Assembly (NCBI GenBank): GCA_049999805.1
Contig: JBNGIO010006382.1
Span: 220,234-284,233 of the forward strand
Direction: 5' to 3'
Length of the DNA stretch: 64,000 nucleotides
Source: Folioceros fuciformis
Taxonomy: Eukaryota
The notes below the pieces were generated by a model. That model did no database searches and was not told the origin of the DNA. It worked only from the letters and a program-made list of their open reading frames with translations. Positions 1-64,000 of this stretch are shown here, one piece after another. The number at the start of each line of letters is the position of its first letter. Within the stretch, counting starts at the first letter, position 1. The translations under genes were made by a program, and so were the position numbers.

Positions 1-268
1 CTCTGGAGAAGAGTATATCCTTCGAGCTGGCTATTGGCTTCAATGGTCGAGTTTGGGTAGGTCATCTGTCCCAATCAATGCGTGACATCAGTAGTATCTA
101 CCTTTCCGACCAGCAGTTGAAATTGTGGGAATGCTTTGTCCGCAGGTGGAGTGCTCATCTCCGGCTTCTACAATTTTGATATCCAATGCCATTGTAAATT
201 CCGAGTCTCTCACTGCCGTGCAACAACAGATTCTAGTAAAAAAGCTCCTTGAGAGCGCTGAAAGCTAA
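1..268 (+). CDS. RRP40: 3' end of exosome complex component RRP40 (partial; exons <1-56 and 146-268)
   Basis: Translates to ...LEKSISFELAIGFNGRVW|VECSSPASTILISNAIVNSESLTAVQQQILVKKLLESAES*. This matches the FE(I/L)A(V/I)GxNGRVW KH-domain motif of Rrp40. GT-AG intron at 57-145; TAA at 266-268. Confidence 0.8.
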
Positions 269-468
269 GAGCTTGCAAGCTGCAATCTAAGCTGGTAGCG
301 CGACGACTATGAGAAACGGCGGCAACGAGAGAACCTCTTGTAGCTGAATTAGAGTGAAGGAGCTCACATCTCGATCTTCAGCCTGAAAGATTCATCAGAC
401 CTGACTCCATGGCGTTGTTGTACATGTAACCTTAGCCAGTCCCACCTGTTTTGTTCAGATTAGTTCTT

Positions 469-2808
469 TCAGGAAAGCCCCAGGACTCTGCCCGTCTCCA
501 AATCGAGGTCAATGTCGAAAAAGCAGGGTCTTGTGGGCAACCCTGGCATGGTGCTCATCGTCCCGACGAGGGGACAAATGAATCCAGCTCCCACACTTGC
601 TCGTACATCCCGGATGGGCAATAAGAAACCTTTGGGCACCCCTTTGTTTGCTGCAACATGTGAGAATGAATATTGAGTTTTTGCCATGCAAATGGGCAAC
701 CCCGCAAAGCCTTGCCGAGTGTACGTCTCAATCTGCTTCTCGGCCTGGAAGCATCCAGGACTCGTTCAGCCGCGTTTAGAGATTTGCTTTCCATAGCGAA
801 TGCTGTACAAATGGGAGGGAGAGGGTTGGCAGTTACCTCCGGAGAGTATTCCACCCCATCTGCTCCATACGACTTTGAAATGGCTTCAATCTTCTGCTTG
901 ATGCTAAGATCAAGTGGGTACAGGAACTTGAAGGTTAAAGTGTTCTGCTCGCACGCGTTCTGTACTGCAACTCCGAGATCGACCTGTGTGCCAAATTCAC
1001 CACACAGGTCACTCCACTTCTCCATCACAACTGTCGCTATTGTTGCAACAATCACGAAGAGCAGAAATGATTGGTGGTAGGGATGCCGTTCGTGATGTCC
1101 AAACTTACAGCTCCAGCTCCTCCATGTGCGTGATGGGTACAGACCACTGCATCAAATGCACCAGCCGCAAGAGCAGCCTTCTTCACTGCTGCCAACTCAG
1201 CTGCAGTGTCAGTGGCAAAGGCGTTGATTGCCACCACAACATTAACTCCGTAGGCCTTGGTGTTCTCCACATGCTTTGCTAGATTACAGCATCCAGCTGT
1301 TACCAAGTCCAGATTCTCAGACTTGTATGCATGGTCCAAGGGCCTCCCAGCCACCACTTCAGGGCCTCCTCCATGCATCTTGAGAGCTCTGACAGTGGCG
1401 ACGATGATAGCCGCCTGCGGTTTCAGGCCACTGTACCGACATTTAATGTTCATGAACTTCTCGGTCCCGATGTCAGCGCCGAAACCTGCCTCCGTGACCA
1501 CGAACCCACCAGGCCCGACTAGCTTCAGTGCGATCTGGTCAGCAACGATGGATGAGTTCCCATGTGCAATGTTGGCGAAGGGGCCGGCATGCACGAGCAC
1601 AGGAGTTCCTTCCAACGTCTGCATCAATGTTGGGTTGATAGCATCTCTCATGAGTACCGTCAAGGCCCCTCCTACGCCAAGGTCATCAGCAGTGATGGCA
1701 TCACCGCCCTTGCTAGTACCCACAACCATATTGCCTAGTCTCTCACGCATATCTGCCAGCGATGTGGTGAGTGCCAACACAGCCATGATCTCGCTCGCCA
1801 CAGAGATATCAAAACCTGTCTCTCGAGTCTGTCCTTTCTCATCCGGCCCTTGTCCCACAGTTATCTTCCGCAGAAAACGGTCATTCACGTCCATCACCCG
1901 CTTCCACGTAATCTGGTCTGGATCAAAATCAAGCCTCACAAACCGCTTCACCTCATCAGGAGTGAGCAGACTTGGCCCCTCCTTGTCAATGCCCAGCTTT
2001 TTGAGCCGCTTCAACATCACTTTGGCAAAGGTGCGGTTCCCCTCCTTGTCAGCCGGGCAGAGCCTGTTGAGCAAGGCCTTGTCCGTCTGGGTGGCCTCAT
2101 GAAACATGCGTGCGTCTATGGCTGCAGCCAGCAGGTTGTTGGCAGCCGTGATGGCATGGATATCTCCAGTCATGTGCAGGTTGAACTCGTCCATGGGGAT
2201 CACCTGGCTGTACCCTCCTCCAGCTGCACCACCTTTGATCCCGAAAGTAGGACCCTGGCTTGGCTGCCGAAGGCACGTCACCACCTGCATCAATCCACAC
2301 AACACGACCATCAAAATCACGTCCATCTCAAGCCTAGACCACCACAAGCCATCTGACCAACAACGATTCACTCTCACTGCCTCATGAACACTCACTCACC
2401 TTCTTCCCCATGTGGGCTCCAAGAGCTTGGGAGACGCCAACGGTTGTGGTCGACTTCCCCTCTCCCAATGGTGTCGGGGTAATGCCTCCCACCACCACAT
2501 AGTACCCACCTTCTGCGTTGGACAACCGATCACGAGCAGACAGAAGAACCTGCCGAAACACAACCAGCACAACTCAACACCAAGATCCAGCAAACACAAC
2601 CTCCAACAACCCCAATGCGCACGATTTCACCACCCAAACAAAAGCCCCAAACCTTCGCCTTGCTCTTCCCGTACAGATCGTAGTCGGCAGGTGTAAGCCC
2701 AAGCTCCTCCGCAATCTCCTGGATGGGGAGCGGCTCTACCGCATTTGCTATATCGATGTCAGCTGGAACTGGGCTCGACACTGTCAGTTTCCTAATGGTC
2801 TTCCCCAT
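469..2808 (-). CDS. FTHFS: Formate--tetrahydrofolate ligase (10-formyl-THF synthetase). Exons 2808-2653, 2549-2400, 2284-1109, 983-837, 744-469
   Basis: Signature motifs [72 protein letters not shown] and TMPGLP. All four introns are GT-AG and keep the frame. Confidence 0.96.
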
Positions 2809-3204
2809 GGCCTCCAAAGCCCAGACCTGCCCTGTCCTCAATCGGAGCAAACCCCAATCGACGCCTCAGCTTTCCATCATCCAACAAGCACAACAACAGC
2901 ACCCTTCTCAATTCCAACGATCCTTCGTATCCTCGAAATTGCTAGCGTCTGGGTATGGCAAGCGTCGTGCACTCAAGCACGTCTTGCAACGAGCTTGAGC
3001 AATGTGGGGTTGGAAAATCCAGCTCGAAACGACAACCCGCTTTGCACCAACTTCGGATTACAGATAGCAAGACTCCAACGCCCGGCGTAAGGAGCTGCTG
3101 GTATCCCGTCACCCTGACAGCACGGCCACCAGATAGCCAGAAAGCGGAGGAGGCCTGGCTGGCCGGGCGCTTCCTGTCTTCGTTGGCCCGCGCCCGGCCC
3201 GGGC

Positions 3205-3230
3205 CGCGGTCACGTGGCGCCAATCATTGG
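3205..3230. promoter_or_regulatory. G-box (CACGTG) and CCAAT motif in the divergent FTHFS/RPE intergenic region
   Basis: GTCACGTGGC at 3209-3218, followed by the palindromic CCAATCATTGG. Lies in the ~710-bp spacer between two head-to-head genes. Function inferred from motif only. Confidence 0.35.
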
Positions 3231-3520
3231 CTCGGTCTGTTGAAATTGCTGAAATTCTAAGAAAACGTAGATAATGGATGGCCACAGCAGCAGACACAGC
3301 TTGGGAAGCCAAGCCACTCAATGTTGGAGCCAAGTTTTGTGCGGTTCTCCTCGACGCGCCAGTTTACAAAGGCTCTCAGCGTGTACATGGTCCGTGGAGA
3401 CGAGTGACTCGACAGGACCACGACTCATTAGCGACACAAGACGAGTTTGAGACAGGACGAGACGTCTCGACGGACCAGATTCGCGACTGAATAGGTTGCG
3501 CATCGGCAAGGACTGCGGCC

Positions 3521-4408
3521 ATGGCGGCAGCGGCGATGGTAGGGAGCGTGCCGGGGGCTGGCACGGCGCTTGCTGTGGCGTCTCCTTCGCAGAAGGCGAC
3601 CGGGGCCGTGTGTCAGAGTGCTTTCTGGGGGAGGAAGCAGCGCTGCCATGGCGGGAGAGCGGCTTGCAGCGGGAGGGCCGGGATGCCGGCCGTGCAGGCG
3701 TCCTCTCGTGTGGACAAGTTCTCCAAGACGGACGTGATTGTGTCGCCGTCTATTCTGTCCGCCAATTTTGCCAGGCTCGGGGAGCAGGTGAAGGCTGTGG
3801 ACGAGGCCGGGTGTGATTGGATTCACGTAGACGTGATGGACGGGAGGTTCGTGCCGAACATCACCATCGGGCCGCTGGTTGTGGATGCGTTGCGGCCGGT
3901 CACGGAGTTGCCACTCGATGTGCATCTGATGATTGTGGAGCCGGAGCAGAGAGTGCCGGATTTCATCAAGGCCGGGGCGGATATTGTGAGTGTGCACGCG
4001 GAGGTGGCGTCCACGATCCACCTGCACCGCACCGTGAACCAGATCAAGAGCCTGGGAGCCAAGGCGGGAGTGGTGCTCAACCCCAGCACGCCGCTCGCGG
4101 CCATCGAGTATGTGCTGGATGTTGTGGATCTGGTGTTGATCATGTCTGTGAACCCTGGCTTCGGCGGGCAGAGCTTCATCGAGAGCCAGGTGCGCAAGAT
4201 CTCGGAGCTCAGGAGGGTGTGTGCGGAGAAGGGAGTGAACCCCTGGATCGAGGTTGATGGCGGAGTCACCCCTGCTAACGCCTACAAGGTCATCGAGGCC
4301 GGTGCCAACGCTCTGGTAGCTGGCTCGGCGGTTTTCGGGGCCAAGAGCTACGCGGATGCCATCAAGGGCATCAAAACCAGCAAGAGGCCGGAGCCTGTTC
4401 CTGTCTGA
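3521..4408 (+). CDS. RPE: Ribulose-phosphate 3-epimerase, chloroplastic; single exon
   Basis: Ala/Ser/Arg-rich transit peptide, then [52 protein letters not shown] and VAGSAVF. Confidence 0.97.
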
Positions 4409-5141
4409 GACCAGGGCCTGTGATCCACGTCTTCTAGGAAGGCATTTTGCACAAGGAATCAAGGAAGGGGAAATTCTCTGTGGTCTCGCACGTCAAAATT
4501 GGAGACTGTATATTATGGACACTTTTGTGATCATACTACCTCGCATCTTCCAGTGGCTCAGGAGGTGTGGTTGGATTGTTGAAGCCTCGTATGCATTTGG
4601 TAGTTTGATGCTAGAGACTGTGTACCTATCTATGTTGTGATCCTGCCACAAGAAGTCAGATCGGTGTGTGGCTTTAGGAAGCGAGGTAGGAACGTGTTAC
4701 ATTCCCGGTTTTGTCACGACATTCCCGTTGTTCTCATTGTTGAAAATCCGAATCTAGAATTCGGTGTTTATCGCTGAAAACTGTTGGAAACACGAAGGAC
4801 CGTTTACTGAGAAAGGCTGCATCCTTGATACTCCTTTTGATGCTTCCGGTGATGCGGGCGGTGGATAAGAAACCTGTGGACACCAGACATCTCCTGATCG
4901 TTTTGATAAGGTGCTGCGACACCTGGCGATTTCCTGCTTATCACGACTGCTCCGTGCATGATCAAAATTTTGCCTTTTATTAAACATAATATGGGACGCC
5001 CAAAACACGGGTGACAATTCGCCGAAATGCCACATGAGCAAGCAAGTAAACCTTCCCGGTCCTAGAGCCTTGGTTGTGGAACCCTCGTCCAAGCAGGCAT
5101 GGAGGTGAAAAGAGACGAAGCTGGCACGAGAGAGCCCACGC

Positions 5142-6721
5142 CTACGAGGAAGACGTGAGCCAGTTGCTGAGCAAAGCAAGGAATGCTATTGCCAGGATGA
5201 TGTTGAGGAAGTAGTTGGACGCGAGAGGCTTGTCAGGACTCCCTCCCACCGCCAGATACTCTGCCCTGATCTTGGCCTTCATGTCCTCTGACAGTTCCTT
5301 CTGCAGCCAAGGCAGAAGCATAACAGAGGAGTCATTCCCCTGTTCCTGGACTTCCTTCTTCCTTTCATCCCAAACACACATTGTGCCTTGCTAGTCTTTT
5401 CTACCCAGATTTGTAGCCCTTTATTCCCAAAATTCCACACAGACAAAACACTCATCTTGCTTATGCCTGCATCCGCCACTGCTGCTGTCAGACTTCAGCC
5501 TTCAAAACCAACACAAAATGCAGCCATCAAACAGACAAAACCTTGCAACTGTGACAGCGCACGTCTTAATGGGAATACCTTGCCACTGCTGGAGTACTTG
5601 GCGGCATCGAATTTCTCTGCAACCTTCTTCTCTTCCTTGTCAATGAAGATGCCCTCCGGCGGGTCGAACTTGGCCCCCAGCTCACTCAGCTTAGCATGCG
5701 CTTCGGCATAATCGCTGAAAAATGCGTCCTGATCCGCAGCATACTTCTCCGCAAACACCTTGAACTCGGGGTCCTCAAACAGGGCCGCATCCGTGGGCAA
5801 CACCAGCAGCTCCTCATCTCTCCGCTCCTTGATATCCTTGAAGTAGGAGTTATCGAACTTGAGCCACTGCACGGTCCAAGACTGACCTCCTGGAGCACCG
5901 GGGCCATCCTTGGTGTACTTGGTCTCCGGCTTCCCCCAGCCACTGCGGTCCGGCCGGGCCCTTCCCAGAGTGTGCGCACCCGACAACGCCACAATTTCCT
6001 TGTCACTCAGCCCCATGCGGTAGAAAACCTTCCGCAGATGCTCAGCCGGGGACGGAGGCCCGGCATCCGGCAGATTCCCCTCCTTCACACACTCCTCCGG
6101 CCCTGCAGTATCAACCCTGCCGTACTTCATGGGAATCTTGGGCCCGCCGGCCTCCTCGATGGCAGTCGCACTTGCAAGCTGGAACAGATCCGCATAGCTC
6201 ACATCAGGGAACTTCTTCTTCACAGGCTCGATAAGGCTGAGCGCATTGACCAGCCCCGCATTCGCCCCGTGCGCCAATTCCACATCGTAGCGGAGGCTGC
6301 CATTAGCGCCGCCATGCTTGGGCCACTCCTTCACGTCCTTATCAAACGTTCCCGCATCATGCCAGCCCAGGCGGATCAGGATAGGGGCGCAGTTCTTCTC
6401 CCTCAGAACCTCCTTAATTTCCTCCTTGGCGCCCTTGAGCTGCTCGGGATCGGAAGCCAAGCTGGTGGAAGTGAGGGCCCCGCCCCTGGCCGCACTGGAG
6501 CTCTGCCTCACCTGATGCTTCCTCAGCGCAGCGCTGGAATGCCTCCCGACAAACTCCGACACAAGCTTACACGAACTCTTCATGTGCTCCACTTTGGCCA
6601 GAAAAGGCAGCGGGCAGCTCCCGGAGCTGGAGCAAGCGCCGCTGATGGACGCTCCCGCCATGGGAGCAACCCGCTGCAGCGAGCTCCTGAGCCCCAAGAC
6701 AGAGGACGCCGCCGTCGCCAT
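5142..6721 (-). CDS. tAPX: Chloroplast L-ascorbate peroxidase, thylakoid isoform. Exons 6721-5579 and 5300-5142
   Basis: Transit peptide; [31 protein letters not shown] and [15 protein letters not shown]. Splicing AAG|gt(5578)...cag(5301)|AAG gives [22 protein letters not shown]...[16 protein letters not shown], the tAPX membrane anchor. ATG at 6721 has good context; 6727 is GTG. Confidence 0.95.
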
Positions 6722-7931
6722 GGCCACCGTCTTGTATGCAATCGAAGATTCCGTGCTCAGAGTGTGCGCAGGGACTGCATTTATAAGAACAGTGAGGGAG
6801 TCTCGAGCAATCCAGAAGCTGTACCTAAATTGCCGATTGCCTTCCCTCCAGCTGCTGCCGAGATATATGCAGCCAATGAACGCCGGCCGGTGCTCAATCG
6901 TCTACCCGACACCTCGCTCCCGCTGCCCAAATATTCGTCGCCCCGGCAGAAACCAACCGGAGGTGCTTTCTTGCGTATTTTCCTTCCTTCACCCCACCCA
7001 GTTTCCAGTTTCCGATTTCCAGCTTCCGAACCTGTAAGCTTCGGGCCGAAGCACTTCGGCTCGGCTCGCAAGGGACGTGGTCCCGGGAGCTTGGCTTTTT
7101 CTCTACTCCTCTGTGTTACGTGGTGTGATGCGGGATTGCTCGCAGGCCACACAGCCTGCACAGCGCAGCCGAGGGCTTGCAGGCTGGGTGCGGTTGCGGG
7201 GGAATTCCTGGTTTCCATTCATGTGTTTGGGAGCGGTGTTGGAGAGGATGCTGGAGACGGTCGCTTGTTTCTGCGCTCCGTTTGTGGCAGAGGAGGTGCG
7301 CTGGTGGCTGGGATTGTTCTCTTGCGCCAGGCGGTGACGGAATCCTGGTAGTCGAGGAGGAGGAGAAGCGCAGGGTTGCCATGGTGTCCGATCTGGAGGA
7401 CCGAAGGTTGCGTGCCCCGGCAGGGACTTCTTGTTGTTAACTTGCGAAGGTCTCAAGGGCTTTTGGAGTGAGGATGATAAGAAATCCTTTGTTTTGCTTC
7501 GAGGTTAGTTAAAGGAAGGGGTGGCGTCTCGGAGTGATTGGCTGACTGTGTCTCTGTCGGGAACGTCCTTGCCTGATGGTTGTGTGGAGGTCGTAGATAG
7601 GGGCCGTGTTTCCGTTTTTGCCTGTGCTTCCGTTTCTGCCTGTGCAGGGATGTGGGACAGGTGTCTTGAGTCGTTCTATGCATGGATATCGCAGCCAGTG
7701 TGCTTTTGCATAGTAGGTCAGCTTTTTGGTAGCGTTGTGTGAAGACGTCTACTCTTGTTGCCTATGTCTGTTAGTTGTTCAACTCCAGTGCGGATGTTTT
7801 TTCTCGTGAGGTAGGGGCTGACATGAGGTCAGTGTCCTGTGGACAGATTTATCTCGAATGAGGGAGGCAGCAGACCAGTCTCAGAATCTGGTGGCAGTCA
7901 GCAACGTTAACCGGGTTCCATCTGAGGAAAC

Positions 7932-8651
7932 ATGCCGTGTCCTGGCTCTCCATCGACACATGCTGAAAGGCTGCTGACGATTACCACTCCTTGTGCACGA
8001 GAAGAGAATTCCACGCAGCAGGAGAAGGAGGAGAGGATGGAAGAGTGGGTTGCAAGGCCTTTGATATCCTCGAGGATGGGAGGGGGAAGGCCCTCGTCAC
8101 CATCTTACTCTGTGGCCTTCGTGAATGGAACTTTGAAGCAAGGATTTGGCAATCACTGGCTCATGGAGGAACAAATGGCATCTGGTCATGCACGGTTTCT
8201 GGGCGCTGCCTTCACAAAGGATCAGTTTCCTCTTGTATGTGGGCCCTTCCAGGTTCCATTCCTGCTGAACATCCCCTCCAAGGGTCGCAGAGTGCGGGGA
8301 GAAGTGTACGAGGTAGACCCTGTTGCCTTGCAGAAACTGGACGAGTTGGAAGGTATCGAGACGGGGCATTATGTACGTTCTCCCATTAAAGTCTCTGACC
8401 TGCAACCAGATGTGTGTGTCTCGCGGGTCATCAGATCTCCGGTGTTTGAGGCACAGGTCTATTTTGCTGATCCTCATTACGCTCCAGGTATGGCCCATGT
8501 ACCTCATCTTGACGCGCACACTCACAAGGAAGCCTCAACATACTTGAGAAGGGAGGACTGGCCTCAAAATAAATCATTTCTCGAGCACGTCTGGGCCCCA
8601 TGCGACTTTCTGATTGCTTTCCATCACAGACAGCTTTTCCAGATCTCATAG
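7932..8651 (+). CDS. Gamma-glutamylcyclotransferase / AIG2-like family protein (start uncertain; possibly degenerate)
   Basis: FVNGTLKQGFGNHWLM, FPLVCGPFQVPFLLN, VRGEVYEV and LDELEG...HYVR match plant GGCT-like proteins. Confidence 0.8.
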   Translation: MPCPGSPSTHAERLLTITTPCAREENSTQQEKEERMEEWVARPLISSRMGGGRPSSPSYSVAFVNGTLKQGFGNHWLMEEQMASGHARFLGAAFTKDQFPLVCGPFQVPFLLNIPSKGRRVRGEVYEVDPVALQKLDELEGIETGHYVRSPIKVSDLQPDVCVSRVIRSPVFEAQVYFADPHYAPGMAHVPHLDAHTHKEASTYLRREDWPQNKSFLEHVWAPCDFLIAFHHRQLFQIS

Positions 8652-9551
8652 TAGGGTTTTCCTGATCGTTGGGTCTTGAAGCCGTTCCTCATCGGGGGCC
8701 AGGTGCTGACATGCAGACATCCTTTCGCCGAATAGGATGATGTGAAACATTGGAAAATCAGTGTAAGAGTAGATAGTCATTTACAGTCCACTATACGCTT
8801 TGGATAGTGTGCATGGTCGACACGCCGGTCTGACAATATGGAAGGCATGAGATCGACCCTGGATCCATGCGCACTTCCTTCGATGGTTTGATCAATTCAT
8901 TTTATTGGACGTGCAGACAATGCTTTGCTTCTTGTATGGCTGCTTCCATCGCCACTAGGCTGCCTATCTTCGAACTGGAGTGTGATGAGAAGAACGAGGT
9001 ACCTTCAGATGTATGGCCGCATCCAGTGCCAGATCATGCTTAGGGTGCGGATGTCAGGATAAGGTCGGAGGACCCCTCAATGTGGAACACTCGAGGGCTG
9101 AGCGCGCCCCGTAGGCGACATCGGCGGAGTTGTCCATGTCAGGTCGCGATGATTTCGGGACATCGCGTTAATGCGTGGCATGTGGACAGCTATTCTGGAC
9201 AGTGGACAGGCGAGCAGTAGCCGCGGACAAGGGTGTGCACAGGGAAAGCGCATCGATGGGCGGGAAGGCTGCAGCCGACGCAGGTTCAAGATATTCCGCC
9301 AGCCGATTTGAATCTTCACGATGCAGGTGGCGGTGCAACGAGACGACGAGGGAAGGACTCATCAGTCCACAATTACAGCACTGCACAACTCCCACCGCGG
9401 AAACAGAAGCCTGCCGCCGCAGGGAGGGGAGGAAAAAGAACACAACGAGAGAGGGAACTGCGCGCAGAGCGGAATGGTAGCGATACCGTGCGGATGATCG
9501 CCGCTTGGGATACACACACACCAATCCGTGACTGCACGCCGAATTAACAAG

Positions 9552-10294
9552 TCACGGAGCGAACAGACTATCGTCCGACCAGAGCGAGCAGGAGGCCTTG
9601 GGTATGGGTAAGGGGCGATCAGGGAAAGGACAGTACTGTATGGGTACGGGTACGTGGTCTGCACATTCCAGTGGAGATGGGTTCCCGCAGTTGCTCCCGT
9701 TCAGTCCCAGTCCCTGCCCGATCACTCCCACCACCAGCCTGCGGGAGCCCACAGCCCTGGGGGAGGAGAAGGGGCTGAAGCAGCCCGGAGACGAGGGCCG
9801 GCTGCTGCTGCTGCCCCAGTCTGTGTCCACCTCCATGGAAGACGGCCTTGCCCTACATTTTAACAGCAGCTTGCTCGTGTCCTGGATCAGCGACGAGTTG
9901 GAATCGCCAGCTGGTCCGGCGGCGGTCTCCGATTCGGGAGAGTCTTTGCTCAGCCTGCGTGTACTAGAACCCAAGTCCACAAGAGATGTGAGCAATGAAT
10001 CATGGAGAAGCCACGGCTGCGAGCTGCAGTGCCCGTCACCCCATAACGACGACTCGGGTGACGTCCAATGCCCCTGGTTCCCGAAAGCAACAGCTCTTCC
10101 GAAGGCGGCAGTGGCGGAGGAAGTGGAGTTGCGATCCTGCGGACCCCAAATCCCACTCCTGTTCCACCATCCCGTGGCCCAGCCCTGGACTGTTGCCTTT
10201 TCCCAGCCCTCCCACTCCGCCCATCCCTCACCGCTGCTGCTGCTTTTGGGAGACTGCGAGGAAGACGAAGAGCCGTCGCTCTTGCTCGCCCTGC

Positions 10295-10325
<31 letters not shown>

Positions 10326-11394
10326 ACAGCTCCTGCTCCTGTTAGTACTAGGATTAGTACTTGGTTCAGCCCCAACGCTGCTCCCGCTTTCTTGCTTGTG
10401 CGAAACGGGAGAGGAGGTCGTCCCCACTTGAAGGCTGCTCGCCTCCCGGAGGGTCCTGCTTTGGGCAGGATTCCTCTGCTTCTCCTTGTGAGCATCTCCC
10501 AGGACCAGCTGCTGCTCCTGCGCGCTAGTCTGGGCCAAGAAGTCCCTTTTTGGCTGCCCGCCCTTCCTAAACGACTCCTTGGGCTGCTTCACAGACCCTC
10601 CACCGGACCCCGCCTGCCTACCACTGGAGCTGGGAGCGGGCGTGGGGGAGCCGCCCCCACCCGCCTCGCTACTGCTACGACTAGCCTGCCGGCCCTGCCT
10701 ATCGGAGCCCCGCCCGGCCCCCTTCCAAGAACCTTTCCTACCATTCCTGCTGCTGGGCCGGGGCCTTTCCTGCGCGCCAGTCTTGAATCCCGGATCTTGA
10801 GCTTCCGGGGAGTCCGACCCAGCACCTGAACCCGAACCCGGACTCGGACTCGGACTCGGACCCGAACACGTCGACGAAGAAGAGGAGGCAGCACCAGTCA
10901 CGGAAGAAGCGGTAGAAGTAGAAGGAGCAAAGAGGCGAGACAGCAGCAGCCTGGGAAAAAACCACTTCCCATTCCACCCGCCGCCACCGCCACCAGCAGT
11001 ACCGCCATTCACCACCCGCACCTGCGCCCGCAGACTCCCGTGCCTGCTACGCCACACAATGAGCGGGGACCCGGCCCGGCCCGCCTTCCGGAACCTGGGC
11101 GGGTGGTGGCGGGAGATTTGCATGCGCAATTGCGCAGGAGCCGTGTAATAGATCACCACCAGCATACTGCTCACGGTGGCGCAGAAGAAAAGCATAAGCT
11201 GCCCGTACCCTGCAGCCGGGACCTGCTCCACGCAGACCGGAAGCAAGAGCCCACTCCTCCCCGTCCCGCCATTCTTGATCCCCGGATCCCGTTGCCCTCC
11301 TAGACCGCCTCCCACCCTGGCATTACACCCTCCGAATTCCGCAACCCCCGCCGCCATCCCGCGCTCCAGCGCCACGCCCTGCAGGAGCTCCAGG
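9552..11394 (-). CDS. Long Ser/Gly-rich ORF of unknown function; 5' end runs into an assembly gap and the 3' end is probably spliced
   Basis: >600 codons open on the minus strand, with one hydrophobic segment (LMLFFCATVSSMLVVIYYTA), poly-Ser tracts and a Trp-rich patch. No family recognised. GC-rich low-complexity DNA can stay open by chance. Confidence 0.4.
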
Positions 11395-14300
11395 NNNNNN
11401 NNNNNNNNNNNNNNNNNNNNNNNNNNNNNNNNNNNNNNNNNNNNNNNNNNNNNNNNNNNNNNNNNNNNNNNNNNNNNNNNNNNNNNNNNNNNNNNNNNNN
11501 NNNNNNNNNNNNNNNNNNNNNNNNNNNNNNNNNNNNNNNNNNNNNNNNNNNNNNNNNNNNNNNNNNNNNNNNNNNNNNNNNNNNNNNNNNNNNNNNNNNN
11601 NNNNNNNNNNNNNNNNNNNNNNNNNNNNNNNNNNNNNNNNNNNNNNNNNNNNNNNNNNNNNNNNNNNNNNNNNNNNNNNNNNNNNNNNNNNNNNNNNNNN
11701 NNNNNNNNNNNNNNNNNNNNNNNNNNNNNNNNNNNNNNNNNNNNNNNNNNNNNNNNNNNNNNNNNNNNNNNNNNNNNNNNNNNNNNNNNNNNNNCTTCCC
11801 TTCCCTTCCCTCCTCCCTACCCTTCCCTCCTCCCTTCCCGTCCCTTCCCTTCCCTTCCACACGTCCTCCCCCTCTATATCCGCGGCTCCTCCAGAGGCCC
11901 GCTCTACAACATTTGCGACCCAACCACCTGCCTTCTCTTGCTCATGCGGCCTGGACCGGGCCGAGCCGGGTTGGGCCCGGGGACCGGTGAAAACTATGAA
12001 ATTCAAACAAATACGGCACGCGCCTTCATCGTACGTTCCCCTAATCCCCCTGGACACTCCCAAGGACTAGATACATATGCACTACTGCTCACATCTTACA
12101 AGGCAAAATCCCACAAAACACACAGGTCTTCCTCCAAACATCTCTTGCACAAAGAGTGCTAGCACTCTTTTCCATGCCACACTACCTACCCACTTCATCA
12201 ACTCTTAAACACCATCCTAATCAGCTTTCACCCTTAATTCTATCTCTTAACCCAATCATCACCATCTCCATCTCCATAGCCACAACACACCTTACCTAGA
12301 CTACAAGGTCACTATATCTCCATCACTTGCTCTTCAAAAGGAATGCAAACACATAGATAAAAGAACCCTTGGGTGGGTTCTTCCACCTCGGTCCATTTGG
12401 CATAGATGAGCTTTCTTTCCTTTTCAAGTCTTCACAAAACTACCCAACCAAAGACCTTCCTTGTATATTCCATTGTCGAACTTTGTGTCATAATTTGATA
12501 TTATTGTGATCATTTGCCTAAGTGACCTAAGATTAGTGTTGGCATTCAAAAACTTAAGCTTCATGACTTAAATTAAGGGTCTCACTTTTCCTAAGAGAGG
12601 TTGCCCATCTTAGTTTATTCCGGATGACTTATTCTCTTTAATTATCTGATTATGCACTTGCAAAATTAATTTTTTTCTTTAGAAGAGGGTATGTAATCTT
12701 TTTTTTTTTAATTTAGTGATTATTGATTCCTTATTCTGCAAGTACTTCAAAAACTATTTTAAAAATATTGTATGTACATGTTTATGCTATATCAATGATT
12801 GGTTCATTTATGGGACTGTAATTTATACTAGAAAGTACTTTCCTCATTATTAAATATATTCTATTTCGAATAGAATATTGTAATATGGTTTGTTGCTAAG
12901 ACATAATATTATGATGCCAAAATATAAGACATAGACAACTTCACCAATTTTATAAAATAATAGACATAACGTCATATATGCCTTTATAAGTACATCTAGC
13001 TGTCCTAAATTGTATTATAAATCATTATATACTATGTCTTTTGTAATGGTTTGATTTATAAAATTGATTTAATAGGGTTCTATATATCATATTTTAATAT
13101 TATTTTAGGGTTTAGGGTATAATCTCTTGAAGGGTGATCCAACAGGGTTATGCCAAAATAAATTTTTTTTGAAGAAAGAGCTTGAGTACTTATATTTAAA
13201 ATTTCAAATTCTAAAAATAAAAGTTTTATCAAATTTCAACCCTTATTAGAATAGGTTTTTAGTACAACTAAGTAGATACAAAGCTCCCCCAGTAAAACCT
13301 TGTTTTGCACACAAACCCTAGTTTTCTATTGAGACTAGTCTCAAAGTTTTAGACAAGGCAACAATACTTGTGTTGCAAGATCACAAATCTCGTAGGGATT
13401 GGAGCTGGCCATGGAAGCTTTGAAGAGTGACAAAGATGGAGGAGATAAAGTTGCTGATCAAATTGCTTCATATTTGGGCAACCACTATTCTCTAGACTTC
13501 TACTTTGCATTGTTGCAACAACAAATAGAGGAGAGGAGGACACTTTATTGCAATAAAGGGTACACCTTATTGCAATGAATTCGTAATTGGGCTCCTCTTG
13601 GTCATGATTTGTTATTAATTGCATTGCAACCTTGGTGGAGATCAAATACCAAAACATAGCCTAGTTGTACAAACTCAAAATTGCTACTAGCTCAACTAGC
13701 ACCCAAAAATCATCCTAATCTTGTGGCTCATCCTTTAAATTTTTGTTGTTGGATTGAAGAAGGTTTCATCTGGAATCCTTGGGCAGCTAGACTTCTACAA
13801 TGAAGCACCTACCTCCATGGAAGGGAGGCATGAAAGGGATATGCAGCTACTATGGTAAGGAAAGACGGGAAGGAAGGATTTTGAAGGCACTGTCTGCCAG
13901 ATTTGCTAAGGGAGTTTTCAGACGTAGTCTTTGAACCACAAGGCTGTTTGCAGGCTGGGTCTGACAAACTTCGAAGGTGAGGTAGGTGATGCGTCCTTTT
14001 AAAATCAGTCGATATGGGTGGTACTTGCCAGAGGTCTCCATACCCTAGATATCTGCATACATATATGTTTAGGAGTTGCAGGGGCCGCAAGGCATTCAAG
14101 GTTAGATTTCCTTGCTCACGCAAAGTTGCAGCGGCTTTTTGTGGCCCTGGGGACCCGAGACAACTATACCAGGAAGCTTTTGTATATAGCCTACGCTCCT
14201 GGCCCAGCAAGCGCGAAAGGGCATGCTGATCGAAATTGTCAGCACTCAGAACATGTCCTTCTTCCCACTCCTTGGTGTAATGGAGCACTCCAGCATTCTG

Positions 14301-16110
14301 TCAGGCTTCAGGATGCATCACTCATGCTGGAAAGGCTGCCGAGCATGCCGTTCGGGATGATTCACACAATATGTATGTACATCGTAAGCCAGCCCACCTC
14401 GTCCTTTCCATGTTACAGTTCAGATGGTTGCAGTGCTGATGACCGAAGCAAGTACACCAGTTGGCAACTTCCGTAGCTTTGTACTTGTTGCACAGGAGCC
14501 TTTACAGCTCCTGTTCCTCTTGTCCCTTCGCTCTGATATAATGGCCAAGAAAGGATTCTTTAAGTCTGGTGTCACAGGATGGGCGTTGGTGTCGTCATGG
14601 GCGTTACAGGCCGGAGGAGCTTCGATGGCACTTGCTTCGACAGTGCTTGAAGGTGTTATAGAACACAAATAACGATAACTCTGTTACCAGGCTGGGACGG
14701 AGGGCACATGCGTCGGCATGCCTGCAAAAGCCATTGCATGTAAGGTGATATTCCATCGCCGTGAGGGAAGGTCTCAAGTGCAATATGATGCCCAAAAACT
14801 CAGAGGAAGGTTGCTGGTGCAGTCACACAGACCATCATGAGTGGCCGGATTAGGAGACCGAAAGGACACGAGAGGCAGGTTATATTTCTTGCAAGCAAAC
14901 ACTGCAACGTTGCAAATGTGTCATCACCTGCAGCCTTGCTTCTGATTCTTCCAGACTTGGTGCTGGCTTCAGAGTAGCGGTGCAATCTAGGGCTTGCTGC
15001 CAGCGGCGACCGAATTTACAATGTAGCCCTACGCTACGGGATCCTCGTTATCTGGAAGTGACTTGTTTAGTGCGATCAACTAGGAAACCCGCATACAGAG
15101 CACCATGCTTGCGGTGCGAAGGTCTCACGTCTCCACATGTAATCTTGATTCTCTTTGTTACCTTTCCAGCACGCACCGTGGCCAGCTAGCAGCTCCTGGT
15201 TTTGTGCAAGATTCTGCACACCTTTCATGTATTGCGCAGGCTACTGGCAACAACGTCTTCTCCTCTGCTGCTCTGCATCTTGCGATCTGGCGGTGAAGCA
15301 GCGTTTCCGCCTCTGCGAATCTTATCTCAGGGGACCACCATTACTGGCGGGAACAATGCCACTTCCAGCCATACTCTTAACTCTCCGGAGGACGGAAGCC
15401 TGGAAGGGCCGGTTTCCTAAACTCTTGTCTAACTATGAAGTACGTGTACGGTGCTTGCCGCCTTCCTCCTCTGTCCGAAGGACTTGGGACCCTGACAAAA
15501 CCCAGCCCTTCAACCCAACCCAGTGCTTGTTCAACTTCTGATCTGACCCGATAACACTTGCTGTTCCGACACGGCAAAGTGGCCCGCCTGTCTGGTGGCA
15601 GAGCCATGCGGCCAGCGATCAGCGCACAAATGTTGTCTGGTTGAGACCTCACGCTGATGCTCGCGTAAGAGAGAGAAGTCATGGCAAATGCTGCTACGTT
15701 GGAAGTGGAAGAAGGAGGGCAGCAGCTGTCGCCTTGCGGTTTCATTTCATTCCCACGTCTGTGAATACGGTACCGCCATCCACCTGCCGCCATTTGCCAC
15801 TAAGAGGGTGGGTACATAAAAATGTATTGCCATCTGCCCGACCAATAATCTCCAAGTCCTCCAGAGCCCACGCATGGACTGCAAGTCTGGAGGAACCCAA
15901 AGATTCACTTGTACCTCTTGTCGGTTTGCGATTTGGATCTTCAGCCCTTACGCCGTTCTCAAGACCATTTATGCGCCTGGGCTGGTTCCCTCATGCGTCT
16001 TTGTCACTTGGATGGAAATGGATGGCGAAGAAGTCAAGGAAAGCATAAAATCCAAGAGAATGTATCAGAGGCGTGGAGAAGTATCGCATGTAATTGGCTC
16101 CGTTGTCCTC

Positions 16111-17223
16111 TTAAGCCTCAATCACTGCTGTTGTCCACTGCGACGGGCAGAGTATAGAAACCCTCAACACCTCTCTTTGCCCAACGATTTTCACTTGAAT
16201 ATCATCTTGGTCTTCGGAGTGGTCTAGAACTGCAACTTTGTCTTTCATGCTGTGAAAGCGAACATCTCTCTCAAATGAGCATTCACAATCATAATGCATA
16301 ACTTCATCCAAGATCCTGCATATTTTCTTCCACTTTCTCTCTTTGGTATCAAGCTTCATGATGTTGAGAAGCACAGGCTCTGTTTCCGCTTGTGGCTCAA
16401 TGGTGGAGTCTTTCACCTCTAACATGAAGATGGAGTTATCCACTAAAGTAGTTGCAACTTTGTTCAAACAAAAGGGAGCTGAACCTTGTAGATACTTCAG
16501 CATTTCAGGTTCTTCTTTCCAGGTGTTGGAGTTAAGATCATAGGAAACCAATTTGGATGAATGGGTCTCACGAATCCAGCCCCTAACAAAGAGTTTCTCC
16601 TTCAAGACAAAGAACAAGTCAATGAGCAACATGTAGGGCAAACTAGCTATAGGCCACCATTCATTCTTATTCAAGTTGTAAACCTCTGCTTCAATTCGAG
16701 AACCTATCCCTTCTCCTCCATATCCTCCAGCAGTAACCAAGTGGTTTTTCAACACTCCCCATGCCATACCTCCTCTAGGAACCAACATACTTGCTCCCCG
16801 AGTCCATTGTGCTGTCACAGTATCAAAAATATTCAAGTCCCCATGAGCTTGGTACTTAGGTCCATGTTCTTGCCCCCCAAACACTAGCACACACTTGCCA
16901 ATAGATGCACACCCATGACCATCTAAAAAAATGTTCTCCCTCATGGAGGAATTGAGGAAGCATTTTCTAACTTTTGTCTTGGATACCAAATCAAACTCAA
17001 TGCAATCCAAAACATCCACGTGCTTGCTCTGTTGAGGCAAGAAAAAGATGGATGCACAACAAATATTAAGCTTCTTTCTCTCTGAGTAGAATGTACTACT
17101 CCCAACTAGTCGCCTCCAATGTGAGTTCACTATTCGCATACTAATATGATGAATCCGTGGCACTCTTAGCATGCATTGCAAAGCAACATCATCAGGAAGC
17201 CCGGGAAGTAGCCCTTCCTCCAT
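16111..17223 (-). CDS. F-box/kelch-repeat protein, single coding exon
   Basis: N-terminal LLPGLPDDVALQCMLRVP F-box. Kelch repeats VLVFGG...FDTVTAQWTRGASMLVPR and LVTAGG...AEVYNLNKNEWWPIASLP. Confidence 0.9.
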   Translation of the reverse strand: MEEGLLPGLPDDVALQCMLRVPRIHHISMRIVNSHWRRLVGSSTFYSERKKLNICCASIFFLPQQSKHVDVLDCIEFDLVSKTKVRKCFLNSSMRENIFLDGHGCASIGKCVLVFGGQEHGPKYQAHGDLNIFDTVTAQWTRGASMLVPRGGMAWGVLKNHLVTAGGYGGEGIGSRIEAEVYNLNKNEWWPIASLPYMLLIDLFFVLKEKLFVRGWIRETHSSKLVSYDLNSNTWKEEPEMLKYLQGSAPFCLNKVATTLVDNSIFMLEVKDSTIEPQAETEPVLLNIMKLDTKERKWKKICRILDEVMHYDCECSFERDVRFHSMKDKVAVLDHSEDQDDIQVKIVGQREVLRVSILCPSQWTTAVIEA

Positions 17224-18515
17224 CTAATAAAAAAACCAAGGTGTGTGTGAGGCAAGCTGTATCTCCCTTCCTTCCCTTACATACAAATGCGAAACTTGCT
17301 TTCCATGGAGCAATACATGAGGCAATGCAATACAAGGTGATAATAGAATCTACAAGAAAAGAGACAAAAGAAGGAGAAAGAGAAGAGAAGGAGGAGACAA
17401 GAAGCAAAGAAGGACGAGAAGAGGAGGGAGGGAGGGAGGTTGCTGCTTGTTTTGGTTGAAGAGGGTTCTATTCCCACGCCCCGGACTCGTGAAGAGTGGT
17501 TGGGACTGGAGGCACCAAGTGCAGTTAGTAGTAGGTGGAGGTTACGAACAAGGCACGTTGGGACGAAGGGCTCTGTGAGAGACTGGGACAAGTTGTCGTT
17601 TCCGTTACCAAGTGTGACCGGTTTGGGATGAGGGTCAAGTTGCCACAAGTGCAGGCAGAGCGTGCGCAGAGATAATGTGAATATTGTCTTCTGCATAGAT
17701 AGGGCATTCTGGAGAGATGGGCCGTTTGTGAGGCCTCCGCTTTTCCGCCGCCCTGCCGGAGAGCACAGCCTGAAAATAGACCAATCATTCTGGTCATGCG
17801 TGGCCCGGATTGGAGCCATGTCGCCCTCTTGCTGCAATCAGGCAGCACGACGACTCCACCACTCGCGCTGCTTCAAATGTCATGTTCCCGCCTACCACCG
17901 ATCGCTATCGTCCGCTGCCCCTGCTCTCCGCGACGCCGTGGCTGCTGCGGCTGCTGCTGCGGCTGCTGCTGCCGCCGCTGCTGCTGCTGTGGCAGCCCAG
18001 CAAGTGACGGAACCGGATGCCTCTCCTCCCGAGCTCCGACCCTCCCCAGCTTGCAATTGCGTGCCTTCCCGGAACATGAGTGCCTGCTCCATTTTCTTCG
18101 TCACGCGTGCCGGTGCCNNNNNNNNNNNNNNNNNNNNNNNNNNNNNNNNNNNNNNNNNNNNNNNNNNNNNNNNNNNNNNNNNNNNNNNNNNNNNNNNNNN
18201 NNNNNNNNNNNNNNNNNGGAACATGAGTGCCTGCTCCATTTTCTTCGTCACGCGTGCCGGTGCCTACTGGGACTGAGCTTGGGTTTTGGGCTGGATTCCC
18301 GGTGCGGGGAGCTGGAGGGAGGCCTCGAGGTGGGCGGTATGAAGGAGGCGGGATGTCGTTGTGGGCCGGGGCGGATTGGAGGCTGCCCGGGGAAGGGAGC
18401 CATGTTCTTGGAAGCAGCATCTGAATCGCAGTTAGGGCTGGGCAGGAGCAGGATTGTGGTGCTGGGTGCGTGAATTGGCCTCTCTGCTGCCGTTGGGGAG
18501 GGGAGGAATTGGGCG

Positions 18516-22043
<3,528 letters not shown>

Positions 22044-22615
22044 TTGTGCAGGTGCAGGCTGCTTCAGGCATGTCAGCAATTTTCTCTGTACATCAATTGC
22101 GTAATCGGAATGTGCGTAATCGGAATGTGCATCTGTCGATCTGCGAGTGAGTTTGTAGTGTATCATAACAAAGTAGATTTTGGTGATCTGTCATGCATCC
22201 TGATATTCTTGGATGATGGGCATGTATAAAGGTTGTATTTAGGAGAGGAGAGATGTAAAGTGTGGATTTGGGATCATCGGTGCAGGATATGCAAATTCCG
22301 AGACATCGATTGTTCCAAGTCTAGTAACTGTGCAACTCGATGATATGGTTAGCATTTTAGGAAGCAGTTCATACCAGAACACGTTGTCTTTGATCTCCAG
22401 AGATGTAAAGATTCAAACTCTATTTATCACGATTTAGAGCGGAACATTTCTGTGGTGCATGGGTAAAGTCTGATGAACGAGCTGTTGCTCATTTTATCTC
22501 GGACGGTTGAGCACAAATGCGCCGAACATCGAAACACACAGGCGCTCGTGCACAACCTTAATATCTGAATGTTCCTAAAACTGGTCCCACTCTTAACCAA
22601 GGTTCCTTACCCCTT

Positions 22616-24170
22616 TCACTGCGCCTTGCCGCCAGTAACTTGCGGAGGGCGGAGGATGGAGGGCGGGTAGAATACAGGCTTCAAACCCGTGGCATCCAAC
22701 ACCACCTTGCTCAGAGGTTTCTTGTCCTGCGTCACCGGGACGAGGAAGAAGAGGCGCTGGAACCAGTCCAGGAGCTCCGGTGCGAACACGCGGTAGTATA
22801 GCAGTGGGTAGTACCAAAACGGCACCGTCACAAACCGTTTCCTGTGAACGGCCCCGTGGTATATAGCCTTGGCTGCTACGTCCGTGTACGCTACCGGAGC
22901 CGGTCCAATTACCATCTGACGCACAAGCACAAGCACAGATCTGTGAGACATGTCCCTAACGAGCTAATGAAACATGCTACCTTTGAACAAAGATCGGCTT
23001 ACATCGCGGATGTTCGGATCATTCCACTTTTCCACACCGTCGGAGCCGATGAACTTGCCCTGCGTCATCTGGCTCTCGATCCACCCGGGGCAGACTATGG
23101 TGATCCCCACGCTGCTTCCCAGCTCCACCATGAGCGTCTCGTAGAGCTGCATCTGAGCTGCCTTCGCTGCCTGAAATGCGCCACATTGCGAGGTCGGTAA
23201 GCCTTCGCAGCAAGAAAATTCCAAACAATCCCTCCTCCACTGACTTACGCAGAAGATTGAGAGTCGAGGATACGGGACGAAGGAGCAGACAGAATCGTTC
23301 ACCACCACTCGTCCCTTACTCCGCCTCAGGTGAGGCAGCGCGTAGTAGGTGCACAGCACATTCCCCCAGAACGTGACGTCCTGTCAGGATCAGAAAGTGA
23401 AAGACTCATCATTCCTGCGAGTGGAAACTCACGGTATGGCGGCCTAACAGTCAGGACGAAGCCTGAATTCGAGAACGCGCCGTTGCCGGTGCACACACTC
23501 ACAAAACAGTGATGGAAGGCCTGAGGCTTGGAATCCTGGACGAGGGACGCTGTCGTCACTCCAGCGTTATTCACCAAATGATCCACTGCGCGGCAGCACA
23601 AGCGCATGCATTGGATGTGCAGCGAGGTGAGCCATCAATTCCTGCAACGTTATGCTGGCAAAGATGTCTGGCCTCAAGAAGATATCTACATGACTGGCTA
23701 GGAGGGACTGACAATGTCCGTATTGGTTGATGGTCTCGTCGATGATACGTTTGCAGTCCTCTCGCTTGCTCACATCCGCGCGAATGATCCGCACGTCCAG
23801 AGCGCCGTATCGACGAGCACGTTCCGCCACATCCCGCAGCAAGTGCTCTCTCCTGGCGGCCAGCACTAGCTTGGCTCCCCGCTTGGCGTACTCGTAGGCC
23901 GTTTTCTGCAGGCGCCACCGCCGGACCTCAATGGCGTATCCATCAATCACGTTCGTGGAGCGTGTGGAGCGGATGACTCACCTCGCCGATGCCAGACGAC
24001 GCTCCCGTGATGATCACCACCTTGTTGTGCATATTCTCAGGGAACATGAAATTGAACACCCAGGACCAGAATCTCATAAACAATATCATCGGGTAGAGCG
24101 CGGCCAGCAGCAGGAGCGCCGTGGGCGGCCACACCACGTCCATAATCAGGTTGATCATATCAACCGCCAT
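22616..24170 (-). CDS. HSD: Steroleosin / 11-beta-hydroxysteroid-dehydrogenase-like SDR. Exons 24170-23982, 23905-23713, 23585-23503, 23380-23249, 23170-23003, 22915-22616
   Basis: Hydrophobic Pro-containing N-terminal anchor, VVIITGASSGIGE, AYEYAKRGA, ADVS, LDHLVNNAG, DxxFWG and PGWIESQMTQGKF. Confidence 0.92.
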
Positions 24171-25414
24171 GGCTCCTCCCGGATACTGCTTGTAAGCTTA
24201 GCTGTAGCTAAGCCTGCTCCTCCCAAGGGCGAGTCGATTCAGTCTCAAGCTTCAACTTCAACTTAGATGATGGCAGCTCCGCTCGAGACACCGCATACTC
24301 TTGGGTGAGGAAGGCAATCGAGTCAAGATCTAACTACTTCCCGCGAAGTCAGTCTTAGATTGTTGGATTTAGGGCTTGTGTCGTGGTGGGATAGTTCTGC
24401 TCGGGGCGTGGGGCAGTGACAGACTGCTAAACTGCATGGCCTGCATGTCAGTGCACCGAGTCATCCAGTGCAGTCTTTGTGTTCTGCGTGCGGCGCCATG
24501 CATGCCCGCACCACACTCCAAACTCCAGTCTTTTGTGTCCTGCTTGTCATTGGCATCACTTTCGGATCCGGCGCCTCTCCAATCCTGCCACATGCTCCTC
24601 GATGCCAACAACAATCAAGCATGACCAAAACAAGGAATGCTAGGATTGGATTTTAAATGAAAAACAACCCAAAATTTCACTTCCAGTTCTTGGTTGATGT
24701 ATGCAATGAATGGCATCGAACACACCAAAATTGCATTACTCACAATCTTCCCATGTGTATGAAGGGGCGGTGCCTACATCATGTGCCCATATATTCTTTC
24801 CATTCATGCAGGGATGGATGGTTCAGGATGAGGGTGCGCCCAAGGATCCTTTGCACCTACCTTAGGCAGTAACATTGCACGTGCAATGAAGGAACAAGTG
24901 ACAGCCCTTCGGATCTTGGTTTGCAATTGCTCACCCTTCTCTGAGGATTTAGGGTAACGGTCAGAGCAAGGACACGCGTGGGCATACAGGAAGGTCAAAG
25001 CAAGGATACGCGTGGGCATGCAGAAAGGATGCATTCTCTTCAATCTCAGACTTGGGGCCACAATCCACGAATGGGTACATAGGGTTGCTTGCACCACTAT
25101 CAGAGGCTGCATTGGCTTATATAACACATGTGCTTGGTTCTACGAGTTCCTCCAAGTATAGTGAATCTACCAAAATGACCATTCAATATGCCCACTATTA
25201 AGCTCTTAGTTTCATTCCTTTGTAGTGGCTCCAACCCACACCATAATGCATAGACAATCATGCTAACTTTCCTCCTAAGTTTGTAAGAAGCCTTTGCAGT
25301 TGCCTACATTCTCAACTCACATTCTATGCTGCAGACCCGAACTTCACTGCAATGTCATTGCTGATTTGAAGTCTGACCATAACCCACTGATTTTGCACAT
25401 CTTCAACCCCCACA

Positions 25415-25816
25415 TGATGAAATATATCTAGTTTAGTTTAGGGCCACATCACTTTAAACATTATATTATCATCTAGGGCATTAGGTAGTTACCTATTTAG
25501 TTGCTCTAGGTAGTTAGTTGTTATATTAGTTATAACTACTTATAGTTATAACTACTTATAGTTATAACTACTTATGGTTACAACTACTTATAGTTATAAC
25601 TACTTATGGTTACAACTACTTATGGTTACAACTACTCATGGTTTCAACTACTTATGGTTACAACTACTTATGGTTACAACTACTCATGGTTACAACTACT
25701 TAAAGTTGTAACCACCTAACAATCTCGACCACCTAGCCTATATAAAGCCTTGTACTTTACTCTTTAATTCATTGCATTCTATCTTTTGCATCTAAGAGCA
25801 AGTGTGATTTTCATCA
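25415..25816 (+). repeat. 5' LTR of the copia element (402 bp)
   Basis: Starts TGATGAAA and ends TTTCATCA (8-bp inverted termini, TG...CA). TATATAAA near 25739. Immediately followed by a PBS. Confidence 0.85.
25527..25705. repeat. 17-bp tandem array inside the LTR (unit ~TAGTTATAACTACTTAT / TGGTTACAACTACTTAT, ~10 copies)
   Basis: Directly visible tandem repetition. Confidence 0.9.
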
Positions 25817-25828
25817 TGGTATAAGAGC
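25817..25828 (+). promoter_or_regulatory. Primer-binding site for initiator tRNA-Met
   Basis: TGGTATAAGAGC differs by one base from the canonical TGGTATCAGAGC and sits directly after the LTR end. Confidence 0.85.
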
Positions 25829-26017
25829 TTCTTGCTCTCCATTATGCGAGTGCAGCTTCAAGCATCTAAGGAGCTCATCTAGGAGGCATTTCCAATCTAG
25901 CACCTTGCTAGATGGATTGTGTTCATTTTAGAATTGCTGCTCTTTTATGTTTTCTTCTCATGCGTATATATCTTTTCTTATAATGCTTTTATGCACTAAT
26001 TTCTTATCCCCCCTTCT

Positions 26018-26602
26018 ATGGAAGTGTATTCCCTTAGTACGAGGAGGCCTAGAATAAAGAAAAGAGATTGCCCTGCAAGACAACAAGAACAAGTTAGGAG
26101 CAAGAACATTAGAAGCAATAGAAGTTCACACATCATAGCAGGAGAGATTGATGAAACCTCTTCCTGCATAGCTAACTTCATTGCATCTATTCTAATTTCT
26201 AAACCAGATCAAGGGAAGTTGATTGAGCTAGATAGACGTGATTTGCTAGAATTTCTTAACCCTATTCACGTCAAAGCATTAGAGCTAGCAATCCAACATA
26301 TCTCGAATTTGAGAGCTGGTACTAACACTCCTAATTCTTTTAGTCTACAAGGCCAAGACATAGAAACTTATAAAATTGACGACCTAGATAGACAACTGTC
26401 ATCTCTTAGAATCCAACATCTTGATCTCAAGGGAGAACTAACTGAACTAAGAACAAAGGTGTCCACTCTCTCTAAGTTTATAGACGTGCAGGAATTTCCA
26501 AGCAGGCCGTCATCTCCTAATGCAAGTTATTACCCAAGGGAGGAGTTTCGAGCATGCAATAGAGAAGATGAAAAGCTGTATCAACGAGGCTTAGTCCTCT
26601 AG
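26018..26602 (+). CDS. Additional 194-aa ORF between PBS and gag; predicted coiled coil
   Basis: ATG-initiated and uninterrupted in AT-rich DNA. Heptad-like IDDLDRQLSSLRIQHLDLKGELTELRTKVSTLSKFI. Confidence 0.5.
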   Translation: MEVYSLSTRRPRIKKRDCPARQQEQVRSKNIRSNRSSHIIAGEIDETSSCIANFIASILISKPDQGKLIELDRRDLLEFLNPIHVKALELAIQHISNLRAGTNTPNSFSLQGQDIETYKIDDLDRQLSSLRIQHLDLKGELTELRTKVSTLSKFIDVQEFPSRPSSPNASYYPREEFRACNREDEKLYQRGLVL

Positions 26603-29600
26603 ATCGTCTTCTATGGCTGGAGTATTTAACGACGAAGAAGAAGTTTCAGCGTCACCAAACACTCTGCGATGGATCCTCCTCGAAATACTAATCATACTTT
26701 GATTAATCATTATGGTGACAACTTTAAAGAGAAGGACAGGTTCAATGGAAAGAATTATTATGTTTGGGCTATACGGATAAAAGGAGCTTTACGACAAAGA
26801 GATCTCTGGGAAATAGTTGAAGGAAGACTCCCCAGACCCACTGAAGTTTTTGGAGCACACCTTCGAACTTCCTGGGATGCCAAGGACGAGAAGGCGCAAG
26901 ACCTTATTATCAGTGGACTTTCGGAGCAGATGGTGATACAAGTAGGTCATGCAAAGACCTCCCACGACATGTGGATTCACCTTGCTCAACTCTACTCCTC
27001 AATGGATGTTATGAGTATCATTGCCGCCTCCCGTAATTTCCGCAACCTTCAAATGAAGGAGTCTGATTCCATTGGACACCATATAAGTGCTTTTCGATTG
27101 GCGAGATCTCAACTTGAAGCTGCAAGTGGCATTCTTGTCCATGAGTTGGAAGCGTATGTCATCCTTCTATCTTCTTTGCCGCCGTCATATAGAGCTTTTG
27201 TCACAACTCAAAATGCTGTCTTGCGCAATGCTAGAAGGGAGGCAGACGAGAATCCACAAGCAGACATTAAGCTCAACATCCCCGAACTCATAGGAGCGTT
27301 GATGCAAGAGAAATCAAGTCGGCGACGTTCTAGAACCAATAAGCAATAGGTGATGTTCAATGGAAGGGGCAACGGAAGAGGCCAAGGTTCTACTTCCCAA
27401 CGACTCCAGAGTTCCAATGACAACTCTCGGAGACGAGAGACTTCTCCTTCAACACCTGCAAGAGGTACCAAGAAGAAAGGCATCATTTGTAATTGGTGCA
27501 GGATCCCAAATCACATGGAAAAGAACTGTTATAAGAAAAAGAATGGCAAGCCCAGAAAAGAGGCCACACTTAAGCCATCTTCCACAACACCTTCGGCTCT
27601 TACTGTATGCTTGGCTTCATCAAAGTCAACAAATCCATATTGGTACTTGGATAGTGGAGCCACTTTACACATATGTCATAATAAACAATTATATGAGTCA
27701 TATTCGCCAGCTACAGGACACTAGGCTGTCTTACTGGGCAATGACCATAACCTCCCCATTTTTAGGTGTAGGTTCAGTTAAACTCAGATGTTCTTCAGGT
27801 CACACTCTCCTTCTTTTAAACGTCCTTCATGTACCATCCATGTGTAAAATTTAGTGTCAGCTGCTAGTTTATGTACAGAACATAATATGCAGGTTATTTT
27901 AGATGCAAATAGTTGTATCCTTACTTACTCTGCTAGTGAGTCCCTCAACACCTGCACAGGCACTATAGAGGACGGGTTATATAAACTGTCCGTTCAAGTG
28001 GGACCCTCACATGATAGAATTAATGTAGCTTCCCAAAATTTTGTCATCTCCAATACAACTTTACTTTGGCATTGTAGATTAGGACATCCTAACAGCCAAA
28101 AGCTTATACAAATGTCTAAGGGAAACCTTTATAGAAACCCTTCTCTTACTAAGATAGAACCATTATCATGGTGTGAAGCTTGTGTCCTCACTAAAAGACA
28201 TCAAGCACCTTTCCAAAACAACTCTCCCCAGCGGGCTAAGGCACCCCTAGAGTTAGTTTACATTGACATTTGTGGCCCAATTTCTACACCATCCTTTAGC
28301 GGTTGCAGATACTTCATTACTTTCCTTGACGACTTCTCCCGCTTTCCCACAACATACATCCTCAAGCACAAAAGTGAAGCTTTTAAGTACTTTAAGGATT
28401 ATATGATGTGGGCGGAAAGACTTACATAGAAGAAACTCAAGACCCTCTGTTCCGATAATGGAGGCGAGTTTATATCAAATGCTTCTACTGATTTTTGTCG
28501 AGCTCAAGGTATTGCTCAACAACTTACAGTGGTATATACACCTCAGCAAAATGGCATAGCTGAAAATAAGAACGCCTTCAAGAGATGACAGGTTGCTTGC
28601 TCTCCCAAGCTAGTTTAATTAATCCATATTGGGCAGAAGCAATTATAACAGCAACATATCTCATTAATAGACTACCAACCTCAGCGGTTAAAGGTATGAC
28701 ACCTTATGAGCATTCACTAGAAGAAAGCCTTCCATTGACCACCTTCTGGTTTTTGGTTGTACGGCGTATGTTTATATTCCTAAGTCACAACGCAAGAAGT
28801 TAGATGATAAGGCTGCCAGATATACTTTTATTGGCTATACAGAAGGTATCAAAGGATACAAATTATTTGATCCAGCTACTAAGAGACTCATTTACGCCCG
28901 CAACGTTACTTTTCATGAGTCACCCATATTATCTCCAGTGAATTCAAGATCTCTTGTCTTGTCCCAGACAATCATCTATCCTCATTCTTTGATGATGATG
29001 AATTTATTAGTCTTCATTACTCTCCTTCCTCTCCTTTGGTTGAACCTATATTGCAGGAGGAGGAGGAGCCACCTTCTCCACGACGACCTAAGATTCCAGA
29101 TCCAAACATGGAAATTCCTCAACACCTTGACGATACTTATGATATCCAGGATGATGACTTTTCTGAGCCTGAATATCTGGATGCAGATCAGCCGATTCCC
29201 CCTATAGTTGAACTAGCTCTTGAAGCATCTGAAGAAGAAAACTCTTTAGGACAAGTCGTCAACGAAGATGCACAACCTGCACCAAGGTACAACCTAAGAA
29301 CCAAACCTGCTGTCTCAGGGCCCGCATGATGGAAGGAACCACCATTAGGATACCTTACCACCTTTGATGATCCCTCCTCACCTTTCTCCCGTGTTCATCA
29401 ATCTGTTTATAAAGCTATAGTTGATCCTGAAGAGCCACTAACCATTAAACAAGCTTTTTCCTCTCATGAGAAGGATTTATGGAAAGCTACGGTGGACTCT
29501 GAGTATGGCTCCCTAGTCAAGAACTCTACATGGGAATTAGTCAAACCACCAAAAGGGGGAAAAATAGTTGGGAGCAAATGGGTCTTCAAATCAAATGTAA

Positions 29601-31729
29601 GGGAGATGGTTCCATTGAGAGATATCTATAAGGCAAGACTAGTAGCCAGAGGTTTTACCCAGATACCAAGTTTAGATTACATACCCTAGGCTACCTATGC
29701 TCCAGTAGCAAAGTTTGCCTCTCTAAGAATTATAATTGCCTTATCTACTCAACATGATTTACATCTTCATATGATGGATGTCAAAACTGCTTATTTGCAT
29801 GGACGCATTCAAGACAAAATATACATGAAGCAACCTGAGGGATATGAGGTCAAAGGCAAGGAAAGTATGGTATGCAGATTAATAAAAGGTCTATATGGCC
29901 TAAAACAATGTGGAAAGGAATGAAACAAGGATATACATGACAAACTCATCAAGTATGGCTTTATACAAAGCAAAGCTGATGCAAGCTTGTATATATTAAA
30001 GACAAAACAATATACAATTTATCTTTTACTTTATGTGGATGACTTATTTTTAGCATCATCCTCACTCTCCCACGTGGCTGAAATAAAGGCTTAGTTAAGA
30101 AGTCACTATGAAATGACAGACTTGGGAGAACTCAATTATGCTCTTAGCCTGAATATTATAAGGGATAGAGGTAAAAAATCAATTTCCTTACTTCAGACAA
30201 AATATATAAAGAAAAGTTTAGCCAAGTTTGGACTTGAGGACGCTAACCCGGCAGCCACACCATTTCCTAGTGGCACGAGGCTCACTATAGATATGAGCCC
30301 TAAGACTGATGCTAAGAAAGCCGAGATGTCAGCAGTACCATACAGACATGCTGTTGGTACTTTAATATATTGAAGTAACTTCACAAGACCTGATATATCT
30401 TCTGAAGTTAGTGCAGTCTCACAATTTTTGGAGAACCGTGGAAGACAACACTGGCTATGTGTCAAGAGGATTTTCAAGTATCTCAAAGGGACTATGCACA
30501 CAGGACTAATGTATAAGCATACACCTAGCATATTCAAGTTAAATTTAACAGCATATGCTAATGCTGACTATGCTGGAGACCTAAACAGCCGAAAATCTGT
30601 ATTTGGCTACGTTCTACTACTTGGAGGTGCTCCTATCTCATGGTCAAGTAAGCAACAACCAACTATTTCTTTGTCAAGTACTGAGTCAGAGTATAGAGTT
30701 CTAACCTCTGTCTCCAAAGATATAGTCTGGAGTAGGTTAGCATTGAGTGAGTTGTGTTATCTTCAAAATGAGCCTACGCATCTGTTCAGTGATAATAGTC
30801 AGGGAGCAATAGCCTTAGCTAGAAACCCTGTCTTCCACTCTAGGACTAAGCATATAGCTGTTGAATATCATTACATACGTGAGATGTTAGAAAATAAAAC
30901 AATAGATATAAATTATATACAAACCCAGAAAAATCCAGCTGATTTATTAACAAAGTCATTGGGCAAGGATTTACACCTTAAGCATATGAAAAGTTTAGGA
31001 ATATGTGAAGTTACCACTAATCTAGCTGTCAAGTTTATCTAATTACAAACCATATAGATCATCTAGCATTTCAAGTTCAGCTTCTAACTCTAAGTAGTCT
31101 TCACTATACTCCTTATCTCTCTCTAATGCCCAAAAAGATCCTACATCAAAGTCCATTGGTTAAGTGACAAAATGATGTGAATAACTTAGTTAAGTGGTTA
31201 GGACACTTACTATATAGGTGTTTAGTATGTCCTCCATATTCTTCACATGGGGATGCACCTAACCACATCATTTTTATTCCTTTCTTGTCACATACATACT
31301 CCATGGGAGCCTCATGGTCATCTGGTTCTTGAAAATATCATGTAAGTAGCCTTAAATAGATTCCCAGTTGGTAAATAGGAAGTTGGTACTTTCCTTTTTG
31401 TACTTGTTTTTCCTTGGGTCACTTGTAGTGGTATGGCAAACCTCACATGGCTTGTACCTACACATTTATCTACTCCTACAATAGAAGTAGATTTTTATTA
31501 GGAAAAATGCTAGCTCTTTAGCTTACATATATATATAGGTACCCCTACCTATTTTCCTACTCACTCTTCTCATTTCCATTGTTTTCTTTTTTTACAAGAG
31601 GCTTCCCTTTGCTAGCCTCCACATCTTTAAGGTGGGGGCTATTTGCACTTGGGTGCGATCTCCAGCTCGAGCTCCCCTCACATACAGCCGGCTGGGAGGT
31701 CACATTATCCTTCATGGTGCCCTAGGACT

Positions 31730-32257
31730 CCTCCGACATATCTTCTTCTTCAACATCGAAGTTATCATATCCTTGGATATTGTGACACGACTCTTGAGTC
31801 TTCACTTGTTGGGTATCTTCTTTTGGAATGAGTGGGAGATAATTTCTGATAAGGATCATCTACAATAACACCACATATTAGCATTATGCAATAATACTAT
31901 TGGTGCAATTTATTTTAGGCTTATTCGCTTACCAGCCTGTTCGACCTCCTTCATCACCACTTCGGCGTTCTCTACATGGGCTTGTATGATCAGCAAGTCC
32001 TCCTCTTCATCGACCATATCTTCACCTATGTTAGCGGATTTAGCACATACTTGAAGAAAATCAGCATTAAAATTCGGATCCTCTATCAAATGTCCAGGCC
32101 CATATTTTGAGATATTATCACCTCGCAACAAGGCATCACGGTACCAATACATTCGAGCACGGGCAGCCTCCTTGCTAAGTGCCTCCCTTTCACGCCTTGC
32201 TGCCATTTTTCTTCTTTTGGCCACGCGAAGAGCGCGTGCCGATGTTTTCCTAGTCAT
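31730..32257 (-). other. Putative spliced gene or gene fragment of unknown function, probably TE-associated
   Basis: ATG at ~32257 gives MTRKTSARALRVAKRRKMAARREREALSKE...EVEQA, then a gtaagc donor (~31931), a ttgtag acceptor (~31859) and an acidic downstream exon. Confidence 0.35.
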
Positions 32258-32416
32258 ATTCTTTTCGGTATTTGCCCCGGCACAGAGTGCGGGGGGGGGC
32301 ACACAACAGCACCTGCACCAGAGCGCACCTGTTGTCTACACATAACAACAAACAATAGGTCAACAATCAACACTAGTGGCAAAATCCAACACCAATCAGC
32401 GTGGAGCGCAGTGTGC

Positions 32417-32583
32417 CTGGATTGGAACGCCGAAGGTTGCGCCCGTCTGGATTGGAGCACTAGATTGGACGCCTGCCTGGATTGGAGCGCCGAAGGTTGC
32501 TGGATTGAAGCGCTGAAGGTTGCTGGATTGAAGCGCTGAAGGTTGCTGGATTAGAGCGCCAAAGGTTGCTGGATTGGAGCGCC
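32417..32583. repeat. 23-bp minisatellite (CTGGATTGGAGCGCCGAAGGTTG)
   Basis: Units start at 32477, 32500, 32523, 32546 and 32569, with diverged copies from 32417. Confidence 0.85.
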
Positions 32584-32723
32584 TCAGCCTGGAGCGCCGT
32601 GTGCAGGCGCAGCGAGATCAACGCCGATGAGATCACCTCGGCCTGGAGCGCCGTGCGCAGGCGCAACAGCGGGATCAGCGCCGAGATGTGAAGGAGAGAA
32701 GAGGAATCCGCATTCTCCCCGTG

Positions 32724-34561
32724 AGCCGTAAAAATCAGGTGGCCAGGTCTGGGCCCCACTGACACTGTTCTTACACGAGTGTGCCTGCAAAGGTTGCAAC
32801 ATAACATGTGACCATCATACACCATATACAAGTATAGGCTTGACCGGCTACCGGTTGTGTCTGCCACCGGGTTGCAAGAACTGCATAGGGTTTAGGTACT
32901 GAAACCCTCATTTCAAATCGTGATTTGCTTACACCGCGGTGCACGAAATTGGCGCCAAATTCGCGTTTCTTAGATGGACAATGGTGATCCTAACTAACCT
33001 CACTTTCCACCAAATGGTGCGCCCTGTACAGATTACTACCAACACAAACAGAATGATGTGTTTTGTGTGCGTTTTAGAGCACATTTGAGTAGGATGTGGC
33101 AAGAAAAGGTTTTCTTCACATCCTGACTTTGGGTGTTCTGTTCTTTCTCCAGTCTTCACTAATTGTTGCATTATGTATACCATTCTGTTTCCCTCAGCAA
33201 TGTAAAGAACATGATGTATTTTTTGTACGTTTTGGAGCACATTTGAGCAGGATGCTACAAGAAAAGATTTTCTTCACATCCTAACTTTGGGTGTTCAGTT
33301 CTTTCTCCAATCCTTGCCAATTGTTGCATGTTGTACACCATTCTGTTTGGCTCAGCAAGGCAAACAGAATGTGATGTGTTATGTGTGCGTTTTCGAGCAC
33401 ATTTAATCAAGATGCTGCAATGGAAGGGTTTTTTCACATCCTGACTTTGGGTGTTCAGTTCTTTCTCTAGTCTTTGATAATTGTTGCATGCTATATACCA
33501 TTCTGTTTGCCTTAGCAAGGCAAACAAAATGATGTGTTTTGTGTGCGTTTTGGAGTACATGTGATCATGAAGTTGCAATGCAAGGTTTTCTTTACATCCT
33601 CACTTTAGGTGTTCAGTTCTTTCTTTAGTCTTCATTAAATATTGCATGTTGATGTCCTTGTGCAGAATATTTTGTTGGTTGTGAAGTAGCTCATAGCCCA
33701 AATGCAAGAGATTGGCGGACAGCCAGAATATAGGTCATTACAACCTTTTATACCAATTGAAGGACCAAGCAATGCAGCTAGGTTGAGACCTTTCTTTTCC
33801 CTTCCCAAAGGGAAAAAGAAGAAAATCACTTGGAATGTAGGAGGTGGCAAAGAGAATGTATAGAGGCCAATGGTAGATAATTACATGCATTCTTTTCCAA
33901 GACAATGGCAAGGTTGCACGCCCTGGGTTTTTCTCTTTACAAGAGTACCTTGGCTTCCGTGTATTTGTTGCTTTGTGCATTTAGTTTCCATTCACTATAG
34001 TGCCTTGTTGCCTCCATGACCTTCTTACTTGCAGCCTTTATGTCCATGGAGCTCAAGCTCTTGCAGCCTTCCAATCCATGGAGCTCAGGCTCCTGCAGCC
34101 TTCCAATCNNNNNNNNNNTGCAGCCTTCCAATCCATGGAGCTCAGGCTCCTGCAGCCTTCCAATCCATCCTCCTGTAGCCTATGAATCCATAGGGCTCAG
34201 ACTCCTACAATTTCAAATCCATGGGGCTCTAGAGTGCAATGGCAAATCATGGCAAACCTTCTATGCTCATGAACGCAGACCCACACTTGCCTTGTCTCTA
34301 CCCGTGGAAGACTAGAAGCGAGACTTGGTTTTGCCCGTGGAAGAAGAAGAGGTGGGACTTGGTTTGCTAAGGCTTGGCGGTGCCACTTTATTTCACCGGT
34401 TGTCGGTGCCCTGCAAAACCATACCTAGATAAAGGGGATAAACCCTAAACCCTGCCTACCGTATCCCTATGCACAAGCCATGGGATGTCATACACGAAGC
34501 ATGGCACGGCTGCACGAGTGGATCGGTGGGGCCCAGACCTGGCCACCTGAGTTTTACGGCT
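32724..34561. mobile_element. Putative non-autonomous DNA transposon bounded by ~36-bp terminal inverted repeats
   Basis: AGCCGTAAAAATCAGGTGGCCAGGTCTGGGCCCCAC at 32724 and GTGGGGCCCAGACCTGGCCACCTGAGTTTTACGGCT ending at 34561 (1 mismatch). No transposase and no clear TSD. Confidence 0.6.
33045..33650. repeat. ~158-160-bp tandem repeat, nearly 4 diverged copies
   Basis: Anchor GAG(C/T)ACAT recurs at 33077, 33235, 33395 and 33553. Confidence 0.9.
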
Positions 34562-34605
34562 AGTCATTCATATTGGTCATGCATACAGTACCTTTGCATC
34601 TATAC

Positions 34606-35236
34606 AGTAACAACGTTGGTTTGAGTACCAAGCAAGTAAGCTCCATGCAAAGGCATGTTTAGCAGAGCAGGTTACTAAGAGAGCATGAGAAGCATGCAGC
34701 CCTAGGAAAAAGTGTGTGGTAGTGAATAATAGCTTAAGGCTTAAGTAAGTGCTTAAGTAAGTAGTTGCTAAGTTAGTGACTTGAGCTTGTGTATAAAAGG
34801 GGACCTAGCCAAGGGTTAAGGGAAGTTCAATACAGGGAGTTGAGATGAGTATCTCCTCAAAGCCTTCAGAGCACTGGGTGCTTGGGCTATGCCTTGAGAG
34901 CATGTGTTGCTTAGGCTGTGAGAGCACATGAAAGGTGCTGTGAAGGAGCTGTGGGAGGAGGTCAAGAGAAGGGAGAGCTAAACTCCTAGAGAAGGGAGAG
35001 CTAAACTCCTAGCTTAGGCAAACATGGGGAGTTCTCTCTAGCCCTCCAGCTCTGTATGTTCTTGTTGACTCGTGATTTGAATAAAGAGCAGCAGCAAGGG
35101 TGCTGGTTGCGAGTCCTCCTAGAAGAGGAGGGCGGGCTACTTGGAGGCCTAGTGATGTGTCCGATGTTTAAACCTGACCCCTGCTTTGGCTTCTAACTGC
35201 GTGGTTCTGCCCCACCCCATTGAAGGGGGTGTTACT
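34606..35236 (+). mobile_element. Solo LTR (631 bp) with non-canonical AGTAACA...TGTTACT termini and TATAC target-site duplication
   Basis: TATAC(34601-34605)|AGTAACA ... TGTTACT|TATAC(35237-35241). Internal TATAAAA at 34792 and AATAAA at 35080 in U3-R-U5 order. Confidence 0.75.
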
Positions 35237-35782
35237 TATACCACCGTTTTTTTAAACATCCTCTTCAGAGATGATTCCTAATTCTTAGGCTAGTTGGTTT
35301 TTTTTTCTCTTTTTTATATGAACCTGGACTTTTTCCCATTCGACCTGAACTAAATTAAGATGCCACCTACGCGTCATCCAGTCAGTAGTTGCCATCTTTT
35401 TGGCACAAAGGGCCAGCCTGGGTCATCCAGATCCCCAATGCCGACACCGACCGTCACACGCACCTGTACAACTCATTGTGGATGCACACTACACTTTGCT
35501 TCAAAGACACTTGCTGTGCAGCACGCGTAGGGAAGCTTCCTGACAATACATCGGGGAGGAAGAAGTCTGGCAGTGCCTACATCCTGAAGCCGCAGCGCTC
35601 GGTGAATGCAGCTGTTTGACGTGGATTCTCTCCATCCTGCATAATCCGATGCAGCGACTACACCTGCGCATTGATCGAATCATCACCTAGCGGCAGCAGC
35701 GGGAGTAGCAACATCGAAGAGAAGGAGGGAGAGGTGAGTCTTGGAAGCTGACAACTGGATGCCAGTCAGGGCGGCAGAAAAC

Positions 35783-37672
35783 ATGGAGAAGAAGGCTACG
35801 GCGGCCAAGGGAACCAGCAGCAACATGAACAAGTTCAAGGTGTGCGGCTGCTTCAGCCTGCGGTTCAAGATGGGAGTCCTGGCAGCGCCCGAGAAGGTGC
35901 AGCAGATCTTTGACAAGTACGCGGAGAGGGGGGTGCTTACGCCGGCTGGCCTGCAGCGCTTCCTGGCCGCGGAGCAGCAGGAGGAGGTGACCCTGGAGGA
36001 GGCACAGCGTCGGTTGGATCAGTCCTTCACCTCCCGCGTGGGGATCTTCAACAAGCTGCACGGACACGCGCACGCTCTGAATCTGGACGACTTCCTGCAT
36101 TTTCTGCTCTCCCCGCAGCTCAATGGAGCCTACGGCACGGAGGTGCACCACGACATGACGCTCCCGCTGTCTCATTATTACATCTACACCGGCCATAACA
36201 GCTACCTCACCGGCAACCAGCTCAACAGCGACTGCAGCGAGGTGCCTATCATAAAAGCACTCAAGCGCGGGGTGCGCGTCATCGAGCTAGATCTGTGGCC
36301 AGACGACTCTAACACCAAGATCCAGGTGCTGCATGGCAACACGCTCACCAAGCCCGTGGATTTCGAGCGCTGCATCGTGGCCATTAGGGATAACGCGTTT
36401 GTGGCATCCGATTTCCCAGTCGTCATCACCTTTGAGGATCACCTCACGCCAGAGCTGCAGGAGAAGGCGGCGAAGCAGACCACGGCCATCCTCAAGGACC
36501 TGCTTTACATCCCCCCCGACGAGGAGAGCTTCCAGGAGTTTGGCAGTCCGGTGTCGCTCCGCCGACGCATCCTAATATCCACCAAGCCCCCGAAGGAGTA
36601 CCTTTCTTCGGGCAAGCTGGAGACGAAGTCGTCCGGGCAACAGCAGCAGCAAAAGCCGCAGACCAACGGGCACGCCGGGAAGTGCAAGCAGCAGGAGGAG
36701 GATGAGGAGCCGTGGGGGGAGGAGGTACCGGACTTCGATGGCCAGGTCGGGGAGGTGGGGAATGCCGAGGAGGCCGGGGTGAAGCTCTCTGAATCCGCCA
36801 TTATGTCCAGCTTGGACGAGCAGTCGCAAGTGGATCAGGCGCCGGCGCCGGGTTACAAGCATATCATCGGGATCCGGGCAGGGAAGAAGAAAGGAGGATC
36901 CACGAAGGACGCGCTGGGAGTGGAGGGCGCGGTACGCAGGGTTAGCCTGAGCGAGCCGCAGCTGGAGAAGGCGGTGCAGGACTACGGGCATGTGGTGATC
37001 AGGTTCACGCAGAAGAATTTGCTACGGATCTTCCCCATGGGAATCAGGTTCAACTCCTCCAACTACAACCCGCTCATTGCGTGGACGCACGGCGCGCAGA
37101 TGGTGGCCTTCAACATGCAGGGCTATGGTCGCCCGCTGTGGCTGGTGCATGGCTTCTTCCGCGCCAATGGCGGGTGCGGATATGTGAAGAAGCCCGACCT
37201 CTTGCTGAGCACGAAGGCGGAGGTTTGGAATCCGCGGAAGCCCGGGCCTCCGCGGCTGCTGCTCAAGGTGACGGTGTACTTAGGGTGCGGCTGGTATGAG
37301 AAGTTTGGGCGCACGCATTTCGACTCCTTCTCGCCCCCGGACTTCTATGCGCGAGTGGGGATTGCGGGCGTGCAGGCGGACACCCGCATGCATAAAACGC
37401 GCACAATCGAGGACGACTGGCACCCAAAGTGGGAGGAGGAGTTCGACCTGCCGCTCACCACCCCAGAGTTGGCCTTGCTCCGGGTTGAGGTGCACGAGTA
37501 CGACATGTCTGATAAAGATGATTTTGCAGGACAGACTTGTATTCCTGTGCCCGAGATCAGACCTGGATACCGAGCTGTGCAACTCTACGATAAGAAGGGC
37601 TTCGAGCTCACGGGAGTGAGGCTTCTGATGCACTTTCGACTTGTTGATCTTGGGCTACCCATTCCTGCATAG
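35783..37672 (+). CDS. PLC: Phosphoinositide-specific phospholipase C, single exon (alternative in-frame ATGs at 35759 and 35825)
   Basis: EF-like N-terminus; X box HDMTLPLSHYYIYTGHNSYLTGNQL, GVRVIELDLWP, ITFEDH, ILISTKPPKEYL; Y box SSNYNP/GAQMVAFNMQG/NGGCGYVKKP; C2 domain PPDFYARVGIAG...DDFAGQTC. Confidence 0.97.
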   Translation: MEKKATAAKGTSSNMNKFKVCGCFSLRFKMGVLAAPEKVQQIFDKYAERGVLTPAGLQRFLAAEQQEEVTLEEAQRRLDQSFTSRVGIFNKLHGHAHALNLDDFLHFLLSPQLNGAYGTEVHHDMTLPLSHYYIYTGHNSYLTGNQLNSDCSEVPIIKALKRGVRVIELDLWPDDSNTKIQVLHGNTLTKPVDFERCIVAIRDNAFVASDFPVVITFEDHLTPELQEKAAKQTTAILKDLLYIPPDEESFQEFGSPVSLRRRILISTKPPKEYLSSGKLETKSSGQQQQQKPQTNGHAGKCKQQEEDEEPWGEEVPDFDGQVGEVGNAEEAGVKLSESAIMSSLDEQSQVDQAPAPGYKHIIGIRAGKKKGGSTKDALGVEGAVRRVSLSEPQLEKAVQDYGHVVIRFTQKNLLRIFPMGIRFNSSNYNPLIAWTHGAQMVAFNMQGYGRPLWLVHGFFRANGGCGYVKKPDLLLSTKAEVWNPRKPGPPRLLLKVTVYLGCGWYEKFGRTHFDSFSPPDFYARVGIAGVQADTRMHKTRTIEDDWHPKWEEEFDLPLTTPELALLRVEVHEYDMSDKDDFAGQTCIPVPEIRPGYRAVQLYDKKGFELTGVRLLMHFRLVDLGLPIPA

Positions 37673-38033
37673 GAAGCTTGAGCATCTTCACGAGACTACT
37701 TTAGTTGCGTGAATCCTCTCTCATTCTCGCCTCGCTTGTTTTATTCACCTTTGATGCATGACTGATTTGCGAAAGGAAGTGGCAAGTGGTGCCAAGCTCA
37801 TGAAATGACAGGCTTACCATGTGATGCCACCAATTGTGCCTCCGCTTCCAATTCTTTCCCTTCAAAGGTCACTGAAGTCCAAGAAGTAATCTATCTACAG
37901 TTTTGCAGTTGTGCCCACATCGAGAGACACTCTCGCTCCACAAGAAACTCAGCATCTCAATGCTCTCTTCTGCCTATAGTACATATTGAGCGGGAGCGCG
38001 CCTGCCAATCTCTTCACAGCGCTGCCATTCTCC

Positions 38034-39453
38034 TTACAGCGCTTTCTTCGATTGTTTCGCCGGTGCCAATCTCTCAATGGGGTCCCTCAGAGTGCCAAAC
38101 ATCCAATCCATCCAGATTGTGTAGTGACCGTAATTGTGCCTGTAGGTAGTGTGATGGATGGTGTGATAGCCTGCACCCATGACTCCCCACACCTGCCCAT
38201 CGATACAGTCGTGGATATTGGTTGTCCACACTCCTTCCAGAAACATCAAAAGCTCGTGCGTGAAGAGATGCGTGGGAATCATGAAGAGTGCAACCACATG
38301 TGGAGCCGCCTGTAATATGCCATCCAGAGGATGAAATGCCAAGCCTGTTCACAGGGATCCAATACTCACAGATGAGGCCTAACAGGTTGCATCCGGAGCT
38401 GACGGGGTGAGTGAAGTTGCAAACGGCAACACATACCTGCAAAGGGAGAAAGTGTGTTCTGCTTGTTGTAAATGTGGTGAGTCGCGTGTAAGCTTTTGTA
38501 CAGAGGCTTGATGTCATGCAACAGTCTGTGCATCCAATAAATTCCGAACTCTATGAAGATCAAGTACGCGGCGCACAAGGCAGCGTATCTGAGCACACCA
38601 ACTTCCTCCACCCGGGCATAGCATCGTGTCCAGCCCTGTTCGATCATGTACTCTGACAATGTAGGCAAACCACTATACATTGGCATGGCCTGCATTGTGA
38701 CATAAATCTGAAGGAGAACAGGCTCCTTCGATGGTATCCCACCTGCACAAAAGACAAGAAACACTTTGCTGCCATTAATCATGCAGCAAAAAACAGCAAA
38801 ACCTCCAACAACTCAGGCCCCTCCTTCCCATTCCAAAAAACCTAATATCCGAAGCCCAAGGCAGGCTATCGAATACTACGGAACACAAAACCTGACCAAA
38901 ACGACGCACACCCAGAGTCTCCTTGCCACATCCGCCACCAACCCCAGCATTCCCGACGCCGGCACACAGGAACCAAATTCTGCAGAAATGCAACCGACTC
39001 ACCAGCGGGGAAATACACATCCCCCTTCAGGTAATAGACGTAGAGGCACCACAACCCGCCAGTTGCGAAGTAGACGAACAAGCCAGCAACGTAATTCCGC
39101 AGCCAAGACTCGAGCACATGAGGCAACGCCTGGCGCCATCTGGCGGGCAACCACGGTCCCAGAACCAGATCATTGTACCACTGCGTCTCCTCCAAGAACA
39201 GAGCCAGATACTCCCTACTCCCCTTCTTCTGGACCCTCCCAAGCCCGCTCAGCAGCGGATCTTGCGAGGGCAATGTCGAATTTAACCCTCCCAGCCCCAC
39301 CGGATGATGATGGTCCGAGTTCCTTGCCTGCGGCGCCGGGCTCGGCCGAGCGCTCTCCTCCACATTCTCACAAGCCACACCCAGCTTAGACACGGTAGTT
39401 GTGATGAGCCACAGCAGCGGCAGGGTTTGCGCAAAGCGCAGCAGATCCGCCAT
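38034..39453 (-). CDS. DWF7: Delta7-sterol C5(6)-desaturase. Exons 39453-39003, 38742-38437, 38344-38034
   Basis: EETQWYN, WLRNY, His boxes [47 protein letters not shown] and [16 protein letters not shown]. Confidence 0.95.
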
Positions 39454-39665
39454 GCCCGTCCGCAGCCTGGCCGCCTGTCTGCACTGCTGCCTGTGTGTCT
39501 CTTCCCTGATGTGGAATTCCAACGGTCACACTCGCAGCTCGCCCATCACACCCTTCGCTCGGATGGACACGGGTGATACGTGCTTATTCACGTAATGCTT
39601 TCCTGGGACCACATAGCACCCCCGCTTATCTTCCTCCTTCCATTCCACCTCCTCTATTACACAAA

Positions 39666-40930
39666 TACATACGTACATACACTTTGGTATGTATGTATGT
39701 GATAAAGCATAGCTTACACTGAATTGCCACCTAGCGGGTTAGGGCGGGCTTCAATTTTTTAAGGGTGCGCAATGATGGAATTAATGGCTCCTTAGATGCT
39801 AAGGAGTTTAGGGCTTCAATTTTTTAAGGTTGCTCAATGATGGAATTGACGGCTCCTTAGATGCTAAGGAGTTGTTTAATGTACTCTGCCACCAAGTTGC
39901 AGCTGCCACCAAGTTGTAGCCAATAGGAAGAACTGTGTCCCATGATGCACTCCTTGTGCAACACTTGGTTCTTGGGATCTGTACCTCCATGATAGCTTGT
40001 CTTAACTTCTCCTCTTCTTATACCTAGAACAGTTTGGTGGTCCTTCACTTTTAAGCTTGCATCCCCTCCACCTCATGTTGATCCCTTAGCCCTCTCCTTT
40101 GTTGACTCCTTTTACCCTGGTGCCTTTGGGAAAACTTCCTAGTGCTAGATGGCTCAGCAAGTGAGTTTGCCCACATACTCTTTTGAAATCTATTCTGGTT
40201 GGAGGAGATGCTCCTATNNNNNNNNNNCCACATACTCTTTTGAAATCTATTCTGGTTGGAGGAGATGCTCCTATCTTAGTTTTTGGGTGTTCTGACTAGA
40301 TGATTGCTTTGCTCCTGTCTTAGTTTTTGGGTGTTGGATTTTCTGACCAGGTGATTGTTTCGTTGACCATGGAAATTTGTCCACTTCGAAATGTATTAGC
40401 AAATAACATGGACATGTTAGGACTTGGTTTTTGGTTTTTGGTTTTCACTGCTTAGGTGCCATGGATCTTCCATTCCAGCCAGAAATCCATGCCAATGATG
40501 TCCCTTTTGGAGTTGATGTCCCTTTTGGAGTTGATGAAGGGGGGATAGAGGGGCTGCCCCACCGGTAGCTCGCCCTGAGTGTGTTCAGCAAGCCAGGATG
40601 TCCACTTGCTTGGTGTGCTTGGGACATTCCTGCTAATTGTTCTAATGTGATGCATTGATTCGTGTATTGCTGATAACTTGATGATGAGCAAGACAATTAA
40701 CAGAGCTATGACAAGATCTCTGGGCTGAATTTTTTTATATTGGGTGAGTGCCTGTAACCACACCAAGCCCATGTTTGTAACTCCATGAGTGTGAATTATA
40801 GCTTTATGAGTGCTCTAATACTAGCACTCTACGTGATCCAAGGTCTCCCTCTCACCTCATACATAAGCCAAGGTTAATGAGTGTGTGAGGCAATTGGCAA
40901 GCCATGATGGCTTGTATATATACACATACA
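39666..40930 (+). repeat. Direct repeat copy 1 (~1.25 kb; includes a small gap with an artefactual duplication)
   Basis: Colinear with 45069-46317 from ACTTTGGTATGTATGTATGTGATAAAGCATA to CATGATGGCTTGTATATA. Confidence 0.92.
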
Positions 40931-42672
40931 AGTATGTCTTGTGGTCAATCTGGCACCTGATCAGCTTACCACTCATCCCTTCGGTTTATTTCTCACTTGA
41001 ATTATTGGAGTGTGGCAAGATGAGACCGTTTGGGATATGGATCTGATGGCATTGGGCTACCCTGGAAATTCTGGTGGAATTGTTCCCTCCCCAGCAGTGC
41101 AAGCTATCATTACTGCAGTGGATGATCCCGCTTTCCATCAAACCGTGATCCGTCATGATAAAGAAGCAATGCAAGATTTGTACGATCGATGGTACTCCAT
41201 CTCAATTGATGGATGTACTTGCACTTGATGATTGGGTAAAGCTGGCTTGTGCCTTTGCTGAGGATTCTAACGTGGGGATGGAGAAACTTCTCAAGGAGTG
41301 CAACGTGGGGATGGAGAAACTTCTCAAGGTGCACTCCTTGCTTCCTAAGTTTCTGGAATCAGATGAACAAAAAACTGAGGAACTTGATGGTCTACGTGCT
41401 ATAATAGCTAAGGCACTAAACATGTCCATGACTGACCGCACCCCGGCACCATGCTTCAAAGATGATGGCTTCTACTACCCTTTAGCTTCCAAGAAAGGCT
41501 CTACTACCACCAGAATGAAAGAACAGCGATGCAAGAACAATGTCCCATTCCTATCATTGCTCCACGGGATCTAGAAGCCGAGCTTGCAAAATGGAACCAC
41601 AAAATGTGGGTGGCTTCAAACTTAAGCTTTCTTGCTCCTATCAGCATATGAACTTGGCATCTGTTTGGCAATCTTTCTGACAGGGATGTAGACGCTTGCA
41701 TGGAACGTGCACTTTCTGGAAATATTCTACTTGCCAACAGCATCAGGGTGGCTGCAAGCCCCCGTATCACACAGTTTGATATACCCTGTAAGTATAATCA
41801 AACAATTGCTGTGAGATCTAAAGGCATGATGCAAACTGGCAATTTCAGGAGAGAAGGCACTCATGGACGCACCTTGTGGAATTGGAACCGGCCATTTGCA
41901 AAATGCATCTGTACATAGGCTTGTGTTCCTGAAAATGTCCCAACTGATGCCGCAAAATGCGACCCTGGGGTGTTTGTGGTTTGATCACATGATTTGGTTT
42001 AAGGCTAACCATCTCAACATTTTCTTCCCAGATGTCTCCATCTCTGAGCATGCGATGTAGTGCCTTTTTGGTCTTCCTCTTCTTGCAGGCAAATAGAGAA
42101 CTGATTAAAGCCCAGGTCTCATTCATATTTATCCATGAATGGATGATTAAAGCCAGGAAGCAACTCGCTAGGGATCCAACTCAATCCTTACTTGCTGACA
42201 TGGGCAACATGGCTGGGCCGTTATACATTGAAAAGCTGTTGAAACCAGCAGCCTTCACAGAGGCCAGCAATCAAAAGGATCACGTACTCAACTTCCGCCC
42301 TAAACCCTGCTTTAATAGATCAAGGGATGCCATGGGAATGGAACAAGTTTGAGTTGCCCGTCGACGTGGAAGTTGCAGGCTGCAATTGACACTATACCGG
42401 GGCGGTGCGAGAGGGTTCTTCACCCCTAGCAGACCACCAAGAGTTCCACCTCTCGACTCACCGGATACTTCGCGTCGTCGTCCCCTAGCACTTCCGTTGG
42501 CTCTGGTCCCTCTTCAAGAACCACTGCATCTGGTGGCACGTCTGGCTCAATTACGCAAGAGACTGTGTCTTCCAACAGAATTGTGTCTCGATATGATCCT
42601 GCTTTTGGAAGACCAGACTTATCTACTGAGTGGTAATGGATGATACAGTAGCTGAATGTCCATTTTTCTTAT

Positions 42673-44960
42673 GTGTTGGTCTGGACAGACTCTTTGGATG
42701 CGCCCTCGAATGGAACCTCTCGCAGTGTGCAAATTGATGCATTGGGACGTTGCTATTTGTTAACCCAAAAGGAGACCTCAGTTCTTGGTTTTGTCCATCT
42801 ACTATATGCTAACAAAGCCTTTGAATGGATCTCTCCCCGTAATCTTTTCAGATCTGTTTTGGAAGATTGTGAGGAAGAAGTGTTAGTGGATTTTGATCTG
42901 ATTGTCTTTGGCTGGAAATACATGGAGAACATCTCTAAGACTCTGTACTATCCCAAGGATGTCTTCACGGGCTTTGATGTTTCTAACCATGCAAGTATAC
43001 CAAACGGCTTCTCCCTTTTATAGATCAAGCCATAGCTTCGTCAAGGGATCCCTCCTCTCTACATGTCCGGACTATGTGCTTGGATATCCTACGACATCCT
43101 CATCTACGCACTTGTGTTAGCAAAGGTCTAAACCACATCCCACTCCACCCTTACCAGAATACAACCAGTAGTAGATGCCCTTGGTATTGCCTTTGTAAAA
43201 GTCATTGAGATTCTTCAAAAATGTGGACACTACTTCCAAACTGAGTGGATTGATCATTGCAAAACTCAGCTAACAGAATTGTGTTGGTTCCATCTGAAAA
43301 CTGCTGTCAAACGCAATAAGAGACGGCAGCTGCACCAAAGGCATGTCCTTGAAGAACCTTCTGTCAATGATGAAATTTCCTGGTTATTGCAGCACCTGTA
43401 TGTCTCTGGCCTTGACAAAGCTACTCACACTACTTTTTTCATCTGCAAGAGACACATAAGGCAACAAGCATTGGTAAGGCTGTCCAGTCTGGATTTTAAA
43501 GCCCTCTCTATGTCTCCACAGCTTGCTTAGGATTGATCCAACAAGAGATTTCTCTTCTTCTTCCAGAACGAGAGAATGATATGGAGTTGGGCCTCCCATA
43601 CCTAATGGCCACCTTCAAACAACACAAGCTGAAATATAGATGGCTGACCAATGATCATAACTGTTGCTTCTCTGTTGTAGCTGATTTATTAACTATGGCC
43701 AAAAAAGCTATGTTCCCCATTTTGAAAGAATGGGCTGCAATCCTACAAGACACGTACTACAGGTTCTTTAAGGTACGTACTTCCTTGTATTGGATTACAT
43801 ACTTAACTTTAGAAGTGGCTTTAAACCTACCAAACAAGGTGCATGACCTATTTGTGGCAGATATTGCACGTTGCTATGAGGCAATCCCTACTCGTGGGGA
43901 AGATGCACTCAAAACTGCTATTTTGGCTAACATTGGCTTGGCTTTTAAGCAAGTGAACAAGACACGTACAGCACAGCAGCAACTATTTCTGCATGTTCGT
44001 TTTGATCACAGCTCTTCTCAATTCACACATGCGTCTTGGGCAAGTAAGGCCCCAAGCGGCTCCAATTCTTTCTACCTGTCTTTCACATCAGAGAGGTTGA
44101 GTGCTATCTACTGCTGGCTTATGCAACATTGCTATGTCCAGTTTGGTAATATTGTATGGCTGCAACAACTGGGAATACCGATGGGGTTCTCATGCTCCCC
44201 CCAATGGTGTAATCTATATTTTTTTCACTATGAAGCACAATTTATTCGTAGATTAGCTAGGCTTAGAAGACCTGACCTTATGGCCCTGTTTGAACATGCT
44301 CACATTTATATGGATGACATGTGCTGGTTTAACACCAAAATCCCCAACAAATTCTTGGACCCGGCTACACCAAGGACCCCAGATTCACCATTCTGGATTT
44401 ACCCTTTGGATATAGTGGCTATTGAACCCAAGATTGAAAAGTTTGGAGAGGATTTGGAAGGTAACTAGATCGGGGTTGCTGCTCACTTCTTATCTTTTCA
44501 GTTTACTATCAAAGATCCTCTATGTGGACAGTTTTCTTACACCAAGTACGACAAAAGAAGAGCACTCCCCTTCCAATTTGCGCAGTTCATTCACTTGGAG
44601 TCCAACAGATCTGTCTCCCAAGCATACAAGGTTATTGTTTCACAAGTTTTTCCTCTGCTATACATCTGTTCCATAGCTGAGGCTGCTGTACATGAGATTT
44701 TGCTACTGGTCCACACCTTTGTGGCTAATGGCTTCNNNNNNNNNNTACATGAGATTTTGCTACTGGTCCACACCTTTGTGGCTAATGGCTTCCAAGAAGC
44801 AAGGCTGTTTAAAATTATTACCAGGTTTTTGGAACAAATCTCTTTCCCTAGGCTTAGAGTGGTCAAGGAGGACATTCTCGTAATGCTTGTTTCTCCAACG
44901 TCTTCCACTCTTCCAAGCCCAAGTTGTGGTATTCCCACCCACACTAGCTCCTCACCATAA
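42673..44960 (+). pseudogene. Penelope-like reverse transcriptase, Chlamys/Naiad-type (frameshifts and stops)
   Basis: YANKAFEWI; HVRTMCLDIL..PHLRTCVSKGLNH; LDKATHTTFFICK; LPYLMATFKQHK..YRWL; ADIARCYEAIP; QQLGIPMGFSCSPQWCNLY; YMDD. After an in-frame TAG (44466): HFLS...KYDKRRALPF..QFIHLESN...AYKVIVSQV. Confidence 0.85.
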
Positions 44961-45068
44961 GTTTCTCCTAGTGCTAAAAAACATCCTGGTGCTGTGATGT
45001 GCATCCTGCTAAGGGCTATACACATTGCAGTCACCTTAGTATTTCAAGCACATCGGGTTGGTGGAGGG

Positions 45069-46317
45069 TACATACATACATACATACATACACTTTGGTA
45101 TGTATGTATGTGATAAAGCATATGTAGCGGGTTAGGGCTTTAATTTTTTTAAGGGTGCGCAATGATGGAATTAACGGCTCCTTAGATGCTAAGGAGGTTA
45201 GGGCTTCAATTTTTAAGTTTGAGCAATGATGGAATTGACGGCTCCTTAGATGCTAAGGAGTTGTCAACGTACTCTGCCACCAAGTTGAGCTCTGCCACCA
45301 AGTTGTAGCTAGTAGAAAGAACTGTGTCCCATGATGCACTCCTTATGCAATACTTGGTTCTTCTTATGCAATACTTGGTTCTTGGGATCTGTACCTCCAT
45401 GATAGCTTGTCTTAACTTCTCTTCTTATACCTAGAACAGTTTGGTGGTCCTTCACTCTTAGCTTGCATCCCCTCCCCCTCCTGTTGATCCCTTAGCCCTC
45501 TCCTTCGTTGACTCCTTGTCACCTTGGTGCCTTTGGGAAGACTGCCTACTGCTAGATGGCTTAGCAAATGAGTTTGCCCACATATTCTTTTGAAATCTAT
45601 TCTGGTTGGAGGAGATGCTCCTATCTTAGTTTTTGGGTGTTCTGACCAGATGATTGCTTTGCTCCTGTCTTAGTTTTTGGGTGTTGGATTTTCTGACCAG
45701 GTGATTGCTTCGCTGACCAAGGAGATCTGTCCACTTGGAAATGTATTAGCAAATAACATGAACATGTTAGGACTTGGTTTCTAGTTTTTGGTTTCACTAC
45801 TGCTCAGGTGCCATGGATCCTCCATTCCGGCCAGAAATCCATGCCAATGATGTCCCTTTTGGTGCTGATGAAGAGGGGATAGAGGGGCTGTGTGTACAGC
45901 AAGCCAGGATGTCCACTTGCTTGGTGTGCTTGGGACATTCCTGCTAATTGTTCTAATGTGATGCTAATTGTTCTAATTTGATGCATTGATTCGTGTACTG
46001 CTGATAACTTGATGATGAGCAAGACAATTACCAGTGCTATGACAAGATCTCCGCGCTGAATTTTTGATATTGGGTGAGTTTTGATATTGGGTGAGTGCCT
46101 GTAGCCATACCAAGCCCATGTTTGTAACTCCATGAGTGTGAATTATAGCTTTATGAGTGCTCCGATACTAGCACTCTACGTGATCCAAGGTCTCTCTCTC
46201 TCTCTCACCTCATACATAAGCCAAGGTTAATGAGTGTGTGAGTCCTCATAAGAGGCAATTGACAAGTCATGATGGCTTGTATATACATACATACATACAT
46301 ACATACATACATACATA
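45069..46317 (+). repeat. Direct repeat copy 2, ending in a (TACA)n tract
   Basis: See copy 1. (TACA)n at 45069-45091 and 46284-46317. Confidence 0.92.
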
Positions 46318-46366
46318 GAGACTCCTCTCTCTCTTGTCGCACTCGGCGACTGGGTCGTGCGATTTT

Positions 46367-46508
46367 CACTTCCTCCCCCACCAACTAACTATACACACCC
46401 AAACCAAAAAAATCGCACTTCCTCTCCCACCAACTAACTGTACACACCCAAACCAAAAAAGTCGCACTTCCTCCCCCACCAACTAACTATACACACCCAA
46501 ACCAAACC
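46367..46508. repeat. 49-bp tandem repeat, ~3 copies
   Basis: CACTTCCTCCCCCACCAACTAACTATACACACCCAAACCAAAAAAATCG starts at 46367, 46416 and 46465. Confidence 0.9.
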
Positions 46509-46858
46509 ATCTCTGCCTTTGCCAAATCCCACAAAACAAGCCTGAATAATTATAATTATTATAATCATAAAACCAAAACTAATAGTTGAAACTTCGCATT
46601 CGGAGGACAGGAGTTTGTTCTTGCTCATTTTCTTCTTCAAGACCTTATAGAAGTGAAGTTGCCTGCCAAGTGTTTTGTCCTTCCTTGGCACTTATAAGTA
46701 AGTGTTTTGATGGTAGAGGAGGATCTAATTTTATGCTTTCTTAAAACAGTCCAACTAATGTATAACTAAATTAACTTCTTACAAATGAAATACTAAATAA
46801 AATAAAGCTTTTCCTTTTTCTAAGGAATCAAAGTTTTAAAGATCCATCTTTTGTGCTG

Positions 46859-49624
46859 CTATGGCGGCAGGTTCACATGCGGGAGGTAGTCTCCTTCCTT
46901 CAATTTCGAGACTACCTGCTTCAGCATTGAATATATACCTTCGCTCTCCTCATGGTTCTGATCCCCGACCAAGAAAGTGTGTACCATTCCGTCCATGTCT
47001 GTCCACCAGCTCTGGCCTGGCTGCTTCCAGGCTCCCCTTCCTTTTCTCCTTACCTGCATCTCCTGGGCCTCCTCCCACATCTGCACGCTGGTGTAGATGT
47101 TTGACATCAACACATATGGCGCTGAATCGTTTTCGTCTAGCTTCACTACTTCATCGAATGCGTAGCGTCCGACCTCCACGTTACTCCACTTCTGACAAGC
47201 ACCCAGTAGTGTCCGCCAAACTGCAGCATCGGGAATTGCTGGCATTGTCCTGGCCAATGCTAGTGCCTCGTCCAGTTCGCCCGCACGGCCCAAGAGATCC
47301 ACCATGCAGGCGTAGTGCTCCATGGTAGGAGTGATTCCCTGGTCTTTTGTCATGGATTCGAAGTACTCTCTTCCCTTGTTCACTAGACCCGCATGACTGC
47401 ACACTGTCAGCACACTCAGTGATATGACGCCATCAGGCTGGAGGCCATCATCCCCTTCCATCCTGCGAATTAAGTCAAAAACCACTTCACTGTCTCCTTG
47501 ACGGCTGTATCCTGCAATTAGTGCAGACCACGAGACGATGTCTCGTTCGGGCAGTGCCTCAAATACCTGCTGTGCAGCAAGCATGCTCCCACACTTTGCG
47601 TACATGTTGATCAAACCAATGGCTAGGACAGTTTGCAACTTTTGTTCTTCGATTTGTGCATGGAGTTGCCTTCCCAGACGCAAGGCTGCCACATTCGCAC
47701 ATGCCTGCAGGAGGCACACGTATGTTACGGTGCTAGGCTCCAGGTTTCCCTCGTCCTGCATAGCCCGGTAGAGTTGAATGGCTTCCTGTCCCATGCCCAA
47801 TTGGGAGTATCCTGCTATCATGCTATTCCAAGTCACCACGTTTTTGCGACCTAGCCTGCGAAACACGACCCGAGCATCGTCCAAGCTGCCACACTTCACA
47901 TACATGTTCACCAAGCTGTTCGCCACAGCCACATCACCATGAAGCCCTTGCTCTCCGATCAGTGCGTGAAGCTGCTTTCCCTTCCCCAAAGCTGGTATAC
48001 CCACACTTGCACATGCCTGTAGAAGGTACACAAAAGTTACAGAATCAGGTGCAGCGAGGCCTTCTTGTTGCATCGCACTGTAGAGATTAAGCGCTTCCTG
48101 GCCCATACCTTGCTGGGAATATCCGGCAATCAGAGTAGTCCATGTCACCACATTTTTGAGAGGAAGCCTGTCAAACGCGCCTTGAGCGTCATCCAAGCTG
48201 CCACACTTTGCATACATGTGGACCAAACTGTTCCCCACGGACACATCAGCGTGAAGTCCCTGTCGCCGAATCTGTGCATGCAGCTGTTTCCCCTGGTCCA
48301 GAGCTGAAGAGCCCACACTTGCACATGCTTGCAGGAGGCACATGAAAGTCACAGAATCGGGTGCAGAAATACCATCCTCATGCATGGCAGTGTAGAGGCG
48401 AAGTGCTTCCTGGCCCATGCCCTGCTGGGAATATCCTCCTATCAGAGCAGTCCACGTCACCACATTCTTTTGATCAAGCCTATCAAAGACCCCTTGAGCA
48501 TCCTCCACGCTGCCACATTTTGCGTACATATTCACCAGACTGCTACCTAGAAGAACATCTGTGTGAAGCCCTTGTTCTCCGATTTGTGCATGCAGCTGCT
48601 TACCCTTCTCCAAAACAGTGGTACCCACACTTGCACAGGCCTGCAGCAAGGACACAAATGTGACGGAATCAGGTGCAGAAATTCCTTCTTGCTGCATAGC
48701 GCTGTAAAGACGAAGGGCTTCCAGCCCCATGCCCTGCTGGGAATATCCTGCTATCATGGCGTTCCATGTCACCACATCCTTGCATGGAAGCTCGTCGAAC
48801 AGCCTTTGAGCAGTTACCAAGCTCCCACATTTGCAATACATGTCCACCAAGCAATTCCCAACGAACAAGTCAGATTCAACTCCACAGGACAGCACATCAG
48901 CATGCACCTGCTGCCCACTTTCCAAGTCTCCTGCCCTTGCACAAGCCTGAAGCGCTCCTACAAACACATGGCCATCTGGCTTCACACACGATTTCCGCAT
49001 CTGCTGATAGAGCTGTATGGCATGCTTTGCCTGCCCATGCTTCACATGAGCCGTTATTATGGAAGACCACATGAAGGCATCTGGATTGGCAACCACGGTG
49101 AACACATCCATCGCTTCTTGCAACCTGCCATGAGAGGCATACATTCTCAGGATGTGGTTGCACAGAAACGTGTCCGACTCATACCCTATCCCCACACAGA
49201 GAGCATGCACACGGCGACCCAAAACGAGATCCTTTCTACAACCATGTGTTTTCAAGACAGCAAAAAACAGAGACGACGAAGTACGGCAGTCCATCTGCAC
49301 CAGAACTCCCAGAGCCTCAACAGCTTCCCTGACCTTCCCGTGCTGGCATGATTCGCTCACAGTTCCAGCCGTCACGTCAGGCCTGCGATCATCCGGCAAG
49401 CTCCATGTCGGGGCACGGCGCCCCATGCGCATGTCCAGAGCGGCCACAACCCAACCCCGCCTATTGGACTTGTTCACCCAGAGGGTCTCCTGGGAAACCC
49501 TGTGCAGGAAATCTTGCGAGCCACGGGAGGTCTGTCGATGTCGCCTGGCACCCAACCCAACATTTGGTACAGTAAAGATCGTGGCCACAAGACATCCTGG
49601 ACCCGAGTCTTCCCGGAAACACAT
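46859..49624 (-). CDS. PLS-class pentatricopeptide-repeat protein with E1/E2 and a truncated WW-variant DYW (E+); probable organellar RNA-editing factor
   Basis: Repeated P-L-S motifs (VVTWNAMIAGY, PDSVTFVSLLQAC, GNSLVHMYAKCGS); HYACMVDLLGRAG; WRTLLGAC; YVLMSNIY; KQPGQSWWTD..VHTFLVGD..H. Stops before HxE/CxxC. Start codon uncertain. Confidence 0.93.
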   Translation of the reverse strand: MCFREDSGPGCLVATIFTVPNVGLGARRHRQTSRGSQDFLHRVSQETLWVNKSNRRGWVVAALDMRMGRRAPTWSLPDDRRPDVTAGTVSESCQHGKVREAVEALGVLVQMDCRTSSSLFFAVLKTHGCRKDLVLGRRVHALCVGIGYESDTFLCNHILRMYASHGRLQEAMDVFTVVANPDAFMWSSIITAHVKHGQAKHAIQLYQQMRKSCVKPDGHVFVGALQACARAGDLESGQQVHADVLSCGVESDLFVGNCLVDMYCKCGSLVTAQRLFDELPCKDVVTWNAMIAGYSQQGMGLEALRLYSAMQQEGISAPDSVTFVSLLQACASVGTTVLEKGKQLHAQIGEQGLHTDVLLGSSLVNMYAKCGSVEDAQGVFDRLDQKNVVTWTALIGGYSQQGMGQEALRLYTAMHEDGISAPDSVTFMCLLQACASVGSSALDQGKQLHAQIRRQGLHADVSVGNSLVHMYAKCGSLDDAQGAFDRLPLKNVVTWTTLIAGYSQQGMGQEALNLYSAMQQEGLAAPDSVTFVYLLQACASVGIPALGKGKQLHALIGEQGLHGDVAVANSLVNMYVKCGSLDDARVVFRRLGRKNVVTWNSMIAGYSQLGMGQEAIQLYRAMQDEGNLEPSTVTYVCLLQACANVAALRLGRQLHAQIEEQKLQTVLAIGLINMYAKCGSMLAAQQVFEALPERDIVSWSALIAGYSRQGDSEVVFDLIRRMEGDDGLQPDGVISLSVLTVCSHAGLVNKGREYFESMTKDQGITPTMEHYACMVDLLGRAGELDEALALARTMPAIPDAAVWRTLLGACQKWSNVEVGRYAFDEVVKLDENDSAPYVLMSNIYTSVQMWEEAQEMQVRRKGRGAWKQPGQSWWTDMDGMVHTFLVGDQNHEESEGIYSMLKQVVSKLKEGDYLPHVNLPP

Positions 49625-51441
49625 TTTCGTGAACGAACTGGTTTTCTTGCGAAGCCGGTACGTGCACTAGGCAGATGTCTGTTTGAGAGAGCCGGAAACA
49701 CACGCACATCGAGTAGAGAACTAGCTGTGCATGCTAAGAGGGCTGCACAATGCTCTCTTGGCTGCATCATGCTCTACTGCCTGCATCGTTCGGTGCGCTA
49801 TGAAACAACGACCTGGCCGTGAGAGGGTGTTGTCGAAGTGCCCGGTGTTGTAGAATTGAGCATCATCGCTCCGAAGTTGCTACTTGCGACGACCAGGAAT
49901 CCAGGATCATTCGTTCAAGGGAAGGATTTCGATCTGGACCAATGCCGGTCCAGGGGTTTACCGTTCAATGTTTCCTGCAACAGGAACCGCGTTCCCCTCG
50001 AGTAACACTTAGCTAGCTCTTACTACCACACCGTACACACCTCCAGGACTCGAGGGATGCTCGATAGGCTCCACATAAGGTATTAGACACGAAGCACATA
50101 GGAGGTTTGAGTTCGTTGTTTAATAGCAGCGGGCCACGTGTATGAGGACAACAGCCCTCATGAACACCAGAGGCCGAGTGGGGGGGCCTACAGAAGGAGC
50201 ACATCGAGAGATTGCGAAAAGCTGATTAAAATCCGATCCAGACAGAAACGCTCGTAAGTAGATGACTTCGGGCTTAGCCGCTAGCTTGCGGCTCAAGAGA
50301 ATCTGACTTTACTGTGAGTGAAAAGTTCATGCACTCACCCGAGGGCACATGAGCTTCTGCAGGAAAGAAAACGCACTGTCGTCCTGACAAGAGTCATTAC
50401 CTCGGTTCCCTTGTGCAAGGGATGCTGACAGTGGACTACATTCGCCGAAACCTAACCCTTGCCTGCAGACGGACGCTGAGGCTAACGGTCTGTAGTGAGA
50501 TGTCCAAACGCCACCCGAGAATGAGTTTTTGCACACAAGACCCCAGACCAGGTCACTGTCTTCCACATAAATGGCTTGACCTTGCCTGCCTTCTACGGGA
50601 GATGTTGACAGTGGACTGCAGTCGCCTGCACCTAGCCCTAACCCTAAAATGCAGACAGTCGCTGAGACGAGCGGTCTGTTCCTTACCAACGGTACACAGC
50701 GAAGCCTTAAGCGCAATCAGACAGACCAGGACTCTACACAGAGCACAAGACATCCATAACACGGCGGAGTGAAACATTGTTCACAGGGATTAGACGCCTA
50801 CAGCAACTCTCTTCAGGTCAGGTCTCCATGTTCTTCCGCATTGCTGTAAAAGCACTCAGTAGAACGAAAGTATTGCTCATCACCAGAGAGGCACAGACAG
50901 ACGAAGCCATGGAACAAGACCGATTGGAACTATCGTCAGTAACAGAGTTCATCTCATCCACAGCATTGTCAAACTGTGTCCGAAGGTGTCCTAAGATTCT
51001 GTACTGTTCATCATCCGATAAGAAAGCTCCTCAACCCCACCGGCGAGAGAACGACCAGCTCTAAAGGTTAGGCAAAGCACGCCTGCCCGCTACAAGCAAC
51101 GGCTACACAAGTACTCCGTGGCGTGAAGAAACCACAGTCGTAGCACAAGGGCAGACAAGAGACGCCAGAAGCAAGACGCAACGAAAAGGGCACGCCAGAC
51201 GCAACGAAAAGGGCACGCCAGACGCCACAGCAATGCAGGAATGGCTAAATTGAGGTCACCACGGTACTATTTATAATCGCGAGATGAAGTTTCTCTAGAA
51301 AATAAGAAATGGAAAACCCATCTATTTCGATCCATACTTGTGGAAATGATCTAGAACTAAGTACATACGTATTTCGATATCATGCATTACTGTTGGTTTA
51401 TTTGTGTAGTCTTAGGTCTGCGATTTAGGTCTACGGGGGCG

Positions 51442-51449
51442 TAGGGTTT
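51442..51449. promoter_or_regulatory. Telo-box (TAGGGTTT = AAACCCTA) upstream of UTP14
   Basis: Exact motif ~100 nt before the ATG. Telo-boxes are typical of plant ribosome-biogenesis gene promoters. Confidence 0.45.
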
Positions 51450-51548
51450 TAGAGCTGGACTTTGGACGGGAAGGACGAGTGTGAAAATGACAAACATTTG
51501 TTAACGGATCGTCTGGCCTCCGGCCAGCTCCGGAATCCTGCCACCGCG

Positions 51549-54500
51549 ATGCCGTCCAACAAGAGGCCTCGAATTGTCGGGAAGAGCAGAGGAAGAAGGC
51601 GAGATGGGCAGCCTTCGAGCAAGAGATTGAAAGGAAATGGAGGATCTCTTAACCGGAAGCCAAAGACCGGCCCTCGCTATCCGGCAGCTCTGCAGAAGGA
51701 GCTGAATCTGCCGAGGCATTCAAAATCTGAGGATGAAGATCAGCAGGAAAATGAATTGAATGTGGGAGATGTATACGAGNNNNNNNNNNNNNNNNNNNNN
51801 NNNNNNNNNNNNNNNNNNNNNNNNNNNNNNNNNNNNNNNNNNNNNNNNNNNNNNNNNNNNNNNNNNNNNNNNNNNNNNNATGTATACGAGTACGAAGATG
51901 GTGTACCAGAAGAAGAATCTGGAAAGAATCGGCGGTTTGATGTTGTCGATCGGCTGGAATACGAGTTGCCTCCGGACTTCGAGGTTGGTGACATGAATTT
52001 GCGTGTCTAATGCACTGTCGGACGTGGTTTGTGAGTACTTGGCGGATGAGCAAATGGGTTGCTCTTGATTATCGGTAGCAAAGGGGCTTATTTGCTTTGT
52101 GGGAAACAGGACGAGGAGATTCCCGAAGAATCTGCATTTGGGGAGGATGATGACGGTGAAGTCCCTCAGAGGAATCCCAAGAGATTGAAGGTAAAGGGTG
52201 CACACTTGGTGGATCTCAACAGTGACGACGAGGACTCGGATAATGAGGCAAAAGATGAGGGCGTAGATGAAGATGATCTGGATAAGGAAGAGGGAGAATC
52301 TGGGTATGATGATGAGAAAAACGAAAAGGACGAGCGCTTGTCATTTGCTGATGATCTGGACATGGATGAGGGTAATGAGGACGATGCTGGCGAGGAGGAA
52401 GATGATGAAGAGAGACAGTTGGATTTGATCAGTGATTTTACAGGGGACGATGCAAGCTACATACTAGGTCCGGGCTGTGAACTCTGTTTATGTTCTCTGT
52501 TTTTCCATAACTGGGTTGATGTCGTTTGATCCAGAGACCTGCCTGAGAGTTACGTCAGGCATTTACGTTTCTAGTCCTTGACTTGGAGACTGTGCAGGTC
52601 AGCGAAAACGGAAGAGGAGGGGCGGTGTCAGTGAAGCACACGAAGAGCTTGAGATGTATTTGAACCCTTCAACAGGTTCAGGCTCTCAGTCCTTGGCTGG
52701 GGAGGATTTTGTCTCAGCTATGGAAGGCAAACCAAGGTTTGCTGCGTTGAGGAAGCGTACAGAGCAATTGAATCGCAGTTCAGCTCGCCTACAAGCGCCT
52801 CTACGGAAAGTGATACAGGACAGAGTGGAAAGGATGGCTGCGTATGAAAACACTAAGGAAGACATTTCGAAGTGGCAGCCTTTGGTAAAAGCCAATCGGG
52901 AGGCGCCATGTCGGGTTTTCAATAAAAATCCAGAGCTTCCAGCTATGTCCACAACTTCCGTCGCAGCAAAGTTCCAACCAAGAAATCAACTGGAGAAGGA
53001 TATAGCTAATTTACTTAAGGAGAGCGGATCAACTCATGGAAGTACTGTACAAGCAGCTGAAGCACTTGCTTTGAACAAGGTATCCGGGAGAGTGCTTATT
53101 TGTCGCAGCATGTATGGGGCTCAAGGGCCGCCATCTCGAGGAGGAGTTTTTTACTCTGGTGCTCATGTTACCTGATTTCTGCAGTTCACTGTTGAAGAAG
53201 TTAAGGAGCGGCAGGAGAAATTATCGAGGATGCGGAGCCTCTTGTTCAAGCATGAGTTAGCAGCCAAACGCATCAAGAAGATCAAGTCCAAAACCTTTCA
53301 TCGCCTGCTTCTGAAGGGTCAGAAGAAGAAGGAGGCTAATGCTGAGGCAGCTCTTACTGAAGCCGATCTGGAGGCTCGAAAAGAAGCTGTGATGAAACAA
53401 GAGTTCAAGCGAGCTCAGGTACTGTTGTGCATTTGATTTGTTGATTGGAGGCATCGGCCATCTGAGCCTTTGGCTGTCTGTAGAATCTGTTTTTGTAGAT
53501 TTTAATTTTTTTGACAAAGCACTGTACTTCCAGGAAAGGATGACTTTGAAGCACAAAAATACTTCTCGATGGGCAAAGAGAATCTTGAAACGAGGACTGC
53601 AAGCCCATGCAGATGATGGTGTTCGGGATGCAATTGCTGAACAACTTCGCAACCATGCTCTTCTTACAAAGAAGATCCATTCGGCTAGTCTGAGCAGTAG
53701 TGATGATGATAGTTCAAGCGAAGATGAAGAAGATTGCAGCAAAGCGGACAACAAGTCTGGAGAGAAGTCCAGGGCCAAGGTTCTTGCCAAAGCTAAGGTG
53801 GCAACTTTGAAGGCCCTGGAGGGAGATGAGGAGGCTGAAATCCCAACCTCAGGATTGTTTGCTCTTCCATTCATGGTATGGCTTGCGGGAGCCCTGTGTG
53901 AGGTCCTTCCCAACATTTCCCACTGTTGGTTTAGGGTTTAGGGTTAAACAACTTGACCCAGGGGAACCATGTGAAATACTGCAAAGTACTGATTGTCTTT
54001 CTGTCTATACGCCTCTGCAGGCCAGGGCGATTGAGAAAAAGAGGAAAGAGGCCCGAGAAGCTGCAGTAGCTGCTTTGAAGCAACTGGACTCGGCTGAAAA
54101 TGACGATTCTTTTGTTGAGAATGACACTGAGGATGCAGGTAAAGAAGGTGAGAAATCGGGCCGGCTTTCTTTTGGGAGACCGGAACTCTTGCGAAAACGT
54201 GCAAAAGATGAGGAGCACGATATGCTAGTTGACAGAGGCAGTGACAGTGATGAGGAAGACAGTGATGAGGATGAAGGGAAAAGTGGGTTAGCAGTGAAGC
54301 AAGCCAGTTGCAGGGATGAAGGCACATCTGCCCAGTCTACAAGATGGGAAAGGGCACAGCCAGCACTGGTGAGTAGCTCACATTGGCATCATATTTTCTT
54401 GTGCATTTGATATTAACTGCTGAGAGAAATACTGTGGATCCTGCTGTCCTTACACTACGGAATGGTGTTGCAGATGAATGGCAAGTCCGATCACAAAACA

Positions 54501-55708
54501 GTGGCAATAGGGCCGACTGATGTAGGGACCAGCACACAAAGTAAGCCTCTGGCTGAAAAGACTAGTCTAGGGTCTACTCCACCGCCAGTTGATTCCGAAT
54601 CAGAGCACTCGAGAACAGGCCATGCAAGGTTATTTTCTACGAACGGGTCCGCCAAGAAGCATGATTTGAAGCCAAAAGACCAGGGAATGATGAAAGACTC
54701 GGACAGAAATGGGCAAGCCGCTTCTCTGCAACCACCTGAAGTCTTTTTCGCGACCTCGCAGAGGCAAGAGCTCAAAGTTCATCCGGATTCCGACGAAATC
54801 GAGTCAGTTGATACCGGTGCCAGGCCGTCCGCCCCGACGGAACCTTCACAGATGGCCTTCCTTAGTGACGATGAGGAAGATCCGGATGACGAAGGGGCCA
54901 CAAATGGTCCGACAGCAAAGGGATTCGAGTCTCAGCAAGAATTGATCAAGCGAGCTTTTGCTGGCGATGATGTTGAAGAGGAGTTTCAAGAGGAGAAAGC
55001 CAAAGCAGTGGATGGGGAATTACCATCTGCAGAGGGCCCGGTCTCCTTACCTGGCTGGGGACAGTGGACAGAGGTTCAGCAACGGCAGGGTCTTCCGTCT
55101 TGGATTTTGAAGGAGCGAGCAGACCTCCAGGCAAAGAAGCAGTCTTTAATGAAGGCCCGGAAAGACGCAAGACTCAAGCACGTGATAATCAGTGAAAAGA
55201 CGGATAAGAAGGTAAGATAGTTGTTGAAGTACATGGTTCGTTTGTGCTCTTTGCGTGAGCTTGGGCACTGGTGCTAAGCGGTCGTTGTAAAATTTGCAGG
55301 CCCGGAAGTTCAGTGCGCAGTCACTACCTTTCCCATTCAAGTCGAAAGAAGTGTATGAACGAAGCATACGTGACCCCATTGGCCCCGATTTCAACACTGA
55401 CAAAGCTTTCAGGAATCTGATCGCTCCAAAGGTAACTGTTTGAAGTCGAGTTCGGGTTGGCTGTCTGCCCTTCTCCTTGTATGTGGATCACTGTTCCCCT
55501 TCTCCTATTTTCTCATTCGTCGCTGACCATGCTACAGGAGGTGAAGAGCGCGGGAGTGCCTATCGAACCAATTCAATACACCATGCCACCTGCAAAAGCT
55601 GCCAAGTCTATTCAAACCACTTCTAAGTCTGTCTCTGTGAAAGTCGTTCGTGCCAACTCTGGCCAGTCTAAGGCTGTTAAAGCCAAGTCCAGGAAAGCTC
55701 GTTCTTGA
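51549..55708 (+). CDS. UTP14: U3 snoRNA-associated protein 14 (multi-exon, ~9 exons; N gap in exon 1)
   Basis: AAYENTKEDISKWQPLVKANREA, MRSLLF..E..AKRIKKIKSKTFHR, RAQERMTLKHKNTSRWAK, GLFALPFM, AFAGDDVEEEF, LPGWGQW, HVIISEK and LPFPF..YERSI..PIGPDFN. Confidence 0.94.
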
Positions 55709-55974
55709 GCATCACCTATCGCGATTAATACCGTTTTTTCGAATCCAGTAGCCAATTTTTGTTTCATATACGAACGCGTCGTGGCACGACTAACTGAACG
55801 TGTGCTTTCTAGCAGGACCGCTCTCCTGGTATCATCTTCTACAGCTCCCCTGATGCCCACAAGACAAGCCGGAACACTGGCTAGGAGCCATGTGAAACAA
55901 CCCCCGTGTACTTGCATCCTCGATACGAAAAATAGAAAATCGGCTGTGGCGAGACAGCATCAGCGAAATTGACA

Positions 55975-56046
55975 AGGAGGCAACCAGGATTGAACTGGTG
56001 ACCTATCGGACTGCAGCCGATTGCTCTACCACTGAGCTATACCTCC
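55975..56046 (-). tRNA. trnC-GCA: tRNA-Cys(GCA), intronless
   Basis: Reverse complement GGAGGTATAGCTCAGTGGTAGAGCAATCGGCTGCAGTCCGATAGGTCACCAGTTCAATCCTGGTTGCCTCCT folds to a cloverleaf with anticodon GCA, discriminator U and intact A/B boxes. Confidence 0.95.
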
Positions 56047-56337
56047 GCTTTCATATACATTTGGATGTACTTACTATTTAGACAAATTTAAAAATTCAAC
56101 TTTAAATAATTGAATAAGTGTGTTCAGCTTTATACCACATATAGTATCCTTCCTTTCCGTTTTTGTGGCTTGATCTGTATGAATTTTTCATTATCCTGAA
56201 CTTTGGTACATAATGGTATGTTTCAAAAATTTCAAAGCACGCTTGAGACGGTAGCGATTCAGAGTGTACTCTAAGTGGCCTCGGAATCCTGGTCTTCAAA
56301 CGGTGCGCATTTGGAAGGATAGAGTTGAGGTAGAGAC

Positions 56338-57240
56338 ATGACAGCGGCGGTGGCCGGGGCCCTCTCGGTCCTGGGAACGGTACAAACCGTGAGGCTAGGG
56401 GACAACGTTGGGGAGCGCGTGAGAGCGGCGGGCGATCAGCACCTGGTCCTCTCGCAGCCGCAGCGCCTCCTGCATCGGCAGGAATGTTCGCTGCTCAGGC
56501 ATCGATGTGTCGGCGTGGCAAGCCGCCGGCTGTCACGCTCGCTCTGGCCGCTCTCGGCCGTGGTGGCCAGCCAGGCAGAGGTGAGGCGCCGCCGTTGCCA
56601 CTGGCCTTCAACCAGCCGTTGCCGGTGTTGAGGATGCTCTTGTGTGCAGGAGGCCGTGAAGCAGCAAGAAGAGGATTCGAGTGCCGCGGCCACCAAGACA
56701 TCCTACCATTTTCTCATTGCCAACGCCAAATTCATGCTGGATGAGGAGGAGCATTTTCAAGAGTTGCTGAAGGAGCGGCTCCGCAAATTCGGGGAGGACG
56801 GCCGGAAGCAGGACTTCTGGCTCGTCATCGAGCCGAAGTTTCTGCAGGAGTTCCCTGACTACAAGCAGCGGCTGAGCCGGCCTGCGGTGGCCTTGGTTTC
56901 GACCGATGCCGTCTGGATCACGTGAGTGCTGCTGTCGTTGGTGCCAGACAAAACCCTGAGGGGTTTAAGAAGCCCCTTGCTTTCTGTCTGTTCCATAGGC
57001 CTCTTAGCTCTGATTGGGACCGAAGCGGGAATTCCCTCATATTACTGTATTTTTTGCAGGTTCATGAAATTACGGCTAGATCGTGTCCTGAAGGGCTCAT
57101 TCGAGACAGAACGCGCCGAGGAGGCTCTCACTGGCAACCCTGTCGAACTGCATTTCGACCAGCCTCAGAAGTGGACTGCGCCGTACCCCAAGTACCAAGG
57201 CGAATGGTGGACGCCCTTCTTGTATAAGGGGGAAGCTTAG
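56338..57240 (+). CDS. YCF54: Ycf54/LCAA, Mg-protoporphyrin IX monomethyl ester cyclase accessory protein. Exons 56338-56580, 56650-56921, 57060-57240
   Basis: Transit peptide; YHFLIANAKFMLDEEEHFQE, DFWLVIEPKFL, PAVALVST..WITFMKLRLDRVL and WTAPYPKY..WWTPF. Confidence 0.95.
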
Positions 57241-57445
57241 GATGATGGCCTTTAGATGATTTTGCGCAGAGTGATTGCTCCTAGCGTTAGGACTAGAACG
57301 AGTATTGGAATGAAATTCACCGTGGTACGTTGTCCTTACCCAAGGTTAAATCCCTTAAAAATAAGTGCCTGATTCCTATCAGAATGAGGCACAGACGAAA
57401 TGTATGAATACACCGAGATTTTCTAGTGCAATGAATGTATCCCCC

Positions 57446-59700
57446 TTATTGCGCCTGTTTCCCTTCTGCTGGTGTGGGGCGAGGTAGTGGCCTGCCCACT
57501 ACGGGCTTGGGAGGGGTGCCTCTTTCCGCTTGGCTGGATCGTAAAAGCAACGCGATTATTCCAGTCACAACTGCCAATATGCATGTTATCCAGAGCCTGC
57601 CTCTCGACGAGGAAAGCAGAGCTTCTAACAGCCACGCCGATGCTATCACAATTGCAACCGCCCAGCCGCTGGCGATCTGAAAGCATCCACCATCAGGAAG
57701 TCAGCTCGGATGTGCTTCAGTCAGGAGAGTAGGAGTATATTCATGACAGACGGGCTTACCACCATAGGCTTTAGAGGCCGTGGAACAGGCTGGTAGAGGT
57801 CCTCTCCAAAAGTGTTGTCCTTGTTGTGCTTGTCCAGCAGATCGTCCTGCGAAAGCAAGTCTAATAAGAGACTGCCAAACAATTACGAGTGAGGAGAGGA
57901 GACTCAGCAAAATTGGTGTGATCGAAGCCATGCACCTTAACGTGAAAAGCCTCACGGCACCAGGATGCGATTTCTTCATCTGTTGTAGGAAGACTGTCCA
58001 GGGCCACCCTTCTTATATGAACATGAACCTGGTACAGGAGCACAGCCTCTGACATATCACCATGAACTGCAATAGAGCCAAGAATTCAATTTACAACACA
58101 GAAGAAGTGCAGGCAACGTCAACACATCAACACAGGTCTGTCCAGTTCTACTTACCACTGAAGGCTGACCCCTCAGAATCCCCAACATAGTGGGTGTCGG
58201 CGTGTCTTTGGGAATTGTAACAGTCATATCATAAATAGCAGGTACAAAAGAGCGAAGATTTTGTACAGCACAAACGAACCCCTGCACCAAATGTTTGTGT
58301 TGACATGCAGATGTGAAAAAACATTTGCAGTCAGGGCTTTACCAATGGTGTGCAAACAACATGCTTGCTGTTCCCATCAGTGAAGTTACCTTTGTACGAG
58401 GAATTAGTACGTTACGAGGAACGGGGATGCCAGACAATGCAGCGTACTCCTGAGCTGCTAGCAACTTGGCCTCGGTAAATCTTGTACCTTCGACAAAAAG
58501 GGCAATCCAAAGGGCGTGAGGGAAGCCCTTCAACCTCTGGAAGCCTTCCTGCACGTTTGGGCGGCATATGAATGAGAGTGGTCGAGGCAACAGCCTGCGA
58601 AGGTGGAACAACCTCAGGGGTTATGATAGCCGATCATTACCTTCAGGGTAGCCTCATCTTGTGCCCAGTTCCTTGCTAGGAACACGTACTCTGAGAACCA
58701 CATAGACCAGCCAATTGCCTGCAACCAGATGATTCCCACCGAAACAAACATTGATATCCACTCAACCAAATTTTCATCAGTCCGGATCAATATCGTGGAG
58801 AGGGACGCACCGGCAAGAACTGTATTGACTTCTTCATAACAGCTCGGGTGCTTCCAAGACATCCAAATCGCTGCAACGATCCGGTGCCAACGGGATTAAA
58901 ATGCAGACACAGGCAAGCCAAGTACACAAGACATTTCTGCAACCTGACAAGGTACTACAATCAAGAATCTTGAAGCTACCTGAGTCTTGAAGCTACCTGA
59001 GCAAGTACCCACCCAACAAGCCAGTCAACATCACTCCGGTGGTTGCAAATCAGAAGGGCATGCTCCTTGCCTGCAAGGGAAGACGTGGACTATCAGAAGA
59101 TTTTCCTGCAAACGTGCACCTGAGCCATCGGCTGCAGAAGCGACAGAAACGGAAAAACACTGCAATCCTCGGTGTCTTCGGAATCCAAGCAGAGTGAAGG
59201 CAACGTCAGGTACCCACCTAGGCGTTTGATTGTCTCGGCTTCAGAATAAACTCGCACCTAGCAAAGATGAGAGAAGCGTGCACCCGGAATTGAGATCCAC
59301 CGTCAAGAAGGCACCCAATTGACGCACATCGCACGGATAAAACAACAATGAAGTGATCCAAAGGTGGGAGGTGAAGCCAGAAAGAAAACCTCTACACCCG
59401 CCCACCAGTCAACTAGCCAAACCAGCTGCGACCAAAGCGCGTCCATCATGTACATATTCGCCAGCCTGTAGGCCTTCCGGGATATAGGTCGCAAGAGAAG
59501 GAGAGTGCACACCTGCGCAGCACAATTGAATACATGCGACACCGTCACGAAGAAAAATTGGGTGGGAGATGGAAGAAAGCGGCCAGAAGGACCACGCAAT
59601 TGTTCAGTCCGGCACGCACTTGCAAGATGTTGATGAAGAAACCGGAGAAGAGGAACGTGATGCCCAGGGGAAGGGCTATGATGCTGGAGGCAGTCCCCAT
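57446..59700 (-). CDS. LPAT2: ER-type lysophosphatidic acid acyltransferase (multi-exon)
   Basis: [47 protein letters not shown] (NHxxxxD), [49 protein letters not shown] and RSSQAER. Confidence 0.93.
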
Positions 59701-61498
59701 CCCGTCTGCTGCTGCTGCCTGCTGCTGCACGGCACTCTCGACTGTGGAGGAAGCCACCCAAAATCAAACTCGCCAAATTTGCAAGCGACTCGTCCTCGTT
59801 ACGCCAAGAGCAAGGCAAGTGACAATTGTCGCCCCTTCCTACACCAAGACGTCTGCCTTCTTGTCCTCGTCTTCATTTATTTAACGCCGTATTTACAGAC
59901 CTAGGTTGGTACATACCTCGTATCGTATACAGCCTGTATTCTTGCTTTCCCGGAATGGTACATAGCTTGTTGCATGCGCCTTAACCTCTTTTCGGACTTC
60001 ACCTGAAAGGGGAAGGCCTCGCTGCTACTGCATGTGCTCCGCGGCACGCCTGGGAGCAGTCCAAGCACGCACAGAGATGGTTCCCGCCGGCAATCGATGT
60101 ATGCTCGGAGGAAGACTGAAACAGACCAGTTACCATGGGAGTTAGTCGCATCGCACTTGTTGGAATGGAGCGCAAGTTCCTCACGGCCGAGTGCTTCACA
60201 CAGTTTGAAGGCATCCAACAGTCCCTAACATTCTTCAGCTGACTGTGTCTCCTGCTTGACTCGCGTGCGAACTTTGCTCGACGGGAGCGAGATGGTAGCA
60301 TTCCGTGGTGTGGATGCTGTCGACACCTGATGCTGCGGAGGGTTTGCTCACTGAGGGCTTCGTGGCTCACGGGTTCGAGGGAGTGGATTGGCCCTCGTCA
60401 CAATGTCGACTAGCTCTGGATGCAGTCAATCTTGCGACTGTTTCCGTAAGAGATGACACTGCATTGCTTTTTGTTGACACCAGTGCCCGCGTGGGTTAGA
60501 TAGAAGGCCAGTGTTTCTTGACAAATTTCTGTCTTCTTCTTTTCATCCTACATCCATCTGGCTTTCATGGTGGAATTGAGCAGGCAATAGCTTCTTTTTG
60601 TCCTGCTTCTGCCAGCCTGTACAGGAACGTCTCCTGGGTATTACCGTTCAAGAGGAGATGTTGATGTGAGGACGAGGCGTGAATTGAACATCTCCATAGA
60701 CATGCTTCTGGATGTTATCGTGCATTGGTGCAAAAAAGTAAGTCTTTGCAGGTCTTGTGGTGCAGAACTACCGTAGTCCACTTCTTAACTTTGGCGGTGA
60801 TTGCTTTGGCCAGGTTTAAGCGCATGATCTAAGCGCATACCATTCTGCAGCTCTGGTTCAACATTGTATGCACAGTCGAATATGAATGAAAATGGAGACA
60901 TAGAGCAGAAGCGACTAGGATCGACGCTAGGATCAGAGTTGAAGAAGCTTCTGGATCTTGTCTTCTTCCATCTTTTCAGCTAGTGCAGCAAACCCAGCAG
61001 CTGGGCTGGAAATCTGAAAAGCTACGAGTCTTCTTCTTTCGTACAAGGTTAGATAAATGCTGCAGGAGGCATCAACGTCAGTTCTGAGCGTCATTTAAAA
61101 GGCATCATGTCAAAGTTGGGGCTTGTTTCTCAAAATCATTAGTCTTCGTTGTTACGTCCGTCCTCGACTTTATGGTGAGTGGAAGAAAGAATGTGAGCTT
61201 ACACCTATGCTGCTGGTTGCAAGACAGACTCCTCGAGTTTGTTCCTACACGAGAAGCAGACGCTTTCCTTGGTTTCCATCACGAGTTGTGAGTTCTAAGG
61301 ATTCCTTCACAAGCACTAGTCTGGATGTTCACTTCTCTTTTGGTGGGGGTAATGCTGACGAGTTCTATGTTTTTGGCATGGGCTCCGTGCATGGGAAATA
61401 CTTTAGATATTTTTAATAATTAATAATTTTTTTATTCAATTCGAATCTAACTACGAAGTTATGCTTTGGATAACTTGGAACAGGTCATATGCAACTAT

Positions 61499-61581
61499 TT
61501 GGTAGGGTGAAACTGCACCTTTATGTTTTGGAGTCCCGACTAGGTACTCCAAAACATAAAGGTGCAGTTTCACCCTTCCAA
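61499..61581. repeat. Near-perfect inverted repeat (31-bp perfect arms, 11-nt spacer)
   Basis: AGGGTGAAACTGCACCTTTATGTTTTGGAGT (61504-61534) pairs with ACTCCAAAACATAAAGGTGCAGTTTCACCCT (61546-61576). Confidence 0.95.
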
Positions 61582-61942
61582 TTTCACTATGTATGTTATA
61601 TATGGAGATGGCTATATATGGCGTTAGAGGTGCAGTGGGCACGACATACCTCTTTAAGAGACAGCTCACTCGACGTAGGCGGAAAGGGGAAACGGGACGT
61701 ACGCTGTACATAGTATGCATCGAAAGATGTGCAGCGACGGGAATACGGGTCCAGAAAGGCACGAAACGAAACACTTCGCAGAATCTCGTCCCAAGTGCTT
61801 GGCGGTTGCTCACTTCCACCGGACGAGACGAAGACTGATAAACCCTCCATTGTTTCTCTGAAGGCTTAAGAAAACAGCCTTAGAAGGCTGAGACCAACGA
61901 GGACAGGCGGTCTCGAAATCGCCCCGGGTCACGGACCTGAAG

Positions 61943-62615
61943 ATGCAGAGAGGGTCTGGACAAGCTACCAGTTCCGTAGAGAAGAACAAGGATGATGAGG
62001 TCAAGGACGTGGAGGTGCTCACCAGCGCGTGGGACCTGGTGAGAAGCTTGCGCGGCTTGCTTGCTTCCCATGTCGTTGTTGCCCTCGCTGGAGCATGAGC
62101 TGACCCGGGCGGGCCTTTCTGTCGCAGGTCGTCAGCTGGATGAAGGATACGAGTGGGGATGCAGACAGCGACCCCGAAGACAAGGCTCAGCCGGCATCCT
62201 TGCCGCCAGCTTCTAGGCCACCCAGGTTTCCAAGTGGAATGATGTGAAAGTTGTTGTAGAAGAACGGACAGCAGGGTCTCTCTAACCCATGTCTGCTGCT
62301 GCTGGCTTCAGGGTGGGATTGGGAGCCAAGAGTTTGCTGCAGAAGCAGAAACAGGTTGAAAATCTGAGCCCTCTGGAGAAGAAACTCAAGGCCAAACTGA
62401 AAATCCCGCCTACACATGGCGGCCATCACGGGCAGGCGCACAGCAAGAAGAGAGTTTTATCAGATGAGGAGGGCAAGGTGAACGATGGTTCCGGCGATGA
62501 AGGCCTGGAAAGTAGAGCCTCTGCCTTTCAGCGCAGGAGCCAGATTTCACCCCACACCATCCTTCAGCCAGATGCTACACAAGCTTCAAGAAAACGGAAG
62601 AAAAAACACAAGTAA
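61943..62615 (+). CDS. Small conserved basic protein of unknown function (RPxRxGLGA motif, DUF3245-like). Exons 61943-62038, 62128-62225, 62312-62615
   Basis: Spliced product ...AWDLVVSWM...RPPRVGLGAK...SPLEKKLKAKL...GLESRASAF...RKRKKKHK*. GT-AG introns keep the frame. Confidence 0.7.
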
Positions 62616-62746
62616 CTCATGTCCCTGAGCATGTACATGAGTGGCTCTTCTCATCGGAGGAAAGGGGAGACGTCGGCAGGTTGCAGCAAGTGCACAAGTA
62701 TAGCATTGTTGGCGATTGCTGCGGAGGAATAGCATGTGGTGTGTCA

Positions 62747-63328
62747 TCAAATGCGCCTGTCCGAATCCCTGAAGCTTCTAGAGATCTGCACGTCCAGTGA
62801 AAGAACAAACTTAAGCCTCTGTCAGGTGAAAGTTTCGGAGGTATCAGGTCACGATGGAGAACACGCTCACCTCTGCCCTCAAGCTTTCAGAGAACTTCTT
62901 CACTTGCTCGGCCACGTCCGCTTTAGTTTCTTGGCCTGTCAAGAGGCATCAGATTGAACATCTCGGTTAGCCATCGAGCTGGCATATTACACACCGCCAC
63001 AGGACTCTACGCTTTTGCTATCGTCATCATAATACATAAATTCCCGTTCGAAGCTAAGCTAACCTTTCAGTGCAAGCTCTTCAAGCTTCTTCGACGACTG
63101 CACAGCAAATCGTTGAAATGAAGGACTGCACATCCCACCAACCATCATCCACATCAATCTCCCCCTGTCACTCGAAAACCATTCGTTCTGCCAAATACCT
63201 TGCGGAAGGTCAGCAACAACAGATTTAAAGAATTCTCGCAGGCACACGTACTTGTTGGCAAGCCGATCTACCAGCAACTCGTTCACCACATACTGCATGA
63301 CCCTAGCGAGGAAACCTCTGCCAGACAT
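62747..63328 (-). CDS. Small conserved uncharacterised protein (resembles the NCBP2AS2-like family). Exons 63328-63252, 63125-63064, 62935-62871, 62785-62747
   Basis: MSGRGFLARVMQYVVNELLVDRLANNPSFQRFAVQSSKKLEELALKGQETKADVAEQVKKFSESLRAEISRSFRDSDRRI*, assembled from four exons with canonical splice sites. Confidence 0.75.
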
Positions 63329-64000
63329 CTTGCCGAGATGTCAATTCCAAACTGCAGGGACGCACAAACAGAAAATGACGCGAAGAGTAAGCCCAGGACA
63401 CCGATAGATCGACCATAACCGAAATGAAATTCAATCCATGCCCTCCACGCATAGATTCGAGGAGGATTCGGACCCAAACCCTACAAGCGGGGCGTGGATC
63501 CTTCGATGCTGCAGAACTGCGTGGTGGGCACGGCGCCGGCTCGGCGAAATTGTTTACCGACTACAAATCAGCCACACCGGCGAACCCTGCCTGATCCAGA
63601 ACAATCCGACAAACTTCTGAAACCTGAACGGGGTCATTGACAACGTGGAAACCGTATCACTTATATAAGAGTTCAAGTCGGCAAAAGTAGCCTTCCTCAG
63701 TGCCCTGTCTGCTGGAGGTCTCAGCTACAGCACCCTGTCGCGACAATCAGACAAAGCTCCTGAGGAACACAGTGTGCGTGAGAGCTTCAACGCTGCGCAA
63801 AACAAGATGCAAGCTGAAGCTACTAGAAGAACGCAGAGACGGGGGTGGGTTCGACGAAGTGAAGATGTATCTGCATCTACTTCGACTCTTTGGAGCGAAT
63901 GGCTGTTAATTATGGTGGGATTGTCTGCGTCCCCTTGACCAAGCTTCCTTGAGTTTCGAAACCTGACATTGCGGCGGAACGGGACGAGCCAAAGAATATC

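What the first reader, a model, noticed from the sequence alone, without database searches (positions are those of the whole stretch)
39666..46317. Penelope-like (telomerase-related) RT with no visible endonuclease, between 1.25-kb structured repeats and joined at (TACA)n
Seen: the order is (TACA)n-repeat A-(TACA-like)-4.1-kb RT-bearing segment-(TACA)n-repeat A'-(TACA)n. The RT has PLE motifs (DKA..ICK, K.HK, GIPMG..SP..CNLY, YMDD, YDKR..PF...H..SN) and the N-terminal NK/HV.T..L.I...LR...KG block I associate with the Chlamys/Naiad clade. I find no GIY-YIG motif on either side, and no gag, IN, RH or PBS. Known: PLE RTs are sister to telomerase RT, form pseudo-LTRs by partial tandem insertion, and Chlamys elements associate with microsatellites; PLEs are patchy in land plants. 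Inference: an undescribed microsatellite-targeting PLE family. Repeat A is either its pLTR or a separate non-autonomous RNA partner that stacks at the same (TACA)n sites. This copy is decayed, so the endonuclease may simply be unreadable.
Basis: partly seen in the sequence, partly recalled or inferred. Interest (0 to 1): 0.8.

Follow-up and report, generated by a model that had tools for sequence, protein, structure and literature searches.

The report
Decayed endonuclease-less Penelope-like retrotransposon copy
This is a broken copy of a rare, telomerase-related plant retrotransposon that has no DNA-cutting enzyme; the type was described in 2021, but its relatives share a conserved end structure next to a simple repeat, which may hint at how they insert.

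Summary
Window 39658-46317 carries two 1.2-kb direct repeats, A and A', which are 94.8% identical. They flank a 4.1-kb coding segment. (TACA)n arrays sit at three of the four junctions and nowhere else in the 64 kb.

The RT is telomerase-like by fold. Its family groups beside the Selaginella 'PLE-X' proteins of Craig et al. 2021, which are Chlamys-related Penelope-like elements without GIY-YIG.

The missing endonuclease is not an effect of decay. No GIY-YIG was found in 45 relatives scanned.

It has a CxC...C/WFDH motif and is homologous to the PLE-X N-terminal extension.

Repeat A is most likely part of the element (a pseudo-LTR). In intact metagenomic relatives a 0.9-2.4-kb non-coding spacer holds the same place, and contigs close on themselves as tandem units.

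Two results go beyond the paper. A G-rich box abuts the microsatellite downstream of the RT in the window and in 11 relatives. No hammerhead ribozyme core was found.

Verdict: a new member of a known kind, of moderate interest. The insertion mechanism is inferred, not shown.

The parts
39658..39701 (+). Left (TACA)n/(TGTA)n hairpin microsatellite, the first bases of repeat A
   Evidence: (TACA)4-like matches lie only at the element's junctions. A 15-bp hairpin is predicted, z = -4.1.
39658..40930 (+). Repeat A, the upstream pseudo-LTR or spacer copy. It is non-coding and has internal 65-bp x2 and 17-18-bp x2 tandem repeats.
   Evidence: 94.8% identical to A'. Tandem repeats. It holds the place of the spacer between microsatellite and ORF1 seen in relatives.
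40218..40227 (.). 10-N scaffold join inside A, flanked by an exact 47-nt duplicate (40171-40217 repeated after the Ns)
40914..40935 (+). Degenerate TACA-like stretch at the junction between A and the coding segment
   Evidence: Read. It is too degenerate to match (TACA)4 with up to 2 mismatches.
40971..42439 (+). Decayed ORF1 in frames 3/1/2 with stops. It is homologous to the 550-590-aa ORF1 of the relatives. The KCIC motif starts at 41901 and WFDH at 41977.
   Evidence: tblastn of five ORF1s from L001-L006 against the window, E down to 4e-27. Motif places. The ORF1 family aligns to the Selaginella P0077 N-terminus by hhalign, probability 87.8%, E = 3.3e-6.
42718..44960 (+). Decayed ORF2, a PLE-type RT. 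Frame segments: 42718-42975 (frame 1), 42987-43172 (frame 3), 43159-43497 (frame 1), 43527-44960 (frame 3). TAG at 44466-44468. Motif starts: DKA 43414, motif A 43857, GIPMG 44172, YMDD 44307, YDKRR 44547.
   Evidence: Family model pLDDT 95.1, and TERTs are the best fold matches.
44736..44745 (.). 10-N scaffold join inside ORF2, flanked by an exact 47-nt duplicate. The 57 nt removed if it were collapsed keep the reading frame.
45060..45068 (+). G-rich box GGTGGAGGG, 100 nt after the ORF2 stop and directly abutting the microsatellite
   Evidence: The same or a similar box stands before (CT/TC)n in 11 of 11 relatives that have such a run downstream of the RT.
45069..45118 (+). (TACA)n/(TGTA)n hairpin microsatellite at the start of A'
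45069..46295 (+). Repeat A', the downstream pseudo-LTR or spacer copy
46283..46317 (+). Perfect (ATAC)8.8 microsatellite at the right end of the insertion

Best explanation
Window 39658-46317 is one old, inactivated insertion of an endonuclease-less Penelope-like retroelement of the 'PLE-X' type. PLE-X elements are Chlamys-related and are sister to the Selaginella PLE-X families.

Unit structure. A unit has a non-coding region of about 1.2 kb (repeat A), then ORF1, then ORF2.
- ORF1 carries a Cys/His motif (CxC-x8-C...WFDH). In intact relatives it also has an RGG-rich tail, so it is probably an RNA-binding protein.
- ORF2 has an N-terminal CxC domain, then a TERT-like RT with an insertion-in-fingers-sized segment and a thumb.
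- About 100 nt after the ORF2 stop comes a short 3' module: a G-rich box followed directly by a microsatellite.
- The window holds one unit plus a second copy of A. That is the partial-tandem 'pseudo-LTR' arrangement typical of PLEs.

Shown:
- the anatomy;
- the homology of both ORFs to relatives;
- the TERT-like fold;
- the absence of GIY-YIG in intact relatives;
- the tandem or closing units in relatives;
- the conserved junction between G-box and microsatellite.

Inferred:
- With no nuclease of its own, the element starts reverse transcription on pre-existing 3'-OH ends in simple-repeat DNA.
- The microsatellite stretch of its RNA next to the G-box pairs with the repeat. This would parallel how Athena/Coprina PLEs are thought to use telomeric overhangs.
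- Template switching or read-through then gives the tandem A-unit-A' structure.

This copy is dead. It has at least 3 frameshifts and stops in both ORFs.
For: Homology of ORF2.
- The 322-aa ORF has 81 relatives at E<=1e-3. The best are at 41-48% identity (unnamed metagenome or assembly proteins of about 700 aa). Five S. moellendorffii proteins are at 35-39%.
- P0079 begins with the 36 residues encoded by the 'PLE-X1_sMoe' row of Craig et al. File_S2/S1 (my own translation). The Selaginella relatives are therefore the published PLE-X.
- In a quick IQ-TREE the window groups with 46 unnamed proteins (SH-aLRT 97). That clade groups with the 5 Selaginella rows (SH-aLRT 83).

Fold.
- The family model has pLDDT 95.1.
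- Foldseek ranks 1-15 are all TERTs, E = 5e-10 to 3e-5.
- VIA-align gives TERTs Z = 13.4, 13.3 and 11.7 over 393-455 residues, against LINE-1 at 9.5 and R2 at 9.0.

No endonuclease. Pfam GIY-YIG was found in none of these sets:
- 0 of 15 relatives;
- 0 of 30 relatives;
- 0 of 9 window pieces;
- 0 of 5 ORF1s;
- 0 of 7 ORF2 N-termini.

ORF1.
- Five relatives encode a 489-593-aa ORF1 upstream of ORF2.
- Remnants lie in the window at 40971-42439.
- The family aligns to the N-terminal extension of Selaginella P0077 across the CxC...C motif.

A belongs to the element.
- L006 shows ORF2, G-box, (CT)n, a 2.4-kb spacer, ORF1 and ORF2 on one contig.
- L001 and L002 close on themselves: 123-nt and 117-nt terminal repeats, units of 6608 and 5395 nt. 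L014 and L015 are permutations of one 4108-nt unit.
- An exact 16-mer is shared by the spacers of L001, L002 and L006.
- The sequence after the microsatellite is conserved between independent contigs.

G-box.
- 11 of 28 loci have (CT/TC)n of 4 or more units downstream of the RT. In all 11 the preceding 12-mer has 6-9 G.
- The binomial probability per site is 0.012 at the loci's G content.
- 0 of 6 control CT runs in the window reach 6 G.

Multi-copy family in the source organism. Up to 9 variant contigs lie at A positions and up to 6 at RT positions.
Against: - No other copy from the same genome could be read, because no genome is held. The true termini, target sites and copy structure are therefore not established.
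- A' is not followed by ORFs. If the unit's 3' end is the G-box plus microsatellite, A' would be a 3'-truncated unit, which target-primed reverse transcription does not normally give.
- Repeat A has no detectable sequence similarity to the relatives' spacers. The conserved 16-mer is absent from the window even with 3 mismatches.
- L014/L015 carry two diverged A-like modules per RT, each ending in a G-box and (TC)n. Modules that move on their own would give the same picture.
- Summed contig depth is higher over A than over the coding part. The tool warns that this is not a copy number.
- Published PLE-X families carry canonical hammerhead ribozymes. None was found here.
- The tree is a quick search, the window row sits on a long branch (1.35), and no reference set of Penelope, Neptune, Athena, Coprina or TERT sequences could be included.
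- The priming mechanism is pure inference.
Confidence: 0.7

Rival explanations
1. Repeat A is a separate non-autonomous element, moved in trans by the PLE RT. It stacks at the same (TACA)n sites on both sides of an independent 4.1-kb RT element.
For: - Microsatellites bound A on both sides.
- A' is not followed by ORFs.
- Summed contig depth and the number of variant contigs are higher over A (up to 9) than over the RT part (up to 6).
- In the distant relative L014/L015 two diverged A-like modules, each ending in a G-box and (TC)n, precede one RT.
- A 2026 preprint title and abstract link animal retrozymes to PLEs as non-autonomous partners (search listing only).
Against: - In 3 of 3 relatives where both sides can be seen (L001, L002, L006), a spacer of 0.9-2.4 kb lies in the same place inside one repeating unit. 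It carries a conserved 16-mer.
- Two independent insertions of the same element, in the same orientation and flanking one RT copy, are less parsimonious than a partial tandem.
- No hammerhead ribozyme was found in A, so it is not a retrozyme as described.
- Depth from contigs is not a copy number (warning).
Confidence: 0.2
2. The element does have its own nuclease, which sequence tools do not recognise. It could lie in ORF1 (the CxC-x8-C...WFDH region) or in the first 70 residues of ORF2.
For: - ORF1 has invariant Cys, His and Asp positions (C346, C348, C357, D365, H366 in L001 numbering).
- The low-confidence model places them on a strand-strand-helix element.
- Residues 1-70 of ORF2 are strands and helices that the fold searches barely tested (note).
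- Craig et al. state that how PLE-X integrates is unknown.
Against: - ORF1 has no Pfam or PDB sequence match, and neither does the ORF2 N-terminus.
- The ORF1 model is too poor to search (pLDDT 39.5).
- The Cys/His pattern together with an RGG tail fits a nucleic-acid-binding zinc motif better than a catalytic site (my inference).
Confidence: 0.08
3. The A...A' duplication is a scaffolding artefact of a short-read assembly.
For: - Two 10-N joins with 47-nt overlaps lie inside the feature.
- Contigs of the public runs break at the microsatellites.
- No listed contig bridges an A/unique junction beyond the hairpin.
Against: - A and A' differ at 60 of 1145 positions and by 21 indels. They are two different sequences, not one placed twice.
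- Both N joins have exact 47-nt overlaps, as expected for true neighbours.
- A contig of run X1 runs from the left flank into the hairpin (38911-39703).
- Relatives show the same tandem layout.
Confidence: 0.04

Closest known systems
EN-minus 'PLE-X' families of the Chlamys group (PLE-X1_sMoe, PLE-X1_sTam, PLE-X1/2_cBra; Craig, Yushenova, Rodriguez & Arkhipova 2021, PMC8557442; sections 9, 12, 15, 17 and File_S1/S2 read)
   Same: - No GIY-YIG.
- CxC motif before the RT, and a DK(A) motif.
- A long segment between RT motifs A and B.
- An N-terminal extension with CxC-x(1-8)-C; here it is ORF1, CxC-x8-C.
- Unit size of about 5.4 kb, against 5237-5718 bp for the Selaginella families.
- Microsatellite association: PLE-X1_cBra is listed with (CA)n.
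- The Selaginella proteins are the nearest named relatives.
   Different: - 35-39% identity to the Selaginella proteins, and a separate clade of at least 46 unnamed proteins.
- No hammerhead core was found, whereas the paper reports canonical HHRs for PLE-X.
- The element is not in 28S rDNA.
- ORF1 and ORF2 are separate frames in genomic DNA; an intron was proposed for Selaginella and was not tested here.
- A G-rich box abuts the microsatellite, and the passages read do not mention one. Supplementary figures S1-S10 are PDFs that could not be read.
Chlamys and Naiad N-terminal EN+ Penelope-like elements (same paper)
   Same: - CxC motif, DKA/DK motif and IFD-sized insertion.
- pseudo-LTRs formed by partial tandems.
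- Insertion bias for microsatellites, with (CT)n listed for some Chara Chlamys families.
- Usually no canonical HHR.
   Different: They carry an N-terminal GIY-YIG endonuclease. No relative scanned here does (0 of 45).
Athena and Coprina EN-minus PLEs at telomeres (Gladyshev & Arkhipova 2007; known here only through the introduction of Craig et al. and a review passage, because the paper itself is not held)
   Same: - They lack an endonuclease.
- They are thought to prime on exposed 3' ends by pairing a short repeat-complementary stretch near the 3' end of the RNA.
- This is the model borrowed here, with a microsatellite in place of the telomere repeat.
   Different: - They attach to telomeric repeats and have an adjacent HHR.
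- This copy is interstitial. It lies 39 nt from the 5' end of an RNA contig of a sterol desaturase gene, has no telomeric array and has no HHR.
- Its phylogenetic relation to them was not tested.
Telomerase reverse transcriptase (TERT)
   Same: - TERTs are the best structural matches, over residues of about 70-717 of the family model.
- A helix, strands and helix lie between motifs A and B, in the place of the TERT IFD (secondary structure).
   Different: - 11-14% identity.
- A profile search by sequence finds no TERT in the PDB at E<=1.
- It is a mobile, multi-copy element with its own ORF1 and no separate RNA template gene.
Stringent-type LINEs with a 3' stem-loop and a short-repeat tail, such as the eel UnaL2
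   Same: The 3' UTR hairpin directly followed by a short tandem repeat resembles the layout seen here: stem-loop, G-box, then microsatellite.
   Different: - A different RT class.
- Those LINEs encode an endonuclease.
- The resemblance is one of layout only.

Membership tests
PLE-X (EN-minus Chlamys-related PLE, Craig et al. 2021) | PLE-type RT with a DK(G/A) motif upstream of RT1 | tested here: met
   GLDKATH in the window (43414). D246, K247 and A248 are invariant in 64 relatives.
PLE-X (EN-minus Chlamys-related PLE, Craig et al. 2021) | CxC motif N-terminal of the RT | tested here: met
   C101 and C103 are invariant in 64 relatives. The window copy reads P-C-K-Y, with the second Cys lost (42987 onward), which fits decay.
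PLE-X (EN-minus Chlamys-related PLE, Craig et al. 2021) | No GIY-YIG endonuclease | tested here: met
   No Pfam GIY-YIG in 0 of 15, 0 of 30, 0 of 9, 0 of 5 and 0 of 7 sequences. The test was by sequence only. The fold of ORF2 residues 1-70 and of ORF1 was not tested.
PLE-X (EN-minus Chlamys-related PLE, Craig et al. 2021) | Unique N-terminal extension with a CxC-x(1-8)-C motif | tested here: met
   ORF1 of five relatives has RCxC-x8-C..IWFDH. hhalign to Selaginella P0077 gives probability 87.8% and E = 3.3e-6; the match to P0079 is only weak (probability 4%). Window remnants include KCIC (41901) and WFDH (41977).
PLE-X (EN-minus Chlamys-related PLE, Craig et al. 2021) | Canonical hammerhead ribozyme | tested here: not met
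   Rfam scans at E<=1 find no hammerhead in window 38500-47500 or in 12 loci. My scan for a CUGANGA...GAA core with a helix II of at least 4 bp gave nothing in window 39000-47000 or in L001-L006 and L012, and a single hit in L019. The paper's relaxed RNAmotif descriptors were not available.
PLE-X (EN-minus Chlamys-related PLE, Craig et al. 2021) | RT groups with the published PLE-X sequences in a phylogeny | tested here: inconclusive
   Sister to 5 Selaginella rows, including P0079 (= PLE-X1_sMoe), with SH-aLRT 83. The tree is a quick search, the window branch is long, and no Chara, Chlamys, Naiad or outgroup sequences were available.
Naiad/Chlamys clade feature | Insertion-in-fingers domain between RT3(A) and RT4(B) | tested here: met
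   About 103 aa lie between motif A (43857) and GIPMG (44172). The model shows helix 415-433, three strands, and helix 471-483 between motifs A and B.
Canonical EN+ PLE (Penelope/Poseidon, Neptune, Nematis) | C-terminal GIY-YIG endonuclease after the RT thumb | tested here: not met
   ORF2 of the relatives ends about 35 residues after the last conserved thumb helix. No GIY-YIG was found.
Athena/Coprina telomeric EN-minus PLE | Reverse-complement telomeric repeats plus an HHR at the 3' end, and a telomeric location | tested here: not met
   No HHR. The 3' module is a G-box plus (TACA)n or (CT)n. The copy lies between two genes. Phylogenetic relation was not tested.
Plant retrozyme (rival reading for repeat A) | Hammerhead ribozyme in each terminal repeat | tested here: not met
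   No hammerhead in A or A'.
LINE / LTR / DIRS retrotransposon | RT closest to those classes; APE or RLE endonuclease, RNase H or integrase present | tested here: not met
   TERTs outrank LINE-1, R2, Ty3 and HIV RTs in both fold searches. Pfam finds only a weak RVT_1 match.

The most novel reading that the evidence does not exclude
The simple repeat next to the conserved G-rich box is not just a landing site. It may be a working part of an endonuclease-independent, telomerase-like insertion cycle.

In this reading, the RT is TERT-like and has an IFD-sized segment. It binds the 3' stem-loop and G-box. It then uses the adjacent short repeat in its RNA to pair with, and perhaps reiteratively extend, free 3' ends in matching microsatellite DNA.

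The element would therefore both seek and seed microsatellites: (CT)n in most lineages, switched to (TACA)n in this plant. That would be a living intermediate between a transposon RT and telomerase.
Probability: 0.15. Interest if true: 0.8.

Novelty: new member of a known kind. Interest (0 to 1): 0.4.

Why it matters
Penelope-like elements are the closest mobile relatives of telomerase. How the endonuclease-less ones insert inside chromosomes is an open question, stated as such by Craig et al. 2021.

This window adds a land-plant member outside Selaginella. Through its relatives it also shows three things:
- The EN-minus PLE-X lineage is large: 278 representative proteins at E<=1e-30.
- The lineage consistently lacks GIY-YIG.
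- It shares a conserved 3' module of stem-loop, G-rich box and microsatellite. That module is a concrete handle for testing priming on repeat DNA.

For genome annotation, such elements have two ORFs and only a weak Pfam RVT_1 match, so they are easily missed or mislabelled.

Tried and rejected
- Own genome: none is held. No copy census, consensus or target-site survey was possible.
- Hammerhead ribozyme: no hammerhead in the Rfam E-value scans of the window region or of 12 loci. My core-plus-helix scan gave nothing in the window region or in 7 of the 8 loci; its single hit was in L019.
- ORF1 function:
  - No Pfam match.
  - No PDB sequence match better than E = 0.39.
  - The AlphaFold model is unusable (pLDDT 39.5 with 5 sequences), so no fold search was run on it.
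  - The ESM Atlas gave only unnamed clusters at 0.90, with low recognition.
- Relic GIY-YIG in the ORF2 N-terminus: profile searches of 7 N-terminal pieces found nothing relevant. The whole-model VIA search barely covers residues 1-80.
- Sequence profile of the RT family against the PDB: no TERT at E<=1. Only the fold searches show the link.
- RNA evidence: no RNA holder of the element is listed. The one RNA-guessed run (X3) has contigs on the two neighbouring genes and none over 39702-46674. This says nothing about expression.
- Contig depth as copy number: not usable, by the tool's own warning.
- Organism: the neighbouring sterol-desaturase exon is at most 70% identical to any named plant protein; moss, conifer, lycophyte and angiosperm proteins all lie at about 56-71%. 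The lineage stays unresolved beyond 'land-plant-like'.
- Intron joining ORF1 to ORF2: frame-compatible GT...AG pairs exist, but none is conserved across the relatives. Left open.
- Literature after 2021 on PLEs in bryophytes or ferns: four searches found only reviews that cite Craig et al. Gladyshev & Arkhipova 2007 is not held.
- Conserved spacer 16-mer ATGGGCACAGGTGAGG: absent from the window with up to 3 mismatches.
- 3' UTR hairpin of the window alone: z = -1.18, not significant.

Full report
**1. What is in the window**

- Repeat A (39658-40930) and repeat A' (45069-46295) are direct repeats. They are 94.8% identical over 1145 non-N columns, with 21 indels (ungapped blocks at 93-99%).
- The 4.1 kb between them occurs once in the 64 kb.
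- (TACA)4-like words occur 13 times in the window, against 0.03 expected. All lie at three sites: the start of A, the start of A' and the end of A'.
- The junction between A and the coding part has only a degenerate remnant.
- The arrays at the start of A and A' are followed by their own reverse complement and fold into 15-bp hairpins.
- Two runs of 10 N (40218-40227 and 44736-44745) are each flanked by an exact 47-nt duplicate. These are scaffold joins of overlapping contigs. The short duplications around them are artefacts, and the join in ORF2 keeps the frame.
- The differences between A and A' show that the large duplication is real sequence, not one repeat placed twice. No long read or bridging contig confirms the layout.

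**2. The coding part holds two decayed genes, not one**

ORF2, the RT, runs from 42718 to 44960 in frames 1/3/1/3, with an in-frame TAG at 44466.

Upstream, 40971-42439 matches the ORF1 of related elements. It lies in frames 3/1/2 and has stops.

**3. Relatives**

- The 322-aa RT ORF finds 81 proteins. About 75 are unnamed proteins of roughly 700 aa from metagenomes and assemblies, at 41-48% identity. Five are Selaginella moellendorffii proteins at 35-39%.
- An exhaustive profile search counts 4563 representative proteins at E<=1e-3 and 278 at E<=1e-30. The looser count probably includes other PLE clades.
- 28 metagenome loci were fetched.
- The close ones (L001-L006) carry an intact ORF1 of 489-593 aa. 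Then comes an ORF2 of about 756 aa, 15-290 nt downstream or overlapping in another frame.
- ORF1 has an invariant RCxC-x8-C..IWFDH block and an RGG-rich tail. It has no Pfam or PDB match.
- ORF1 aligns to the N-terminal part of Selaginella P0077 across the Cys motif: hhalign probability 87.8%, E = 3.3e-6. The match to P0079 is weak.

**4. Which kind of RT**

- A model of the ORF2 family built from 64 sequences has pLDDT 95.1.
- Foldseek against the PDB puts TERTs at ranks 1-15, E = 5e-10 to 3e-5. Group II intron RT follows at 1.5e-4, and no LINE appears among the rows printed (E up to 1.0e-3; some chains of entries already listed are left out).
- An independent all-against-representatives alignment gives TERTs Z = 13.4, 13.3 and 11.7 over 393-455 residues. 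LINE-1 ORF2p scores 9.5, Ty3 9.4 and R2 9.0.
- Between motifs A and B lie about 103 residues. They are modelled as helix, strands and helix, in the place of the TERT insertion-in-fingers domain.
- By sequence alone the family does not reach TERT in the PDB.

**5. The endonuclease is truly absent**

Pfam finds no GIY-YIG in any of these sets:
- 15 relatives;
- 30 further relatives;
- the 9 window pieces;
- 5 ORF1s;
- 7 ORF2 N-termini.

The intact ORF2s end shortly after the thumb. The folds of ORF1 and of the first 70 residues of ORF2 remain untested.

**6. This kind is in print**

Craig et al. 2021 (PMC8557442; sections 6, 9, 12, 15 and 17 read) describe EN-minus 'PLE-X' families within the Chlamys group.
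- The stated features are a CxC motif, no GIY-YIG, and a unique N-terminal extension with CxC-x(1-8)-C that is probably joined by an intron.
- They also report canonical hammerheads and 28S rDNA targeting in Selaginella.
- Their File_S1 lists PLE-X1_cBra with insertion preference (CA)n, and PLE-X1_sMoe at 5237 bp.
- The hammerhead row for PLE-X1_sMoe starts with nucleotides that I translate to the first 36 residues of P0079. The Selaginella relatives found here are therefore the published PLE-X.
- In a quick maximum-likelihood tree of 73 rows (none dropped), the window RT joins 46 unnamed proteins (SH-aLRT 97). That clade joins the five Selaginella rows (SH-aLRT 83). The window branch is long, and no outgroup or other PLE clade was available.

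**7. What repeat A is**

In the relatives, a non-coding spacer of 0.9-2.4 kb lies between a microsatellite downstream of ORF2 and the next ORF1.
- L006 shows this directly.
- L001 and L002 close on themselves, with 123-nt and 117-nt terminal repeats and units of 6608 and 5395 nt. The window spacing is about 5.35-5.41 kb.
- L014 and L015, from two samples, are permutations of one 4108-nt unit.
- The spacers of L001, L002 and L006 share an exact 16-mer.
- The sequence after the microsatellite is conserved between independent contigs.

The region that A occupies therefore belongs to the element in the relatives, which favours the pseudo-LTR reading.

Points against that reading:
- A has no sequence similarity to those spacers, and the 16-mer is absent from the window.
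- A' is not followed by ORFs.
- L014 has two diverged A-like modules per RT.
- A-like contigs look more numerous than RT-like ones (not a copy number).

I put the non-autonomous-partner reading at 0.2.

**8. A conserved 3' module**

- In the window, GGTGGAGGG (45060-45068) abuts the (TACA)n that follows ORF2.
- In L002 and L004 the same nonamer abuts (CT)n, and in L003 GGTGGTGGG abuts (TC)n. L001, L005 and L006 have GTGGGA, GGTGGGA and GGCGGGA there.
- Across all 28 loci, 11 have a (CT/TC)n run of 4 or more units downstream of the RT. In all 11 the preceding 12-mer holds 6-9 G.
- These include distant relatives at 21-28% amino-acid identity: L010, L014, L015, L022 and L024.
- The per-site binomial probability is 0.012. 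None of 6 control CT runs in the window reaches 6 G.
- The 17 loci without such a run are short, decayed or more distant.
- Just upstream of the box, each of two subgroups of relatives has a conserved stem-loop. L001, L005 and L006 keep it at about 90% identity where their ORFs are about 70% identical. In L002, L003 and L004, 8 of 32 predicted pairs change on both sides.
- The window's own 3' UTR hairpin is not significant.

The microsatellite thus sits at a homologous, defined place in the unit and travels with it. Only its motif differs in this plant.

**9. Where the unit ends**

This cannot be settled here.
- If the 3' end is the end of A, the window is a 5'-truncated copy (A) followed by a full copy (40936-46317). 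Each would end in a TACA tail, which is the usual PLE picture.
- If the 3' end is the G-box plus repeat, as the conserved module suggests, A' is the start of a second unit. Its ORFs would then have been lost, for example by recombination between (TACA)n arrays.

**10. How it most likely works (inferred)**

- ORF1 binds the RNA.
- The TERT-like ORF2 recognises the 3' stem-loop and G-box.
- With no nuclease, reverse transcription starts on free 3'-OH ends in simple-repeat DNA that pairs with the repeat stretch of the RNA. This parallels the proposal for Athena/Coprina at telomeres (introduction of Craig et al.).
- Template switching gives the partial tandems.

None of these steps is shown.

**11. 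State of this copy**

It is dead and old: frameshifts and stops in both ORFs, and 5.2% divergence between A and A'.

Contigs from other copies in runs of the same organism differ by 1-nt indels at 43151 and 43520. Those are the two intervals where this copy changes frame, so less damaged copies probably exist.

The copy lies between a Δ7-sterol-C5-desaturase-like gene and a PPR gene. The desaturase's RNA-guessed contig ends at 39619, which is 39 nt from the element.

**12. Verdict**

The element is a new family of a kind described in 2021. Three observations go beyond that paper: no hammerhead, the module of stem-loop, G-box and microsatellite, and a large unnamed clade. They deserve a specialist's look.

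Noticed in passing
window 46367-46513: A 49-bp unit repeated 2.9 times (94% matches) starts 50 nt after the right end of the element. It was not determined whether it is part of the insertion (a 'tail') or host sequence.
   Followed up: no
window 46859-49666 (- strand): An uninterrupted 935-aa pentatricopeptide-repeat ORF with a 312-nt internal periodicity. Contigs of the public runs pile up on it at summed depths of 700-7000 against about 11 for the unique flank, so it belongs to a very large gene family.
   Followed up: partly
window 37500-39619 (- strand): A Δ7-sterol-C5(6)-desaturase-like gene. Two introns (38344-38435 and 38740-38999, CT..AC on the + strand) are supported by one RNA-guessed contig that ends at 39619, 39 nt from the element. 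The best identity to any named plant protein is about 67-70%.
   Followed up: partly
L014 and L015 (whole loci): Two 4249-nt contigs from different samples are circular permutations of the same 4108-nt unit (99.6-99.8% identical, 141-nt terminal overlap). The unit has one 710-aa RT ORF, no long ORF1, and two G-box-(TC)n sites that bound two diverged copies of a roughly 310-nt sequence. It could be a tandem array or a circular molecule.
   Followed up: partly
L001 6365-6380, L002 505-520, L006 2204-2219: An exact 16-mer, ATGGGCACAGGTGAGG, lies in the non-coding spacers of three relatives from two subclades. It sits inside a block that is 90% identical between L001 and L006, where their ORFs are about 70% identical. 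It reads like a start codon followed by a 5' splice site, so it may be a mini-exon upstream of ORF1.
   Followed up: partly
window 39737-39815 and 45128-45205; L002 5476-5505: Single telomere-like words (GGTTAGGG, GTTTAGGG) lie just after the hairpin in A and A'. In L002 and L004 a hairpin AACCCTAA...TTAGGGTT lies after the (CT)n. These were seen by eye and were not tested against chance.
   Followed up: no
window 39630-39657 and 46318-46335: Both outer flanks of the insertion are CT-rich ('cttcctccttccattccacctcctct' on the left, 'ctcctctctctctt' on the right). A' also carries its own (CT)n-like run at about 46183-46200. The original target may have been a CT tract, which is the repeat that the relatives carry.
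   Followed up: no
proteins P0158, P0162, P0166: Some database relatives are fused to kinase, WD40 or LTR-type RNase H domains. These are most likely chimeric gene models across neighbouring genes or other elements.
   Followed up: no
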